Source: a virus. From it: 64,000 nt of DNA. The stretch lies in the IMG/VR virus record IMGVR_UViG_3300042564_004221, positions 35,790-99,789 of that record; one strand, 5' to 3'. Below are positions 1 through 64,000 of the stretch, piece by piece. The position numbers were made by a program, and so were the translations under genes. The notes beneath the pieces are model-generated. The model did not search any database, had not been told where the DNA came from, and was given only the letters and a program-made list of their open reading frames with translations. Every line of letters begins with the position of its first letter. The first letter of the stretch is position 1.

Positions 1-316
1 GTGTTCGTGTATTTGTAGGTGTAATACTTGGAGTAACCGTATTAGTTGGAGTAATAGTTGGTGTTGGTGTTGGTGTTTTAGTTGGAGTTGGTGTAACACA
101 AGCCAAGTTTATCGTAACACCACTTAACATTTGTGTTTTTGTTTGAGCCGAATAATAGATTGTTTCATCCAAATAAACATTAAACGGACCAATGGCAGTT
201 GAATTAGATGTTAACTTAACAAGATATGTAGAACACCCGCTTACGGTTACTTGCTGTTCTATCGCAGCATCACACCCCTCATAAATATTTGTAACGGTTA
301 TTACGTATGTTAACAT
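1..316 (-). CDS. Partial virion-associated protein with Thr/Pro mucin-like tract (runs off window start)
   Basis: Not in ORF track. ATG at 316 reads MLTYVITVTNIYEGCDAAIEQQ...LACVTPTPTKTPTPTPTITPTNTVTPSITPTNTRT, open to the window edge; TATTTAT motif upstream (333-339). Confidence 0.75.
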   Translation of the reverse strand, partial: MLTYVITVTNIYEGCDAAIEQQVTVSGCSTYLVKLTSNSTAIGPFNVYLDETIYYSAQTKTQMLSGVTINLACVTPTPTKTPTPTPTITPTNTVTPSITPTNTRT

Positions 317-380
317 CTAAAGTATTTTTCTAATAAATACCTTAACACATTGATTTTACCATAAAAATGGGGTTATTTAA

Positions 381-653
381 TTAAACCTCCTCAACTATGA
401 TTTGAAATGCACAACCATAGGTACATTCTAATATTTTAGTTGTTTCACAACCCTCAGAAGATACGACCTTTATCATTATTTCAGGTGCGGTGTCAAATAT
501 CTCAGGAATTGTTGAATTAAATGATTGTGAGGGGGGCACGGGACCAGGATTTATCGTACCAACTAATGTTTCATAATTACCAAAAATATTTGACACATAA
601 ACACTCATTGGATAGGTACATCCCGATATTGCTTCTATTCTTACTTGTATCAT
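381..653 (-). CDS. Small Cys-containing hypothetical structural protein
   Basis: 90-aa ORF packed between co-oriented structural genes. Confidence 0.65.
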   Translation of the reverse strand: MIQVRIEAISGCTYPMSVYVSNIFGNYETLVGTINPGPVPPSQSFNSTIPEIFDTAPEIMIKVVSSEGCETTKILECTYGCAFQIIVEEV

Positions 654-663
654 TATAAAAATA

Positions 664-3006
664 TTATGAAGGAGTCATAGTTGGAGTTGGAGTTTTAGTT
701 GGAGTTACGGTAGGAGTTGCAGTTTTGGTTGGTGTAATGCTTGGTGTCACGGTATTTGTAGGTGTAATACTTGGAGTAACTGTATTAGTAGGAGTAACAG
801 TTGGAGTAACTGTATTAGTAGGAGTTGTGGTTGGCGTAGGAGTTGTGGTTGGGGTAGGTGTTGGTAATTCACAAGATAAACACATTATATCATAAACAAT
901 CGTTAATTCAACAACAATTTCTTGCCCATTTAATGTTGTGTCTCCAGCTCTAGTACTAACTTTTATTTGATTACTTACTGAATCGAAGGACACTCCCCCA
1001 ACACCAGGAACTGTTAACAATAAATCTTTAACCGTATCATAATATAAGTTATCGCTTGGTGCCGATACTAATGATGTGGATGTAAAGAAATTTTGACTTG
1101 TAGTTAAATTCAACGGGTTAACCGAAACCTTAACGCCAAATACCGCAGAAAGTAAATCACAATTTACTTTATCAATTGTTAAATCATTAAACCCTTCATT
1201 TAACATTTGAAGTAATCCATATTTTGTTTGTGATTGAATTGTAAATTGTTCACCACCCATCACATAGGTTTGATATGACACATTAAGAGCACTACAATCT
1301 ATAATTGTACTTCTTGTTAAAATACAACCATCGTCAGCAACAACAGTTAAACTGTATGTCCCTGCGGTCAATCCTGTAACTTGAATTTGTTGTGGATTAT
1401 TAGGAACATTGTCTGACCAATAAAATTCAAATGGTGGTGTTCCTGTTGAAATTAATGCGGTTAACAACCCATCGGAACCTTCTCCACAAGAAGTATTATA
1501 TAATGAAAAATCTAATGGTTCACTTGTGTCAACATAAACTTGTGTCGTTTGAGTACATCCTGTGGCATCGGTAACTGTTATAGTGTGTTGTCCCCAAGAT
1601 ACATTTGTAAATGTAACTGCAGATAATGAAGTGTCAAAAATATCTTGAGTGGCATCTAATGAATAATAGTAAGGAGGTTGTCCACCATCACTTTTTGTAA
1701 CTATAATTGTACCATTAGCTTGATTACAAGTTGTTCCTGTAACCTCAGTTGAAATTGTGTATGTATCTGTCGCAAATAAACTGATTTCTTCTATAAACGA
1801 ACATCCTGAGGCATCTTGAATCGCAACGCTATAAGTTCCTGTTGATAAATTATTAAATAATTGAGACGATTGTGAAGTTGCTATGTTAGAAGTATTTCCA
1901 TTAGGATATATTAAGGTGTATAAATATGGTGAAGTTCCTCCCGCTAAAGACACTAAAATAGAACCGTCGCTACTTGAGCATGTTGAACCCTGACTTGAGA
2001 TTACTACTGACGCAACACCTAACGGAGTTAATAAAGTTACACTAGCATTTAAAGTACAAAAAGCACAATCCGTAACTAAAAAGTTATAATTACCTGAAGA
2101 TAATCCACTAATTGTCCAAGATGTCGATTCTTGTATCGTAAAATTTCCTGTAGAGGCAGAATAATAATAAGGTGCCGTTCCACCTGTAATTTGTATTGTT
2201 ATTGAACCGTCCGCGGCAAAACAAGATGGTTGAACCACAGTAAAGACTCCAAGTCCAATTGGGGAAACATCTGTTACTGTCGCACCTTGACTAGCAACAC
2301 AACCAAAATTATCAGTAACTTGAACTGAATAATTTCCAGCGGTTAACCCTGTAATAAGTGGAGTTGTTTGTCCATTACTCCATAAATAAGTAAATGGCTG
2401 TGTTCCTGTAACACCTGTTATTCCAATTCTTCCCACAGGTGTACCACCACAACTTGAATTTGGTACCACTTGAATACCAAAACTAAGTGGTGTTGAATCC
2501 TCGATTATAAAATTTTGACTTTCTCCTGAACATCCTCCCAAATCTTCAGCAGTCATATAATATGTTCCCGCAGTTAAACTACCAAAAATAACATTTGATG
2601 TGTTTGTAACTGCTGATGTGATATAACTTCCATTACCCGAATATAAATAAAAGTTTGTTGAGGAATAATCTGAAGTAGATGTTCCTGTCACTATACCGTT
2701 ATCTAAACCGCAAGTGGTACTTTGAACATTTAAAATACTAACACAAATACCTGAAGATATTGGTATGTTAACATAGAATTGTTGGTTTGTTGGTAAGGTA
2801 CTATCATTAACTAAAACACCATACGTCCCCGCACTTAAAGATGTTCTAACAGATGGTAATATTGTTACAACATCTGAACCTAAATTTGGTACTTGCCAAT
2901 CAATAGTATATGGTGGAGTTCCTCCATACGCTAATATGGATGCACTCCCCGCCGATAGTGATAAACAATCACCTGTTATTGATATGGTATAATTAAATGC
3001 TGACAT
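664..3006 (-). CDS. SprB-repeat adhesin-like virion protein with C-terminal Thr/Pro tract
   Basis: Repeated C-x-x-x-D/NG ... GGTxPYxY ... LxAGxYxVxVxDxxGC units typical of SprB repeats; last ~65 aa are TPTPT repeats. Confidence 0.8.
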   Translation of the reverse strand: MSAFNYTISITGDCLSLSAGSASILAYGGTPPYTIDWQVPNLGSDVVTILPSVRTSLSAGTYGVLVNDSTLPTNQQFYVNIPISSGICVSILNVQSTTCGLDNGIVTGTSTSDYSSTNFYLYSGNGSYITSAVTNTSNVIFGSLTAGTYYMTAEDLGGCSGESQNFIIEDSTPLSFGIQVVPNSSCGGTPVGRIGITGVTGTQPFTYLWSNGQTTPLITGLTAGNYSVQVTDNFGCVASQGATVTDVSPIGLGVFTVVQPSCFAADGSITIQITGGTAPYYYSASTGNFTIQESTSWTISGLSSGNYNFLVTDCAFCTLNASVTLLTPLGVASVVISSQGSTCSSSDGSILVSLAGGTSPYLYTLIYPNGNTSNIATSQSSQLFNNLSTGTYSVAIQDASGCSFIEEISLFATDTYTISTEVTGTTCNQANGTIIVTKSDGGQPPYYYSLDATQDIFDTSLSAVTFTNVSWGQHTITVTDATGCTQTTQVYVDTSEPLDFSLYNTSCGEGSDGLLTALISTGTPPFEFYWSDNVPNNPQQIQVTGLTAGTYSLTVVADDGCILTRSTIIDCSALNVSYQTYVMGGEQFTIQSQTKYGLLQMLNEGFNDLTIDKVNCDLLSAVFGVKVSVNPLNLTTSQNFFTSTSLVSAPSDNLYYDTVKDLLLTVPGVGGVSFDSVSNQIKVSTRAGDTTLNGQEIVVELTIVYDIMCLSCELPTPTPTTTPTPTTTPTNTVTPTVTPTNTVTPSITPTNTVTPSITPTKTATPTVTPTKTPTPTMTPS
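667..865 (-). repeat. Coding tandem repeat for Thr/Pro-rich tract (TPTNTV/TPSI/TPTKT units)
   Basis: Degenerate 12- and 24-nt periodic repeats such as GGAGTAACTGTATTAGTA. Confidence 0.85.
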
Positions 3007-5990
3007 TATTCGGTACAGTTGATACTAATATTTATTCCTACGTTTAACAAAACAGTATCCGCAACATTTTGAGTTAAACAAGCCAAGTTAGATATAGTTA
3101 ATGTATTACCATTTTGGAAATATGTATACCCATAATTATATAATTGTGGTAAATAATTTTCTAAAGCATCATTCCATTGATTACTAGTTGGAACATCACT
3201 CATACCATAACCAGTATAAAATAACTGATTAATAATTTCTTCACCACCAATAGTCAAATTTACATACCAATCAGTTCCTACTGAATTTTGACTACATTGA
3301 CTTAGAGTTAAACCACTTTGAGCTAACATATTGTTAATTCTATTAACAAGAATACTACTAAAATTTGATACGGTTATATCACCATTAAACCAAGGATATA
3401 TGTTAAAAACTGCGGACTCACTGTTACAGGTATAATCAAATATATTTGATATAATATAACACGATTCAACGGGAACAGGTACAAATTGACATCCTCTTTG
3501 TCTTCTATAAACAAATTTTTGTTTGTGGAAGATTGAGTTTTCTAATCTGACACCACCATTCCAAATTGTCGTTGCAGGAATCATTTGTTCCACCAACTTG
3601 GTCCAATATGGTCCAATACCATTAACATAATCTATTAATTTTTGATAGGTGTATTTGTTGTTCGGTAATCCTACAGTTTGTTCTGATTCGATATACTTCC
3701 AAAAGATTGATTGTAATGTTGGATATCCTCCAGTTTTACCATCACTAATGTATTGTCTATTTCTTGTATTAATCATGTTTTCCCAAAACGTTTGAGAAAA
3801 TTCAAAGAAAGTTTTTTTCTTTGGTTCAGGATTAATGTATGTCCAATCAACTCCACCAGGAACAGGATAACCGACAGTTAAACCTGATTCAGGAATTGGG
3901 TAATCGTATTGTCTTGATTGTTCCCAAACGTCATAAACAAGTCCTTGGGCGGGATTTAAAAATAAATCAATATTCTTAACGTTTAAAACTAGTTTTTCAT
4001 TATCAACAAAATAATAAGCATTGTAATCTCCTTGAGTTGAAACTCTAAGTTTGTCATCAGTTGATAACCAAGATTTATTATTATCAACTACTTTTTGTAG
4101 TTTAAATCCTTCATTCATATACGGAAAATCTCTATATCTGTTAAGATAAGTTTGACCATATGTAAAAGGAGTTAATTGAGTTTGGATATCATAATTTTGT
4201 CCTGTATAAACATTACCTGTTAATTGTACCTCATCAGGACTTCTATGTTGTGGTGTTGTTTCATACCAACCCGCACCTATTTGGAAGAAGTATGTTTCAG
4301 TATTTACAGGTGCCTTAGGGTAACCTTCAGCGTCCATCGGATAATCTTCTAATCTAATACTAACATCTTGATAAGTCGCGGTTGATGTAAACGCGCTATA
4401 TATTCGTCCCTTAATTTTATATGTATCACCAGGTAAATAACTTGGAACTCTATCCTCATAAGTACCTCCTGATATTTGAGCCCATTGGGTATAGAATTGG
4501 TCAAGGTTAATTTTTTGGTCTGCCAAGTAAATGTGTTCATTATATTCAATTAATGAATCAGGTGCCCCGATTAATCTTAATAAGAACTCAATGGACCTTC
4601 TTGTTCCTTTTGATTTAAAAAGATAAGAAGCATTAAGAATTAAGTTTCTATAGTAAGCATAATTTAATTCTGTTGGTGTAAGAGCCCTTGCATATCCAGG
4701 ATATGTAGGAGTTGATGTATTACCAAAAACAGAACTTAAGAAATCTTCATTGGTTATTGGTGAAAAGTTTGACGACCATCCTAAAGTCCTTGCCAAGTTA
4801 ACCAACAATTCAGATGGTATATCATTTGAAGGGTTATAGTTAACCGAATTCATATACGCCAATCCATCAATAAATTGTTTTATTTGGTCAAAACTTCTAC
4901 CATAGATTTGGAATATTTTTTCAACTTTTTGACCCAAAGTATCAAACTCTTTCAACGAATCTGTTACTAAAAATCTTGAAATTAAATTTGTTTTAAACGA
5001 ATCTAAATTAACTGAAATTTCTTGAATTTGTTCCAAATAAGCATCAAACAAAAATGAACTAATATCTAAATTCCAAGGACCTTGTTTTGGCCAAGTAACT
5101 CGTTTATATTCGGTATATGTTTGACCATATTCATTTTGTTGTGGAACTTGAAATATTGCAGTATATTCGGGTCTAACTAATCTATTAAGTAAAAATTGCT
5201 CAATTTCGTCAAACGATTCTTGGAATATCTTATCAACAATAAAGTCATTTGGTCTGATTTGATAATCGTCATTAATTGTTGTTGCAGTTGTACCAAATGG
5301 TGCTCCTGAAACATAAAATTGAACATAACCTGAAGATAAAGTATTTGAAGGTGAAAAAGAAACTACCTTAAAAATATCATCATTAATACTAACACAATAA
5401 TCTAAGTATGTGTTGTATAAATTTCTATATGGTGATACGGTGATTTCTCTAATTGACAAGTTAGTTGCCGCACTAATTGAATAATCAATATCAAACGGAT
5501 TATTTATCCTATCAACATTTACTTTAAAGTAAGTTTCGTCATTTTGAGCGTCGTATACTATGTCGTATGCGGTATTACCTGTTACATAATCATCATTATT
5601 AAACACAACATCTAAGGATGCTGGAAAATAATTAACAATTTTAGTGATGGACACGCTAAATCTTTTAGAAAGAGAGCCATACATTGAAAAGTTAAGGACC
5701 TGAGAAATATCATAGTTAGGGTAAACCCTAAATTGGGTGGCAAGAATTCTTCTACTCTCAATCAAATCATCAATACCCATCATTTCTAATGACATTGGTT
5801 CAGAGAACGCACCAACATTAAAAGTTCTGTTTACCTTTTCTGTTACACCAGTTGTAAATTCAAAATTACCTTGCGTAAGTCCTCCACCCTCAACAGTTTG
5901 TAATCCTACAATATTGTCAGAGAAGGTACCCGCACCATTACCTGGTCTTGGAGGGTAAAAGTATTTAGTATTTTTGGTTTCTACCGCCAT
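3006..5990 (-). CDS. Large baseplate/tail structural protein (wedge/P2 gpI-like segment)
   Basis: 994 aa; LVNLARTLGW ... YLFKSKGTRRSIEFLLRLIG resembles the KGT motif of tail protein I/gp7-like wedge subunits; structural context. Confidence 0.6.
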   Translation of the reverse strand: MAVETKNTKYFYPPRPGNGAGTFSDNIVGLQTVEGGGLTQGNFEFTTGVTEKVNRTFNVGAFSEPMSLEMMGIDDLIESRRILATQFRVYPNYDISQVLNFSMYGSLSKRFSVSITKIVNYFPASLDVVFNNDDYVTGNTAYDIVYDAQNDETYFKVNVDRINNPFDIDYSISAATNLSIREITVSPYRNLYNTYLDYCVSINDDIFKVVSFSPSNTLSSGYVQFYVSGAPFGTTATTINDDYQIRPNDFIVDKIFQESFDEIEQFLLNRLVRPEYTAIFQVPQQNEYGQTYTEYKRVTWPKQGPWNLDISSFLFDAYLEQIQEISVNLDSFKTNLISRFLVTDSLKEFDTLGQKVEKIFQIYGRSFDQIKQFIDGLAYMNSVNYNPSNDIPSELLVNLARTLGWSSNFSPITNEDFLSSVFGNTSTPTYPGYARALTPTELNYAYYRNLILNASYLFKSKGTRRSIEFLLRLIGAPDSLIEYNEHIYLADQKINLDQFYTQWAQISGGTYEDRVPSYLPGDTYKIKGRIYSAFTSTATYQDVSIRLEDYPMDAEGYPKAPVNTETYFFQIGAGWYETTPQHRSPDEVQLTGNVYTGQNYDIQTQLTPFTYGQTYLNRYRDFPYMNEGFKLQKVVDNNKSWLSTDDKLRVSTQGDYNAYYFVDNEKLVLNVKNIDLFLNPAQGLVYDVWEQSRQYDYPIPESGLTVGYPVPGGVDWTYINPEPKKKTFFEFSQTFWENMINTRNRQYISDGKTGGYPTLQSIFWKYIESEQTVGLPNNKYTYQKLIDYVNGIGPYWTKLVEQMIPATTIWNGGVRLENSIFHKQKFVYRRQRGCQFVPVPVESCYIISNIFDYTCNSESAVFNIYPWFNGDITVSNFSSILVNRINNMLAQSGLTLSQCSQNSVGTDWYVNLTIGGEEIINQLFYTGYGMSDVPTSNQWNDALENYLPQLYNYGYTYFQNGNTLTISNLACLTQNVADTVLLNVGINISINCTE

Positions 5991-6898
5991 TAGGTTGTTA
6001 TTGTTGTAAAGTTTTTACTAAAATCAATGTTATTTCCTCTACTTTGTCTAACCTCATATAATAGAGCATTAAATTGGTCTCTGATTTCATATAGGTTGTA
6101 TTGTCTATAGATGTTATTTTGAGTATCGTAAATTGTATAGATACCGTCATCAATAGATTTTGTTTGATTACCATAAAGAGCAATTGCAAGAGATGATACA
6201 TCATATTCAACCATTTCTATTTCTAAAGTAACAGGATTAAAAAACGTATTACTGATTATAATATTTTGATTTGGTTGACCAATAAATGGAGTCGCATTTG
6301 GCTTATTTGTTGGTGAAGACGAAGGTGATAAAGTTAAGAATATTAAATTTGAATTACCGTCAACATATCTATATCTTATTGATTTTTGAGTTGTGTTTAC
6401 TTCATTACTTACAACAGGTTCACAAAAGAAAGACGATGTAACTACCCTAAAAAAGTTAGGTATTTTTGACCCATCAGGATTTAAATACTCAATTCTAAAA
6501 CCAACTAATCCTTGAGGGACAAATTTATTTTGAAATTGTACTGGTACATTAGTTATATCAATTATAATACCTTTAACATTTGGTAATGCACTTAACACAC
6601 CGCAATCAGTAATTTTGGTTCTGATTTGAGCGGGTCTCAAATATAAAGTATAGATACCAAGAGCGTTGAACTGTTGTGCAGGTAGTGTTAAATTATATAA
6701 TCCACCAATAATCTCAACGTTCGCATTTCCACCTGTCTCAGTGTTATTGAAATAAGGTTTTAATATTGTTTGTGCGTCAAGTTCTGTTAGAATAAAGTTA
6801 TCCGTAACATCTCTTGATGCTGTGTAGTTCATTATTATCTGAACATCTTCAGGACTAACGTCCGAAGGTCTTATTGTTCCATATGAGCCGATTGCCAT
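5990..6898 (-). CDS. Hypothetical structural protein
   Basis: 302-aa ORF whose stop overlaps the next start; TATTTAT upstream. Confidence 0.6.
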   Translation of the reverse strand: MAIGSYGTIRPSDVSPEDVQIIMNYTASRDVTDNFILTELDAQTILKPYFNNTETGGNANVEIIGGLYNLTLPAQQFNALGIYTLYLRPAQIRTKITDCGVLSALPNVKGIIIDITNVPVQFQNKFVPQGLVGFRIEYLNPDGSKIPNFFRVVTSSFFCEPVVSNEVNTTQKSIRYRYVDGNSNLIFLTLSPSSSPTNKPNATPFIGQPNQNIIISNTFFNPVTLEIEMVEYDVSSLAIALYGNQTKSIDDGIYTIYDTQNNIYRQYNLYEIRDQFNALLYEVRQSRGNNIDFSKNFTTITT

Positions 6899-6920
6899 TT
6901 GTTTTTATTTTATAAATAGT

Positions 6921-8030
6921 TTAGTTCTTTTTTTCAACGTTAAAAAATCCATATCCGTAATTAATCATATCACCAAGATTATCAACTTCACCCAATCTTT
7001 GTATTCTTTCGTAGGCTGAGTTTTTACCTCTCTCAACATAAATGTTCGTTTGTACTTGTGCCTGGTCAATAACTTTAAGTAATGCTTCATCTTTTGTGAT
7101 TGGCGTTTGAGTTAAATTATTTTGAGTAAATCCTGAAGATTGTTCAAAAAATAAAGTTATTCCTGTTATATAATCATAATAATTTACGTCATTAATTGTA
7201 TATGCCGTGAAAATTGGATTCATGTCAGTAATCGCTCCCCATATTCTTCCGTTTTTAATTACAGGTACTCCTACCACATATTTTACAGAACCATACAACG
7301 CCAAATCAGTGACACTTGATTTTGTTATTCCTGATATAGTATAAGGTACCGTAACATAATTAAAAGATGTTTGAGCGGAAACTTCATTAACCGCATCACC
7401 TGAGAATATATAGTCGTAACTTACGGGTGTTTTAACCCAATTACCTCCCGAAGGAATAAAAAATGCTTCGCCATTAGGGTTGTTTATAACAACATTCGAA
7501 TAAGGTGTTGTAATCGTCTTTGTAACTCTTGTAACACCCCAAGGATTTGTTTGCTCTAACGAAATATTATAAGTTCTGTTTGCAACAGGATATGTATGAC
7601 TTAATGAATTTGGTACGTAAGTAGTAATTGTTTGTTTTGGAGAACCATCACCCCAATCCACTTTATATGCTGACAAATCAAGGAATTTTTGAAATTCACT
7701 CGATGTGTTATAAATGTTATAAGTATATGGGTTTGATGTGGTCGATGAAAATATGAAATTAGCAACAACATCCTTCTGTAATACTGCACCATCAAATGGA
7801 CTATAGTATCCAACATCAATTGCGGTTTGTCTGATTAATATTGGAATGGTTAAACCTGTTAACAATGAGGTTCCGTTAGGACCTGATGTCACTACCTCAG
7901 TCATCGCAGAGTAAACCCCTACCGTTTGTCCTGAATAAGTCGAACTAACATCTTGTCCTTGTAAATTAACCGTAAAGATATCCCCTTTAATTGTTTGGGG
8001 TGATATTATAATATTATAAAAATCTTCCAT
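6921..8030 (-). CDS. Structural protein with PKD-like Ig module
   Basis: VDWGDGS...SHTY is a PKD signature; 369 aa. Confidence 0.6.
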   Translation of the reverse strand: MEDFYNIIISPQTIKGDIFTVNLQGQDVSSTYSGQTVGVYSAMTEVVTSGPNGTSLLTGLTIPILIRQTAIDVGYYSPFDGAVLQKDVVANFIFSSTTSNPYTYNIYNTSSEFQKFLDLSAYKVDWGDGSPKQTITTYVPNSLSHTYPVANRTYNISLEQTNPWGVTRVTKTITTPYSNVVINNPNGEAFFIPSGGNWVKTPVSYDYIFSGDAVNEVSAQTSFNYVTVPYTISGITKSSVTDLALYGSVKYVVGVPVIKNGRIWGAITDMNPIFTAYTINDVNYYDYITGITLFFEQSSGFTQNNLTQTPITKDEALLKVIDQAQVQTNIYVERGKNSAYERIQRLGEVDNLGDMINYGYGFFNVEKKN

Positions 8031-8878
8031 TATTTTGGATTAACGTATTCATACCATTTTATGGGTACCGTTACCCCAGCCCTTTGATTAAGACCATTTT
8101 GACTATAAGCATTCTGATACGGGTTCATATTAAACACTTGGTAGTTGTGTTTCTCGTAATCCAACTTAACTCTATAATAGAAACATTTTGTATTATCAAA
8201 AGTGTATTTATCTCCTATTAATGACGATTGTGGTATATTCATCATTTTAACAAAATAACCTTTTTTAGCATCATAGAATTTAGCCGCCATAAAGAATGTG
8301 TCAATGTCCAAGAAATTTCTTTTCTTTAACCAATAAACAAAGAATCCTTCTTTATCCCCAACATAATCCAATACAAAATAAGGTTTTTTAATCTTAACAG
8401 GTGTTCGTTGCATTAACGCGTCCATTGTTAAACCCTGTTGTGTCGGGATTATAATTGTTATGTAGTTTTTTTGTCTTTTTTCGTCCACATTGTCGTAGAA
8501 ATCCAATTTGAAAAATGAATTAGAAAAGTTGTTTGTGTAATAATAAATCTCATCAGTTGTGAAACCTTCCATTTGATAGTTACACCCCCAACTTGTTGAT
8601 GCACTTAAAGAACCTCCCGAATAAAAATTAAATTCATATTGGATGTCTGTAATTTCATCATATTGATGTGTTGCAGTATTAAAGAATGTATATGGAGCAT
8701 TTGGAAATCTATCAACTTCAAAATCTCCACCAATTCCAACAACTTGTTCTATGATGTTTGCCTCATATTCTTCAATACTTTGGTCCAATCCCAAGTAATC
8801 CCAAGTTAATTGTACGGGTATTGTTATTTCTCTGTCAACAAACCCTTCTTGTCTTATTTGTATCTTATTCACATCCAT
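8030..8878 (-). CDS. Hypothetical structural protein
   Basis: 282-aa ORF translationally coupled to its neighbours. Confidence 0.55.
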   Translation of the reverse strand: MDVNKIQIRQEGFVDREITIPVQLTWDYLGLDQSIEEYEANIIEQVVGIGGDFEVDRFPNAPYTFFNTATHQYDEITDIQYEFNFYSGGSLSASTSWGCNYQMEGFTTDEIYYYTNNFSNSFFKLDFYDNVDEKRQKNYITIIIPTQQGLTMDALMQRTPVKIKKPYFVLDYVGDKEGFFVYWLKKRNFLDIDTFFMAAKFYDAKKGYFVKMMNIPQSSLIGDKYTFDNTKCFYYRVKLDYEKHNYQVFNMNPYQNAYSQNGLNQRAGVTVPIKWYEYVNPK

Positions 8879-10550
8879 CTATTAAAGGTTTTACAGGGTA
8901 ACTAACTCCAAGTAATGCAGAGTTATAGTTTATTCCTTCAGGGATTAATCTAAATTGAACTTCCTTAAATGGGTATTGAGCCCTATTAAGAAATGGATAA
9001 TCTACACCCCTGTCCAAATTATCAATAAACCCATAACTGTATATATCTCTCCATCTGAATTGTTGGTCAGAATTTGAGAAATAAGAGTAAGCAGGTACAT
9101 TATCCACAAATTGAATATCTCCTGTCTCAATGTAGTCAGAGAATACTCTAACTGTCATTGATGTGTGGGGCTCATAATAAAAACCAGGTGCGTTCGTATC
9201 TGAAGTTGAAGTTGTTTGGAAAATATCTTGATTATATTTTATCTTTTGATAATAAGGTGCCACAACTCTTTCTGTTTGGTCGTAGTCATTCCACTCACAA
9301 AAATCACCGTCAATAGTATCACCCGACATTAGATTTTGGTTATAATAAAATGTTTTGGAAGACAATGTATATGCCGATGTTTTGATATTTGTATTTGATT
9401 TTAAATTAGTACCATCCCACCAATAATTTGCAGTACTAGTTAAATTAAACTCCCAACCTTGTTTTAACCCAATACCATTGTTTGGTTTGTTGAAGTATCC
9501 TGTATAACCCTTATTGATTATGGTTAAAAACAATTCGCTAACAGGTCTTTTTTGGTTATCAATTACATCATTAAGATTTAAATCATAATTCACCGTAATG
9601 TTATAAGAATTACTACTTGTTTTTTGAGAAACTCTTGAAACTCTGTTGGGTGTAATTGAACTAAATTCAAATTGTCTTTCTTCAGGAAATACATTTTTTT
9701 CAAACGCATTTTTTGTCATAATACAATCTTCAAGATTTGTTATAATCTTATGTTCTCTGACGTAGTATTTTGACGTAGTTTCTAAAATATTATCAGGATT
9801 GGTAACTCTTTTGAAAGTACCTGTCACATTATTTGCAAAAGTTGCCCCAGAATAACCAACATTAAAAAGGTTAAAAATATAGACATCACTACCAAAATTA
9901 TCATTACCTAATGAATAAACTTGGAATAACTTAATATTGTTATAATTAATCGACAATTCGACATATTCTCCCACAGATAAACCGTGTGGTGATATACATT
10001 GGAAACTTATAACATTGTTTCCGTTTTGAACATTATTTTTAATGTAAAATGGAATTCCTTGATTTGCATACCAAGTTAAACTTGTACCATTTAATGTATA
10101 TGATAATTGTTTATCGTAATTGTTTTTATGAGGATAACTAACGTAATAAGTCCAATTGTATGTGTAAGCGCTTTTGGCTCGATAAGTAATGTGTTGGTCA
10201 CTTACATCGGGTCTATAAAAATCAAATTCATAGTATTGTGGAAACCCTTTCCATATCTTATTATCCATTGACGCTATTTGGTCTGCATAATATAACGTGT
10301 TTACAAATGGAGTATAATTAGTAGTTCCAGTATAGGTATTGGCATAAAAATAATTAACCTTAAATGTTGGTCTAAAAATGTTGTTTAACTGTCTTTCATC
10401 ATCGTAGATTTGAGCTAAACTAATACTTTGACTTCTATCATATTCGGTAATTTGTTGACTTTGTTGTTCTAAAGACAATGAAATTTCTTGGTCAACCGCT
10501 GGTGCTGACTTATACTCTAAACCACTTGGTATAATTGTATATTTATTCAC
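8865..10550 (-). CDS. Hypothetical structural protein
   Basis: 561-aa ORF overlapping neighbours in the baseplate operon. Confidence 0.55.
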   Translation of the reverse strand: MNKYTIIPSGLEYKSAPAVDQEISLSLEQQSQQITEYDRSQSISLAQIYDDERQLNNIFRPTFKVNYFYANTYTGTTNYTPFVNTLYYADQIASMDNKIWKGFPQYYEFDFYRPDVSDQHITYRAKSAYTYNWTYYVSYPHKNNYDKQLSYTLNGTSLTWYANQGIPFYIKNNVQNGNNVISFQCISPHGLSVGEYVELSINYNNIKLFQVYSLGNDNFGSDVYIFNLFNVGYSGATFANNVTGTFKRVTNPDNILETTSKYYVREHKIITNLEDCIMTKNAFEKNVFPEERQFEFSSITPNRVSRVSQKTSSNSYNITVNYDLNLNDVIDNQKRPVSELFLTIINKGYTGYFNKPNNGIGLKQGWEFNLTSTANYWWDGTNLKSNTNIKTSAYTLSSKTFYYNQNLMSGDTIDGDFCEWNDYDQTERVVAPYYQKIKYNQDIFQTTSTSDTNAPGFYYEPHTSMTVRVFSDYIETGDIQFVDNVPAYSYFSNSDQQFRWRDIYSYGFIDNLDRGVDYPFLNRAQYPFKEVQFRLIPEGINYNSALLGVSYPVKPLIDGCE

Positions 10551-13500
10551 TTATTGAGTATTTTGTTTTGAATTTATCTAACGCACTTTCACCTTTCATA
10601 ATACCAAAATAAAATTGGAATGGAGCTCCAACAATAAATTTAGCAGATTTTGTACCTGTTGCACTATACTTACCTGTTACAGGGTCAACACTAAAGATAT
10701 ACCCTCTTTTATTTAAATCATCTTTATCGGGACTTGTACTTAAGTTTTCACTTATAAAATAACTTGGTGTTGCTCCAGGTATTTCAGTTCTATCCAATGA
10801 CTGGTATTTTTTACCCTGAACAATATCCGCTTCCTCTGTTGCCCAACTATTATATTGACTACCAAATATTGTATTATTAGTAACACCAGTATTTAACCCC
10901 CATTGATAGAACGGCACAACTTGTGATTTAATACCATATGGATACGGGTAGTATCCAACATCATTATTACCTCTAAAATTAATTCTTCCTGGTGTTAAAA
11001 AATCTTTAGTTTGTAAATTTTGTGTTGTTGATGAGAACCACACAGCCATAACAGGGTTATCTGCGGTACCTAAAATACTTGTTGGGGGTGATGAGTCATA
11101 ATATTCGGGTGAGAAATTAATATTCCCAATTTCACTATTAATTGACAATAACTGAGCAAAATCACCATCGACTCTTCTAAGAGCAAAATCACTTTTACGT
11201 CCAGGTCTTGAGAATAATTGGTTAACTGAGTTATCACCTACCGATAAAATCTGTGCAAGAAAACTTTCATCCGTTATTCTTGATATTACAAATAGGTTTA
11301 CAAGGTCTGAAGTATCTCCATAACTTGTAGAATCAATGTCAGGGATAATATATGCTCTTGTTGAGGGGTCAAATGAAAGTTCCGAATAAAAACTATCTTT
11401 ATATCCTAAATTTGCAATTGTGGTGGGGAACATTAAATTAACCTTGTTAACTGATGTTGGTTCATTTGTTCTTCTACCAACAAATTTACTATCAGACATA
11501 CGATATGGACTACTTCTGTAATAAAAATTAGTTGTCTTATCATCAAAATAGGATAAGTGATTGCAGAATATTGGTGTTTTTGGTTTGTTTTGTTTATCAT
11601 AAAAAGTGTCAACCTGTAATGGAAACATATATAGGGAACCATTAACCCAATTATTTGTAAATGTTTGAGATAATACTCCTCTACATAAAGCATAAAAGAA
11701 TCTAAATCTATAACTCCATTCTAAAAAGTTTTTTAAGTCCTTACCTAAATCTAATAGTGGTTTGTTCACAAACACATAACAACCTAATTCAATGTTATCG
11801 GAATCCGAACATCCAGGTTTAATCCCAAAATCTTTTCCAAACCCAGTGTAACATTTTAATCCAACCATTTTTTCACAACTAAAACTTTCTAACACAGTTT
11901 CTGCGTTTGGTAAACCCTCAAGTTCTGCGGTAACAATAGAAGCCCCTGTACTGGCACCGTTAACCGATACATTAGTACCATCCTCACTTAATAGATAAGT
12001 TTGAAATCCAAGATTTTGTTGTAGTAACGGTTGAGAAGCGGAACCGTCTTGGAAATAATCTGATGATGGTAATCTATCAGTCCTCATAACATTAAGAGTT
12101 TTAGTACTAATAGTCATACCCGTTTTAGTTGGTAATGAGGGCGTGTAAGAATAATCAGTTGGGAAAATATCAGAATAGTAGCTTGAACTTCCGTCCCTAT
12201 TTTTTGGTGCAAGGTCAAAATTAATATAAACACCGTTCCCTGATAAATCTTCAGATGAGTCATAGTAAGCATTTCCCGTTCCTTGAGCCGCTTGGTTAGC
12301 TCCTTGTGATACTAAACATTTAACCCCGCCAAGAGTAGTTGTAGTAAAATATGTTGAGCTAGGAAGATTACCATCCAAAACACCATAATACCTAACAGCG
12401 TTGGTTGAAAATGCGGAAAATTGTAATCCAGGAATTTGAGAATTATTAATACCCGCCTCAAAAAAGTGAGATGGTGTGAATATAGCACTTTGACCTGATT
12501 GGAAGTTTTGTACAGATATACCACCAGATGGTACAATTTGAATTGGTGTATTAATCCTTGTTGATGCCGTAAAAGTAACATCACTATTAGTTGTAAATCC
12601 AAATAACGCTCCAACGCCGTATTCATTATTATATAATGGTGAATATGGGTCTACACCTCTTTGTAATATTGTTACATATTGATTGTCAAAATTTTCAAAA
12701 CAATTTTTATAAGGCACTGAGTTTGATAACGTTTTGGTAACAGATAATAATGTTTCTTTATAATTTAAAGTAACCAAAATATTACCATCTAATATACTTG
12801 GGAATGTCTCAGTGCCTGGACTTGGATTAGTAAGATTAAAATATTCTGTTATGGTAAGTGCCGTTAATACTTGGAAATACTCGATATCTAAAGGATATTT
12901 ATACCTTTGGCATGTTGGGCCAAGATTGGTTACAGTATACACTGCGGTTCCTCCTGTGGTTGATATGTCAATACAATCATTATCAACTATTGTATGTGAA
13001 CCTGTAGTAATATATGTTAATGTTTTTGTTTCACCAAAACAAGTATTGTAAGTTGTCGTACCAGTACTTATAATATTTATGGTTAAACTAGCAACACATT
13101 GAGATTCTCCATCTCCAACTGAACCACCATTTAACCTATATGATTGTGTTAGTTGAGTATGTTGTCCATTAGATATTGATGTACTAGCGCCGCTCACTGT
13201 AATTGTACCTCCTGTTGGTAACAGTGCTTTTCCTTGTATCCCCCTAACCACTCCTGCAAATTTAGTTTCACCTGTCCATAGATAATTAACATCCTGACTA
13301 AGTGTAGGACTAACAAATGTTAATAATTGACCTGCCTCATATTTTTCACTATAAACAACTGTTAAGGTATTATCTGTATGTTTTTTACCAATATTAGAAG
13401 AGTAATCAAAAGTAACATCAATCTGATTAACCCCATCAAAATATTTTTTACGAGTGTTAAATACGTTAATTCTTTCACTTAAAGTTAACCCTGAAGTATA

Positions 13501-15672
13501 AGCCCATATGCGTCTAAAAGAACCATCTGCACTATATATCTTAGATTTTGTAGATTTAAAAGTACTCCTATTATTTATTGGATTATTTCTACTTCCTACC
13601 GCCTCACTAACTGCGGTTGTTGCAACAGTTTTACTATCTCTATTCTCTTCTTCTTTATCTGCACCTGTTTTATTAAAGTCACCACCAAAATTAAAAGTAT
13701 CAAATAATTTTTGAGAATACTTACCACTATCACTAAATTGAGTTATTGTAGAACTTGCTGGTGATGAAATACCATCTTCAACCGTCTCTTCAGGTGTACA
13801 TTCACAAGCTTGACAATCAGGATAAGTCATCATAGATAATTTAAATCTTCCAAATTTTTGTTTCACTATTTTCTTAAAATTAAGAATTAATAATGTTGCT
13901 CCAGTCCCGTATAATAAAGTTTGTGCAATAAAACCCGCAATCATACCTGCGGTCGCACCAAAAACTGCGGTACCTGCAATCGCACCTGCTGTTAAATATC
14001 CATAATTAACTGCGTTATATGTAAAATTTAAAATTAAATATGCTAAAATTAATACCGCAAAATTATTCCATAAAAACACAAGAAAATGATATGCTATTAA
14101 CAATATTGGTCCAACTATTGACAGTATTTGAAATACAATTGAAAATAAAAAGAAGATAAAATCAAAATTTCTAAATCCTTCGTTTACAGGAAATTTATTA
14201 ATTGTTGAATCACAATCTTGACTGTCAATTTCTTTAATACCTACAAATCTACCTCTAGCACCTTTTTTATATTCATCAATTAATAATGATGGAGTATATA
14301 CTTTATTAAAATCAAACTGATAAAAAGTATCATCACAGTTAATTACTTCATTTAATCTATTATAATATTCATTTCCAGATGTTTTACTAAATCCGTCTGT
14401 ATATCCACTCCAAGCCAATCCAAAATAATACGAACTTGATAATTGGTTCTTAGCGGTTGCATTCCCTTTCAATGGGTCATCTGAAGAATTTGCCCAACCA
14501 TATTCTTTAACATTTGGTAATAGATAATAAGGTCGTCTTGTTTGCTGAGTTAAGGTTGCAGGTTGTTGCCATTTAACCTTAAATCTATACTTGGACTTAG
14601 TTGGGATACCAATAGTTGGGTCATAAGAAATTACTCTGTCACCAAATTCATTTGTTATATAATAATCCAAATTCATTGGTAGTTCGGTTAACCATGTACC
14701 TGAACCATCAATAATATTACCCGACTGTTCTAATTGATATTGTTCTAACACTGGATTACCTTCATCATCTTGGTAGATTGTTTGTCGTATTGCTAATATT
14801 TGCCCAGGTCCTGTTGTTAATTGACATAGGTTACCCATATTATCACGAGGTTTACAACCCCTCCTTACTCTAAAGGAATCTTCAGTTGAATATATTGAAC
14901 CCATGAAAGTTGCCGTAGGTTGTATATCAACATTTGCACTATCTCTTAAATCAAAATCAACACGATTGATGGCAATATCACATAATTCAGGGTCACCCCA
15001 AAGCGGAGAAACTTCTAAATTCTTAACAACATTAATAATCTGTGGTAACGAATTCAAATCATTAGAACTTCTAAATCTATTTCCTGCAACTTGAGTTTCT
15101 GTTGCAAGTCCCATTCTAATTAAATCTTGTGGAGTTAATGAAAACTCACCAATATCTGATAAGTCAACATCCATAACTAAAGTGTGGTCACCTTGTGGTA
15201 CCCCCATTATCATATAGTCACCACTATCGTTTGTCTTTACAGTAAACTTATAGTATTTGTCGTATATTTCTACTGCGGTCGCTCCTGTTAGATTGTCTAA
15301 TCTTGTTGGTAATGTGCCTGTTGCCGCGTGAGCTGAATATGATTGTTCGTAAGGAAGTAAATTATATCTAAACCCATCTTCATTTTTATCATTTGGTGAT
15401 TTGTATGGATAGATACTTGAAATTATTGGGTTTGATTCATCAATAGAACTTATTGGTATGAAGATTGAAACTCTTGCATTTGGTAATCCAAATCCGTTGT
15501 TTGCTGTAACTCTTCCTACAACCACACCATACTGTGCACAACTTTTAATATACACATCCTCTTGTTGAATCTTTAATGATAAAATCTCTAAAAATTCATA
15601 CTCTTGGTCTAGTTGGATATTAATGGTTTTATTAATACCTAATTCTGTTCTTATTCTATACGATTGACCCAT
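10543..15672 (-). CDS. Very large tail/baseplate protein with carboxypeptidase-regulatory-like N-terminal beta domain and internal hydrophobic helices
   Basis: 1709 aa; VVGRVTANNGFGLPNARVSI motif; ~95-aa hydrophobic stretch near aa 503-598. Confidence 0.6.
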   Translation of the reverse strand: MGQSYRIRTELGINKTINIQLDQEYEFLEILSLKIQQEDVYIKSCAQYGVVVGRVTANNGFGLPNARVSIFIPISSIDESNPIISSIYPYKSPNDKNEDGFRYNLLPYEQSYSAHAATGTLPTRLDNLTGATAVEIYDKYYKFTVKTNDSGDYMIMGVPQGDHTLVMDVDLSDIGEFSLTPQDLIRMGLATETQVAGNRFRSSNDLNSLPQIINVVKNLEVSPLWGDPELCDIAINRVDFDLRDSANVDIQPTATFMGSIYSTEDSFRVRRGCKPRDNMGNLCQLTTGPGQILAIRQTIYQDDEGNPVLEQYQLEQSGNIIDGSGTWLTELPMNLDYYITNEFGDRVISYDPTIGIPTKSKYRFKVKWQQPATLTQQTRRPYYLLPNVKEYGWANSSDDPLKGNATAKNQLSSSYYFGLAWSGYTDGFSKTSGNEYYNRLNEVINCDDTFYQFDFNKVYTPSLLIDEYKKGARGRFVGIKEIDSQDCDSTINKFPVNEGFRNFDFIFFLFSIVFQILSIVGPILLIAYHFLVFLWNNFAVLILAYLILNFTYNAVNYGYLTAGAIAGTAVFGATAGMIAGFIAQTLLYGTGATLLILNFKKIVKQKFGRFKLSMMTYPDCQACECTPEETVEDGISSPASSTITQFSDSGKYSQKLFDTFNFGGDFNKTGADKEEENRDSKTVATTAVSEAVGSRNNPINNRSTFKSTKSKIYSADGSFRRIWAYTSGLTLSERINVFNTRKKYFDGVNQIDVTFDYSSNIGKKHTDNTLTVVYSEKYEAGQLLTFVSPTLSQDVNYLWTGETKFAGVVRGIQGKALLPTGGTITVSGASTSISNGQHTQLTQSYRLNGGSVGDGESQCVASLTINIISTGTTTYNTCFGETKTLTYITTGSHTIVDNDCIDISTTGGTAVYTVTNLGPTCQRYKYPLDIEYFQVLTALTITEYFNLTNPSPGTETFPSILDGNILVTLNYKETLLSVTKTLSNSVPYKNCFENFDNQYVTILQRGVDPYSPLYNNEYGVGALFGFTTNSDVTFTASTRINTPIQIVPSGGISVQNFQSGQSAIFTPSHFFEAGINNSQIPGLQFSAFSTNAVRYYGVLDGNLPSSTYFTTTTLGGVKCLVSQGANQAAQGTGNAYYDSSEDLSGNGVYINFDLAPKNRDGSSSYYSDIFPTDYSYTPSLPTKTGMTISTKTLNVMRTDRLPSSDYFQDGSASQPLLQQNLGFQTYLLSEDGTNVSVNGASTGASIVTAELEGLPNAETVLESFSCEKMVGLKCYTGFGKDFGIKPGCSDSDNIELGCYVFVNKPLLDLGKDLKNFLEWSYRFRFFYALCRGVLSQTFTNNWVNGSLYMFPLQVDTFYDKQNKPKTPIFCNHLSYFDDKTTNFYYRSSPYRMSDSKFVGRRTNEPTSVNKVNLMFPTTIANLGYKDSFYSELSFDPSTRAYIIPDIDSTSYGDTSDLVNLFVISRITDESFLAQILSVGDNSVNQLFSRPGRKSDFALRRVDGDFAQLLSINSEIGNINFSPEYYDSSPPTSILGTADNPVMAVWFSSTTQNLQTKDFLTPGRINFRGNNDVGYYPYPYGIKSQVVPFYQWGLNTGVTNNTIFGSQYNSWATEEADIVQGKKYQSLDRTEIPGATPSYFISENLSTSPDKDDLNKRGYIFSVDPVTGKYSATGTKSAKFIVGAPFQFYFGIMKGESALDKFKTKYSISE

Positions 15673-15763
15673 CAGTTTCCTTTAGTTTATAAATAGTTTA
15701 TGTGGAATTTTTAAAGTATCCACACCATTAAATAATAACCTAAAGAAAAATAAAATAAACTTG

Positions 15764-17602
15764 TTATGAAAAAGTAATAGATTGGAAATTCTTAACCGAA
15801 ACTCTGATATCCTTATTTGGGTATCTAATCTGATAAACTTGCGATGGTTGAGCAAAGATGGTATCATCAACAGGTCCAATTAATTTTGTTTCAGGGTTTG
15901 AATATGTCATCGATGTTTCTGCAGACGAATATTGTCCACCAACTTCATTAAACGTATCAATATTAGACACCGTTAACACACCATTTGTATTTTGTATTAA
16001 ACTTCTAATTTCAGATAGATAAACATTTTGTCCTAATTGTCTTGTTTGAGGATTCAAGTATGCAGATACTTTATCAACAACACTTGAGATTACTTGTCCT
16101 GAATTCTGAGCAGAATCTAATACAATTGAAATGTCCATACTTAAGTCAATAACTTCAGCACTGAAGATTGAAATATAATCATTCATCATTCTATAGTTAG
16201 ACAAATAATTTGCAATGTTCTGTTTTAACGTGTTTGAAACTATGTTAGTTAATTTACCTGAAGTATCATAAGATAATATTTGAATTAGAATTTTGTTGTC
16301 ATTTTCAGTGATTGAAACTTTAGCAGGTGCTCCAAACTGAGCTGGCATGTTTCTAATTAATGATTCATAATCCTGAACAGTAACCGCTCTTTTTTGTGCT
16401 GCAAAGTTGAATGAAACATAGTTTCTAATTTCTTCTAAGGAAGGAATACCCGCACCACCAACCGCAGCGGTTACGTTAACACATCTTAATGAATTAACAA
16501 CCGCAGAGTTTGTTGTCTCTGATGGTCCATTAACAAAGAATGAAACAGTACCAAGGGAATTAATTACATTTGTTCCTAAGTTTGTTGCCAAACCACCACC
16601 AACTCTATATTGGATAAAGAGTGTTGAGTTTGGAGTTAATGTTGAACCTAATGAAAGGTTATTTGAATATTTTTGTAAATCTAATGTAGTACCTAAAGTT
16701 GTGAATTGATTTAATTGGTCTTGAGCGGTATTTGTACCTCCACCGAATGTCATCTTCTTAAATCCTTCAGGTGTATATTCAGTTATAAATCTAGTTTGTG
16801 TTTGAATGTATTTACCAACTTTAATACCAGGTTGGTCCGAAACTTTAGTTGGGTCTTCAATAAAAACTCTGTCCTCTGCCAATGCATCAACCTCATACCA
16901 TTTATTGTCTAACCCTAAAAATTCAGAAACTGATGGAGTGTTTGTATAATTCGTACCATTCTTTAATAAGACACTTGTAATACCTAAAACATTTTTTTCA
17001 GGTAAAAATAACTCAAAGAAAGGTTTAACATCGTTAGCATTAATTACTTTTTTGAAAACTTTGGTAATACCATTAACAACAAGTTCTCGTTTTGTAATAG
17101 TATAATTAATTAATATGTTATTCGCATTAAAATTTGGAATCTTTAGTCTATTTGGGAATCCTTGAGAATTGTATGGTGAGGCAAAATCAATGTCATATAC
17201 ATTCTCAAATACGATACCAGCTCCGACAACTTGTGAACCTCTCGATAAGGTACCAAGATATCTTTCATCTTCTTTATCACCAAACGCAGGAACTGTAATT
17301 GAAAAATCAACTAAAGATACTGATGGTCTTTGACCTGGTAACTTTAATCCATAAGTTCTGGCTATATTATATATTGATGACCTTTGTTGTGCATATTGTA
17401 ATACAGTTTCCTGAATACTTCTATCAATATTGTAGTGTAGATTATCCGCAACCGCAGCATTTAAATCAAGGAATACCGAGAATACTGAAGCATCATTAAA
17501 ATCTTGAATTAACTCAGGATAATAAGTTTTGGCGTAGTTTAAGAGTTCAGTTCTTATTGACTGATAATCTCTGGTTGTATATGATATTCTATTATTTGCC
17601 AT
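15764..17602 (-). CDS. Baseplate wedge subunit (T4 gp6/baseplate J-like)
   Basis: RDYQSIRTEL N-terminus; AQKRAVTVQDY motif; follows gp25-like gene. Confidence 0.85.
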   Translation of the reverse strand: MANNRISYTTRDYQSIRTELLNYAKTYYPELIQDFNDASVFSVFLDLNAAVADNLHYNIDRSIQETVLQYAQQRSSIYNIARTYGLKLPGQRPSVSLVDFSITVPAFGDKEDERYLGTLSRGSQVVGAGIVFENVYDIDFASPYNSQGFPNRLKIPNFNANNILINYTITKRELVVNGITKVFKKVINANDVKPFFELFLPEKNVLGITSVLLKNGTNYTNTPSVSEFLGLDNKWYEVDALAEDRVFIEDPTKVSDQPGIKVGKYIQTQTRFITEYTPEGFKKMTFGGGTNTAQDQLNQFTTLGTTLDLQKYSNNLSLGSTLTPNSTLFIQYRVGGGLATNLGTNVINSLGTVSFFVNGPSETTNSAVVNSLRCVNVTAAVGGAGIPSLEEIRNYVSFNFAAQKRAVTVQDYESLIRNMPAQFGAPAKVSITENDNKILIQILSYDTSGKLTNIVSNTLKQNIANYLSNYRMMNDYISIFSAEVIDLSMDISIVLDSAQNSGQVISSVVDKVSAYLNPQTRQLGQNVYLSEIRSLIQNTNGVLTVSNIDTFNEVGGQYSSAETSMTYSNPETKLIGPVDDTIFAQPSQVYQIRYPNKDIRVSVKNFQSITFS

Positions 17603-17607
17603 TTATA

Positions 17608-18078
17608 TTAAATATTAATAATTATAAAATCACTTTGACCAAAGGTTGAACCATTGGTTGAGTAATCTAATCTTATTTTTGCTGTGTATTCGGAGGTTCC
17701 TTTACCAGGAAATCTATAAATTGAAGATTGGTTTGTTCCCGCAGTATTTTGTCCTGTTGCTATATCCGCCTCTTCTTGTGGGTCTGCAGGAGTTATACTC
17801 AAACTATTAACTAACAAGTTTGGCATAAAGTTCTCAATAGCATCTCTAATGTCAGATTCAATTGCATTAAAAGTTAATCCGTCAAAAGGTTCAAAAAGGA
17901 ATTCGTATAATCTTGTACCAAATTGTGGTAAAAAATATCTCGAACCTTTTCTTGTTAATAACAAATGAATTAAATCCGCTTTAATTTCTTGAGCTTGAAA
18001 TTCTGTTAATTCTAAGTAATCCCCTCTTCTTGAATCTCTGAAGGGAAAATTAATACCGTATGTAGTTCCATTAGCCAT
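17608..18078 (-). CDS. Baseplate wedge/sheath-initiation protein (gp25/GPW family)
   Basis: LLLTRKGSRYFLPQFGTRLYEFLFEP is the gp25 signature; start placed at ATG 18078 (MANG). Confidence 0.85.
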   Translation of the reverse strand: MANGTTYGINFPFRDSRRGDYLELTEFQAQEIKADLIHLLLTRKGSRYFLPQFGTRLYEFLFEPFDGLTFNAIESDIRDAIENFMPNLLVNSLSITPADPQEEADIATGQNTAGTNQSSIYRFPGKGTSEYTAKIRLDYSTNGSTFGQSDFIIINI

Positions 18079-18292
18079 TACCAATAAATATAGTAGTATT
18101 TCCTTTTATGTGAACTGGAGTATATGGACAATTTTTACATCCATTCCCGCAACAACTACCTCTCTTAATATGGTATGACTCAGTCATAACTACTTTACCA
18201 TCTTCAAAATAAAAATCAGTTGGTTCATGATTACTTGCCATAATTTTTTTAACACGTTCTTGGTTAATCCAATCTTCAGTATTTTTTATCAT
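18071..18292 (-). CDS. Small Cys-rich protein (DUF5522-like)
   Basis: HIKRGSCCGNGCKNCPY motif. Confidence 0.7.
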   Translation of the reverse strand: MIKNTEDWINQERVKKIMASNHEPTDFYFEDGKVVMTESYHIKRGSCCGNGCKNCPYTPVHIKGNTTIFIGNG

Positions 18293-18304
18293 AGTATTAT
18301 ATAA

Positions 18305-18337
18305 ATAAAAAAGGAATATGTGTTTTTTACATATTCC
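18305..18337 (-). terminator. Intrinsic terminator after nrdJ
   Basis: 9-bp stem GGAATATGT/ACATATTCC followed by a T-run on the minus strand. Confidence 0.6.
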
Positions 18338-18362
18338 CTTAATTATTAAGATTTATTTTTAA

Positions 18363-20222
18363 TTATTTGATTTCGCACGCTCCACCTGAACAAGCCAACT
18401 CACCACTTAAATCAGTTTCGTCAGTTAGTTCAACAACTTTTGACAAATCAATTGAGTGAAGTTTTGAGAATAATCTTTCAAATTCTTCTTTAGTACAATC
18501 GGTAAAAGGTGCTTGAACGTAACTTCCGTTATCATATGGAAGTACAGATAGTCCATTATAAAAATCTCTGTTATCCCAAAACCACTCGCCAGCTAAATCC
18601 CAATCTTCAGGTTTTAAACTAATTGTTGCAGATACGTTATGACTATTTGAACCACTTCTGTGTCCAGGTTTAACCCATTCTTGTGTAATTTTTTTAACAC
18701 GCTCTAATAATTGGAATGGACTTTCAGTTCTTAAAATTGCCCCCTCAGGTGCTTTTTGTGGTACCGAAATAACCGCTGTATCGTGTGGACGGAAAAATTC
18801 ATCCTCAACTAATTCAGGGTGATTGTTTAATAAATAACTGTAAATTGATTCGTTTTTACCTACACGGATTCTACGGATGTAATAATCGTTGTGCCAAGCG
18901 TGAATACCTGATGAAGTTCCTAAAGTTAATGAGGTTGTTCCTGCAGGTTTTACAGTTGTTGTACGAGCCGATTTATTAATACCAATTATCTCAGCAACTC
19001 TTGAATTTTCTTCTTTAACAACTTTCGCAGCTTCTTTCATATCATAACCCAAGACAACACCTGAACCAATACCTGTCATAGATACACCGATTAAAGCGTC
19101 TTTCTCAGTTGTTCTTTTCCAAATATCACGAAGGTAATGGAAGTTAGTATAACCCGCCTGTAATGTTCCGATGAACGCTGCCGCTTTAACACGAGCGTTT
19201 AAATCTTCTTGTGAATCAATGTCAGAAACATTTACCTCACATAAGTTACAGAATTGATTTGGTCTTAATGCGATTTCACAACAAGGGTTTGTTCCCCAAT
19301 CTTTATCGTTAGTGAAATAGATACCAGGTTCACCTGCTCCTGAAGCCTCAACACGTTTCCATAAATCCATAAAGAAATCTTTAGTGATTTTATGTCTAAC
19401 CAATGCCGCTGAGTTGTTTGCTCTACCTCTTTGTGGATTTTGTTCCCACCATGCTCCTGACTTACAAGAAATCATCTCTTGGTCATCTGCACTGAATAAT
19501 GAAATAAGTGCCGCTCTACGAATACCACCTGCTAACACCGCATCTGCAATATGACAAACCATATCGTGAACTTCAATCGGGGTTAATTTATCATCATCCT
19601 CTTTTGAATCCAACATAGTGGTTAACTTATAGATACAATCTTTCAATGGTTGAGGACCTGGTGCTTTACCACCTGAAGTTACAAGTTGAGCTCCTTTTGG
19701 TCTAATGTCTGAATAATCAAACACAATTGTTGATGACGCTTTACCGAAGTAAGATTTCATTAATACTTTAATTGCGTCTGCCCATCCTTCAATAGAGTCA
19801 CCGATTAAAAATCTTGTGGTATATTTTGGATTTGGTTTTCTAATTTCAGGTAATTTTTCTACGTGATGTTTTTGAACTGAATAACCAACACCTGTTCCTC
19901 CTAATAGTAAGAACATTGACTCAGAGAATGCATCCAAGTGGTCGATAGGTAGATAAGCACAATTGTAGATTCTGTTTGGAGAAATTTCAATTGGTTTACC
20001 ACCAAATTGCATTGACCTCATTGAGGGTAATACTTTTTTATCATATACCATTTTGTATACTTCTGTAATCTCATCTTTCAATGATGGGTATTTTTTAATA
20101 TGCATGTTCATATTACGGGTTACCAATTCTTCCCACGTTTCGCGTCTGTTTAATTCTGGTACGAACTTAGCGTACTTCATATAAACTGTTAAATCTGACA
20201 ATATCTGTTGTGATGCGTCCAT
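18363..20222 (-). CDS. nrdJ: Class II adenosylcobalamin-dependent ribonucleotide reductase (monomeric RTPR type)
   Basis: PSMRSM, YNC, TNPCCEI, TVKPAGTTS and C-terminal CSGGAC; no small-subunit gene nearby. Confidence 0.9.
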   Translation of the reverse strand: MDASQQILSDLTVYMKYAKFVPELNRRETWEELVTRNMNMHIKKYPSLKDEITEVYKMVYDKKVLPSMRSMQFGGKPIEISPNRIYNCAYLPIDHLDAFSESMFLLLGGTGVGYSVQKHHVEKLPEIRKPNPKYTTRFLIGDSIEGWADAIKVLMKSYFGKASSTIVFDYSDIRPKGAQLVTSGGKAPGPQPLKDCIYKLTTMLDSKEDDDKLTPIEVHDMVCHIADAVLAGGIRRAALISLFSADDQEMISCKSGAWWEQNPQRGRANNSAALVRHKITKDFFMDLWKRVEASGAGEPGIYFTNDKDWGTNPCCEIALRPNQFCNLCEVNVSDIDSQEDLNARVKAAAFIGTLQAGYTNFHYLRDIWKRTTEKDALIGVSMTGIGSGVVLGYDMKEAAKVVKEENSRVAEIIGINKSARTTTVKPAGTTSLTLGTSSGIHAWHNDYYIRRIRVGKNESIYSYLLNNHPELVEDEFFRPHDTAVISVPQKAPEGAILRTESPFQLLERVKKITQEWVKPGHRSGSNSHNVSATISLKPEDWDLAGEWFWDNRDFYNGLSVLPYDNGSYVQAPFTDCTKEEFERLFSKLHSIDLSKVVELTDETDLSGELACSGGACEIK

Positions 20223-20249
20223 AATTTTTTCTTCTTTGTTTATTTAATT

Positions 20250-21632
20250 TTATATTGTTGTTTTATTATCTTCTCTTTGTTTTCTCTTCTCTAATAGTTC
20301 TTTAACCCTATCTCTTTTTCTCTCTTCTTGTTGTTCTTCAAATCCTAAGAATGTTACAGATGACTCTGTGTCTATCTCAAGTAATTCGTTGTTAAACTTA
20401 CAATTTTCAAATACCACACCATCTTTACCGATACGTGATTTTGTGATTGCTATTGTTGCCAAGTTCATTTCTTTCTGTTGTAATGTCTTAGCCACTGTAA
20501 TGATAACGTGTCCTACTTGTGCCTTTTTAATTGAACCTCCCATTTGGTCTGTGGTTACAACCTCAGAAGAGATTGATGACCTGTTACCTTGTGTTGCTGT
20601 CCAACCAACTAATGATAGTTCGTGACACATCGCCTCAAAACCTCTCATCACCGAACCCTCAGCCTTCCACTCATCCTTACTTGAACTTTCAGGAACCACA
20701 CAATCTATGTAATCCAAAAGAACCAAGTCAATTTTAGTACCATCAGCAATCATTTTTCTAATTTGATTTTTGATTTGACTCATAGTTACAGTATCTGATG
20801 GAAGTTTCTTAAGAATTAATTCATTCTTCATTGTTTCCTTAATCTCAGTAATTTTGCCCATCACCGCTTCTTTGTTTTGAACCAAGTTATCTGGTTCAAT
20901 ACCAGTCCAAAGTGTGAAGTGTTTACGTTGTATAATCTTTGGATTGTCCTCAAAAAAGATTTGAAGAACATTGTATCCAAGATTAAATGCCGTGTTTGCT
21001 ATCTTAGTTAAGATTGTTGTTTTACCAACTCCAGTGGGTGCTAAGATAACACCAATTTCTCCCTTTGCCAAACCACCTTTTAATAATCTGTCAATTCCTG
21101 CGATTCCAATTGGAATTGGGTGTCTAAAGTCCTCATCAAGAACTGTATCTAAGTTGGAGAATATGTCTGTTGTTCCTGTATCTCTCTCCCCAACTTGTAA
21201 TGCTTCTCGAACAAGTCCTTCAACCTTATCGTAAGATTCGAAATCCCCTTCAGTTATAATCTTTTGTGCTTTATCCATAGCCTTTTGAAGTTCTTGTTGT
21301 TTACAGAACTTCAAAGCCTTTTCCTGAACGAACTGAGTTCCTTCAAATGGTGCGTCTTTAATTTGTTTAATGGTGTCAAGAACGATTTTAGCAACCAATT
21401 CTTGTGAGATTTCAGACTTTACAATCTGTTCAAGGGTGTCAAAGTTAGGTGTAGATTGATACTTCGAGTGATACTCCTTTGTCATCTGTAAGATGATTTT
21501 AAAATACTTATTGTCAAAATAAACACTCTCAATAACATCCATAATTGATGTTGAAAATTCTTTGTCGACAATAAGTTGGTTTAAAAGTTGTATCTGAAAT
21601 GTGTTCCCTAAGTAATCAAAATTTTTATTCAT
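20250..21632 (-). CDS. dnaB: Replicative SF4 DNA helicase (DnaB/gp41-like)
   Basis: Walker A APTGVGKT, LLDYID, TATQGNR, KSR. Confidence 0.9.
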   Translation of the reverse strand: MNKNFDYLGNTFQIQLLNQLIVDKEFSTSIMDVIESVYFDNKYFKIILQMTKEYHSKYQSTPNFDTLEQIVKSEISQELVAKIVLDTIKQIKDAPFEGTQFVQEKALKFCKQQELQKAMDKAQKIITEGDFESYDKVEGLVREALQVGERDTGTTDIFSNLDTVLDEDFRHPIPIGIAGIDRLLKGGLAKGEIGVILAPTGVGKTTILTKIANTAFNLGYNVLQIFFEDNPKIIQRKHFTLWTGIEPDNLVQNKEAVMGKITEIKETMKNELILKKLPSDTVTMSQIKNQIRKMIADGTKIDLVLLDYIDCVVPESSSKDEWKAEGSVMRGFEAMCHELSLVGWTATQGNRSSISSEVVTTDQMGGSIKKAQVGHVIITVAKTLQQKEMNLATIAITKSRIGKDGVVFENCKFNNELLEIDTESSVTFLGFEEQQEERKRDRVKELLEKRKQREDNKTTI

Positions 21633-21670
21633 AAATCGTTTTTGTAGTCCCTTGTTTTATTAAATATAAC

Positions 21671-22120
21671 TTAGTTCAACTCAAATCCCAAATATTCAAA
21701 ACTTAATTCTTCCTCGGAAAAAATGTCAGTTAAATCTCTCAAAACATCTTTCAAAAATGGTCGTACATCAACGGTATAACGAACTTTGGGTGGATATAAT
21801 TTTCCATCAAAATATCTATGACAAATTGTCTGCTCTCCAATTCTGATGTGAATATTGAAGTGTTCGCTACCTTCAGTGAATGATGTCTCCATTAGGGTTG
21901 GGTCGTTCATAATCGCGTCTTGGTTATCTGACATATAGATAACGGTTTTCATCTTAAGATGATGTTGGAGTTGCTCCTTTAGTTGTTTAATGTAGTAGTA
22001 CAACTCTAACGAGTTTTTTGCGTTTGGGTTGAATCCTCTAACATTAAAAAACCTTTGAACTACGATGTTGTCATTCAACGTAAGTAAGAATTCCATTTTG
22101 GTACTGTCTTGCTCTCTCAT
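21671..22120 (-). CDS. Hypothetical protein in replication operon
   Basis: More likely start is ATG 22120 (MREQDSTK), just after the exonuclease stop; the track's longer start overlaps the upstream gene. Confidence 0.65.
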   Translation of the reverse strand: MREQDSTKMEFLLTLNDNIVVQRFFNVRGFNPNAKNSLELYYYIKQLKEQLQHHLKMKTVIYMSDNQDAIMNDPTLMETSFTEGSEHFNIHIRIGEQTICHRYFDGKLYPPKVRYTVDVRPFLKDVLRDLTDIFSEEELSFEYLGFELN

Positions 22121-22122
22121 AT

Positions 22123-23121
22123 TTATTTTTTGTTTGTATTTCTTTTTTCTTTTCTTGTTAATTTTAGGAATGGTGTTAGGAAACTTACCCAAGCATCATC
22201 GTTCTTGGGTAGATACTTAAAGAGACCATCCTCCATCATCATTCTCATTAAGTTTTTGTAACCCCTATCGGTGGGGTCTATTGTATCGTTTAATATCTGT
22301 GTTACTAACTCTTTTCCTTCTTCGGTTATTAACGGATTAGATAGGTCAACAATCTTCTTATTTGTACTATAGAACTCTTCACCAAGTATAGACAATTTCG
22401 TCTTACCTGTCAAAATATTATTTAAAACTTTAATAGGTTTTTTTTGTGGAATTTTTCCTGCGATATCCAATAATTCTTCGATAGTGCAAGGTTTCTCCTG
22501 AACTTGGGGGAAATATTTAACCAATGTTTTTTCACCAAGTCCCTCAATACCAATAATATTATCTCCTTTATCACCTGTGAATACCTTTGTTAATAACACA
22601 TTGTAATGTGGAATTTTAACTTTGTTAATAACGATGTTATCTCCGTTTTTAAAGTATTCTTTTGTGTTTGGTGCATAGATGGTTACATTATCCGAGATAA
22701 GCTGTGTAAGGTCCTTATCTGCGGAAAATATGATGATTTTTTCATCGACCGCAATCTTGCAATAATGCGCAATCAAATCATCCGCCTCATTATTCGCCAT
22801 TTCAACTTGACGAACAAATATTTCTTCCAAATATTGTTTAACTCTTGATTGTTGATACAAATATGATTCATACTTGTATTCGTTCATATCCAATGTTCGG
22901 TTTGCCTTATACTGTGGATATAAACTTTTTCTAACGGATGAATTAGAATCACCGTCCCAAAATACCACTACCTTATCGTGGTTGTGTTCTTCAAGGAATT
23001 TGCGGAGTATATTCACAAAGTGAAATACTCCACCCACATGAGCTCCGTCGTTATACACGTCTTTGGCTCCGTGGAATCCTATCTTGAATAAGTTGTTTCC
23101 GTCAACTAATAATGTTTTAAT
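22123..23121 (-). CDS. 5'-3' exonuclease/flap endonuclease (PolI N-terminal, T4 RNase H-like), probable ATT start
   Basis: LLVDG (upstream of the track start), VFWDG, YKANR, EADD, SADKD, GDKGDNIIGIEGLGEKT. Confidence 0.9.
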   Translation of the reverse strand: MKTLLVDGNNLFKIGFHGAKDVYNDGAHVGGVFHFVNILRKFLEEHNHDKVVVFWDGDSNSSVRKSLYPQYKANRTLDMNEYKYESYLYQQSRVKQYLEEIFVRQVEMANNEADDLIAHYCKIAVDEKIIIFSADKDLTQLISDNVTIYAPNTKEYFKNGDNIVINKVKIPHYNVLLTKVFTGDKGDNIIGIEGLGEKTLVKYFPQVQEKPCTIEELLDIAGKIPQKKPIKVLNNILTGKTKLSILGEEFYSTNKKIVDLSNPLITEEGKELVTQILNDTIDPTDRGYKNLMRMMMEDGLFKYLPKNDDAWVSFLTPFLKLTRKEKRNTNKK

Positions 23122-23151
23122 GTCTCTTGTGTTTTATAGTGTGAATACTTC

Positions 23152-24156
23152 TCAATCCTCTTTCTCTTCTTTCAATTCAAAATCTAAAGATGCAATACCA
23201 AGAATATCTTTCCAATAGTCAGCATGTTCTTTTTTATAAGCCTCAATAGATATCTTTTCTTCTGCAGCTTCTTTACCCGCCAAGAACCCGTGTGGTGTTA
23301 CAATTATCTTACCATCTTCATAACCCAATCCATTAATGTGATTCTTCATCACAGAAATTTTAGTTCTAATTGCAAATTTAACACTTCTTTTGTCTTTTGT
23401 TGCAGTAATTTTGTTAGTTCCTGCACCTTTTTGGTTACCGAATAAGAATACCAAAGATGAGTTTAACCAAATTGCCTCACCACCTTTAGCTTTAATCTTA
23501 GGTTGTCCAAATGGATTATCAGGTAATTCAACCCAAGGTTGGTTGACAATAACCAAAGTGTTTTCGTATTTTGAATCTGATTTACGAGAACCTGAAATAC
23601 GTTGGTTGATACCCATACCAATTTTGTCTGCCAATACAGATGCGTTGTGTTGCTTTCCACCTTTACCATCAAATGTCATCTTACAAGGAACTGAACCAAC
23701 AGAATCCCATAAGAACAATAAACTATAATCCAACTCACCTTTTTCTTGCGCATCTAACAAACTATTAATATAGTCGGTGATTTGCTCAATATAATTGAAG
23801 TTGTTATTAAAGATGTAGAATCCGTCCCAATCAACTTCTCCTGTTGCTTCATCAACAACTTCTTCACAGTCAAAACCCATAAGTTTTGCGTGTTCAAAAG
23901 ACCATTTTTGTTCAGTAATAATGAACACAGGTAGAATACCTTTCTTTTGAGCATCAACCGCAGATTTAACCAATGCGGTAGTTTTTCCTGTATCTGAGTG
24001 ACCCAAGAACATATTTAAATGTCCAATCGCAGGACCAGGTACTCCAACCGCATCTAAGAAATCAGGACCTAAGTCAAAAAATCTTTGGGGTTTGTATTTT
24101 GCTGAGGTAGAGAATTTTTTCTTTACCAAGCTGAAATCATTTTTTTTAATTGCCAT
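23152..24156 (-). CDS. recA: RecA/UvsX-like recombinase
   Basis: GHSDTGKT Walker A, WDSVG, IVNQ, KGGEA. Confidence 0.85.
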   Translation of the reverse strand: MAIKKNDFSLVKKKFSTSAKYKPQRFFDLGPDFLDAVGVPGPAIGHLNMFLGHSDTGKTTALVKSAVDAQKKGILPVFIITEQKWSFEHAKLMGFDCEEVVDEATGEVDWDGFYIFNNNFNYIEQITDYINSLLDAQEKGELDYSLLFLWDSVGSVPCKMTFDGKGGKQHNASVLADKIGMGINQRISGSRKSDSKYENTLVIVNQPWVELPDNPFGQPKIKAKGGEAIWLNSSLVFLFGNQKGAGTNKITATKDKRSVKFAIRTKISVMKNHINGLGYEDGKIIVTPHGFLAGKEAAEEKISIEAYKKEHADYWKDILGIASLDFELKEEKED

Positions 24157-24170
24157 ATTTTTTTTTAGTT

Positions 24171-24215
24171 AAAAAGAAAAAGCTTGGACACTTTACCTAA
24201 GTGAATGTCCAAGCT
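24171..24215 (-). terminator. Intrinsic terminator after SSB gene
   Basis: 10-bp stem AGCTTGGACA/TGTCCAAGCT followed by TTTTCTTTTT. Confidence 0.7.
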
Positions 24216-24225
24216 CATTATATAA

Positions 24226-25086
24226 TTAGAACGGTAAGTCAGAGTCAACTTCATCATTTGCCTGAGAGTCAACAATATCTATTTTAGTTTCAGATTTTTT
24301 AGACCCACCCATTGAAGTTGTTGATTCAGTGTCATTACCATATACATAACCACCCTTATCATTATCCCATTTTGGAGTTTCTCCACGAGCGATAGCCTCA
24401 AGATAATCAACAGGTTTTTTAGAATAAACATCTAACCAAGTTAATTCATCTTCAACCCAAGCTTTAGACTGAGCAGCTTCTGCGTGTACAGGACCTTGGT
24501 CTTCATACATAATTGTAGACACACTTGTGTAATCTTTACCTGCGTTTGTTTTAGATTTTGTTAACTCAATGATTAAGTCACGTCCTTTTTCAGGGTCGGT
24601 AACATCACCTTTGTTTCTCCAAATTGGAATGATTTTATCTAAGATACCATCATTCTTATAATTGTGTTTGAATCTCCAAAACTTCGGACCATCTTCTTCG
24701 TGGTCTCTGTCAATAACCTTAACAATATAAAACTTACGAGATTTATATTGTTTAGCCAATTCTTTGTCTGACTCTTTGCCAGTTGACATCAATTCTTCAT
24801 AAACCTCATTTAATGGAGAACGCTCGTTGTCATTCTTTGCTGGGTCATAGAATTTTTGCCATTGTCCACCTACTTGAATTTCGTGGTACCATGCTTCTTT
24901 AAATGGTGAAGAACCATCTTGTGTTGGTAGGATACGTATTTTACGTTGTCCTGATTTCTCTTTGTCTCCAAGGATACAAGCGAAATACTTTTTCATTCTT
25001 TCGTCTTGCGACATTTTGCTTTGGGCCCCGCCCCCTTGTTGTGCTTTTTCGTACTGTGCCAATACGGCGTCTAATGAACTCATCAT
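24226..25086 (-). CDS. Single-stranded DNA-binding protein (gp32-like)
   Basis: IRILP...PF...H, DVTDPEKGRDL, acidic tail ending DSDLPF; adjacent to recombinase. Confidence 0.8.
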   Translation of the reverse strand: MMSSLDAVLAQYEKAQQGGGAQSKMSQDERMKKYFACILGDKEKSGQRKIRILPTQDGSSPFKEAWYHEIQVGGQWQKFYDPAKNDNERSPLNEVYEELMSTGKESDKELAKQYKSRKFYIVKVIDRDHEEDGPKFWRFKHNYKNDGILDKIIPIWRNKGDVTDPEKGRDLIIELTKSKTNAGKDYTSVSTIMYEDQGPVHAEAAQSKAWVEDELTWLDVYSKKPVDYLEAIARGETPKWDNDKGGYVYGNDTESTTSMGGSKKSETKIDIVDSQANDEVDSDLPF

Positions 25087-25123
25087 ATTTTATTTAAATT
25101 TTAATTTGTTGGTTTGTTGTATA

Positions 25124-25152
25124 ATTATAATCTAGTTTTGGGTGTTTGTCAA
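25124..25152 (-). promoter_or_regulatory. Consensus sigma70-type promoter upstream of SSB
   Basis: TTGACA-17 nt-TATAAT on the minus strand. Confidence 0.65.
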
Positions 25153-25154
25153 AT

Positions 25155-25180
25155 AAAAAAACCACCTTTTTAGGGTGGTT
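25155..25180 (-). terminator. Intrinsic terminator
   Basis: AACCACC/GGTGGTT stem plus T-run downstream of the 220-aa gene. Confidence 0.6.
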
Positions 25181-25202
25181 CTTATTAATATGTTAAATAA
25201 TA

Positions 25203-25865
25203 TTATTTATATCTTAACTCATCTTTTTGTCCACTTCCTTGGAAGGAGCCCTTGATATCGTTAACATTTATGTCAGTCACATCCTGTGGAGTTAAAACAT
25301 AATCATTTTTTCCCGTCTTTTCCATCTCATCTTTTTTATCATCAAAAAATTGTGATAATTTTTGATTAAATGGATATGAATCATAGCTTCTTAACTCTAA
25401 TTTTTCTTGAGGTGTTTTCTCTCTATACTTTTCAATCTTGTTTTCAAGAGCGTTAAGTTTGTTCATAATAGCATCCATCTCACCTAATCTTGATTCCAAT
25501 TTAGTCAATTGTCCAAATAAGTTATCAAAATAATCATCTTGTTTTTTCTCAATATTTTTTTGAGAATCTACCAATTCAGTAATGTCTAATTCTTCAGAAC
25601 CACTTTCAGTACCACCTTCTTCAGATTTTCCGTCATCATCAATCTTTTCAACATCAGGGTCATTATCAACATCTATTGGTGTTGGTGCTCCGCCTGGTGC
25701 TGGAGGTGGTGGTGGGGTTGCTAATGCATCTGCAGGGGGTGGCGGGGGTGCTGCTCCTTCTTCAGGGGCCAACGCAGCCAAGTCATCACCAGCCTGTTCT
25801 CTGATATAATTATTGATACTTTTGTATCTTTGAATTTCACTTAATATTTTTTTATCTAAACTCAT
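25203..25865 (-). CDS. Acidic, poly-Pro, coiled-coil hypothetical protein (possible internal head protein)
   Basis: 220 aa; PPPPP tracts, heptad region, N-terminal ILSE/IRE motifs. Confidence 0.6.
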   Translation of the reverse strand: MSLDKKILSEIQRYKSINNYIREQAGDDLAALAPEEGAAPPPPPADALATPPPPPAPGGAPTPIDVDNDPDVEKIDDDGKSEEGGTESGSEELDITELVDSQKNIEKKQDDYFDNLFGQLTKLESRLGEMDAIMNKLNALENKIEKYREKTPQEKLELRSYDSYPFNQKLSQFFDDKKDEMEKTGKNDYVLTPQDVTDINVNDIKGSFQGSGQKDELRYK

Positions 25866-25869
25866 TGTA

Positions 25870-26094
25870 TTATCCGTTTAATAATTGTTTAATTCCTCTA
25901 GATGTTTCTACTCTAACTTTTCTATTGGCAGTTGTTTGTTGACCAGCTCTTTCGATAAGACCGTCTCTTTCTCTTACAGTATAACAATCTCCAGTATCTA
26001 AATCACAAACTTGTTTAGTTCCGTCTCCGTTGTCTTCTTCTGAAAATCTAACTGATTTTCCAAGATAGTTATCTAATGTTGTTTTTAAGCTCAT
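25870..26094 (-). CDS. Small hypothetical protein (CDLDTGDC)
   Basis: 74-aa ORF with TATTTAT upstream. Confidence 0.6.
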   Translation of the reverse strand: MSLKTTLDNYLGKSVRFSEEDNGDGTKQVCDLDTGDCYTVRERDGLIERAGQQTTANRKVRVETSRGIKQLLNG

Positions 26095-26150
26095 AAAAAT
26101 CTTTTTATATAAATATACGATTTAAGTGAATGTTATTCCTAATTACTAAA

Positions 26151-29100
26151 TTATATAAATTTAAAATTAAAAGTTTGTGGTACGTTTTGCGGGTTTAAAG
26201 TTTTATTTGTAGGAACTGCGGTAACTATAAATTGAATATCGACCGTTTGACCATCTTTAAGAAAATTGGTTTTAAATTCAGGAACTGGATTATTAATTAA
26301 TATATCGGCAACATCGTTACGGGTTATTGTGAATACGTTACCAGAAACATAATTTGAGATTACTAACGGTACACTTCTATTTATTGTTTCTCTTCTAACA
26401 TTATTTACAATAGAAGTATCAAAAACCGCAACAATCATATCAACATTTTGTTCTAATGTCCAAGTATTAAGTGCAGCCGCTTGAGGATTCACACTAACAG
26501 TTAATTTACCAGTTAAATCTCTTATTAATATTTCTGTTTCTCCTATTAACGTAACAGGTCCTGTTTGTTGTGGTTGAGTATTTGTGTTTTTTGAGTTTTT
26601 TGGTACAGGTGTTACTTGTGCTGGGTCATAGGTGAAAAGGGTCACACTTCTTCCAATTCCATTTACTCCACTAACAATTATAAGATTTTTTTGAGCATTA
26701 GTTAATCCATTATTAGTATATGGAACAACGACATTTAAGTTAGTTGAACTATTAACAGTTATGCCAGTAGTTGTCAATACGTTATTAATTGTAATTCCTG
26801 TGATATTTTCAAAATCCACACCCGTTATTGTTAATATTGTACCACTCACACCTGTTAATGGTGATATGGTTAATATCCTTGGAGGTAAACAATTTGATGA
26901 TTGATTAACCGTATTTAATTGTTGTTGAATTGTTTGACTATTTCTCGTAGTTTGAGTTTTTAATTGCCCTGCAGAATCTACGTTTAACCCCGCATCTCCC
27001 GCAGACTTAAATCCTTTATCAAACGTTGATTGTAATTTAGTATATTCACTAATGTGTGAGTCAAAATAATCTTCACTAACATTAGAAACAGGCCAATAAC
27101 ACACATAATATTTAGTAAGGCCTAATCCTGTTGTCGTATTATATACTCTATCAACATTTGAAGATAATTTTGAAATCATAAAATCAAAGAATTTTCCTAT
27201 GTTATCAAAATTGGCAACAGGTTGTGATGTAGGTTTATCAGTTGAATTTGATATATTTACACAAGAGTATTTTTTATTACTAAAATAATTACTATTTGTC
27301 CCATAATCTGTGGTTAGTGTTATATTCGCGTAGTTATTGTTATAACCATAGAATTTACCAGTATTAAATGTCTTAGCGTAACATATTAAATAAATAAGAA
27401 CTTGTAATTGTGGATTAAGTGTTTTCTTTTGAAGTTCAGTAACAAATTCAGTTTGATTTATACTTGTCGTTACCGATGATTGAGCATCTCCCCAAGTTTC
27501 ATAAGCAACCGCTAAATTACTACTACAAGAATTTTGTGCGGCTGCGGTACTATCACCAACCTGACTAACGTATTTAGATTTATTAACATTAGTAATTGCC
27601 TTGGCAGTTACAGAATCTTTTCTATTTTTAATAATTGCCTCTACTTTAGTTAATAAATTTTGATTTATACTTTGTAAAAAACTATCAATTGATGGTAAGT
27701 TATAAATACCTTGTCTAACACCACCAAATGTTGTTTGGAATGAACCAGGAGTAATGACATGACTAACATCAGTAATAAAATAAGGCCCATTAAACATCGG
27801 AACGTGTCTAAGATTAAAATACATTGTTGGCTGTAATAAAGCATTACCCAAACAACTAACTTGACAAGTATAACTTCTTTGTTTGTATAAATTATATAAA
27901 CTTACGTTTTGAGTTGCAACATTTCTACCGTTAGCTTGGTCAACCATATTTAATTGTGTCTGAATTGTCTCTGAAGTAGCCTTACCACTTTCCATTCCAA
28001 CTTGGAATGAATAGAACACTCCTTGGTTTCTATTTCCAATATCAACATTAAAACCAACACATTTATTTGAAACCGCCCAATCTTTTTTAGTCGTTTGGTC
28101 TTCAATTAATGGGTTATCAGACGCTCTTCTTAATTCAAATGCATCATCTCTAAATCTTGAATTTCCTTTTGGTAAATCTAAATGTGTGGATGGTTGTCCC
28201 ACATAAAAACAAATCATCTTAGGGCTTGAATTTCTATAATCAACATTTAAAAATGTCCCCCACATATTGTCGGCAAACTCTAATTGACCATTAGCTTGTG
28301 GTATGGTAGTACCATCAACATCTTGTATATTATAAAAATTAACATATGCAGGTAATGGCATCACATTAAATTTATTTTTAATCAAAAACCCACTCATAAA
28401 TGTGAATACACTCATTTCCATATTAAGTGAATTTTCATTTAATATGTTTTTAAAATCAAAAATATCAACAATAATTGTATCCCCAATATTTCTTGACGCT
28501 CTGTCTAAGAACATAATATCTTCAAATAGTGTTTTGGTTGTATAGTCAGAACCCGCAACCCATTTGTCATTTAACGCTTTAAATACCTCATAATTTTCAA
28601 CCTTACTTTGTTGTCCATCAATAACTGTTTGAATAGTTCTTTCAGGTAATTGTTGTTGGTCGGGTAAATCACGTCTAATATTAGTTAATAATCCATTTAA
28701 AATAATATTTTGAAAATCAGTAGTTAACCCCAAATAAGTTTGGAGATTAGTTCCAAATTCCACACTTGTTAAGGTTGGCGAATATAACTTTTGTGTTGCA
28801 AACATTTTAATTAATGGTGCACATAACACAACGTTAGCCTCAGTAAACTCAATATTACTGTCAATGAAGAAATCTGTTATATATGAACCTGAATCTGTAT
28901 ATTGTAAATTTGTGATGGTTGAGAACCCTACTTCAGTTTCCAAAGCTCTCCACGCAACAGTATTATTTGATTTAGAAGTTGCAACACTTGTTGTGTTTAA
29001 TATTGACGGTAAACTATTTTTAATATAAGGGTTAAAAAATATTGGACTGTCAATCGCATTATTTCCACCAACATGAACTATATATGATGCCATAACCCTT

Positions 29101-32100
29101 CTATTATAATCCGCTGGGTTACCATATTTCAAAATAACATCATACTCCATAAAAGATTTTACGGTATTTGAAAATGTTATTAATTGTGTTTGACCAACAC
29201 TATTGAAATATTGTTCATTTGTTAATGAACCATCATTACTATTAATCTCCATTAAATTTCGAAACAAATATTGGAAGTTTTTAAAAAACACATTTGGGTC
29301 TGCTGGCGATACACCAACAGGAACTATAATTTGCGGTCCTAAATCAATATTAGAAATTGGTTTACAGAAATTTAAAAATTCTTGTTCAAGTTTATCTAAA
29401 ATACTTTTATCAAAAACCGAAAAGATTTCTTCAATATTAGAATAATCATTATCTATCTTTAATTTAAACGCCGATTGTTGTGTTGTTCCAGTTGTAATTT
29501 TATTTACATAGGAGTCTGGTTGTGGTTTTGATATTTGAGTATTATTAAAGTATCCATAATTCGATGCTGCCCATAATAATCTAACAGAACCGTTATAAAT
29601 TGAGGGGTTATCCATAAATGGACATACCGATGTTCCATTATTTAAACATTCACTTATCACTTGGTTAATTTGAGTTCCAAATGAAGGAACAACATAATAT
29701 GTTAGACTTGTTGTATTGTTACTTGGAGTACAAGCGGCAGAATTAGTTGTTAAATCAGCAACACCGTTAGGTAAAACAACAGACCATGTTTGAATATTTA
29801 AATCTTCAGTTGTTGTCGTGGTACCAACCGTGGTACTTGAAACTGCACTCACGTTTGAGGTAGGGAAGTTAAATACTTTTACGCCGCCATCAACACTCGC
29901 CTGTATTTCAGAATCGGTATACCCACTATACAAATCATAACCATTATAAAATACGTTAAAATCATTAATTACTTTAGGGTAAAAACCTGTTTGTATTTTT
30001 GTAATATCATTTGATTTGTTTTGTAATGTTATTTCGTTAGGTAATACTCCATCAAATTTAAAAGTATATGTTTTTGTATCTGAACTTAGAATTGGGTCAA
30101 AGTTTGTTTTATAATCAAAATCTTTCCAAACAGAATCTAAAATATCTACATTGGTATTTTTATAAGTTTTATATCTATGCCAAATAGAACCCATCTTTAA
30201 AACCCAAGCAAATGGCATCTTATGAATAGCACCAAACTTCTTAAAACAAGACGCAATATAATCCAAATCACTTGAAGCTGCGTTGGTTTTATATTTTTCC
30301 CTTAATGTTGCTAACGGTAATGAATTAATAAAAAGGTACGCTGCTTGTGTATAGGGGTAAGGGTCGTTTTTTCTCCAATTATAAACCCCATTTTGTATTG
30401 CATTAACAAAATAAGGTGTATTCAACATTGAGGTTGTTGTTTCAGTTTCAATTATTTTATTTGGTGATAGATAATTTACATATCCTTCGGTTGGTACAAA
30501 AGATGTTGGGTCTTTTCTTGTATTATAAAAAGCATCTAATTCAAAAGAGTTGGTTATTTCGTTACTTGGATTAGAAACTTTTAAATAAGAAAAATTAGTA
30601 ACTGGTCTATTTTTAGTATAATCGTAAATGCTGTTAAAGTTGGCAATAACATTCCTATCCTCAAAAACTGTTAATACATTAGTTGTATTGTACACTGAGT
30701 TGTTAGTACTACTATTACTATCACTCATATTATTTGAAACCCAAGTTGGATTAGTAAACGGATATGTATCTATAATAATTGGGTCGTTTGGTGCGTTTTT
30801 GACTAATTGTAATAATCCGTCTGACTTTGCACTTGTCTGAGGTTCTTTACCTAAATCACTTAAACTTAAAATATTAAAAGAATTTTCTGTTAAATTTTTA
30901 ATATATGGTGTAACATAAAAATCTTTAATATAATCTTGATAAGCCCTACCCGTTCCTTGATTAGATATGTTCTCTAAAAAAACTGAATAGTTTTGGGCGG
31001 TAATATTATAATTCTTAAGTTTTAATGTTAAAAATGGTGAACTAACACCTAAGCTAGTAATAATATTATTTGTTTCTGCACTAATAATTAAATTAGATAG
31101 TTGGTCCAACTGATTTGCATTACCCCTAATAAATCCAGAATAGTTTGAACTTAAGAATTGTCTTTCCCATATCTCATAGAAAAATTTAATCTCTTCTTTA
31201 TTAGCATACGCAATTCCTTCTGAAGGATATTCAATTGCATTAAAATTAATAATGTTGGTAGTATTTTGACTATCAATTGGCGATTGAGCTAAAGGTGGAT
31301 TAAACTTTTGAGTTAGACCTCTCATATATTCCTCAACAAATTCAACTTCAGGCCACTTATCATAAAGATAACCTTTTGTGACATCAACATTACGAGGGTC
31401 GGCAATATATCTTAATTGAAATCTACCCTTTTTATCTTCAGGGGTTTCAACAAAAAATTGAGGCCAAGGATAAACAGGTATCTTACTATTAACTAAACCT
31501 TGATTTTCATTTTCCGATTTCTCAGAAATATTAACTTTATCTAAAGAATCCGTACCTTGTGCTGATGAGACGTTATCTAAGATTGCCAGTTGTCTTATAG
31601 GGTCATATCTTACATTCCAAGCCTTTGTGTGAACTTCATCTAATAAACGAATAAATCCTTCAGCTGAAGCCATAATTACCGCACACATATTTCTTACAGT
31701 TGGTATAAATCCAAGACCAGATGCCGAATCTTCAAGTTTTCTCGCCAAATCTGCAGATAATGTAGTTTCATATTCTGATAATTTTCTATTTGCCTCTGTT
31801 TCCATATTGGAAATTAAAGTTTTAAAAGTTTCAAAAATATATGCGGACGGCATAATAACATTTATCTTAGTATTTTCAGTACTACTATCGGATACTTCCT
31901 TTACAAGACTAGGTCTAAAAATCTGTTTAAAATATTTGTCAATAGACTGTATGTCCGCGGTTGTTGGCAACAATATACCTGTTTGAGACGTTGTTGTTTT
32001 TTCTACATCAATCTCTGTAAACGATACATCTTTAATCATAGTATTATATGTTATACTATTTTTGATTGGTGTTTGACCTAAATTACCTAAGGTTGGGTTT

Positions 32101-33410
32101 GAAGCCAATAGACTATTAAATTCTGTAACATAAGCATTTAAAAAACTAACCCCTTCTTCTCTTTTTGTCGGATTATCAATAAACTCTTGTTTAAACATAT
32201 AAACCTCTTGACCACCACCTTTAAGTATTATTGGTTTTGGATTCATATAAATGTTAAACCAAGACTTGGGATTACCATATACTTCGTTAAAGTAATTTTT
32301 TAGTGTTTCTTTATAAACCCTAATATTTGTCAATGGTTCAACATTAGCTTTGGGATATGTTTCGGCAATTGACTGCTCAAAAGTTTGAAGTTTACTCATC
32401 AATTGAGCTAATGTTAATTCTGGAAAATTAGGACTAATTAATCCTTTAGCCTTATATTCACTATAAACTTCGGCAATTTTTTGATATCCTCTTTCAGTTA
32501 CTAACTCCGATGAAACATTATCGTTTGATATAGTAGACTGATTTCCTGATGCTTGGTCTATCAAATTCAATTGGGTTTGTATGGTTGGGCTTCCACCGCC
32601 TTCAGGTGATGTTGGAGATTTGGAAATATTAAATGTGGTACTATACATGTGAGGAGCAGCAAGTAAATTACCCATTGAAATCTCATTTAAAATATTAAAT
32701 TTATATCCAACAAACTCTAATTCAATTTGGTAATTACCACTAAATGTATTAAATCTTGCATTAAATTTTGTAAGATTTAATTGATATCTAATTGCTTGAC
32801 CATAATAACCTTTTAACGTTAAATAAAAAGGACAATAAGGTAAGTTAAAAAATGCAGAATATGGTGAGTTATCTCCAAGTTGAAATAATGCTCTACCTTG
32901 TACGTCTTCTAACGATATTGACACACTTGGAATAAATGAAGTATTTGTTTTTACATTAATACTTGTAATACCTAATAAACCATTGTCCGTCGCTTTTTCA
33001 CCAGGGTCAGTAAGACTCATTTTTGAGTACGGACTAGTATTATCATTAGTGTTGATAATTTCTTCTTGCATTTGGTTTACCCCCAAACCATTCTTTGCTC
33101 CCTTACCTGTTAACTCATCATAATACCCTGTTGTTAAATGCGTTTCTTCTGTAGGTCTTAAAAAATTCATTTTAGCAACCGATATAGTTCTAATTCTATC
33201 TTGAGTGGTACCACCAACAGATAACTTAGTTCTTGGTATAACTTCCGCTTCTAAATTGGCAAACATAACCAATTTTTCATGGTCAACTAATCTTTCCCTA
33301 ATATTTCCAAAGGCATCAATAGTTTTGTTGGGGTCAACTACAATAATGTTATTATAATCAAATTCCACTAATATGTTACCACTGTTGTCTCCTTGTACGT
33401 TACCTGCCAT
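26151..33410 (-). CDS. Giant baseplate hub-like protein with C-terminal muramidase-like and IPT/TIG domains
   Basis: 2419 aa; LGNALLQPTMYFNL...NGPYFITDVSHVITPGSFQTTFGGVR resembles the gp27/gpD hub C-terminus; PRILTISPLTGVSGTILTITGVDF is IPT/TIG-like. Confidence 0.65.
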   Translation of the reverse strand: MAGNVQGDNSGNILVEFDYNNIIVVDPNKTIDAFGNIRERLVDHEKLVMFANLEAEVIPRTKLSVGGTTQDRIRTISVAKMNFLRPTEETHLTTGYYDELTGKGAKNGLGVNQMQEEIINTNDNTSPYSKMSLTDPGEKATDNGLLGITSINVKTNTSFIPSVSISLEDVQGRALFQLGDNSPYSAFFNLPYCPFYLTLKGYYGQAIRYQLNLTKFNARFNTFSGNYQIELEFVGYKFNILNEISMGNLLAAPHMYSTTFNISKSPTSPEGGGSPTIQTQLNLIDQASGNQSTISNDNVSSELVTERGYQKIAEVYSEYKAKGLISPNFPELTLAQLMSKLQTFEQSIAETYPKANVEPLTNIRVYKETLKNYFNEVYGNPKSWFNIYMNPKPIILKGGGQEVYMFKQEFIDNPTKREEGVSFLNAYVTEFNSLLASNPTLGNLGQTPIKNSITYNTMIKDVSFTEIDVEKTTTSQTGILLPTTADIQSIDKYFKQIFRPSLVKEVSDSSTENTKINVIMPSAYIFETFKTLISNMETEANRKLSEYETTLSADLARKLEDSASGLGFIPTVRNMCAVIMASAEGFIRLLDEVHTKAWNVRYDPIRQLAILDNVSSAQGTDSLDKVNISEKSENENQGLVNSKIPVYPWPQFFVETPEDKKGRFQLRYIADPRNVDVTKGYLYDKWPEVEFVEEYMRGLTQKFNPPLAQSPIDSQNTTNIINFNAIEYPSEGIAYANKEEIKFFYEIWERQFLSSNYSGFIRGNANQLDQLSNLIISAETNNIITSLGVSSPFLTLKLKNYNITAQNYSVFLENISNQGTGRAYQDYIKDFYVTPYIKNLTENSFNILSLSDLGKEPQTSAKSDGLLQLVKNAPNDPIIIDTYPFTNPTWVSNNMSDSNSSTNNSVYNTTNVLTVFEDRNVIANFNSIYDYTKNRPVTNFSYLKVSNPSNEITNSFELDAFYNTRKDPTSFVPTEGYVNYLSPNKIIETETTTSMLNTPYFVNAIQNGVYNWRKNDPYPYTQAAYLFINSLPLATLREKYKTNAASSDLDYIASCFKKFGAIHKMPFAWVLKMGSIWHRYKTYKNTNVDILDSVWKDFDYKTNFDPILSSDTKTYTFKFDGVLPNEITLQNKSNDITKIQTGFYPKVINDFNVFYNGYDLYSGYTDSEIQASVDGGVKVFNFPTSNVSAVSSTTVGTTTTTEDLNIQTWSVVLPNGVADLTTNSAACTPSNNTTSLTYYVVPSFGTQINQVISECLNNGTSVCPFMDNPSIYNGSVRLLWAASNYGYFNNTQISKPQPDSYVNKITTGTTQQSAFKLKIDNDYSNIEEIFSVFDKSILDKLEQEFLNFCKPISNIDLGPQIIVPVGVSPADPNVFFKNFQYLFRNLMEINSNDGSLTNEQYFNSVGQTQLITFSNTVKSFMEYDVILKYGNPADYNRRVMASYIVHVGGNNAIDSPIFFNPYIKNSLPSILNTTSVATSKSNNTVAWRALETEVGFSTITNLQYTDSGSYITDFFIDSNIEFTEANVVLCAPLIKMFATQKLYSPTLTSVEFGTNLQTYLGLTTDFQNIILNGLLTNIRRDLPDQQQLPERTIQTVIDGQQSKVENYEVFKALNDKWVAGSDYTTKTLFEDIMFLDRASRNIGDTIIVDIFDFKNILNENSLNMEMSVFTFMSGFLIKNKFNVMPLPAYVNFYNIQDVDGTTIPQANGQLEFADNMWGTFLNVDYRNSSPKMICFYVGQPSTHLDLPKGNSRFRDDAFELRRASDNPLIEDQTTKKDWAVSNKCVGFNVDIGNRNQGVFYSFQVGMESGKATSETIQTQLNMVDQANGRNVATQNVSLYNLYKQRSYTCQVSCLGNALLQPTMYFNLRHVPMFNGPYFITDVSHVITPGSFQTTFGGVRQGIYNLPSIDSFLQSINQNLLTKVEAIIKNRKDSVTAKAITNVNKSKYVSQVGDSTAAAQNSCSSNLAVAYETWGDAQSSVTTSINQTEFVTELQKKTLNPQLQVLIYLICYAKTFNTGKFYGYNNNYANITLTTDYGTNSNYFSNKKYSCVNISNSTDKPTSQPVANFDNIGKFFDFMISKLSSNVDRVYNTTTGLGLTKYYVCYWPVSNVSEDYFDSHISEYTKLQSTFDKGFKSAGDAGLNVDSAGQLKTQTTRNSQTIQQQLNTVNQSSNCLPPRILTISPLTGVSGTILTITGVDFENITGITINNVLTTTGITVNSSTNLNVVVPYTNNGLTNAQKNLIIVSGVNGIGRSVTLFTYDPAQVTPVPKNSKNTNTQPQQTGPVTLIGETEILIRDLTGKLTVSVNPQAAALNTWTLEQNVDMIVAVFDTSIVNNVRRETINRSVPLVISNYVSGNVFTITRNDVADILINNPVPEFKTNFLKDGQTVDIQFIVTAVPTNKTLNPQNVPQTFNFKFI

Positions 33411-33723
33411 AATAATAGAAATAGTTTGTTAAAGATGTTTTATAATCTTGTAATGAAGGTAGTAGAGGATAAGGAATAATCAATACCGCACCATCATATA
33501 TGTTATTCTCTAAACCTCCAAATTCGGGGTTTGCTTGTAATATTAACCATCCAAAATAAGGTGAGTTGTAGAACTCTTGAGAAACAACATCTAATCTACT
33601 TCTAGCAACTTTATAGATATAAGTTTTGTCAGTTGTTTTTTGTGGTAATTGTACAAAAGGTACTACAGTTTGTTCACCGTTAATTAAGAAGTCACTATAT
33701 CTATTCCAATATTGATATGCCAT
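33400..33723 (-). CDS. LysM-like baseplate protein (gp53/tail X-like)
   Basis: RLDVVSQEFYNSPYFGWLILQANP...GAVLIIP. Confidence 0.75.
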   Translation of the reverse strand: MAYQYWNRYSDFLINGEQTVVPFVQLPQKTTDKTYIYKVARSRLDVVSQEFYNSPYFGWLILQANPEFGGLENNIYDGAVLIIPYPLLPSLQDYKTSLTNYFYYYGR

Positions 33724-36700
33724 TAGTTAAGTTTTGCTTTAGATATGAATACGTCTGTAGAATTTTCATCGTTCCACGTTTTATTGTTTGTATTTTGGTT
33801 TGCCGTGGCACCTAAACCTTTTATTAATTTTTGTTGTGAGTCGGTATTTGCACCTACAGTAGTATAAGTAAAGGTTCTTTTCTTTTTAAGAGTAAATGGA
33901 GTGTATTTTAAGAAAGTTTTTAATCTATCTTTTTCCATAACATTCTCAATGAAATCTTTAGTAATCGCATTCTCTTCATCGAATACGGGTTTAACCGCTA
34001 CCCTATCTTTATTACCGTCTTTCCAATATTCATCAAACTTTTTACTAATATATTTATTGTCAGCTTTATTAAATAAATCTGAATTGTCAATAACATTTTT
34101 AATTAATGCATCTTTAAATGTCGCATATTTTGTGGCGTCAGTAATATTGTCTGAAATAATCATGTAAACTCTTCTAAAAATACGACCTTTATTAGTATCA
34201 CCAAATAATGAGTTTTTACTAAACGGTATAAAAACATCTTTAGTTTTAACGGTATTTGGTTCTTTAAAAACTAAGGTTCCTGTAAATCCAGTTCCTTTGT
34301 AAACAAAACTAGTTGCACTCCAAATAATTGTATTAAAATCGGTTATACCACTACTAATTACGCCAACATCATTCTTAAGTTCATCAAAAGTATTTGTTAC
34401 TCCTTCAGAACTTGGGTTAACTTCTGTAGTTCCTGATATAAGATAAGAAACCACTTTACCATCTTTTATTTGATATCCATCGGTTCCTGTACCAGGATAT
34501 GCTGGTACCGTATATGTTATAGTATTTACCCTTCCAATATATCCTATATAACTTTGTTGAACGGCAACCATACCATTTGCAATGTTAGTTACCGCATTTT
34601 GAAATACACTTTTTTTATTTTTAACAAAATTTAAATAATTATCTTTAACTTGGTTAATCAGACGATTTGTAAAATCATTTTTATTTTCTTTTAGAAACTC
34701 AATAAACCCTTCATTTTCATTTTCAATATCCTCAATTAATTGAGTGAATATTTCATCAGTTCTTTTTTCTAAATTATATGGTTTACCAAATAAAACTGTA
34801 TCGGTTGCTTTAGTTTGTAAAAACTCACCATCTTGATACGTTCTTTCCATCATCCATTGTTGACGAACCGCATTATTATATTGACTTAAAGCTTCTTTGT
34901 TTTTATTAACAACATTGGTAAAATATGTTTGAGTCTCTTCAACAACTTTATCCATGAATATATTATAGTTAATCGTACCTGTTTGACTAGTACCACTTGC
35001 AATATTGCTTGTAACGGCACCAATTGTCGAATTATTATTTTGACCATTTTGAACCGCCGCCTGATTTAAAGTTGGAGGTTGAACACCATTTTCAATTGCA
35101 TATTTTAAGAAATCTTTGTCAATTACTTTATAACTTAAATCTGTTGCATCAGCCCTATCATCATACATTTCAGTGTTTGCATAATAATTAAACGTTAACG
35201 CATTTTGTAATCTGTCCACAGATTCTTTTAATCCACTACCTCCAACAAAATCAAAAGATAAAGTTACGTTAGCAATCATTGGTTGTACACCAATACCTTC
35301 AGGGTTAAGGTCTAAATCCTCGTATGCTAAAGTTAATCCTTTTGGGATAATTTTTGTATTATAAAAATCTCCAACCCTTAGAACTAATACGGGTGGTGCC
35401 CCAAATGATGTGTTTGTTGCGTTTTCATAATCATTAGTTATTTTACCATTAACCGTTTTAACCGTAGGTATTGTATCACCAGGTCTCATACATTGTTGTA
35501 AGAAAGTTAATCTTGAATTAAGACCTTCAGGTGTGATTGAATGGAATGCTGGTTGAAAGAATTTTAACTTATCTCTAAGGTTATCATAAACCATAGGAGT
35601 GTCTTGTTTAATTGTTTCAAAATAATCACATTCTGATAATAATGACCTTAAAACTCGTTTACTAATATTATCTCTACTAACAACTTGAGTTTCAAGGGTG
35701 TTTTGCGTTTCTGTGGTTGTAACAACTGTACCAACTAACTTAGGTGGTATTATTGGGGCAGGAGGACTATAAAAATCAATCGTATCAATAAAGGCTCTTC
35801 TACATGCCATTGCATTTGTTGTATATATCTCTTTACTCTTTTTTTGACTATCACTATCAGTACAAGTTACAACTTTTTTTGGAAAGAATTCCGTTGTTTT
35901 AGTATCATATGATAATGGTTGAGCACTTTCACCTAAAGCACCACCAACTTTAACTATTAATCTTTGTGGTGTACCTGTAACATATTTAGTTAATTTTGTA
36001 TTACCTGTTATAAATGTAATTGCAGAATCAATTCTTCTTCCAGATAACGCTATATTATATTCGTTTGTCGCAGCAGCAGATGCATTAGCATTAATTACAA
36101 TTGTAATTATTCCTGTAAGGTTATTAGTAAGTTGTTTATCTATTTCATCTATTAATTCCCCAAACTTTTTTTTGTTTGGAATTATAACACTATCAAAAAA
36201 TGATGTTGTCTGTTCTGCAGTATTAGGAGATTGGTCTTTATAATATGTTTTTGTTTGTTCGCTAACATATATGTCATAAAGACTGTCATAATCCACGCTA
36301 GTTTTTGCTGGAATATCGTTGTCAAAATAAAGTCCCATTTGTTCATAACCATTAAAGATTGTATTAATAGACTCACCATCACTTGATACTTGGGCGGAAT
36401 TATCTAACCCTTTAAGACTATATTCTATTTGTTCTTTAGTTAGTTCTTTTGAAGTTATTGCTTGTTGTAGTTGAAATAAATCATTTGGACTAATTGTGTA
36501 ATATTTTTTAGCAAGTTCATATAAATCGTATTTTCTACATCCTGCAAAGAATGATTCTAAAATACTATCAATTCTAACTTTATTTGTTTCATTACCCAAT
36601 ACTTTATTAACAATTACATTCAAGACAGATGGATGGTCAACCACTATTTTCCAAGTTAAACTACCTGACCTACTTGTATTTTTATAAGTATAAATTGGCT

Positions 36701-38765
36701 CTGGCCTTCCAATAAAATCACTTTGATTCCAATTGGGGGTTACAGTTTCGCTAAAAACTAATCCGTATGGTGGGAACCACATAACTCTACCGCCATTAGG
36801 TCCTCTTTCACAAACAGGTAAATCAGATACCGCAAAACCAGGCGTGTTTGAGGTTACCCAAGCTAAATTCTCAATTGAGAACATATATTTTTTAGCGTAA
36901 GCGGTATCATAACTTCCAATTAAATTGGTTGAATCTTGTCCTCCTTCTTGTTTGTTTGGTGCAATATTAAGGTTATATGTTTTATCTAATACTGAATATG
37001 AGAATCTTCTACCTTCTGTAACAACTCCATCTTGTTTTTGTAAGTCATTATATTGTAAATAAGGAGTATCTTTAGCAAATACTCTACAATATTCAGTTCC
37101 AACTTCTTGTCCAATAGAACCAACATAACTTAATACTCTTGAACCTTTGGTTATTTCTTTATAACCATCGTGGAATACTTTACTAACTTGGTCAATTGCA
37201 TTACCAACGTGTTGTAATCTTTTACCTCCTTCAGGTTGACTATTAATAATTCTTTGAGTATCATCTAAGATTGAACCTTCTTTAAAAGTTCTTTCAGTTG
37301 ACTCTGTTGTATTGTATGATGATGGTTTAAAATCAGAATCTTCTCCAGTAATTTCTCCACCAACACCTACCTTCTTTCCTGCATTACCTTTGTATTTTGG
37401 TGAAACCCATGTGAAACCACCTTCAATACCACCACCATTACTATAGGTAGGACCATTAGCACCTAAACGAATATCCTTACTTGGACCTTCATATAATTGA
37501 GCTAATTCGTGTGGACCATAAACAGGTGATTGTTGTTCATTACCAAACGCATCAACAGGTAATGCTCTACTTGGAGAGAATACTCTTGACGGGTCAGATG
37601 ATATTGAACCAACATAAAAATTAGAATTATTTGTACTTGTACCAACAATTGCTCCACCTAATCTATCAAGTAATGTTCTATCATAATCAGGTTTGTATTT
37701 GTTGTAATTTATGTTTTTCCATAAAATAGATTTTTGACCTTGACCTGTATTATTATAAAATATTTGAGAACCTGTCTTACCCGCACCTAATAATTTATTT
37801 ACGAAATTACCTACAGCTGAAAGCGGATTAGCCAACAAAGATTGTTGTATTGTCGTTGGTGAAGGAGGATTAATATTAGGGTCAAAATATGAACCAGGTA
37901 TTAATGAAAACGGAATAACACTACCACCTAATCTAAGTAAGAAGTCGGCGGATGCGGTTATTGGATTTGAAGGTACTGTAATCTGATAGTTAGGTTCGAT
38001 TAACGGAACCCTACCTGTTAAAATGTTAGTAACATTAGTACTACTATTAACATTTAATATATTTGCTCGTCCAAGTGTTCGTCTTAATGTTTCTCTACCA
38101 ATTCTATCTTCAAATTCTTTTTTAAGTGTCTTTGCACCTAATCTTGCTATAAAGGAATCACTACTTAATAATCCATTACTACCCGTTGGGTCTGGATTTA
38201 ATAAAATTGATAATGGAGTATATGATGAAGAATTAAATGTTGTTGGGTAAGGTTGGGAAGTATATAAATTTCTTGTACCTCCAGGAATTGAATTTGAAAC
38301 TACGTCTAATTGGTCAAAAAATATACCAGCATCTAAATCTATTAAATTAGCATTTGAACCTTGACTACCAATTGGACCATAAACATTAAGACCTAAATAT
38401 GGACGAACGTTATTACCCCATCCAACAAATGCTGACCTGTTAGCTTGGTTTATAATATAGGCATCTTGTTGACCTGGTCCATATTCACCTTGATTTGAAA
38501 ATGCGTTAGTTAATCCATTTGGGTCTGGAACTTGTTTAAATCCCCCATCCGAACCCCATCTATTTAATGGATATAAACCATTTGCAAATGTTGGGTTATC
38601 TATTAATCCATCAGGACTATCAATAACCGCTAAGTCGGATTGAATTACCTCATATGTGATTGGGGGCGTAGCTTTATATGGAGATTTAGCATATGGTACC
38701 AAATTTCTTGTTATAAGTTTTTTTCTAAAAACTTCGCTGCTAATATAATCTAACGGACTTGCCAT
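33723..38765 (-). CDS. Large tail-tube initiator/baseplate protein containing an OmpA-like domain
   Basis: 1680 aa after the tape measure; FSETVTPNWNQSDFIGRPEPIYTYKNTSRSGSLTW is tube-initiator-like; YFDND...YNIALSGRR...LGE...CRR is OmpA_C-like. Confidence 0.65.
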   Translation of the reverse strand: MASPLDYISSEVFRKKLITRNLVPYAKSPYKATPPITYEVIQSDLAVIDSPDGLIDNPTFANGLYPLNRWGSDGGFKQVPDPNGLTNAFSNQGEYGPGQQDAYIINQANRSAFVGWGNNVRPYLGLNVYGPIGSQGSNANLIDLDAGIFFDQLDVVSNSIPGGTRNLYTSQPYPTTFNSSSYTPLSILLNPDPTGSNGLLSSDSFIARLGAKTLKKEFEDRIGRETLRRTLGRANILNVNSSTNVTNILTGRVPLIEPNYQITVPSNPITASADFLLRLGGSVIPFSLIPGSYFDPNINPPSPTTIQQSLLANPLSAVGNFVNKLLGAGKTGSQIFYNNTGQGQKSILWKNINYNKYKPDYDRTLLDRLGGAIVGTSTNNSNFYVGSISSDPSRVFSPSRALPVDAFGNEQQSPVYGPHELAQLYEGPSKDIRLGANGPTYSNGGGIEGGFTWVSPKYKGNAGKKVGVGGEITGEDSDFKPSSYNTTESTERTFKEGSILDDTQRIINSQPEGGKRLQHVGNAIDQVSKVFHDGYKEITKGSRVLSYVGSIGQEVGTEYCRVFAKDTPYLQYNDLQKQDGVVTEGRRFSYSVLDKTYNLNIAPNKQEGGQDSTNLIGSYDTAYAKKYMFSIENLAWVTSNTPGFAVSDLPVCERGPNGGRVMWFPPYGLVFSETVTPNWNQSDFIGRPEPIYTYKNTSRSGSLTWKIVVDHPSVLNVIVNKVLGNETNKVRIDSILESFFAGCRKYDLYELAKKYYTISPNDLFQLQQAITSKELTKEQIEYSLKGLDNSAQVSSDGESINTIFNGYEQMGLYFDNDIPAKTSVDYDSLYDIYVSEQTKTYYKDQSPNTAEQTTSFFDSVIIPNKKKFGELIDEIDKQLTNNLTGIITIVINANASAAATNEYNIALSGRRIDSAITFITGNTKLTKYVTGTPQRLIVKVGGALGESAQPLSYDTKTTEFFPKKVVTCTDSDSQKKSKEIYTTNAMACRRAFIDTIDFYSPPAPIIPPKLVGTVVTTTETQNTLETQVVSRDNISKRVLRSLLSECDYFETIKQDTPMVYDNLRDKLKFFQPAFHSITPEGLNSRLTFLQQCMRPGDTIPTVKTVNGKITNDYENATNTSFGAPPVLVLRVGDFYNTKIIPKGLTLAYEDLDLNPEGIGVQPMIANVTLSFDFVGGSGLKESVDRLQNALTFNYYANTEMYDDRADATDLSYKVIDKDFLKYAIENGVQPPTLNQAAVQNGQNNNSTIGAVTSNIASGTSQTGTINYNIFMDKVVEETQTYFTNVVNKNKEALSQYNNAVRQQWMMERTYQDGEFLQTKATDTVLFGKPYNLEKRTDEIFTQLIEDIENENEGFIEFLKENKNDFTNRLINQVKDNYLNFVKNKKSVFQNAVTNIANGMVAVQQSYIGYIGRVNTITYTVPAYPGTGTDGYQIKDGKVVSYLISGTTEVNPSSEGVTNTFDELKNDVGVISSGITDFNTIIWSATSFVYKGTGFTGTLVFKEPNTVKTKDVFIPFSKNSLFGDTNKGRIFRRVYMIISDNITDATKYATFKDALIKNVIDNSDLFNKADNKYISKKFDEYWKDGNKDRVAVKPVFDEENAITKDFIENVMEKDRLKTFLKYTPFTLKKKRTFTYTTVGANTDSQQKLIKGLGATANQNTNNKTWNDENSTDVFISKAKLN

Positions 38766-38812
38766 TTATGTTTTATCTATAAATAGATTGATGACTTTTT
38801 TTTATGAATTAT

Positions 38813-40642
38813 TTATTTTTGTTCTAAGGCCTTTGCAGTATCTTCGTAATATTTGTAAATCATTTTTTTAAAAGCAGGAGTTTCAAAATATTCAGTAAAT
38901 TGTTGTTGACTAACTCCAGCAGGTGCTTCAACCTTAATAGTAATAGTTCCACCAAAATCAATTTGAGAATTAACACTTTTTGAATTACTTGTTGTTGGTT
39001 CAGAACTATTAGGTTTATTTGACTTAAATACACTTTCATAAGATATTGGTTCAATTTTTCCTGTATTAGATTTGGTTGTTTCAACCTTTGAATTTACACT
39101 ATCTATTGAATCCACAATCTCTTTAGCCATTTCTCTATATTCTTTTTCGATACCACTTGTTCCTGTAACTTTTTTTGCACTTTTTTCAATCATATCTTTA
39201 AGAGTTTCTAAACCTTTTGAACCTAATCCAGTTGCTTTATCTTTAATATCCTTTTCAATTGATTCTAATTTCTTAGTAAAAGTCGCATTATCAATTTTAC
39301 CACTATCTTTTGATATGTATAAATCACGTATTTTATCAATACCTGCAGTTAATGTTTCTGCAATTTTTTTACTTTCAGGTACTTTACTATTAATTGCACC
39401 TGAAATTGATGTTGCGATTCTTCCTGCTCCTCTAACATTACCTTCAATATATTTTGAAGACGCAACACCGAAGGTTCCTTTAGCTGCAATTGATTTTACA
39501 TCCGCAACAAGTATATCTAAATCCGCCAATTGACTTCTTTGAATATCTTCAACTGTTTTTGGAGCATCTCTTTGTTGTTTAATTAATTCATCAAATTCTT
39601 CTTGATTAAGGTTTTGTAGTTCTTTTGTAACACCATCTTTCAATTCCACTTCATATTTACCACCTTTACCCATTTTGGCAATATTTGCTAAATATTGTTT
39701 ATCTTCCTCATTTTCAAACTTTAATCCCGCCATACTAACATCAGATAATCTTTTATCTAATTCTGCAGCTGCTAATCCCATTTTACTCATTTCCTTAGCA
39801 CTAACACCTGTTTGGTCTTCCATCGCTTTTAAGGTTAAAACGCCTTGTGGATTTATTTTAAATGAATTTGTTTCCTCGTCAAAATATGTAAATTGTTTTG
39901 CAACTTCAGATAAACTTGTTTGTAATCCAGATGGGTCATTAATTGAGGCATTCATTAAAGCAAATGGGTCAGTTAAATTACCAACTGAAACACCTAATCT
40001 TTGAAATGCCGCTGCCGTCTCAATTGCCCCTTCAGGGTCTAAAACTTTATCTGCTAAAGTAAAAGTTTGTTGCATATCAAACCTTAACATAGATGCTTGA
40101 GCCGCCATCTTAGTTAAACCAGCGACACCTCCTTCAAATTGAAAACGATTCATTTGACCCATATTATAGGTAACATCTTTCATTACCGTATTAGCATTCA
40201 TTCCAACACTTCTAATATAGTCAATTGAAGTTTCTATATTTGGTCCAATTTGAGATGTTTCATACCCTACGTCAGCAAAGTTACTAACTAAATCTCTTGC
40301 ACTTGTACCCAATATTTTGGAAGATGCGTATAGTTTACTAACTTGTTCTTCAGTTGCAATAACATTTCTTCTTGAACCTTCAGCAATACCCGCAATTGTT
40401 TCAGAAACGTTACCAATTTCCCCTCCTAATCTAAGAACACCAGCTGCTGCGTTTGCCACAGCTCTGTCCATTTCTTGTAGTCTTGTCTTCCCATCAACAA
40501 ATGCCCGATTAAGTGAATCGGCCTGTGTAATCATATCATCCAATGATTTTATTATCTTCTCAATTGGGCTAGTCCAACTGTCTAATTCACTTTTGAGTTT
40601 ATTAGCAGAATCGGCTGAGTCGTCTAAACTTAATTGCTCCAT
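38813..40642 (-). CDS. Tape measure protein
   Basis: 609-aa helical Ala/Lys/Glu-rich protein after tube and chaperone genes. Confidence 0.65.
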   Translation of the reverse strand: MEQLSLDDSADSANKLKSELDSWTSPIEKIIKSLDDMITQADSLNRAFVDGKTRLQEMDRAVANAAAGVLRLGGEIGNVSETIAGIAEGSRRNVIATEEQVSKLYASSKILGTSARDLVSNFADVGYETSQIGPNIETSIDYIRSVGMNANTVMKDVTYNMGQMNRFQFEGGVAGLTKMAAQASMLRFDMQQTFTLADKVLDPEGAIETAAAFQRLGVSVGNLTDPFALMNASINDPSGLQTSLSEVAKQFTYFDEETNSFKINPQGVLTLKAMEDQTGVSAKEMSKMGLAAAELDKRLSDVSMAGLKFENEEDKQYLANIAKMGKGGKYEVELKDGVTKELQNLNQEEFDELIKQQRDAPKTVEDIQRSQLADLDILVADVKSIAAKGTFGVASSKYIEGNVRGAGRIATSISGAINSKVPESKKIAETLTAGIDKIRDLYISKDSGKIDNATFTKKLESIEKDIKDKATGLGSKGLETLKDMIEKSAKKVTGTSGIEKEYREMAKEIVDSIDSVNSKVETTKSNTGKIEPISYESVFKSNKPNSSEPTTSNSKSVNSQIDFGGTITIKVEAPAGVSQQQFTEYFETPAFKKMIYKYYEDTAKALEQK

Positions 40643-40668
40643 ATTATTTTAGGTTTCTATATAAATAG

Positions 40669-40696
40669 AAGAAGGACTATTTTTTTAGTCCTTCTT
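40669..40696 (-). terminator. Hairpin overlapping stop of small chaperone-extension ORF
   Basis: 11-bp inverted repeat AAGAAGGACTA/TAGTCCTTCTT. Confidence 0.5.
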
Positions 40697-40864
40697 ATTG
40701 TCTTCAATCCATTTATCAAGTAAATATTTTCTAATAAAAATAGGCATTCTTTCAAAATCTTGATATGTTATTTTCATTAATGTGTTCAGGTAGTAAAATT
40801 CATCTACCTGTCCCTTTCTATAATCAGAAGAAAGGGCGAAAAAAGTCCACCCCGAATCCAACAT
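40685..40864 (-). CDS. Small tail-chaperone second ORF (lambda gpT-like extension), overlapping the chaperone 3' end in the +1 frame
   Basis: Not in track; ...FFALSSDYRKGQVDEFYYLNTLMKITYQDFERMPIFIRKYLLDKWIEDNKKD*; fills the chaperone-to-TMP gap. Confidence 0.65.
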   Translation of the reverse strand: MLDSGWTFFALSSDYRKGQVDEFYYLNTLMKITYQDFERMPIFIRKYLLDKWIEDNKKD

Positions 40865-41567
40865 TTACTGTTAGACGTTCTCCTGACGGGGCTTGTAAAG
40901 TTTTAGTCATATCTAATCTTGGTTCATTTTCATTCATAAAATTTCTAATAAATTTTGAATCTGAAATTGGCATTGATTCAACAAATTTTGCAATCTTTGC
41001 CTTATCAGTTGACCCATCAACCTCAACAATCTCTCTTTCCATTCTCCAAGTAATTTTTGGAACAACTCTACCTGCAGGGTATGAATCGGCTAATTTACTA
41101 ATTGATAAAATTTCGCCATAATTTAAAGGTTTTATTTTAATAGTCGATTGTGATTTTGGTAAAATAACCGTAAAAGTTCCATCTTCATTTGGTTGTTGAC
41201 CATTAACAATACTTAATTGGTCTAACATTACTGAAGTTTTAAATGGTTTTTTAGTTCCAGGGTCAGTCAAATTTAAGGACATTTCAGGTCCAAACGCTGT
41301 ATTTCTTAAAAAAATTAAGATTGCTTCAACATCACCTTCAATAAGTTCTTCAACTTTAATATCAGGTTCATAAATTTTTGCACGTAATAAATTAAGTGTT
41401 AAATCACTACCACCGCCCATTAGAATGTTTTCATCTGAAGCAGTTAAATATCCTACTTTAATTGATTTTTTTTTGTTTTTGTAGAAAATACCTTGAGATG
41501 GTAAAGGTACCACATCATGTGGTAATGTAAAATTTTGTTGACCGTAGTCTATTGATTGTGTTTCCAT
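40824..41567 (-). CDS. Tail/baseplate assembly chaperone (T4 gp26-like)
   Basis: VPLPSQG...YLTASDENIL...GDVEAILIFLR...FG; ends GVDFFRPFF; lies between tube and TMP. Confidence 0.75.
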   Translation of the reverse strand: METQSIDYGQQNFTLPHDVVPLPSQGIFYKNKKKSIKVGYLTASDENILMGGGSDLTLNLLRAKIYEPDIKVEELIEGDVEAILIFLRNTAFGPEMSLNLTDPGTKKPFKTSVMLDQLSIVNGQQPNEDGTFTVILPKSQSTIKIKPLNYGEILSISKLADSYPAGRVVPKITWRMEREIVEVDGSTDKAKIAKFVESMPISDSKFIRNFMNENEPRLDMTKTLQAPSGERLTVNVGFGVDFFRPFF

Positions 41568-41571
41568 ATAT

Positions 41572-41609
41572 AAAAAAATTAACCGTAAAGTTTATTGCTC
41601 TACGGTTAA
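41572..41609 (-). terminator. Intrinsic terminator after tail tube gene
   Basis: TTAACCGTA/TACGGTTAA stem plus T7 on the minus strand. Confidence 0.6.
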
Positions 41610-41641
41610 ATATAATTGTATGTGAAAATTCGTAAATAGTA

Positions 41642-42130
41642 TTAGTAAACCAATACACATCTGTCCATACGAAGTGAACAAGTAATTTCCGCTAAAGCAT
41701 CATCACTATATCCTAAAGAACCAAAGTTAACGTCAGTTAAGAATGTTCCATAAAGAATCCATTTCTCAACAACAACACCAGTTGGGTCTAACATTTCAAG
41801 GTCAATATCTTTCTTATAACCAGCAGCATAACCCATACGACCTGTAACTGATTCAGCGTGTAAACGAACCCATTCCATAAGAGCTTGAGCGGCAGATGGT
41901 CCAATAGGGTCTCTAAATTTGACACTAATTGGGTCCCAATTAAATCTACCTGCAACGAATGTAGACGTGTTTAAAAATTGTATTTCAGTTGAACCAATTT
42001 TAATTGCTGGTCTTGAAGCTGTCTCCACAAACCATTCGTTAATTCCTAAACTTGATGGAAACCTTAATATAAACCTATTTTTTCTTTTTGGTTCGTAAGG
42101 TATCGGCATTTTCATTAATAAATCAGCCAT
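41642..42130 (-). CDS. Tail tube protein (T4 gp19-like)
   Basis: EPKRKNRF...AGRFNWDPISVKFRD...EW...YKKDIDLEMLDPTGVVVEKW. Confidence 0.9.
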   Translation of the reverse strand: MADLLMKMPIPYEPKRKNRFILRFPSSLGINEWFVETASRPAIKIGSTEIQFLNTSTFVAGRFNWDPISVKFRDPIGPSAAQALMEWVRLHAESVTGRMGYAAGYKKDIDLEMLDPTGVVVEKWILYGTFLTDVNFGSLGYSDDALAEITCSLRMDRCVLVY

Positions 42131-42232
42131 GTTATTTTAATTTTTTTTTGTATTTTTTAATTGTTTATATTCTATAAATATATCCTTGTTAAAAAGTTTT
42201 TCTATTTACTTTTTTTTTAACTGGATTATTCT

Positions 42233-43060
42233 TTACTTATATTCTTTTTTTATTCCAGATGCAGTAGAATAAGTCTTAACTAGATTATCTGGTTTATCTT
42301 TAAAATGTTTACTCATTACTTCTACATTTCTAATATCATCATCTGAAAATCCAATACTAGGTTGCTCTGGTATAAAATTATTTGAAATTTCATTTTTAAT
42401 AAATGCTCTCTTATTAATAATTCCTGACATAGCCTTAATATAAGAAACAAATTCTTCCATTGCTTTAACTTTTAATTCTTCAGGATTCGCAGCACTTCCT
42501 TGTCCAAAAATAACTGGATGATACTTATTAAGTTCTAAGTATGATTTAATTAGTTCGTCATCACTCATATCTTCCTCACCGACAAACGACCTATACTTTT
42601 TAAGATTTTTAATTAGTTCGTCTTTATCTATCCCATTATATCCACTAATAATGTAATTGTAAACGGCTTGTTTTAAAGTTTCGGGATTATGACCTCTTGC
42701 AGTTATAATTGAAAAGATTGAACCATTATTAATTGCTTCTCTGAAATCTGCAAATGCAGGACCTTCTTTTGCTCTCATAGCATCAATTAAAAAATCTTTA
42801 TCTCCACCTGTTCTAAAGTTTCTAAACGGGTCTTCAGCATAACCTACAATTGTTTCTCCTTGATATTTAAAAGGTTGTTTACCTAAATCGTGTCTGTATT
42901 TTGAAAAATCATCGGTACTCATACCCATTTCTTCTCCATCTTCAGTTTTAATCATAATCTTGGTTGGCATGTGAACAATGTTATCATCCCAATCAAATGC
43001 ATAGTATTTCATATCTGGAGTTCCGTCTCCTTTAAATCCTTCGTTAAGTTGTCTTTTCAT
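42233..43060 (-). CDS. HAD-superfamily phosphatase-like protein
   Basis: FDWDDN (motif I), ITARG (II), K (III), FSDDD (IV); start moved to ATG 43060 because the upstream ATG lies within a hairpin. Confidence 0.7.
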   Translation of the reverse strand: MKRQLNEGFKGDGTPDMKYYAFDWDDNIVHMPTKIMIKTEDGEEMGMSTDDFSKYRHDLGKQPFKYQGETIVGYAEDPFRNFRTGGDKDFLIDAMRAKEGPAFADFREAINNGSIFSIITARGHNPETLKQAVYNYIISGYNGIDKDELIKNLKKYRSFVGEEDMSDDELIKSYLELNKYHPVIFGQGSAANPEELKVKAMEEFVSYIKAMSGIINKRAFIKNEISNNFIPEQPSIGFSDDDIRNVEVMSKHFKDKPDNLVKTYSTASGIKKEYK

Positions 43061-43073
43061 ACTTTGGCTATTA

Positions 43074-43094
43074 GGGGGTACTTTATGTACCCCC
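43074..43094 (-). terminator. GC-rich hairpin after sheath gene (terminator or mRNA stabiliser)
   Basis: GGGGGTAC/GTACCCCC 8-bp stem with no clear T-run. Confidence 0.45.
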
Positions 43095-43105
43095 ATAATT
43101 TATTA

Positions 43106-46100
43106 TTAGATATTTTCAAACGAAGCACCTGTTGGTGTAATGAAGAACTCAATATCAATGAATTCTAACGCCTTCGTTGGTTTTAAGTAGATTTTACCCA
43201 CTAATCTGTTTGCATCTAAATCTTCAGGTGTTGAAGATACGGTTACACGGAAATCGTATAAACCTCTATCTCTTCTAATTGAATCTAAGATTGGGTTAAC
43301 ACTATCTAAGAATTGTTGTCTAACGACTTGGTCGTTTTGTTCAAACAATAATCTAATTGCTACCGCTGAAATTAACTTACGAGCTTGAAGTAATAATCTT
43401 CTTACGTTCAATCTGTTAAGTGCTGTGTCAGCGACTTGTAATGTTTTATTACCCCAAATTACTGTTCCAACATCAGAGAAAGTTGCGATAGGGTTAAGTC
43501 TACCTTGATACAATGTATCTCTATCAGTTTGAGTTAGTTTTTGTCTAGCTTTGATTGAATTTACAAGACCTCTTGTGTAACCCGCAGATGCGAACCAAGG
43601 GAATGCAATGTTATCAGTCAATGCTAAGTTTCTACAAACCTCACCTGTTGGTGGTAAATAGATTTGAGTATTGTTAACGGTATCTCTTGTTAAAATCCAA
43701 GGATAGTAAGTAGCTGTATAGTTAGAGTCAATTCCTGTATTATCCAAATTATCAACCGCTTCTTGTGAGTAGATGATATCTAAAGGATTAGTTGAATCAG
43801 GAGTAAACATGTTATAGTCAGGAGTTGTTGCAATGTAAACTGAGTCAGCTCTTGAGTATTGTACCATGTCTATCGCTTCTTCTACTAAGTTTGAGTTATT
43901 AACATAATCAATCGCACTTGTAGCAAACACGTTAATGTTTGTTGCTTCAGGGTTTGCGAATGTTAATATACCAAGTAAGTAAGCATAGTAATCGGTGTTT
44001 GCAAAATCTTGTGTGTTGTTTTGAACCACAATTCTTTTGAATAAACCGTCACCTGTTGCGGTTGGGTATCTTGATGATGGTGCCGCCCCCGCTAAGTAAC
44101 CTGATGAACCCAATTGGAATCTGTCTTCGTTAGTTCTCCATTCTCTGTAGATGTCCCATCCGTCAAATCCACCAGCAAAACATACTGTATATTTTCTTGA
44201 GTAGATGAAATAATAAGGGTTTTCTTGAGTTGATGGGTCTTCTCTGAATTCAGCAACACCACATTCGAACGCTGTTTCACCACTTGACATAGAAGTATTT
44301 GCAATTGTTACAACAGTTGCTCCTGAGTCCATGTGGAAACCTTTACTTAATACATTCCAAGGTTGACCTTCAGCCAAAGGATTTGAAATCCATCCTGCTG
44401 GTGTTTGTTTACCTTTATAAGTTAAGAATGATTCATCAATACCATATTGACTTGAAAAACCTAAATAACTTCTTCTAACAATATCTCCTGCCGATTCAAC
44501 TGTTCCTCCACCTGCGTTTGAACCGAATGGTGGGTTACTAATAACTTCACCAGGGTAGAAGTATTTTGTTTTAAATTTAGGATATGGTGATGGATACACG
44601 TTATAATCTTGATATTCTCTTTGAGTGTAACCATAGAATCCACAAGGTAGTGCATCTACAGGATAGTTGTCAGACAATTGAATCATTACATATTTCGATA
44701 TCAACGCAAATTCACCATCCGCAGAACCGATTTTTTTAGCCACAAAATTGTTAGAAGCTGGGTCCATGTTACAATTTGTGAATTTTTCAATAACCACTGG
44801 ATTAGTATCTGTATCAAAGAAATTTCTTACAAACACATCAAATGACATACTATTATATGATAAATTAGCAATTGAAACTTTAACTTCAGTATTTGCCGCA
44901 TCACCATCAGAAATTGAAATGAATTTGAATAAGTTATAAACTTTATTACCTCTTAATTCTGAAACTAAATAAGGTGTTTCAGGTGATTGATATTTTTCTA
45001 AATTGTATGCAATTGATGAAGTGTTTTCACTTCTAGCACTTGGTAATGCAATTAAAGTAGAATTTAATCCACGAATATAACCTTGATTATATGCGTAATT
45101 TAAAGAACTTTGATACGTTTCTTCAACATAAATAGGAACTTCAAATCTTGATTTACCAAAATTATCAACACCCAAAACTTTAGTAATGTACTTAGCACTT
45201 GATGCTAATAACGAAGTTTCAAGTTGGAATGTATCTCCGTCTTTTGTAATACCTGATAATGCAAATTGTTCATATGGTGATTGAGTAATACCTGAATATT
45301 GACCTGTCGAAAGTAAAGTTAAATCAGTTAAACCACTTACTTGATAAATTTGTCCGTGATTCTCACTTGATGAACTGTTAGTGTAAAGTGAAATACCTCT
45401 TGAACGAACAGTTGCAACAACCATATTATTAAAATCTGTATATGCAGTACCTGTAAACGTATATGAATTACCAATTACACTACCTGAAAAATTACCAACA
45501 GTATCACCTGTTAATGTGTTTATAGTATAGTAGAACGAATATCCAGTATATGCATTACCTGATGAAATATCAAAATTAGCGTAATACCAAGAGTCGTTCG
45601 ATGCCGCACTCAAATCATTTGCTTCATAATTATTTTCACATCCGTATGGACTGTTATCAACAGGATACGACGCAACAACACTATTATAAGTGCTTTGAGG
45701 TATTGAACCATAAATAACTGCAGTAGTTGCAGATGTGGTTGTGGTGTTAAAAATTGCACTTAAATAAGTGTTAAAATCATTTTGTAATGTAGATGTTGAA
45801 CCATCTTGTAATCTATACAACACATTTAAATTTGCAGTTACATTAGCAGGTAAATTATTTGTATTTGTAAATGTTACTGTTCCTCCTGTTGTTCCTGTAA
45901 ATGTTGCGGTAAACGAAGTACCTGAAGATGGGTCACCAATTGTTGTTGGGTCTACGTTAGCTATTAATGACAAACTCCAAGATGGACCCGCATCATATCC
46001 TGATAATCCCAATACTCTTGTAACAAACAATTGATTTGATTGTTGTAAATATGATTTAGCAATGTATGCCGCTTCATATTTAGGGATTTGAGTATTATAA

Positions 46101-46309
46101 AACTTAACGGGTTCTGTTCCCCCGAAATAAGCTTGAAATTCATCATAGTTTGTTATGAATACTGGTTCAAACGCTGGTCCTTTTAGTGTCTCACCAACAA
46201 GACCTAATGTCGTTACACCCACGCTTTGGGCTACGAAAGATAAGTCGGTTTCTGATGTGTATACGCCTGGTGATACGAATACTTTTTGATTTGCTTGTGC
46301 TGTTGCCAT
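43106..46309 (-). CDS. Contractile tail sheath protein
   Basis: VSPGVYTSETD N-terminus; PWFASAGYTRG, IWGNKTLQ, LNVRRL, KPTKALEFI. Confidence 0.95.
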   Translation of the reverse strand: MATAQANQKVFVSPGVYTSETDLSFVAQSVGVTTLGLVGETLKGPAFEPVFITNYDEFQAYFGGTEPVKFYNTQIPKYEAAYIAKSYLQQSNQLFVTRVLGLSGYDAGPSWSLSLIANVDPTTIGDPSSGTSFTATFTGTTGGTVTFTNTNNLPANVTANLNVLYRLQDGSTSTLQNDFNTYLSAIFNTTTTSATTAVIYGSIPQSTYNSVVASYPVDNSPYGCENNYEANDLSAASNDSWYYANFDISSGNAYTGYSFYYTINTLTGDTVGNFSGSVIGNSYTFTGTAYTDFNNMVVATVRSRGISLYTNSSSSENHGQIYQVSGLTDLTLLSTGQYSGITQSPYEQFALSGITKDGDTFQLETSLLASSAKYITKVLGVDNFGKSRFEVPIYVEETYQSSLNYAYNQGYIRGLNSTLIALPSARSENTSSIAYNLEKYQSPETPYLVSELRGNKVYNLFKFISISDGDAANTEVKVSIANLSYNSMSFDVFVRNFFDTDTNPVVIEKFTNCNMDPASNNFVAKKIGSADGEFALISKYVMIQLSDNYPVDALPCGFYGYTQREYQDYNVYPSPYPKFKTKYFYPGEVISNPPFGSNAGGGTVESAGDIVRRSYLGFSSQYGIDESFLTYKGKQTPAGWISNPLAEGQPWNVLSKGFHMDSGATVVTIANTSMSSGETAFECGVAEFREDPSTQENPYYFIYSRKYTVCFAGGFDGWDIYREWRTNEDRFQLGSSGYLAGAAPSSRYPTATGDGLFKRIVVQNNTQDFANTDYYAYLLGILTFANPEATNINVFATSAIDYVNNSNLVEEAIDMVQYSRADSVYIATTPDYNMFTPDSTNPLDIIYSQEAVDNLDNTGIDSNYTATYYPWILTRDTVNNTQIYLPPTGEVCRNLALTDNIAFPWFASAGYTRGLVNSIKARQKLTQTDRDTLYQGRLNPIATFSDVGTVIWGNKTLQVADTALNRLNVRRLLLQARKLISAVAIRLLFEQNDQVVRQQFLDSVNPILDSIRRDRGLYDFRVTVSSTPEDLDANRLVGKIYLKPTKALEFIDIEFFITPTGASFENI

Positions 46310-46428
46310 TATTAAATTATTCTGTTACAATTTATTTTATAGATAAATATTCATTATTTTATGAAAAAACTTTACTTTTGGTGAAGTATTTATAAACGGT
46401 AGGAATTAATTCTACCTTTTTTCATACT

Positions 46429-46590
46429 ATGAAAACAAAGAAAGAAATCAAGAACATTAAAATATCCCCTGAATCACACGATATACTGAAAAAGTACTGT
46501 GAGAAGAGGGGAATCAAGATTTATAAGTTTTTGGAAAATTTAATTATAGAAAAGTGTAAAGAGAAGAAAGATATCTACGGGGAAGATTAA
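46429..46590 (+). CDS. 53-aa ribbon-helix-helix-like DNA-binding protein
   Basis: Not in track; MKTKKEIKNIKISPESHDILKKYCEKRGIKIYKFLENLIIEKC has a strand-helix-G-helix pattern. Confidence 0.65.
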   Translation: MKTKKEIKNIKISPESHDILKKYCEKRGIKIYKFLENLIIEKCKEKKDIYGED

Positions 46591-47630
46591 ACTAATTGGT
46601 TTTCAAACAAAATGTTTGCTTGTTGAGTATTATCCGTTTTTGTAATTTCTATTCTTAAAACATCATTTGTTGTTATTTGAATTACTTGAATATCACTACC
46701 ATAGTAATCACCATTAATATACACATCAAAGGTGTTAACATTATCCAATGACACAACATTCATATTGGCGGTATAATCAATTACGTCTGTTAATATTGTA
46801 TTACCCGAAACAAATAGATAGTTATTCTCAAACTCGTTAGGATTTTCAGGATATTTTTTTCTTACTTGTTTTCTTGTTGTTGTATCTATCTCAATTAATT
46901 GAGTAATTCTTTGGATGGCGGGTTTAACCTCAAACTCATCTTCATCAATTAGATATCCTAACATTGTAAAATCATAATTCTGAACGTAATATTTTCTTGC
47001 CTCCATTGTCATTTGAGATTCATCGGAAACATTGTCCATTACAATTGGAACATATTGACCTTTAATAAAAGTATATGCTTGTCTTGATGAGAATTTTTGC
47101 ATAACAATCTTATTTAATTGATTGAGCTCTCTCATTCTATTACAAATGATTTTCACACTATATTTTATATCAACAGGAACTGGTTGTGGAATTGTGTAGA
47201 TGTCCATACCCTGTTCATTTCCGTTCCAAGTAGGAACCGATGCATAATAAAATTGTTTTCTATTTGGTATTGTATATTGAAGTGATGGGTTTGTACCATA
47301 TTTAACTTCAGGACTTCTAACAACTGTGATAAATGGCGGGGATGGATTATAATCCAAGTCCACAAATTTCCATGATTCTAAATATTGTGACCAGTTCTGA
47401 GTTGTAATAATAATATCCAACATTGGAACTATTTTTCCTGCGGTCACAACTTCTAATTCAGTTTTAACAAAATCTAGCATACCCCTATCCAAATCGGCAT
47501 GTAATACTGACTTAGGTAGATATGTTCCATCTTCCCTAATATAGTCCAAAAGTTGTTCTCTACGAGCAGACAATTCTTTTCTTGGAACTAATGGTAATGT
47601 TTTTTTAACTATTGTTTTTGGTAATGCCAT
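46587..47630 (-). CDS. Tail completion/terminator-like neck protein (gp15-like)
   Basis: PQPVPVDIKYSVKI motif; lies between head-closure and sheath genes. Confidence 0.6.
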   Translation of the reverse strand: MALPKTIVKKTLPLVPRKELSARREQLLDYIREDGTYLPKSVLHADLDRGMLDFVKTELEVVTAGKIVPMLDIIITTQNWSQYLESWKFVDLDYNPSPPFITVVRSPEVKYGTNPSLQYTIPNRKQFYYASVPTWNGNEQGMDIYTIPQPVPVDIKYSVKIICNRMRELNQLNKIVMQKFSSRQAYTFIKGQYVPIVMDNVSDESQMTMEARKYYVQNYDFTMLGYLIDEDEFEVKPAIQRITQLIEIDTTTRKQVRKKYPENPNEFENNYLFVSGNTILTDVIDYTANMNVVSLDNVNTFDVYINGDYYGSDIQVIQITTNDVLRIEITKTDNTQQANILFENQLV

Positions 47631-47634
47631 TATC

Positions 47635-47997
47635 TTATTCTATTAGAAATACTTTATCTTTTAAGTTAATCATATCAATTTCTTTGGCATGAAAAACAGG
47701 TTCTCCGTTATTTTTAAATACGAATGAATCGTATTTGTAAGGGTCGTAAGTTATAATTTCATTTGAAGATGGTGTTGGAATGTCTTTAGAATAACGTTCA
47801 GAGTATTCTATTAATTCTCCAATGACAAATGCGTGAACGTTTTTTCTCTTTTCACTTCTAACTTTTTCTTTTCCGCCTTGTCTAACTCTAAACTCAACGT
47901 CTTTTAGTTTAACATAATCGGCATACATAATCACTTTACTGTTATGTGTAACAGAAAAGGTATGTTTGTTTAAATTATAATATACTTTTACTTTCAT
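47635..47997 (-). CDS. Conserved phage hypothetical protein
   Basis: KVYYNLNKHTFSV...RKNVHAFVIG...YDPYKYDSF; 120 aa. Confidence 0.65.
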   Translation of the reverse strand: MKVKVYYNLNKHTFSVTHNSKVIMYADYVKLKDVEFRVRQGGKEKVRSEKRKNVHAFVIGELIEYSERYSKDIPTPSSNEIITYDPYKYDSFVFKNNGEPVFHAKEIDMINLKDKVFLIE

Positions 47998-48396
47998 TTA
48001 TCTATCTACTTTTGTCCATGTTTTAACATAAACTGAAACATCTAATGGAACTCCGTATCTTGTTATATCAACATTAAATACGTCTCTTAAGTACATTATA
48101 ATATTACGTCTAATAATATTTTCATTATCTTTGGGTATTTGATTGAAATAAAATACCAATTCAATATTATCTATTGAAAAATTTTCCATACCATAATGGA
48201 CGGAACCATCTTTATTTACCTCAATCTTATGAAGGTCATTTTTATAAGTTGATTCAAAAAAATTAACTATTGATGGTAATAATTTTTCAATCTTTTTCTT
48301 ATTAGATTTAATTTCTTCAATTATATCTTCTGTAGAATCTTCTTCTTTCCCTTTTTGTTTTTTTTCCTGTAAAACTTTACGAATTAAATCTCTCAT
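47998..48396 (-). CDS. Hypothetical protein (N-terminal IRKVLQE motif)
   Basis: ATG 48396 directly follows the upstream stop. Confidence 0.55.
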   Translation of the reverse strand: MRDLIRKVLQEKKQKGKEEDSTEDIIEEIKSNKKKIEKLLPSIVNFFESTYKNDLHKIEVNKDGSVHYGMENFSIDNIELVFYFNQIPKDNENIIRRNIIMYLRDVFNVDITRYGVPLDVSVYVKTWTKVDR

Positions 48397-48397
48397 A

Positions 48398-48910
48398 TTA
48401 TAATCCTCTAAATTCGTTTTCACTTACGTAAGTTGCAACAATTGTTCTATAGAATGGTTTGTAACCAGCATAGGTATGTTTGTTATCGGACCTCACATAT
48501 CCGTCATCACTAACCGCATAATATCTAACTCTGTCCTCAGATTCATAATAACCAAGATAATCACCCATAAATATTTCAACACCCAATTCATCAAGTTGTT
48601 TTTGATAAAGTGAAAATCTCATATTACCTGGCTCTTGTTGTTCAACTTTAGAATTACCCAAAAATTTATTGGTTGGAGCCATAACTTGGACAAGTCCTTT
48701 TAATTCTACGGGTGCCAAGAATTGTATTCCGTCTTCTAAAACCTCACCATAAACTGCATCGGTTTTTGTTTTATATCTATCAATACGATATAATATAACG
48801 GTGAAATTCATATCACCCTCTAACCATTCTTCACCCATTCCGATGTCTAAATTGTAATCTTCAGCTCCGAAGAACTTACCTAATCTTGTAATTGGAACTA
48901 ATTTTTGCAT
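48398..48910 (-). CDS. Head-closure/neck protein (gp14-like)
   Basis: VILYRID...DAVYGE...GDY pattern; neck context. Confidence 0.6.
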   Translation of the reverse strand: MQKLVPITRLGKFFGAEDYNLDIGMGEEWLEGDMNFTVILYRIDRYKTKTDAVYGEVLEDGIQFLAPVELKGLVQVMAPTNKFLGNSKVEQQEPGNMRFSLYQKQLDELGVEIFMGDYLGYYESEDRVRYYAVSDDGYVRSDNKHTYAGYKPFYRTIVATYVSENEFRGL

Positions 48911-48911
48911 A

Positions 48912-49220
48912 TTACTTTTCTTTTTGTTTATTATAGTATGATTCAGATGATATACCTGTCGAATTAATTATCACATCAGCATTAAAATAACTTTTAATTG
49001 AGTATCTAATCTCATTATTCCATTTCAACCTATTATCTATAGTAGATGTATTTAGATAAATGCTATCATCAGGAACAATATATTTTATGTCCATATAAAA
49101 TTCATCTTCTCTAATTCCCAACGGGGTTAAACGAAACTTAATGTCTAAAACCCCCTTAGGTTTAATCACACTAGTAAATTTATTAATTGCGTTGGTTAAT
49201 TCTTCTTCCGACATATTCAT
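48912..49220 (-). CDS. Hypothetical protein
   Basis: 102-aa ORF with TATTTAT upstream. Confidence 0.5.
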   Translation of the reverse strand: MNMSEEELTNAINKFTSVIKPKGVLDIKFRLTPLGIREDEFYMDIKYIVPDDSIYLNTSTIDNRLKWNNEIRYSIKSYFNADVIINSTGISSESYYNKQKEK

Positions 49221-49276
49221 ATATTGATAAATACTTTATTTTTACTTATATTTAAAGCAAACTTTTATTAAAAAGA

Positions 49277-51028
49277 ATGGAGATAAGTTTAGAGTCAAGA
49301 GCAATGATAATTCTTGAAACTTACGAGGGTGGTAATAACCATATTTTGGAGTTAAAACGTAAATCACAGATTAACAAAAAATTCTACCCAACAAGAAGTC
49401 AATCAGAATATATTATATCGTTCCACGATAAGCAACCAAAGGTTGCAAGAAAGTGGGTAATCCTTGATGCCTACTTCGCTCAGAAATTAGCTGACGATAA
49501 ATTATACACCGAAATACCCGATAAGATTTGGGTTGAAAAACTTTTGGCGGATAAAGAAAAGGCTTACCATATTTGGGGTAAAGTTTTTGACACAGAAGAA
49601 TTACACGATTTTTGGTTACCAAAAGCGGCAATCATTAAAGACAACTCAGTCAAAGATGTTGTAATTGATTATTCGAAATATTCTAATCGTCCCCCACTTG
49701 AACATCAAAAAGAAGCAATCCAAAAATTAGTAGAAAACAAAAAGTTCATCTTGGCAGATGATATGGGATTGGGTAAAACCACATCTACGATTATTGCAGC
49801 ATTAGAGACAGGAGCTAAAAAAGTTTTAATCATTTGTCCTGCAACTTTAAAGATTAATTGGAAACGTGAGATTGAAAACTATTCGGACAAACCAATCTAC
49901 ATTGCTGAAGGTAAAAATTTTAACACCGATGCTGATTTTGTCATTACAAACTACGATATCATTAAAAACTTCCACGACCCTAAAAAGAAAGATGATTCAC
50001 AAATTCTTTTATCTAAATTTGATTTAGTTATTGTTGATGAAGCACACTATATTAAGAACGCTACAGCTCAAAGAACAAAACTAATCAACGACATTGTTAA
50101 GAATATTGATAGGATTTGGTTGTTAACTGGTACACCAATGACATCAAGACCAATAGATTATTTTAACTTGTTAAGTATTATTGATTCTCCCGTCGCCCGT
50201 AATTGGATGGCTTACGCAATTAGATATTGTCAAGGGTATCAATTTAATGTTGGTGGAAGAAAAATTTGGAATGTCACAGGAGCGTCAAACTTAGAAGAAT
50301 TGAGAGACCGAACTTTAGGTTTAACATTAAGAAGATTAAAAGAAAATGTCCTTGATTTACCTGACAAGATAATCACACCCGTTTACTTAAGATTAAAGTC
50401 AAAAGAGTATGAAGAAGTTATGGGTGAGTACTACGATTGGTATGACAAAAACCCTGAAGAGTCAAAATCGTTAACAGTCCAATTTTCAAAATTAACTAAA
50501 GTTAGACAAATAATTGCCGATGAAAAAATTACTCAAACAATTGAACTTGCCGAAAACATATTAGAACAAGATAAGAAAGTTATTATTTTTTGTAATTTTA
50601 CCGATTCATTAAATAAGATTGCCGAACATTTTGGAAAAGCGGCGGTTAAGCTAAATGGAGCGATGTCAAAACCTGAAAAACAATATTCTGTTGACCAATT
50701 CCAAGAGAACCCAAAGATTAAAGTTTTTGTTGGAAACATTAAAGCAGCTGGTGTCGGGATTACATTAACGGCAGCAGAAGCGGTTATTATGAACGACTTA
50801 TCATTTTTACCTTCGGACCATGCACAGTCAGAAGATAGGGCATATCGTTACGGTCAAAAAAATAATGTTTTGGTTTATTATCCAATATTTGAAAACACAA
50901 TTGAAGGTATTATCTACGACATCCTAAACAACAAAAAACAAGTTATTGCAACAGTGATGGGAGACAACTTAAACCCCGCAGATGCCGCAGAAGAAATTCT
51001 ACAAAGAATTAATAAGTTGAGACATTAA
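49277..51028 (+). CDS. SNF2-family ATPase/helicase (SMARCAL1/HARP-like)
   Basis: LADDMGLGKT, DEAH, LTGTP, GVGITLT, QSEDRAYRYGQ. Confidence 0.9.
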   Translation: MEISLESRAMIILETYEGGNNHILELKRKSQINKKFYPTRSQSEYIISFHDKQPKVARKWVILDAYFAQKLADDKLYTEIPDKIWVEKLLADKEKAYHIWGKVFDTEELHDFWLPKAAIIKDNSVKDVVIDYSKYSNRPPLEHQKEAIQKLVENKKFILADDMGLGKTTSTIIAALETGAKKVLIICPATLKINWKREIENYSDKPIYIAEGKNFNTDADFVITNYDIIKNFHDPKKKDDSQILLSKFDLVIVDEAHYIKNATAQRTKLINDIVKNIDRIWLLTGTPMTSRPIDYFNLLSIIDSPVARNWMAYAIRYCQGYQFNVGGRKIWNVTGASNLEELRDRTLGLTLRRLKENVLDLPDKIITPVYLRLKSKEYEEVMGEYYDWYDKNPEESKSLTVQFSKLTKVRQIIADEKITQTIELAENILEQDKKVIIFCNFTDSLNKIAEHFGKAAVKLNGAMSKPEKQYSVDQFQENPKIKVFVGNIKAAGVGITLTAAEAVIMNDLSFLPSDHAQSEDRAYRYGQKNNVLVYYPIFENTIEGIIYDILNNKKQVIATVMGDNLNPADAAEEILQRINKLRH

Positions 51029-51069
51029 TCAACAACGGATTATTTATATACAACTGATAATCCAGAATA

Positions 51070-52608
51070 ATGAAAAAAACACAAGAAAAAATTCAACAAC
51101 TTGAAAAACAAATTCTCACAGAACAAGCGAATCAAGAGAAAGAGTTGTTGATTACAGAAATGAAAAGAATTGGAATAGAGAAATTACCTTATTCCTACGC
51201 AGCCCTCAAACAATTTATTAATGCAGAGACAATGGACATCCATTATAATATGCATTATAAAGGTTATGTTAAAAAACTAAATGACGCTTTAGCAAAGAAA
51301 AAATACGGGGATTTAGATTTAGAAAAAATAATTAAAACCATTGGTCGTTTTGATAAAACAATAAGAAACAACGCGGGTGGAGCGTTTAATCACGCATTGT
51401 TTTGGAATATGTTAACACCAACACCAAAAAAATTGGAGGGTGACCTTTACAAGAAGATTACAAAACAATGGGGAACTTTCTCAGGGTTTAAAAAAGAATT
51501 TGAAAAGATTGCAAAAGACAGATTTGGTTCAGGTTGGGTATGGTTAGTTTTAACTGCAAAAAATACACTTAAAATTATGTCAACTCCAAACCAAGATAAT
51601 CCGTTGATGAATGTTATTCAAGGCGGTGGATTTCCGTTATTAGGTTTGGACTTATGGGAACATGCTTATTATTTGAAGTATCGAAATAAAAGAGACGAAT
51701 ACATTAAAAACTTTTGGAAAGTTGTTAATTGGGATTTTGTTACTAAAATGTATGAAATGAAAACTGAAACAAAATTAAATGAATCGGTTAATCTACAGAA
51801 TATTATCACCGAATCCACACACGTTAGATTTTGTGATGCTCAAGAAGTGAAAGCATATAAGGACTTAATTAATGATTCAAAAACAAAAAAAATATATCAA
51901 GAGGGTATTACCAAGGTCTTAAGAAAAGTTTTTAATCAATTTTGGGTTGAGGGTAATTCAAAAGAAATGTCAGGTTTCTATGGTGTGGAAACAAGAGAAG
52001 GTAGGTCTGTATTAAATAATCTTAATACAAACTTTAATACATTTTGTCTATTAGTTAGGGCGGTTAATAAAGAAATTATGAGAATTAATAGACCCGAAAA
52101 AATCTTTAAATTTTATGATAAAGAAAAAAGAACGGCTAAAGAAGTTAATAGATTTATAACTGCATTAGATTTTTTCAGTAAAGAAATTTTTACAAAAAGG
52201 AATGACGATTTTATTAACATCATTAAAGTACTTAAGAAATTATGGGATAGAGGTCAAAAATCTGAAGATGATGTTTATGTTAAAATTGAAGAATACTTTA
52301 AAGGAAATGCCAAAGTAACTAAGATTGGTGGTCACGGACAAAAAGAAGACGCATTAAAGGGTATAGATTTGATTGTTAATTTGGGGGGTATTCTACATAC
52401 ATCTCAAGTTAAACCATTCTCAAGTTTTGTAAAAACAGAAGAAATTATTGAAATGTTGGATACAGGAAACGTTAAACACTATAGTGTTGATTGGTTAATA
52501 TTCATCAACCCAAAGACAAATAATGTTATGATTTTTGAAAACAAACCTATTAGTGAAAAAAACCAATACGTTTTTAAACTTGAATCGTTATTATACGAAA
52601 TAAAATAA
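51070..52608 (+). CDS. sodA: Mn/Fe superoxide dismutase fused to a C-terminal PD-(D/E)xK-like domain
   Basis: HYNMHY, NAGGAFNHALFW, FGSGWVWL, NQD, DLWEHAYY; ~280 extra C-terminal residues. Confidence 0.85.
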   Translation: MKKTQEKIQQLEKQILTEQANQEKELLITEMKRIGIEKLPYSYAALKQFINAETMDIHYNMHYKGYVKKLNDALAKKKYGDLDLEKIIKTIGRFDKTIRNNAGGAFNHALFWNMLTPTPKKLEGDLYKKITKQWGTFSGFKKEFEKIAKDRFGSGWVWLVLTAKNTLKIMSTPNQDNPLMNVIQGGGFPLLGLDLWEHAYYLKYRNKRDEYIKNFWKVVNWDFVTKMYEMKTETKLNESVNLQNIITESTHVRFCDAQEVKAYKDLINDSKTKKIYQEGITKVLRKVFNQFWVEGNSKEMSGFYGVETREGRSVLNNLNTNFNTFCLLVRAVNKEIMRINRPEKIFKFYDKEKRTAKEVNRFITALDFFSKEIFTKRNDDFINIIKVLKKLWDRGQKSEDDVYVKIEEYFKGNAKVTKIGGHGQKEDALKGIDLIVNLGGILHTSQVKPFSSFVKTEEIIEMLDTGNVKHYSVDWLIFINPKTNNVMIFENKPISEKNQYVFKLESLLYEIK

Positions 52609-52626
52609 TCAATATATTTATTAGAT

Positions 52627-53751
52627 ATGCCAGTTATTCCAGAACCTGAAAGAAGTAAAATTTATACAAGGATTAAACACCTGTTAGGTGCTCCTTTAAG
52701 AAGTGTTGAAATTGAAGATGAAATGATGGATTCTTTGATGGAACTCTCTATTCAAGATTATGAACAATATGTTTTAAATTGGTTGATTGATAGTCAATGG
52801 GTTAACTTAGTTAACTTAAATATGACTGAAAAATCTGTTGCCAATGCGTTAATTACAAGAACAATGGATTTTGAGCAACAATTTGCATACTCATATTCTA
52901 AAATTGTTGGACTTCAAGCTCAAGGTCCTTGGGTGTTAAAAAAAGATTATATCATTCTTGAACAAAACAAACAAAACTATGAAATCCCTGCAGGGCGTGA
53001 CATCAATGAGGTGTTATGGTTTAGTAATCAACCTTTTACCGCATTTGGTATAGGCGGATTCGGTGGTATGGGTGGTGGAGCAGGTTTAGGGGCAAGTGAA
53101 GCAGGTTTCGCCCAAATGGGTAATCAAGGTTCTTATTTTATGATGTCAGGTTTTGACTATCTAATAAGAATGCAAGAAGCAAACATTTTAAATAGAATTC
53201 TTGGTGGTTCCTTAACTTATAGAATAACTGCATTACCTGATGGTAAAAAAGATTTACAACTTTACAATGCACCTGGTAGTCGTTTTAGTTGGAGTAATTA
53301 TAATTCATATGTTGGTAAAGCGGTTTGGTATTGGTATTACGAAACAACTCCTGATAGTAGGGCAGACTGTTTAAAAAATAATCCTGATGTTATTAAATTA
53401 CCATCGGATGTTCCGTTAGAAGAACTTACTTGGTCGGATTTAAATGTACCAGGACAACAATGGGTAAGAAGATGGTTCACAGCGTATGTAAAAGAAACAT
53501 TAGCAAGAGTAAGAGGTAAGTATAGTGGTAATTTAAAGACACCAGACTCTGAGCTTACAATGGACTATACAAGTTTATTAACTGAAGCTAAAGATGAAAA
53601 GACAAAATTAATGGAAGAACTTACAGGTGCTGAAGGTTGGTTAACAAGATTAAGACCTGAAAAAGTTATGGAAAGAGAAGCATTACTTGCAGAGAATTTG
53701 AACAAACAAATGAAGTTCAGAGCAATGCCTCGTCAAATATACGTAATATAA
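52627..53751 (+). CDS. Neck/head-tail adaptor protein (gp13-like)
   Basis: LLGAPLRSVEIED N-terminus; WVRRWFTAYVKETLARVRGKYSG C-terminal motif. Confidence 0.7.
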   Translation: MPVIPEPERSKIYTRIKHLLGAPLRSVEIEDEMMDSLMELSIQDYEQYVLNWLIDSQWVNLVNLNMTEKSVANALITRTMDFEQQFAYSYSKIVGLQAQGPWVLKKDYIILEQNKQNYEIPAGRDINEVLWFSNQPFTAFGIGGFGGMGGGAGLGASEAGFAQMGNQGSYFMMSGFDYLIRMQEANILNRILGGSLTYRITALPDGKKDLQLYNAPGSRFSWSNYNSYVGKAVWYWYYETTPDSRADCLKNNPDVIKLPSDVPLEELTWSDLNVPGQQWVRRWFTAYVKETLARVRGKYSGNLKTPDSELTMDYTSLLTEAKDEKTKLMEELTGAEGWLTRLRPEKVMEREALLAENLNKQMKFRAMPRQIYVI

Positions 53752-53754
53752 TAT

Positions 53755-54090
53755 ATGTCAATAATAAGAACAGTACCCTCAACAAGGTTAATTAACGGAC
53801 AAATATTGGAAACATCTGAAATGGCAATCATTTCAGAAACAGAATACAAAACAAATGGTGAAGATTGTATCATTGTAAGAAATGTATTAAAATCCACCAT
53901 TACTTTAAATTCACATACTACTGACCATATTGTAATAAAATCAATGACTAATGTCACAATAAAACCTGATATTGGTAAAATCGACGAAGACTATGATGAA
54001 ATCGTTGCGGATAGATACACTTGTATTGAATTTAGATTTTGTGCTGGTAATTGGTATGTAATATCATCAGACGGTCTCAAGAACGCCTAA
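53755..54090 (+). CDS. Small beta-rich hypothetical structural protein
   Basis: 111-aa ORF directly after the neck gene. Confidence 0.55.
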   Translation: MSIIRTVPSTRLINGQILETSEMAIISETEYKTNGEDCIIVRNVLKSTITLNSHTTDHIVIKSMTNVTIKPDIGKIDEDYDEIVADRYTCIEFRFCAGNWYVISSDGLKNA

Positions 54091-56796
54091 TTTTTCTTCC
54101 CAACCCTCTTCAGCTAATTCATACATATAGTCAGGTTTTAAACCTCTCTTACCCCAATACGACATTTCAGCGTCAGTAATTGTTAATACATCCTCCAATT
54201 TATCTTGGTCTGAATCTTCAAATGGCATTCCATTTATTAACTCACATTGTGCCGTAGTAAATAAACCCCTATCTTCAGGAACATTAACGATTAACGCTTC
54301 CCTCACTTCACTCTTGAAACAAACCAATAATGGTTCAATTCTTTTATTGAATGTGGTAATTGCTCTTGGAACATTATAATCACCCGTTAAGTTGGGGTCA
54401 TTATCCAAAATGTCTTTATCTAACATATAACAATTAATTTGAACTCCATCACCTTTCTTTTGAACATCTCCGTGAGATGCTCTAAGTCCATTGTTAACAT
54501 ACATAATAACATCACCCAAACTCACATTTAGATTGTTTTGTAATGCAAGTTCCATGTGAGCCATTCTACTCATACTATTACCTGACTTAGTTTTCTCACT
54601 TAAACGTTTCTTATAATCTTCCATACTTAATTTAACTTTAGCTCTTTGAGCAATCTTACTTAACGGAATTTGTTTATCAAAAATTCTTTGTATGTATTCA
54701 TAATAATATTCCACAAATGATTTACCGTCACCTTCAAGTAACATCTTAATACCTTTATCCAAGAACTCCTCAATATACAATGGAAGTTTCTTTGACTTGA
54801 TACTATTACCTGTTAGTTTGATTTTACCTTTAGCATCCATAACCGCGTAGTTCTTACGAGCCAAGTTAATACAAGACGGCCAAACACCATCGGTATCAAG
54901 TGCCATCTCACCTCTCATAAAGATATCGTTATACTCTGCAACATCGGCTTCAGGTCCGTAATATTCTTTACCTAACTTAACCTTCCAATTTAAACCACGA
55001 CCAACATATACCCTATCCTTTGCATCTGGCGGAGTTGAGAAGTTCACACCATCCGTATCCATAACCAATGGAACATATCCTTTGGTCATAAAGAATTTAA
55101 TCATTTGACGAAGATATTGTCTACCAGTACAAGTAATCTGTTCTCCCATATACATATCACCCCAAGCATATACCTGCGGGGCAGATAACGCACCGAACAT
55201 ACTATTGATAAAGATTTTAATCGGTAATTGTTTATTACCATATGACTCAGATTTCTTTTTATCTATTTCGTAATATTCCTCGGCAAGTTGTTTGTATTTG
55301 ATACGGGTATCACGGAACCACTTTAACATTCCTTTCATTGCTCCTGTTACATCACAATCAGGAAATACATCGTGTACAAGCTGAATGGAGGGGTATAGAG
55401 ACGAAAAGTCCAACTTAAGAACGTCTTTAGAGTAACCAACCTTAAGTAGTCGTGAGAGACCTCCTACGAAGTCAGTCTTATCTTGTTTTGCAGGAATAGC
55501 TAAACCATTTTTATATGACCAAGCTAGCATCAACATCTTCCATAATGTTGCGGTTCCCATTGTTGAAACCCTTTCGTATGTTGTTGGAATCATCGCGGCC
55601 AACAAAAACGAACCTTGATTGAACTCTTGGTCAACCTTTAGGGTTTCATCTAAGTCATCGTCAAGATACATCTCAACCAATTTATCACCACCAATCTTTG
55701 AATAAACATCCAATCGTTTACCACAAGCCTCATCAATAGTAACATCAGCGCCTACCTTCTTATAGTTACCATTTTTAGTATTTAACCAAAAATCTTCTTT
55801 CTTAGTGTAGAATGGTCCAATATCTAAGTGGTCAATGTAAACTCGGTCAGGTGCTTCAGCGTTAATATATTTGGTAATGTATTTCAAACCAGCACCTTTA
55901 ATACTTGAATTGATTGCTTGTGCTCTACGAACCGCATGGATAATATCAATTACATTATAACCCCAAATTGAAGTCTGAGTAAATTTCTCAACCTCGTTTG
56001 CAAGTTTTAACATACTATCTTTTCGTGTGAATGAATGGTTGGGGTGCAATGACTTACAAATCTTCTTTGGGTCAATCTTTAGTATTCTACATCTTTCAAA
56101 TATCCAATGCCAGTCAAAGTTCGCTGAATTGTATCCACCAATAATACTTGGTTTCAATTCGTCAATCACTCGGAAAAATTCAATAATCGCGTTCTTCTCT
56201 TCGGCTTCGTCCACACACTCAATAACTCTGTGATAACCTTTATTGGTTTTAATTCCAATCATAAAGATACGACCGTCTGCAGGTTCAAGAGCGGTCGTCT
56301 CTAAGTCATATACAAGTCTGGTTACCTCGTTATAGTTTTCAAATCCTTTAAATAATCTTTTTTCTTTTGAGATAAGGTATTGCTCAACAGGTGGAAGAAT
56401 CATCACCAATCCTTTTGTTTTCTCACCCCAAGGGTCACAACCACCATCTCTAAAGAACTGAATGAGTTCTCTATAACCTTTTAAAGATTTAACCATAAAG
56501 GTCATACCTTTTTCTAATCTTTCGTTTCCGTGTGTTTCTAATTTGTCAATTACAATTCCATGCTTTGTCATAGCCTCCTTTTGTGCTGACTTGGAATTTT
56601 TATAAAAGTTGATTCCGTGTAAGTCACCTACCCAAGCGAATGGTGTAAACGTATCCTTACGGATTTCTTTTCCCTTACCAGGAATCTCTTTAATTTTGTA
56701 AATGGAGTTGGATGCGTAGTCAAATTCTATTGCTACGATAAATTCTTCGGGGTCATTCCCATGCAAGAACGATTCAATTTCTTCGTTAGATATCAT
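54067..56796 (-). CDS. polB: Family B DNA polymerase with 3'-5' exonuclease
   Basis: DLET, YNSANFDW, DFSSLYPS, KIFINSMFG, MDTDG, KNYA; likely start ATG 56796. Confidence 0.95.
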   Translation of the reverse strand: MISNEEIESFLHGNDPEEFIVAIEFDYASNSIYKIKEIPGKGKEIRKDTFTPFAWVGDLHGINFYKNSKSAQKEAMTKHGIVIDKLETHGNERLEKGMTFMVKSLKGYRELIQFFRDGGCDPWGEKTKGLVMILPPVEQYLISKEKRLFKGFENYNEVTRLVYDLETTALEPADGRIFMIGIKTNKGYHRVIECVDEAEEKNAIIEFFRVIDELKPSIIGGYNSANFDWHWIFERCRILKIDPKKICKSLHPNHSFTRKDSMLKLANEVEKFTQTSIWGYNVIDIIHAVRRAQAINSSIKGAGLKYITKYINAEAPDRVYIDHLDIGPFYTKKEDFWLNTKNGNYKKVGADVTIDEACGKRLDVYSKIGGDKLVEMYLDDDLDETLKVDQEFNQGSFLLAAMIPTTYERVSTMGTATLWKMLMLAWSYKNGLAIPAKQDKTDFVGGLSRLLKVGYSKDVLKLDFSSLYPSIQLVHDVFPDCDVTGAMKGMLKWFRDTRIKYKQLAEEYYEIDKKKSESYGNKQLPIKIFINSMFGALSAPQVYAWGDMYMGEQITCTGRQYLRQMIKFFMTKGYVPLVMDTDGVNFSTPPDAKDRVYVGRGLNWKVKLGKEYYGPEADVAEYNDIFMRGEMALDTDGVWPSCINLARKNYAVMDAKGKIKLTGNSIKSKKLPLYIEEFLDKGIKMLLEGDGKSFVEYYYEYIQRIFDKQIPLSKIAQRAKVKLSMEDYKKRLSEKTKSGNSMSRMAHMELALQNNLNVSLGDVIMYVNNGLRASHGDVQKKGDGVQINCYMLDKDILDNDPNLTGDYNVPRAITTFNKRIEPLLVCFKSEVREALIVNVPEDRGLFTTAQCELINGMPFEDSDQDKLEDVLTITDAEMSYWGKRGLKPDYMYELAEEGWEEKLGVLETV

Positions 56797-56883
56797 ATGT
56801 TGTATAGTTGGTTTATTAGCTTTCACACTATCGTGAAATTTACCTTCTATGTTAAATATAATCTAAAAAACTGAATAATCAAA

Positions 56884-57261
56884 TTAGCAGCAAGCTGTTT
56901 CCGCAATGAAACTTGGTTGTATATTTATGTATAGTTCTTCTCTGATTGGAAGAATTAAATTACCCTCGTCATTTTTAATCAAAAATTGGGCATTGTATCT
57001 ACCAGGAGTATTTGTATCTCTTGAAGTAAATTTAAAGTAAATGTAATATTCAGGTGTTGAACCTACAGGTAAAATTAAAGGTACAATACTACAAGGTGCT
57101 GAAACTATTTTAGGAATTCCCGTTTCAACATCTATCATTGTAAAATAGATTGTAGAAACCTCTAAGTCCTGCATTAGTTCTAAATAACCTGCGCGTCCAT
57201 CCTTTAGCACTTGCATTTTAAGAACAGGTAGTGTTGCGTTTTGTTTTATGAAGAATTCCAT
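56884..57261 (-). CDS. BppU N-terminal-like structural protein
   Basis: FFIKQNATLPVL...DTNTPGRYNAQF pattern. Confidence 0.5.
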   Translation of the reverse strand: MEFFIKQNATLPVLKMQVLKDGRAGYLELMQDLEVSTIYFTMIDVETGIPKIVSAPCSIVPLILPVGSTPEYYIYFKFTSRDTNTPGRYNAQFLIKNDEGNLILPIREELYINIQPSFIAETACC

Positions 57262-57331
57262 AACAATAAATATATTGTAAATTTGTTTTATAGAGTATAA
57301 CTTTTCATACTTTACGAGATATTTATAGTAT

Positions 57332-57484
57332 ATGAAACCAAGAAAAAAAGAAGAAGATAAAAAAATTAAATTTGCGATTAGTTTAGACCCTAAATTATTT
57401 AAACGAATGGAAGATGATATTACTAATAAATCAGGGCTTATTGAAAAATTACTTAGAGAACACTATGGAAAAAAAGATTTGTAG
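57332..57484 (+). CDS. 50-aa ribbon-helix-helix-like protein
   Basis: Not in track; KIKFAISLDPKLFKRMEDDITNKSGLIEKLLREHY; overlaps the HNH start. Confidence 0.65.
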   Translation: MKPRKKEEDKKIKFAISLDPKLFKRMEDDITNKSGLIEKLLREHYGKKDL

Positions 57485-58010
57485 TAAATGTAAGATTGAA
57501 AAAGATGTTTGTGAGTTTAATACCCGAAAAAATAGAAAAGGTATTATAATTTTAAGAGGATATTGTAAAAAATGCCATACAATTATGTCGGTTAATTTTA
57601 GTTTAAAAAACCCTAAAAAAACCAAACAATATAGAGATACTTGGTACAAGAATAACTCTAAAATTTTAGTAGAAAAAAATAAAAAAAGGAGAAATTCTGA
57701 TTTATTATATAAATTAAGAATTGGAATTAGAACAAGATTAAAAATGACATTAAAGAATAATTCTTTCAAGGGTAAAACTATTGAAATATTAGGTATGGAT
57801 ATTAATTCATTTAAGATTTATATTGAATCTAAATTTTTAAATGGAATGTCTTGGGATAATTATGGATTAAATGGATGGCATATAGACCATATAATTCCAT
57901 TGTGTTCCGCAAAAACTGAAGAAGAATTTTATAAACTTTGCCATTATACTAATCTTCAACCACTATGGGCTAAAGATAATTGGAAAAAAAGTAATAAAAT
58001 ATTGAATTAA
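57465..58010 (+). CDS. HNH-type free-standing (homing) endonuclease with N-terminal CxxC zinc module
   Basis: CSKC...CKKC; WHIDHIIP...CHYTNLQPLWAKDNWKK; likely start ATG 57465. Confidence 0.85.
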   Translation: MEKKICSKCKIEKDVCEFNTRKNRKGIIILRGYCKKCHTIMSVNFSLKNPKKTKQYRDTWYKNNSKILVEKNKKRRNSDLLYKLRIGIRTRLKMTLKNNSFKGKTIEILGMDINSFKIYIESKFLNGMSWDNYGLNGWHIDHIIPLCSAKTEEEFYKLCHYTNLQPLWAKDNWKKSNKILN

Positions 58011-59683
58011 CTTTCTTTACGTAATTCGGCAGAATAAAACTCAAAACGGTCATGTTCTGTTGGGGTTAACAACAAAAGTCCTGAATTAATGTTTCCTTTA
58101 ACAGTTTCTTGATAACAATACGACATAAGAGTTTGTTCAAAGGGATGTGCCCACTTAGTCTCTAAATAACATTTATAATTTCCGTTTTTAGTTAAAATAA
58201 TTGGCCAATTACATAAATAAATTTCACCATCAATATACGATAATCCTTGGTGTGTTTTTATGGATTTGAATTTGGTTCTTGGAGCATTTGGGTCTAAACC
58301 TTGTACAGGTAATGATGGTTTTTCGGGAAATAACTCCCTTCTTTTGTCTTGAGGCAAGTTGTACCAACTCCACTGCGTACCATTATCACCATAAAATTCA
58401 GTATAATTTAACTTTAAAAAATCAAAATTTTCTTGTTTCATTATTGATAGTGTTTTTGAATATAAGTTAGGAACAAACCTATTAAAACCATTTTTACATA
58501 CTTCACCTTTTTTAGGGTAAAATGACATATCATCTTCAAACCAATAATAGAAATCTAAACCTGTCTCATCAAAATGTTCCGCAACAAATACTCTACCACC
58601 AACAATTCCAATATTATCTTTCTTAATATGTTCAAAACCATATTCTTCACAAAGTTCTTGATATCTTGGTGTTGTTGATAAATCAGTTGAATTATCTAAT
58701 AAAAACTTTTTTGGTTTAATAATAAAATCTTTATCGTATTCTAACATTGATTGTATTAGTGTTTCAAATTGATTTGGACTATTAAATGTAATAACATATA
58801 ATCCCACCTTATTAGTATCCAAATTATTAAGTATAACTTCTTTAGTACCTTCCGACTTAACAACTAGTTCATCATTCTTTAAATCCTCAAAAAACTTACC
58901 AAATAAACCATTTGACTCAATCTCAAAGTAGTTAATCAAATCTGAGTGGGTATAACACATAATACTAAAAATTGATTCTTCAGTACCCATATATCCACTT
59001 TCTAATGTTGTCTTTAGGAAATTATAATAAATTCCGTTGATATCACTTATTGTGTGTTTTGGTCCACCAAAGAATCCTCCTCTTGCAACTTTATCTACTT
59101 TAGCACCTGCAATTGAGTTCATTTTATTAATTTCAAATCCGTGTATTTCGGTATTTGCTTCGTATGGAAAACAAACAAACGAAAACTTTGAAATGTATTT
59201 TGGTAATTTTTCTAATACCTTATCATGAGTAAAATATCCAGGATGAACAGTATTAGTTAATCCCGCATCAATCCAAAACATCATCTCTGAATTGAATTGG
59301 TCCATAATTCTGGCATCATTTAGTAAAAACATTTTAGACATTACTAAAGGATTATACATATCCAATTTTGCTTGAGTTGATTCAGGTAACCATCCCGCAA
59401 GATTATACCATTCAGGATTATTTCTTATTTCTTGAATTTTATTATAAAAGTCATTATTTTTAAACCAGTCTTGACTACGAGCAATGAATTGAGTGTTTTC
59501 GCGACTTCTTCTTTCAAATACAAAAGATTCTAAATCGGAATCACCAAAAATAATCATTGGGTTCTCAACTTGTAATAGTTGTTCAAATTTATCTAAATAA
59601 TGTTGAAATGAACGAGACCAACCTTCAGTTAGTTTATCTCTTTTAATGTTCCAAAGTCCTGTGACTAATGTTATTTTACTCAT
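58007..59683 (-). CDS. HtrL/YibB-like glycosyltransferase fused to a GT2-like domain
   Basis: TLVTGLWNI, SKMFLL, WIDAG, GGFFGG, GTEES; second domain VITFN...LDNS...WFEDD. Confidence 0.75.
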   Translation of the reverse strand: MSKITLVTGLWNIKRDKLTEGWSRSFQHYLDKFEQLLQVENPMIIFGDSDLESFVFERRSRENTQFIARSQDWFKNNDFYNKIQEIRNNPEWYNLAGWLPESTQAKLDMYNPLVMSKMFLLNDARIMDQFNSEMMFWIDAGLTNTVHPGYFTHDKVLEKLPKYISKFSFVCFPYEANTEIHGFEINKMNSIAGAKVDKVARGGFFGGPKHTISDINGIYYNFLKTTLESGYMGTEESIFSIMCYTHSDLINYFEIESNGLFGKFFEDLKNDELVVKSEGTKEVILNNLDTNKVGLYVITFNSPNQFETLIQSMLEYDKDFIIKPKKFLLDNSTDLSTTPRYQELCEEYGFEHIKKDNIGIVGGRVFVAEHFDETGLDFYYWFEDDMSFYPKKGEVCKNGFNRFVPNLYSKTLSIMKQENFDFLKLNYTEFYGDNGTQWSWYNLPQDKRRELFPEKPSLPVQGLDPNAPRTKFKSIKTHQGLSYIDGEIYLCNWPIILTKNGNYKCYLETKWAHPFEQTLMSYCYQETVKGNINSGLLLLTPTEHDRFEFYSAELRKES

Positions 59684-60566
59684 ATGTCCTATTTATTTCT
59701 TCTAAAATTTTATAAAAACTTTTATTTATTCTTGTATGTTCGGCCATATCTGTACCAGCAACCCTTTCATCTTCATGCCACCAAATATCAAAGTGTTTAC
59801 GCTCAAATAATTCTTTATGGTTATAATACATTAATGTCATAACACTTTCTTCATGAGGTAAACCCTTATCTTCGGTAATAACATTTTTGGTATAATCTTC
59901 AAACAAAGTTACAATTTCATCCCACTTATCTTTATGACCACCAAATAAACCACCAATAATATGAATACCTCTTTCCCAATTCGAATACCATTTAGGGTCT
60001 AATGTACCCGACCAATAATTTCTGTCATTTTCTTTACCGATAATTAAAAATTTATCACCTGTATCTTCTATTAAATTTGTTAGAAAATTATTATTAAATA
60101 ATGTTGATTCGTAATATCTTTGTTCGGGATGAGTACCAACTAAATACTTGTTAGGGATTAATCCACAATGTGATAATCCTGCATCAATCCAGTAATAATA
60201 ATCATAAGACTTATCTTCATTCCACCACCAATGAAATTTACTATATTGAACCTCAATACATCTATCGGATTTTTTAGTCGTTTCAATATCTTTATGTTGA
60301 TTTATTAAATCCTTAAATTTTGTATTGGAAATATCAAATACTTGAAGTTTTAATTTATCTGGTGACACATTATGTATTTCATAAAAAAACGTAATTAATG
60401 ATGGTAATTCCCTATCCGATGTATAACATAGAAAATCGGCATCTGTAATTTTTAAAAGGGATAATAAACTATACCTATAATGACCTCCTCTACCGACTCT
60501 ACCACCAAATTCGGTACCGTTCAAATCACTATAAATTGACGTAATAAATTTAACTTTAGTTGTCAT
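59676..60566 (-). CDS. HtrL/YibB-like glycosyltransferase
   Basis: YSK, YWIDAG, GGLFGG, HEES; paralogous to the N-terminal half of the adjacent gene. Confidence 0.7.
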   Translation of the reverse strand: MTTKVKFITSIYSDLNGTEFGGRVGRGGHYRYSLLSLLKITDADFLCYTSDRELPSLITFFYEIHNVSPDKLKLQVFDISNTKFKDLINQHKDIETTKKSDRCIEVQYSKFHWWWNEDKSYDYYYWIDAGLSHCGLIPNKYLVGTHPEQRYYESTLFNNNFLTNLIEDTGDKFLIIGKENDRNYWSGTLDPKWYSNWERGIHIIGGLFGGHKDKWDEIVTLFEDYTKNVITEDKGLPHEESVMTLMYYNHKELFERKHFDIWWHEDERVAGTDMAEHTRINKSFYKILEEINRTYE

Positions 60567-61290
60567 AATTAAAATTTTTGTGTTGATTGTTAATTTTTAA
60601 TTCATTGGTTAGTGTTCCGTTTAAATATCCTGAAGGTATTTTACAAGGACTATATAAATTCCAATTATATGTTTGAGTATAAAAATTATTATAATCTCCG
60701 TGTGACACATCAGACCAATTACTCATTTGAGGTGCTATTGGTAGTAACGGCACATAACTTTGTTTAATTGATATGACAAATTGTGAAATGTATTCATCAA
60801 TTGCATAATAACCCAAATTCTCAGGTTTTTCTATTTCTAATACATTATCATAAATTGATTTATGATAAATAATCATATTTGTTGCATAAATACCTCTATG
60901 GTGTTCCTCTTTTGGTGGGAGATTTGTTATATCTAAAAATAATGGTTGTGTTTCACTACGATTAACAGGTCTGTTTAGTGTTGGTGCCAAATTTATAATT
61001 CCAAACTCAAAATCACCCGATTCGGTTTCAATCTTATTTATTAAATCTTTGGAATAAGGTAAGAAGGTACAATCATCCTCAATAACCATAACCGATTCAT
61101 ATCCTCTCTCCTTTGCAATTTTTATAACCTCAACGTGAGATAAAGTACACCCCCCATGATTATTTAAATCAATTGCCTTAAATAATTCATATTCCCAACC
61201 AATATACTCCATTTCTTTTTTAATGTGTTCTAATCTATCAGGTCTCCTTTCAAGATTCACAACAAATTTTGGGATGTTTGTAATATTCAT
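60556..61290 (-). CDS. Glycosyltransferase family 25-like
   Basis: VVNLERRPDR, GCTLSH, VMVIEDD. Confidence 0.85.
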   Translation of the reverse strand: MNITNIPKFVVNLERRPDRLEHIKKEMEYIGWEYELFKAIDLNNHGGCTLSHVEVIKIAKERGYESVMVIEDDCTFLPYSKDLINKIETESGDFEFGIINLAPTLNRPVNRSETQPLFLDITNLPPKEEHHRGIYATNMIIYHKSIYDNVLEIEKPENLGYYAIDEYISQFVISIKQSYVPLLPIAPQMSNWSDVSHGDYNNFYTQTYNWNLYSPCKIPSGYLNGTLTNELKINNQHKNFNYDN

Positions 61291-62558
61291 TAGCTAACCA
61301 TATTGTGACTTAATTGTCCTGTTATTCTATCACACCATCCTTTTGATTCTGAGAACGGCCAAACAACCCAATGAGTTGGCATTTCATCTGTTTGAAATTC
61401 TCTCCATACCTTGCAATAGTTATCAGGGTCTCTCATAAATCCAGCAATCTCATTTTTGTCTGCATCTTTACGGAATAAAGTTTTATCATCTTTACCGTGG
61501 AAGGCAACAACCCAAAACTCATAATCTGTTTCAGGAACCTGTGAATATCCAATATCAATACAATGTTTGAACATCATACAGAAACTATCTTTCCATTCTT
61601 TTTCAGTTTCAAAGTTATATGGATTTGGTGGGTAGTTCTTATCTAAAGTATATTTGTCAATTGCTCGTTTTTCAAAAAGAATACCCGAATACTTTTCATA
61701 ATCGGTTAAAGTTCTAACAGGACCAAAACCATAAGGACCATCGTGTCCTTCTTGTTTTTCACCATCCATACCAAATAACTTTCTATTTGTTAGGTGAGAG
61801 TGATTATTCTTTTGTCCCCAATCTTTATCAATATCCCATTGTTTTGTTCGACCTTTACGAGTATATTCGTGATAAAATATTGGAATATGTGGATGGAATA
61901 GGTCATAACCCCAAGTGTAAGCCCTAACCGCAATCGAAATCTCTTCTCCGTGAAAATAATATTCATTATTATGTTGAACTTCAGTTGAGAACTGTCCTAA
62001 TGTAAAACAGAAGTGAGCGGAATAAAATCTTGCTGTTACAGGTTTTTTAAGGTCCTTCCATCCTGGTATTGTTTCAGGTAAGAAGAACACCGCACCTTCA
62101 GGAATGAATCTATCAAAGACCATTCTCCAAGCGTCAGGAGCTCTTCCTGCTGGGTCATTATCAGGGTCAAAAGAAGGTACGTAACCTGTTAATAGAGGTT
62201 TTTTATATCCGTCTTTCTGTAACCCTTTTATCATTTTAATAAGAATAACATCCCAATCCTTAATAGTTCTCATATGACTATCAATTTGAAGGGTATATTC
62301 TTCACCTTTATAAAGTTGTTGAGTTAAGTTTCTTGCCCAACAAACACCTTTAGAATCCGTATGTGGAATATCTAAAATTCTAAATCTTTTATCATCTCTC
62401 CATTCATCAACATTATCAAAACCGTCTTCTGGATTAAATTGTCTTGCAATTGCAAATACAAGATTTTTTGGATATTTAGCATTCTCCAACATATCTTTAA
62501 TTGTTGGAACTAATTGTGGGTCACAAAATGATGCAATTTGGATAAATATTTTACTCAT
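61290..62558 (-). CDS. GT60-like polypeptide N-acetylglucosaminyltransferase (Pfam GlcNAc family)
   Basis: IFIQIASFCD, SKGVCWAR, LQIDSHMR (DxH), FHGEEI, GYDLFHP, HEY. Confidence 0.8.
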   Translation of the reverse strand: MSKIFIQIASFCDPQLVPTIKDMLENAKYPKNLVFAIARQFNPEDGFDNVDEWRDDKRFRILDIPHTDSKGVCWARNLTQQLYKGEEYTLQIDSHMRTIKDWDVILIKMIKGLQKDGYKKPLLTGYVPSFDPDNDPAGRAPDAWRMVFDRFIPEGAVFFLPETIPGWKDLKKPVTARFYSAHFCFTLGQFSTEVQHNNEYYFHGEEISIAVRAYTWGYDLFHPHIPIFYHEYTRKGRTKQWDIDKDWGQKNNHSHLTNRKLFGMDGEKQEGHDGPYGFGPVRTLTDYEKYSGILFEKRAIDKYTLDKNYPPNPYNFETEKEWKDSFCMMFKHCIDIGYSQVPETDYEFWVVAFHGKDDKTLFRKDADKNEIAGFMRDPDNYCKVWREFQTDEMPTHWVVWPFSESKGWCDRITGQLSHNMVS

Positions 62559-62584
62559 GATAGTATGTTTGTTTTGTAAAAAAT

Positions 62585-62613
62585 AAAAAACCCTCCATAA
62601 AAATGAAGGGTTT
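62585..62613 (-). terminator. Probable intrinsic terminator after the 98-aa gene
   Basis: AAACCCT/AGGGTTT stem plus T-run. Confidence 0.45.
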
Positions 62614-62643
62614 ATTGAAATATATGTGCAAGTTTTTGTTGTA

Positions 62644-62940
62644 TTATGGACGTGTTGGAGTTGGGGTTGGAGTTGTGGTTGAAGTTACTGTTGGGGTTGG
62701 GGTTACTGCTGCGGTTGGGGAAGGCGTTGGTGTTATTGGATACACTCCATCATTAACTAATACAACACTACTAACATATAATGGTGCTATTGAATATGTA
62801 TCATTTATTAACCAAATATTTTTGGTTTGATTTTGTGTTAATTCAACTTGGTATTCCCACATTGCATCATCACATCTTCTATAATTAAAGTTCACTATCG
62901 TTGAACCCGTATTCGTTAAAGTATATTTACTACATGCCAT
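62644..62940 (-). CDS. Small Cys-containing protein with C-terminal Thr/Pro tract
   Basis: 98 aa ending PITPTPSPTAAVTPTPTVTSTTTPTPTPTRP. Confidence 0.75.
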   Translation of the reverse strand: MACSKYTLTNTGSTIVNFNYRRCDDAMWEYQVELTQNQTKNIWLINDTYSIAPLYVSSVVLVNDGVYPITPTPSPTAAVTPTPTVTSTTTPTPTPTRP

Positions 62941-63062
62941 AATTTTAAATGTTTTTTATATAAATATCATCATTTTTGAAAATAAATTATATTTTTTTAT
63001 ATAGTTGTCGATTGTGATAATATTAAGAAGGTTAACATAATTTGTTTATAAACTATGATAGA

Positions 63063-63998
63063 TTATAATCCAAAACGACCTTTTAGTGCGTTATAGTTTT
63101 GTGTCACTTCAGCAGGTGATAATACCTTATTTGTGTAGAAAAAACAATTATATATAGCACCATTAAAAAGGTTAAGGGAAGGTGAATTATCTAATTTTAA
63201 TTGAGCTGTTTGACTTGTGTGTTGAACCGTTGAGCTTGTATTAATTGCTACTTGAGTTCCGTTTTCATATATAATTGACGTACTTGTATTAGGGTTATAT
63301 GTACAAGTTATGTTATATATTTGACCAACTACAGGGGCGACATTCCAATCTAATCTTTCACTAAGACCTGTTTCCCATCCAAACGAACTAGTCGTAAATG
63401 TAAGATTGATAAAATTAGAACCATTAAATGAAAATAATCCACCGTTAGTTTCGATAGAAGAAATTTCAAACCACATACTTAAAGAATATCCTTGAGGATA
63501 ACTTAATGTTATTGATGTAGATTGTGCGGTATCGTTAACTCCATCAAAATAAACTCCACCACCATTTGTACCACTATATACAGGTCCACCTAATAAAGCT
63601 AAGTCATATTCATTCCCACTCAAATCAGACCAAGTGGTTCCTGTTCTTGGATAAGACGGAACAAACCCACCATCCCACATTGCGGTTAGTCCACTAGTGA
63701 CAATATCTGGATAGTTAATATTGGTAACCATATAAGTAGAATTATCATTAAAATAATTCAATGCGTCGTAAATGGTGTTAATACCTGTTCCACCATATTG
63801 TGTTGCGATAGTTATTAATTCACTATCGTTTGACGCAAGTCTAATAGAAGGACCCTGAGAAGATTTTTGAGCGTAAACGGTATAACCATTTGAAGGAGGA
63901 CTTATACCATTCCAAAAACCTGTTGTAACAGTTGGTCCATAGTCTACAGACGTACTAACACCAATAAGAAAATCATTCTTTTTAAGGGTTCCTATTGA
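63063..63998 (-). CDS. Partial LamG/concanavalin A-like lectin-domain virion protein
   Basis: Frame is open from the window end; SYPRTGTTWSDLSGN, FDGVND, YENG, LSPAEVTQNYNALKGRFGL. Confidence 0.8.
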   Translation of the reverse strand, partial: SIGTLKKNDFLIGVSTSVDYGPTVTTGFWNGISPPSNGYTVYAQKSSQGPSIRLASNDSELITIATQYGGTGINTIYDALNYFNDNSTYMVTNINYPDIVTSGLTAMWDGGFVPSYPRTGTTWSDLSGNEYDLALLGGPVYSGTNGGGVYFDGVNDTAQSTSITLSYPQGYSLSMWFEISSIETNGGLFSFNGSNFINLTFTTSSFGWETGLSERLDWNVAPVVGQIYNITCTYNPNTSTSIIYENGTQVAINTSSTVQHTSQTAQLKLDNSPSLNLFNGAIYNCFFYTNKVLSPAEVTQNYNALKGRFGL

Positions 63999-64000
63999 GA

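Follow-up and report, generated by a model that had tools for sequence, protein, structure and literature searches.

Does a jumbo phage coat its own Thr/Pro-rich proteins with sugar? The question is raised by an uncultured freshwater jumbo phage in which four overlapping glycosyltransferase (GT) genes (58007–62558, minus strand; successive overlaps of 1, 11 and 8 nt) form an operon situated between structural genes and PolB/endonuclease VII. Coordinates refer to the window, the whole 64,000-nt stretch that was analysed (positions 35,790–99,789 of IMG/VR record IMGVR_UViG_3300042564_004221). A first-pass annotation made from the letters alone had placed five ORFs here, the GT genes and a short gene for a Thr/Pro-tailed protein (TP98), and all five were found on the minus strand at matching coordinates (Table 1). 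Its count of five GT-like domains in four genes also held up by Pfam, profile alignment and a second GT-A domain in the 558-aa ORF.

Table 1. Features of the glycosyltransferase locus and of the Thr/Pro-tract genes in the window.
Feature	Coordinates	Strand	Description	Basis or remark
TP98	62644..62940	-	98 aa: 68-aa conserved N-terminal module, then 30-aa Thr/Pro tail	translation
GT60 (PF11397) glycosyltransferase, soluble	61290..62558	-	422 aa	Pfam, PHROG, AF2
GT25-family glycosyltransferase	60556..61290	-	244 aa	PF01755; variable cassette
Divergent HtrL-like glycosyltransferase	59676..60566	-	296 aa	hhalign; variable cassette
Dual GT-A transferase, HtrL_YibB + GT2/GT12/GT13-like	58007..59683	-	558 aa	PF09612, AF2
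Terminator-like hairpin, 11-bp stem + T run	62588..62613	-	between TP98 and GT operon	
TATTTAT(A) motif	62961..62967	-	27 nt upstream of TP98 start	
780-aa SprB-repeat protein	664..3006	-	70-aa C-terminal Thr/Pro tract	candidate acceptor
C-terminal part of 342-aa protein	2..316	-	86-aa Thr/Pro tract	candidate acceptor

The 422-aa product, which the first-pass annotation took for a GT60 enzyme to be checked by HMM and structure searches, is a true member of PF11397 (GlcNAc/GT60; E = 5e-59, 200.9 bits, cut-off 21; match also confirmed on the genome) and matches PHROG 24687 (E = 5e-160). With its AF2 model (pLDDT 94.7), the top 29 PDB entries were all GT27 ppGalNAc-Ts, the mucin-initiating GalNAc-transferases (Z = 19.1–22.6; r.m.s.d. 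3.3–3.6 Å over 257–286 residues), and the next tier comprised generic GT-A folds (Z ≤ 18.0). In an alignment of 43 sequences, E205, E206 and H230 are invariant, and G204, R212 and D93-S94-H95, a metal-binding motif of DxH rather than DxD type, are at least 90% conserved. The catalytic GT-A domain (residues ~1–325) is followed by a conserved β-rich C-terminal domain (~325–420); residues 306–422 gave no Pfam match, whether to a ricin-type lectin domain or to any other. Both GT27 and GT60 O-glycosylate Ser/Thr of polypeptides and have the DxH motif (PMC7185993), and protist mucin-type glycans are initiated by GT60 enzymes (PMC8724618). We propose from sequence and model that the phage enzyme is an initiating polypeptide O-HexNAc transferase, most likely adding an α-linked HexNAc from a UDP-sugar. 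Five GT60-positive genomes yielded no P4H-type oxygenase, so a Skp1-type hydroxyproline linkage is unlikely.

Candidate acceptors are encoded nearby. Thr/Pro tracts reported for TP98 and two ORFs at the start of the window are present in all three, and the contig totals six tract ORFs, three of them upstream of the window; the 342-aa protein crosses the window start (genome coordinates 35077–36105). TP98, which ends in ...TPTPSPTAAVTPTPTVTSTTTPTPTPTRP, is a short form of a modular mucin-like family whose members combine the same N-terminal module (matching viral hypothetical clusters only) with a TP/TQ tract of 100–700 aa and varied C-terminal domains (Lcl_C, LRR), and may itself be an acceptor. 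The 780-aa protein carries SprB repeats (PF13573; E = 4e-28) and is encoded downstream of a baseplate wedge gene (15764–17602, same orientation) and large co-oriented ORFs. On two grounds only, the neighbouring structural genes and the adhesin-type domains, we infer that the tract proteins are on the virion. No transmembrane segment or signal-peptide-like N terminus was found in the four GTs and TP98 (maximum 19-aa Kyte–Doolittle mean, 1.30), in line with what had been noted for the GTs at first reading.

An operon led by a relative of mucin initiators and adjoining Thr/Pro-tract proteins suggests that the phage probably sugar-coats its own fibre-like proteins. We put the probability at roughly 0.6 that the locus is a cytoplasmic, phage-encoded mucin-type protein O-glycosylation system acting on Thr/Pro tracts; an initiator-type HexNAc-transferase and Ser/Thr/Pro-rich repeat domains, the elements to which 'mucin-type' refers here, co-occur across lineages. 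TP98 had been described as directly adjoining the GT genes: it is their immediate upstream neighbour, but a strong terminator-like hairpin splits the two, so TP98 lies outside the operon's transcription unit. The 8-mer TATTTATA is enriched ~38-fold in upstream regions (9/34), and motifs of this type precede TP98 and other structural and tract genes and are missing before GT60. Given this terminator and an operon that lacks the motif, co-expression does not follow.

This separation and the differing upstream motifs favour an alternative to which we give a minor but real chance: the operon may glycosylate other proteins (capsid or tail subunits, or host proteins), with the tracts as plain flexible linkers and their adjacency to the operon a co-location in a hypervariable accessory region. 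Phages without GT60 also have Thr/Pro tracts; of 45 contigs selected on the tract pattern, only 6 had GT60, and the near-complete ones among contigs so selected lacked it (4/4), so tracts do not depend on the enzyme. A precedent comes from mycobacteriophages Che8, Corndog and Myrna, whose virion glycosylation (Freeman et al. 2023, as cited in PMC12363180) affects capsid and tail-tube proteins according to the latter. Compared by that description, phage-encoded GTs there modify the phage's own structural proteins, as proposed here, although the hosts are Actinobacteria and the targets are subunits of capsid and tail tube, not long mucin-like Thr/Pro tracts.

Against other targets stands the distribution of tracts relative to the enzyme. 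In GT60-positive genomes the Thr–Pro codon pattern scored 245/6, 192/8, 133/12, 133/12, 85/3, 22/0, 95/10 and 84/9 (coding strand versus reversed control; 84 versus 9 is this contig), whereas six GT60-negative jumbo phages, selected on DNA-polymerase similarity to XacN1, gave 0–7 versus 2–8 and lacked tracts. The co-occurrence of GT60 with tract genes, which the first-pass annotation had asked to see in related phages, was found in the majority of related phage loci as well as in the clade of Xanthomonas phage XacN1 and in bacteria of several phyla. Most close relatives with an upstream flank have 1–3 Thr/Pro genes directly upstream of GT60 that have the 68-aa head in common; because these loci are closely related, their shared gene order does not count as independent evidence. 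Tract proteins that are not homologous to these likewise adjoin GT60 in distant phages and in several bacterial phyla: three more distant phage loci (L053, L055 and L072; GT60 62–69% identical) have a different Thr/Pro protein at the same position. Characterized GT60/GT27 enzymes, moreover, work on Ser/Thr-rich mucin domains.

Bacteria from many phyla also have the core of GT60 and the dual transferase, frequently with Thr/Pro proteins next to it (the two enzymes are neighbours in 27 of 80 bacterial loci), and two Gemmatimonadaceae loci (L244 and L246) have the order TP-protein, GT60, dual GT. Bacterial tract ORFs peak less than 4 kb from GT60 (8–10 per 100 kb versus 1–2.7 at 8–10 kb); a nearby tract is missing at most bacterial GT60 loci, and a strict test gave only 4 versus 0 of 33 loci. 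The GT60s of the two phage lineages fall in different bacterial clades, XacN1 with Burkholderiales and this phage with Bacteroidota, which suggests separate acquisitions; the host of this phage is probably a member of the Bacteroidota.

ORF334, ORF332 and ORF330 of XacN1 are homologues, in unchanged order, of the GT60 (44.6%), HtrL-like and dual-GT (42.6%) genes, and no other genes are nearly as well conserved between the contig and XacN1 as GT60 and the dual GT (43–45% identity); the backbone is only distantly related, with few other shared genes (22–38% identical). XacN1 has a carbamoyltransferase in place of GT25 and, unlike the arrangement with TP98 here, no Thr/Pro gene within 9 kb of GT60; it encodes at least 17 tract ORFs. 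XacN1 virions contain at least two PAS-stained glycoprotein bands, known from staining alone, and phage GTs were already proposed as their makers (Yoshikawa et al. 2018, PMC5852040). XacN1 also encodes another GT, the GT9 enzyme ORF328.

Of the remaining transferases, the GT25 product matches PF01755 (E = 8e-14, 52.4 bits, cut-off 24) and has an acidic VIEDDC motif at residues 69–74; by sequence its best PDB match is mimivirus R655, with human procollagen galactosyltransferase 1 also among the best. The 558-aa protein combines an HtrL_YibB domain with a GT6-like fold (residues 1–268; residues 3–252 versus PF09612: E = 4e-17, 63.3 bits, cut-off 24.1) with a GT2/GT12/GT13-like second GT-A domain (287–558) whose EDD motif is the invariant E383-D384-D385. 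It is a family member only and not a YibB orthologue, as it missed the NCBIfam TIGR02192 equivalog cut-off (71.4 versus 264.9). Best Foldseek matches of its AF2 model (pLDDT 83.7) were LH3, mimivirus R699, COLGALT1, K4 chondroitin polymerase and LARGE1, with per-domain VIA Z of ~13 (GT6) and 14–15.4 (B4GALNT1, POMGnT1 and GnT-I). The 296-aa product had no Pfam or NCBIfam match and thus falls outside HtrL_YibB by HMM; its family profile aligns with the 558-aa family's HtrL domain (hhalign probability 98.75%, E = 1.5e-16), and it is best named HtrL-like, a relation at profile level only.

While the observation behind the first-pass annotation is confirmed, its interpretation is partly supported: it had cast GT25 as extending and HtrL as capping enzymes, and comparative data point elsewhere. 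The dual transferase accompanies GT60 in 65 of 72 phage loci, and in ~58 of the 72 the pair brackets a hypervariable transferase/methyltransferase cassette. Of 58 related loci, only 29 have GT25 and 41 have the 296-aa gene (which also occurs in XacN1 and RAS14); relatives fill the slot with fucosyl-, galactosyl- and PLOD-type transferases and FkbM/CmcI methyltransferases. These patterns point to GT60 and the 558-aa enzyme as a conserved core and to GT25 and the 296-aa gene as a swappable cassette.

Such a variable cassette between conserved genes resembles O-antigen/outer-core loci, and the HtrL_YibB and GT25 families were described from LPS/LOS biosynthesis loci; the operon might therefore remodel a glycan of the host envelope (the LPS/LOS core or a different polysaccharide) during infection, for example in superinfection block or release. 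We consider this distinctly unlikely: the 222 cassette ORFs include no flippase, polymerase or priming phosphoglycosyl transferase; neither they nor the four GTs have polytopic membrane segments, so no dedicated lipid carrier is needed; and the GT60 fold is nearest to polypeptide transferases. Phages that carry this module also have unrelated hosts (Xanthomonas, Stenotrophomonas and, for this phage, probably Bacteroidota), and in XacN1 the glycoproteins sit in the virions themselves. Glycosylation of phage DNA (hypermodified bases) to evade restriction has a well-known precedent in phage DNA glucosylation and would suit an operon that neighbours PolB/endonuclease VII here and a DNA polymerase in XacN1, but it is highly improbable, as the ThyA-family hydroxymethylase (PF00303) of T4 α/β-GT-type systems was found neither in this contig (32% complete) nor in 100%- and 74%-complete GT60-positive relatives, a cassette of several enzymes, among them fucosyltransferases and sugar methyltransferases, would be atypical, and GT60 has a GT-A, GT27-like peptide-transferase fold.

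Under mucin-type glycosylation of the phage's own proteins, soluble GT60, coordinating Mn2+ through the DxH motif and H230, would put the first sugar on hydroxyl groups of Thr or Ser within the (TPTxT)n tracts of modular proteins (candidates on the contig are the TP98 family, the SprB-repeat protein and four more). The dual transferase (GT6-like retaining and GT2/GT13-like inverting) may then add two sugars or a repeating disaccharide, and the genes between the core pair, here GT25 and the second HtrL-like enzyme, could decorate the chain. Cassette contents vary among relatives, and glycan structures would be expected to vary with them. In this scheme, the sugar-bearing tracts would make stiff stalks, resistant to proteases, on which the particle presents variable adhesin-like end domains.

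Parts of this scheme have counterparts elsewhere. Giant viruses have virus-encoded cytoplasmic glycosylation systems (mimivirus GT25-like R655 and dual GT R699; chlorovirus capsid glycosylation), and the phage dual GT resembles R699, LH3 and COLGALT1, which glycosylate proteins (collagen); this likeness is at fold or weak-sequence level only, with no GT60 initiator among those matches themselves. The phage GT60 has the DxH motif of animal GT27 enzymes, a GEE...R motif at the position of their Gal/GalNAc-T motif and the third His, but is only 10–14% identical, belongs to another CAZy family and has no ricin lectin domain detected by Pfam. With protist GT60s (the Trypanosoma cruzi mucin initiators, the Dictyostelium Golgi pp-αGlcNAcT of the modB pathway and Gnt1, which acts on Skp1 hydroxyproline) it has in common PF11397 membership, the DxH motif, a GT27-like GT-A fold and, among candidate acceptors, Thr/Pro-rich mucin-like repeats. 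Protist GT60s are Golgi type II membrane proteins, whereas the phage enzyme is soluble and predicted to be cytoplasmic, comes with a dual GT-A enzyme as its conserved partner and with a swappable cassette, and bears the extra β-rich domain of ~100 aa. Fucose capping has been reported in Dictyostelium (PMC8724618), and the sister phage cassettes with fucosyltransferases parallel it.

The best interpretation of the locus is a mucin-type protein O-glycosylation system that the phage encodes and whose enzymes are soluble; a GT60 enzyme and a dual transferase make up its conserved core, accompanied by a swappable tailoring cassette. The five co-oriented minus-strand open reading frames (ORFs) delineated in the first-pass annotation were confirmed, the four glycosyltransferase (GT) genes overlapping by 1, 11 and 8 nt. 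The 422-aa protein belongs to GT60 of the CAZy classification (Pfam PF11397, E = 5e-59; PHROG 24687, E = 5e-160), the 244-aa protein to GT25 (PF01755, E = 8e-14), and residues 3–252 of the 558-aa protein fit HtrL_YibB (E = 4e-17). The 296-aa protein had no Pfam or NCBIfam match; nor did Pfam at E values up to 10 match it, the last 116 residues of GT60, the C-terminal half of the 558-aa protein or the 98-aa protein TP98. The former label of the 296-aa protein, HtrL-like, is justified by the alignment of its family profile with the HtrL domain of the 558-aa family (probability 98.75%). TP98 comprises a 68-aa globular head and a 30-aa Thr/Pro tail. No membrane segment or signal-like N terminus was found in any of the five proteins, bearing out the earlier remark that the GTs lack signal peptides and membrane anchors.

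Searches of PDB sequences with single proteins and profiles yielded no usable match for GT60 or the dual GT, and only fold comparison succeeded. For the AlphaFold2 model of GT60 (43 homologues; pLDDT 94.7), the top 29 PDB entries were all GT27 polypeptide GalNAc-transferases (Foldseek and VIA-align; Z 19.1–22.6, rmsd 3.3–3.6 Å over 257–286 residues), against Z ≤ 18.0 for generic GT-A enzymes. Conservation across the 43 homologues is complete at E205, E206 and H230 and ≥90% at D93-S94-H95, G204 and R212; these residues correspond to the Gal/GalNAc-T-like motif and to the DxH motif that sets apart GT27 and GT60 (PMC7185993). Residues ~325–420 form a conserved beta-rich domain. The 558-aa protein was modelled as two GT-A domains (pLDDT 83.7), and as a whole resembles the two-domain enzymes LH3, mimivirus R699, COLGALT1, K4 chondroitin polymerase, LARGE1 and heparosan synthase. 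Its residues 1–268 are like GT6 retaining transferases (Z ~13) and residues 287–558, with an invariant EDD motif, like B4GALNT1, POMGnT1 and GnT-I (Z 14–15.4).

Features of the window and of compared GT60 loci (L numbers)
Feature	Locus	Position	Strand	Remark
TP98, candidate acceptor	window	62644–62940	−	98 aa
GT60	window	61290–62558	−	422 aa
GT25	window	60556–61290	−	244 aa
HtrL-like	window	59676–60566	−	296 aa
Dual GT	window	58007–59683	−	558 aa
SprB-repeat tract protein	window	664–3006	−	780 aa
LamG/concanavalin-like ORF	window	63063–63998	−	cut by contig end
Endonuclease VII-like gene	window	57414–58010	+	PHROG 1035
Carbamoyltransferase	L075	10415–12712		765 aa; XacN1 ORF333
Carbamoyltransferase	L076	10518–12818		765 aa
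Head-only form	L028	2711–2926		
Head-only form	L010	8574–8786		
Head-only form	L003	8887–9102		
Head-only form	L022	6321–6533		
TATTTATA site	window	62961–62967		
ORF preceded by TATTTATA	window	10543–15672		
ORF preceded by TATTTATA	window	33723–38765		
ORF preceded by TATTTATA	window	38813–40642		
ORF preceded by TATTTATA	window	51070–52608		
DnaB, preceded by TTATATTTAA	window	20250–21632		
PolB, preceded by TTATATTTAA	window	54067–56826		
ORF preceded by TTATATTTAA	window	40824–41567		

The window comprises the final 64 kb of an IMG/VR virus contig of 99.8 kb (G+C ~31%). CheckV puts the completeness of the contig at 32%, which makes it part of a jumbo phage genome of ~300 kb. The contig encodes a baseplate wedge, ribonucleotide reductase, DnaB-like helicase and family-B DNA polymerase (PolB); among the large ORFs in the neighbourhood of the 780-aa tract protein, PHROGs assigned a function to the baseplate wedge only. 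The ORF beside TP98 carries a LamG/concanavalin-like domain and is classed in PHROGs as a virion structural protein. Tracts of the type (TPTxT)n, 29 to >80 residues long, occur in six long ORFs of the contig, on which the Thr-Pro codon pattern has 84 coding-strand occurrences against 9 in the reversed control.

Comparison with 72 IMG/VR loci encoding GT60 (60–91% identity) showed that in 58 of them a cassette of 2–9 co-oriented genes lies between GT60 and the dual transferase. The cassette genes of these 58 loci fall into at least 50 gene clusters, the commonest combination being that of the window itself (GT25 and HtrL-like); others include GT10 fucosyltransferase-like, PLOD-GT, GT2, GT7C and GT1 domains and FkbM/CmcI-type methyltransferases. 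Among 222 cassette ORFs there were no polytopic membrane proteins, and a single hydrophobic window was found in only one gene cluster (2 ORFs). In most close relatives, the position immediately upstream of GT60 is taken by one to three genes starting with the same 68-aa head (MACSKYTLTNTG...), followed by a Thr/Pro/Gln tract of 100–700 aa and varied C-terminal domains. TP98 is a short, intermediate form of this family (head and short tail), and head-only forms (70–71 aa) occur in tandem with full-length mucin-like paralogues. At the distant loci L053, L055 and L072 (GT60 62–69% identical) a different Thr/Pro protein occupies the same position, and in further distant loci the tracts lie elsewhere on the contig.

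Megablast of the locus against cultured phages gave no match. GT60 protein matches in cultured phages were confined to four Xanthomonas/Stenotrophomonas jumbo phages (XacN1, Xoo-sp13, RAS14 and CM1; 42–46% identity). XacN1 and RAS14 have the same gene order, GT60 being followed by the HtrL-like and dual-GT genes; a carbamoyltransferase gene is placed between GT60 and the first of these, which suggests carbamoylated sugars in the glycans of these phages. Of the genes shared by the contig and XacN1, GT60 and the dual GT are the most conserved (43–45% identity; few others, 22–38%), and at least 17 XacN1 ORFs have long Thr/Pro tracts. The description of XacN1 (PMC5852040) reports at least two PAS-stained glycoprotein bands from purified virions and proposes phage GTs as the makers of virion glycoproteins.

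The Thr-Pro pattern had 22–245 matches in GT60-positive genomes (controls, 0–12) and 0–7 in six GT60-negative jumbo phages (controls, 2–8). The latter (RsoM2USA, Phosso, XbC2, Vibrio 2.275.O, pEa_SNUABM_47 and 121Q) were chosen by similarity to the XacN1 DNA polymerase, because the window PolB matches only Salinibacter phages (23–24% identity) and was thus unsuited to picking close GT60-negative relatives. In the reverse direction, GT60 was present in 6 of 45 IMG/VR contigs picked solely by the TPTPTPTPT pattern and absent from all four near-complete ones, so tracts can occur independently of the enzyme. The main remaining rival is that the GTs glycosylate other proteins and the Thr/Pro tracts are plain linkers.

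GT60 relatives number at least 563 in species-representative genomes. In the best 80 bacterial loci, Thr/Pro-tract ORFs occur at 8–10 per 100 kb within 4 kb of GT60 versus 1–2.7 at 8–10 kb, and a strict proximity test on fully covered loci gave 4 versus 0 of 33; the enrichment is real but modest. The dual transferase adjoins GT60 in 27 of the 80 (Bacteroidota, Gemmatimonadota, Acidobacteriota, Myxococcota and Proteobacteria). In L244 and L246 (Gemmatimonadaceae) and L239 (Lewinellaceae, 610-kb contig), a Thr/Pro-tract protein lies 50–250 bp from GT60 with the dual transferase directly downstream; the tract gene is divergent in L239 and co-oriented in L244 and L246, forming a compact three-gene unit in these two. 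Separately, Achromobacter, Paraburkholderia and Ralstonia loci (L273, L310, L311 and L291) encode 820–950-aa proteins with long pure (TP)n runs on the opposite strand, 1–3.8 kb from GT60. In a quick maximum-likelihood tree (IQ-TREE), the window GT60 clusters with viral contigs and Saprospiraceae, Lewinellaceae and Bacteroidia sequences, and the XacN1/RAS14 enzymes are sister to Burkholderiales. These placements suggest separate acquisitions and, for the window phage, a Bacteroidota host, consistent with SprB repeats in two tract proteins.

A module of three parts, namely a protein with Thr/Pro repeats, a soluble initiating enzyme (GT60) and an extending dual GT-A transferase, may represent a widespread prokaryotic, cytoplasmic form of mucin-type O-glycosylation without lipid carriers, captured by phages at least twice from bacteria of their host lineages, with a hypervariable tailoring cassette inserted between the core enzymes; we hold this tentatively, at a probability of about 0.4. 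Of the O-glycosylation pathway put forward in the first-pass annotation, the core is partly supported; we infer the donor sugar and its acceptor, the sequence in which the enzymes act and the display on virions. The family histories of HtrL and GT25 suggest remodelling of host LPS, but it would have to proceed without any membrane step and leaves the tract association unexplained. The absence of membrane proteins from the cassettes makes a lipid-linked polysaccharide pathway unlikely. A Hyp-linked (Skp1/Gnt1-type) route is also unlikely, five GT60-positive genomes having no P4H-type 2OG oxygenase. DNA glycosylation is unlikely, given that no ThyA-type hydroxymethylase was found in the contig or a complete GT60-positive relative and that the cassette chemistry is too elaborate.

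A literature search combining GT60 with phage returned nothing relevant. To our knowledge, characterized GT60 enzymes come from protists only, and glycosylation of phage virion proteins by their own enzymes is rarely documented outside mycobacteriophages and eukaryotic giant viruses. If the O-glycosylation reading is true, a set of soluble enzymes, amenable to assay in E. coli, makes mucin-like glycoproteins in abundant freshwater jumbo phages, cultured Xanthomonas/Stenotrophomonas phages and many bacteria, providing a prokaryotic model for the initiation of mucin-type O-glycosylation and explaining many Thr/Pro "linkers" of phage fibre proteins. Under the three-part module, the glycan coat of the fibre-like proteins would differ between phage strains, paralleling receptor-binding-protein diversification at the level of glycans; such diversity, generated by the variable cassette, would be a new axis of phage–host or phage–grazer interaction, and the glycans could influence phage stability and host-range studies. 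XacN1, with deposited proteomics data (PXD008065), is a ready experimental system.

A terminator-like hairpin separates TP98 from the GT operon. The motif TATTTATA lies 13–51 nt (mostly 20–29 nt) before start codons, and is ~38-fold enriched upstream (9 of 34 regions); it occurs ahead of TP98, of further tract genes and of large structural genes and is absent before GT60, the upstream region of which resembles TTATATTTAA. The two motifs are possibly late and middle promoter classes, respectively, and from this distribution the GT enzymes may be produced before their proposed substrates. The endonuclease VII-like gene lies between the dual GT and a 125-aa gene, on the opposite strand, and has counterparts at this position in only a subset of related loci (L004, L008, L012 and L044 among them; 38–54% identity), a patchy presence that fits a mobile or homing-type insertion.
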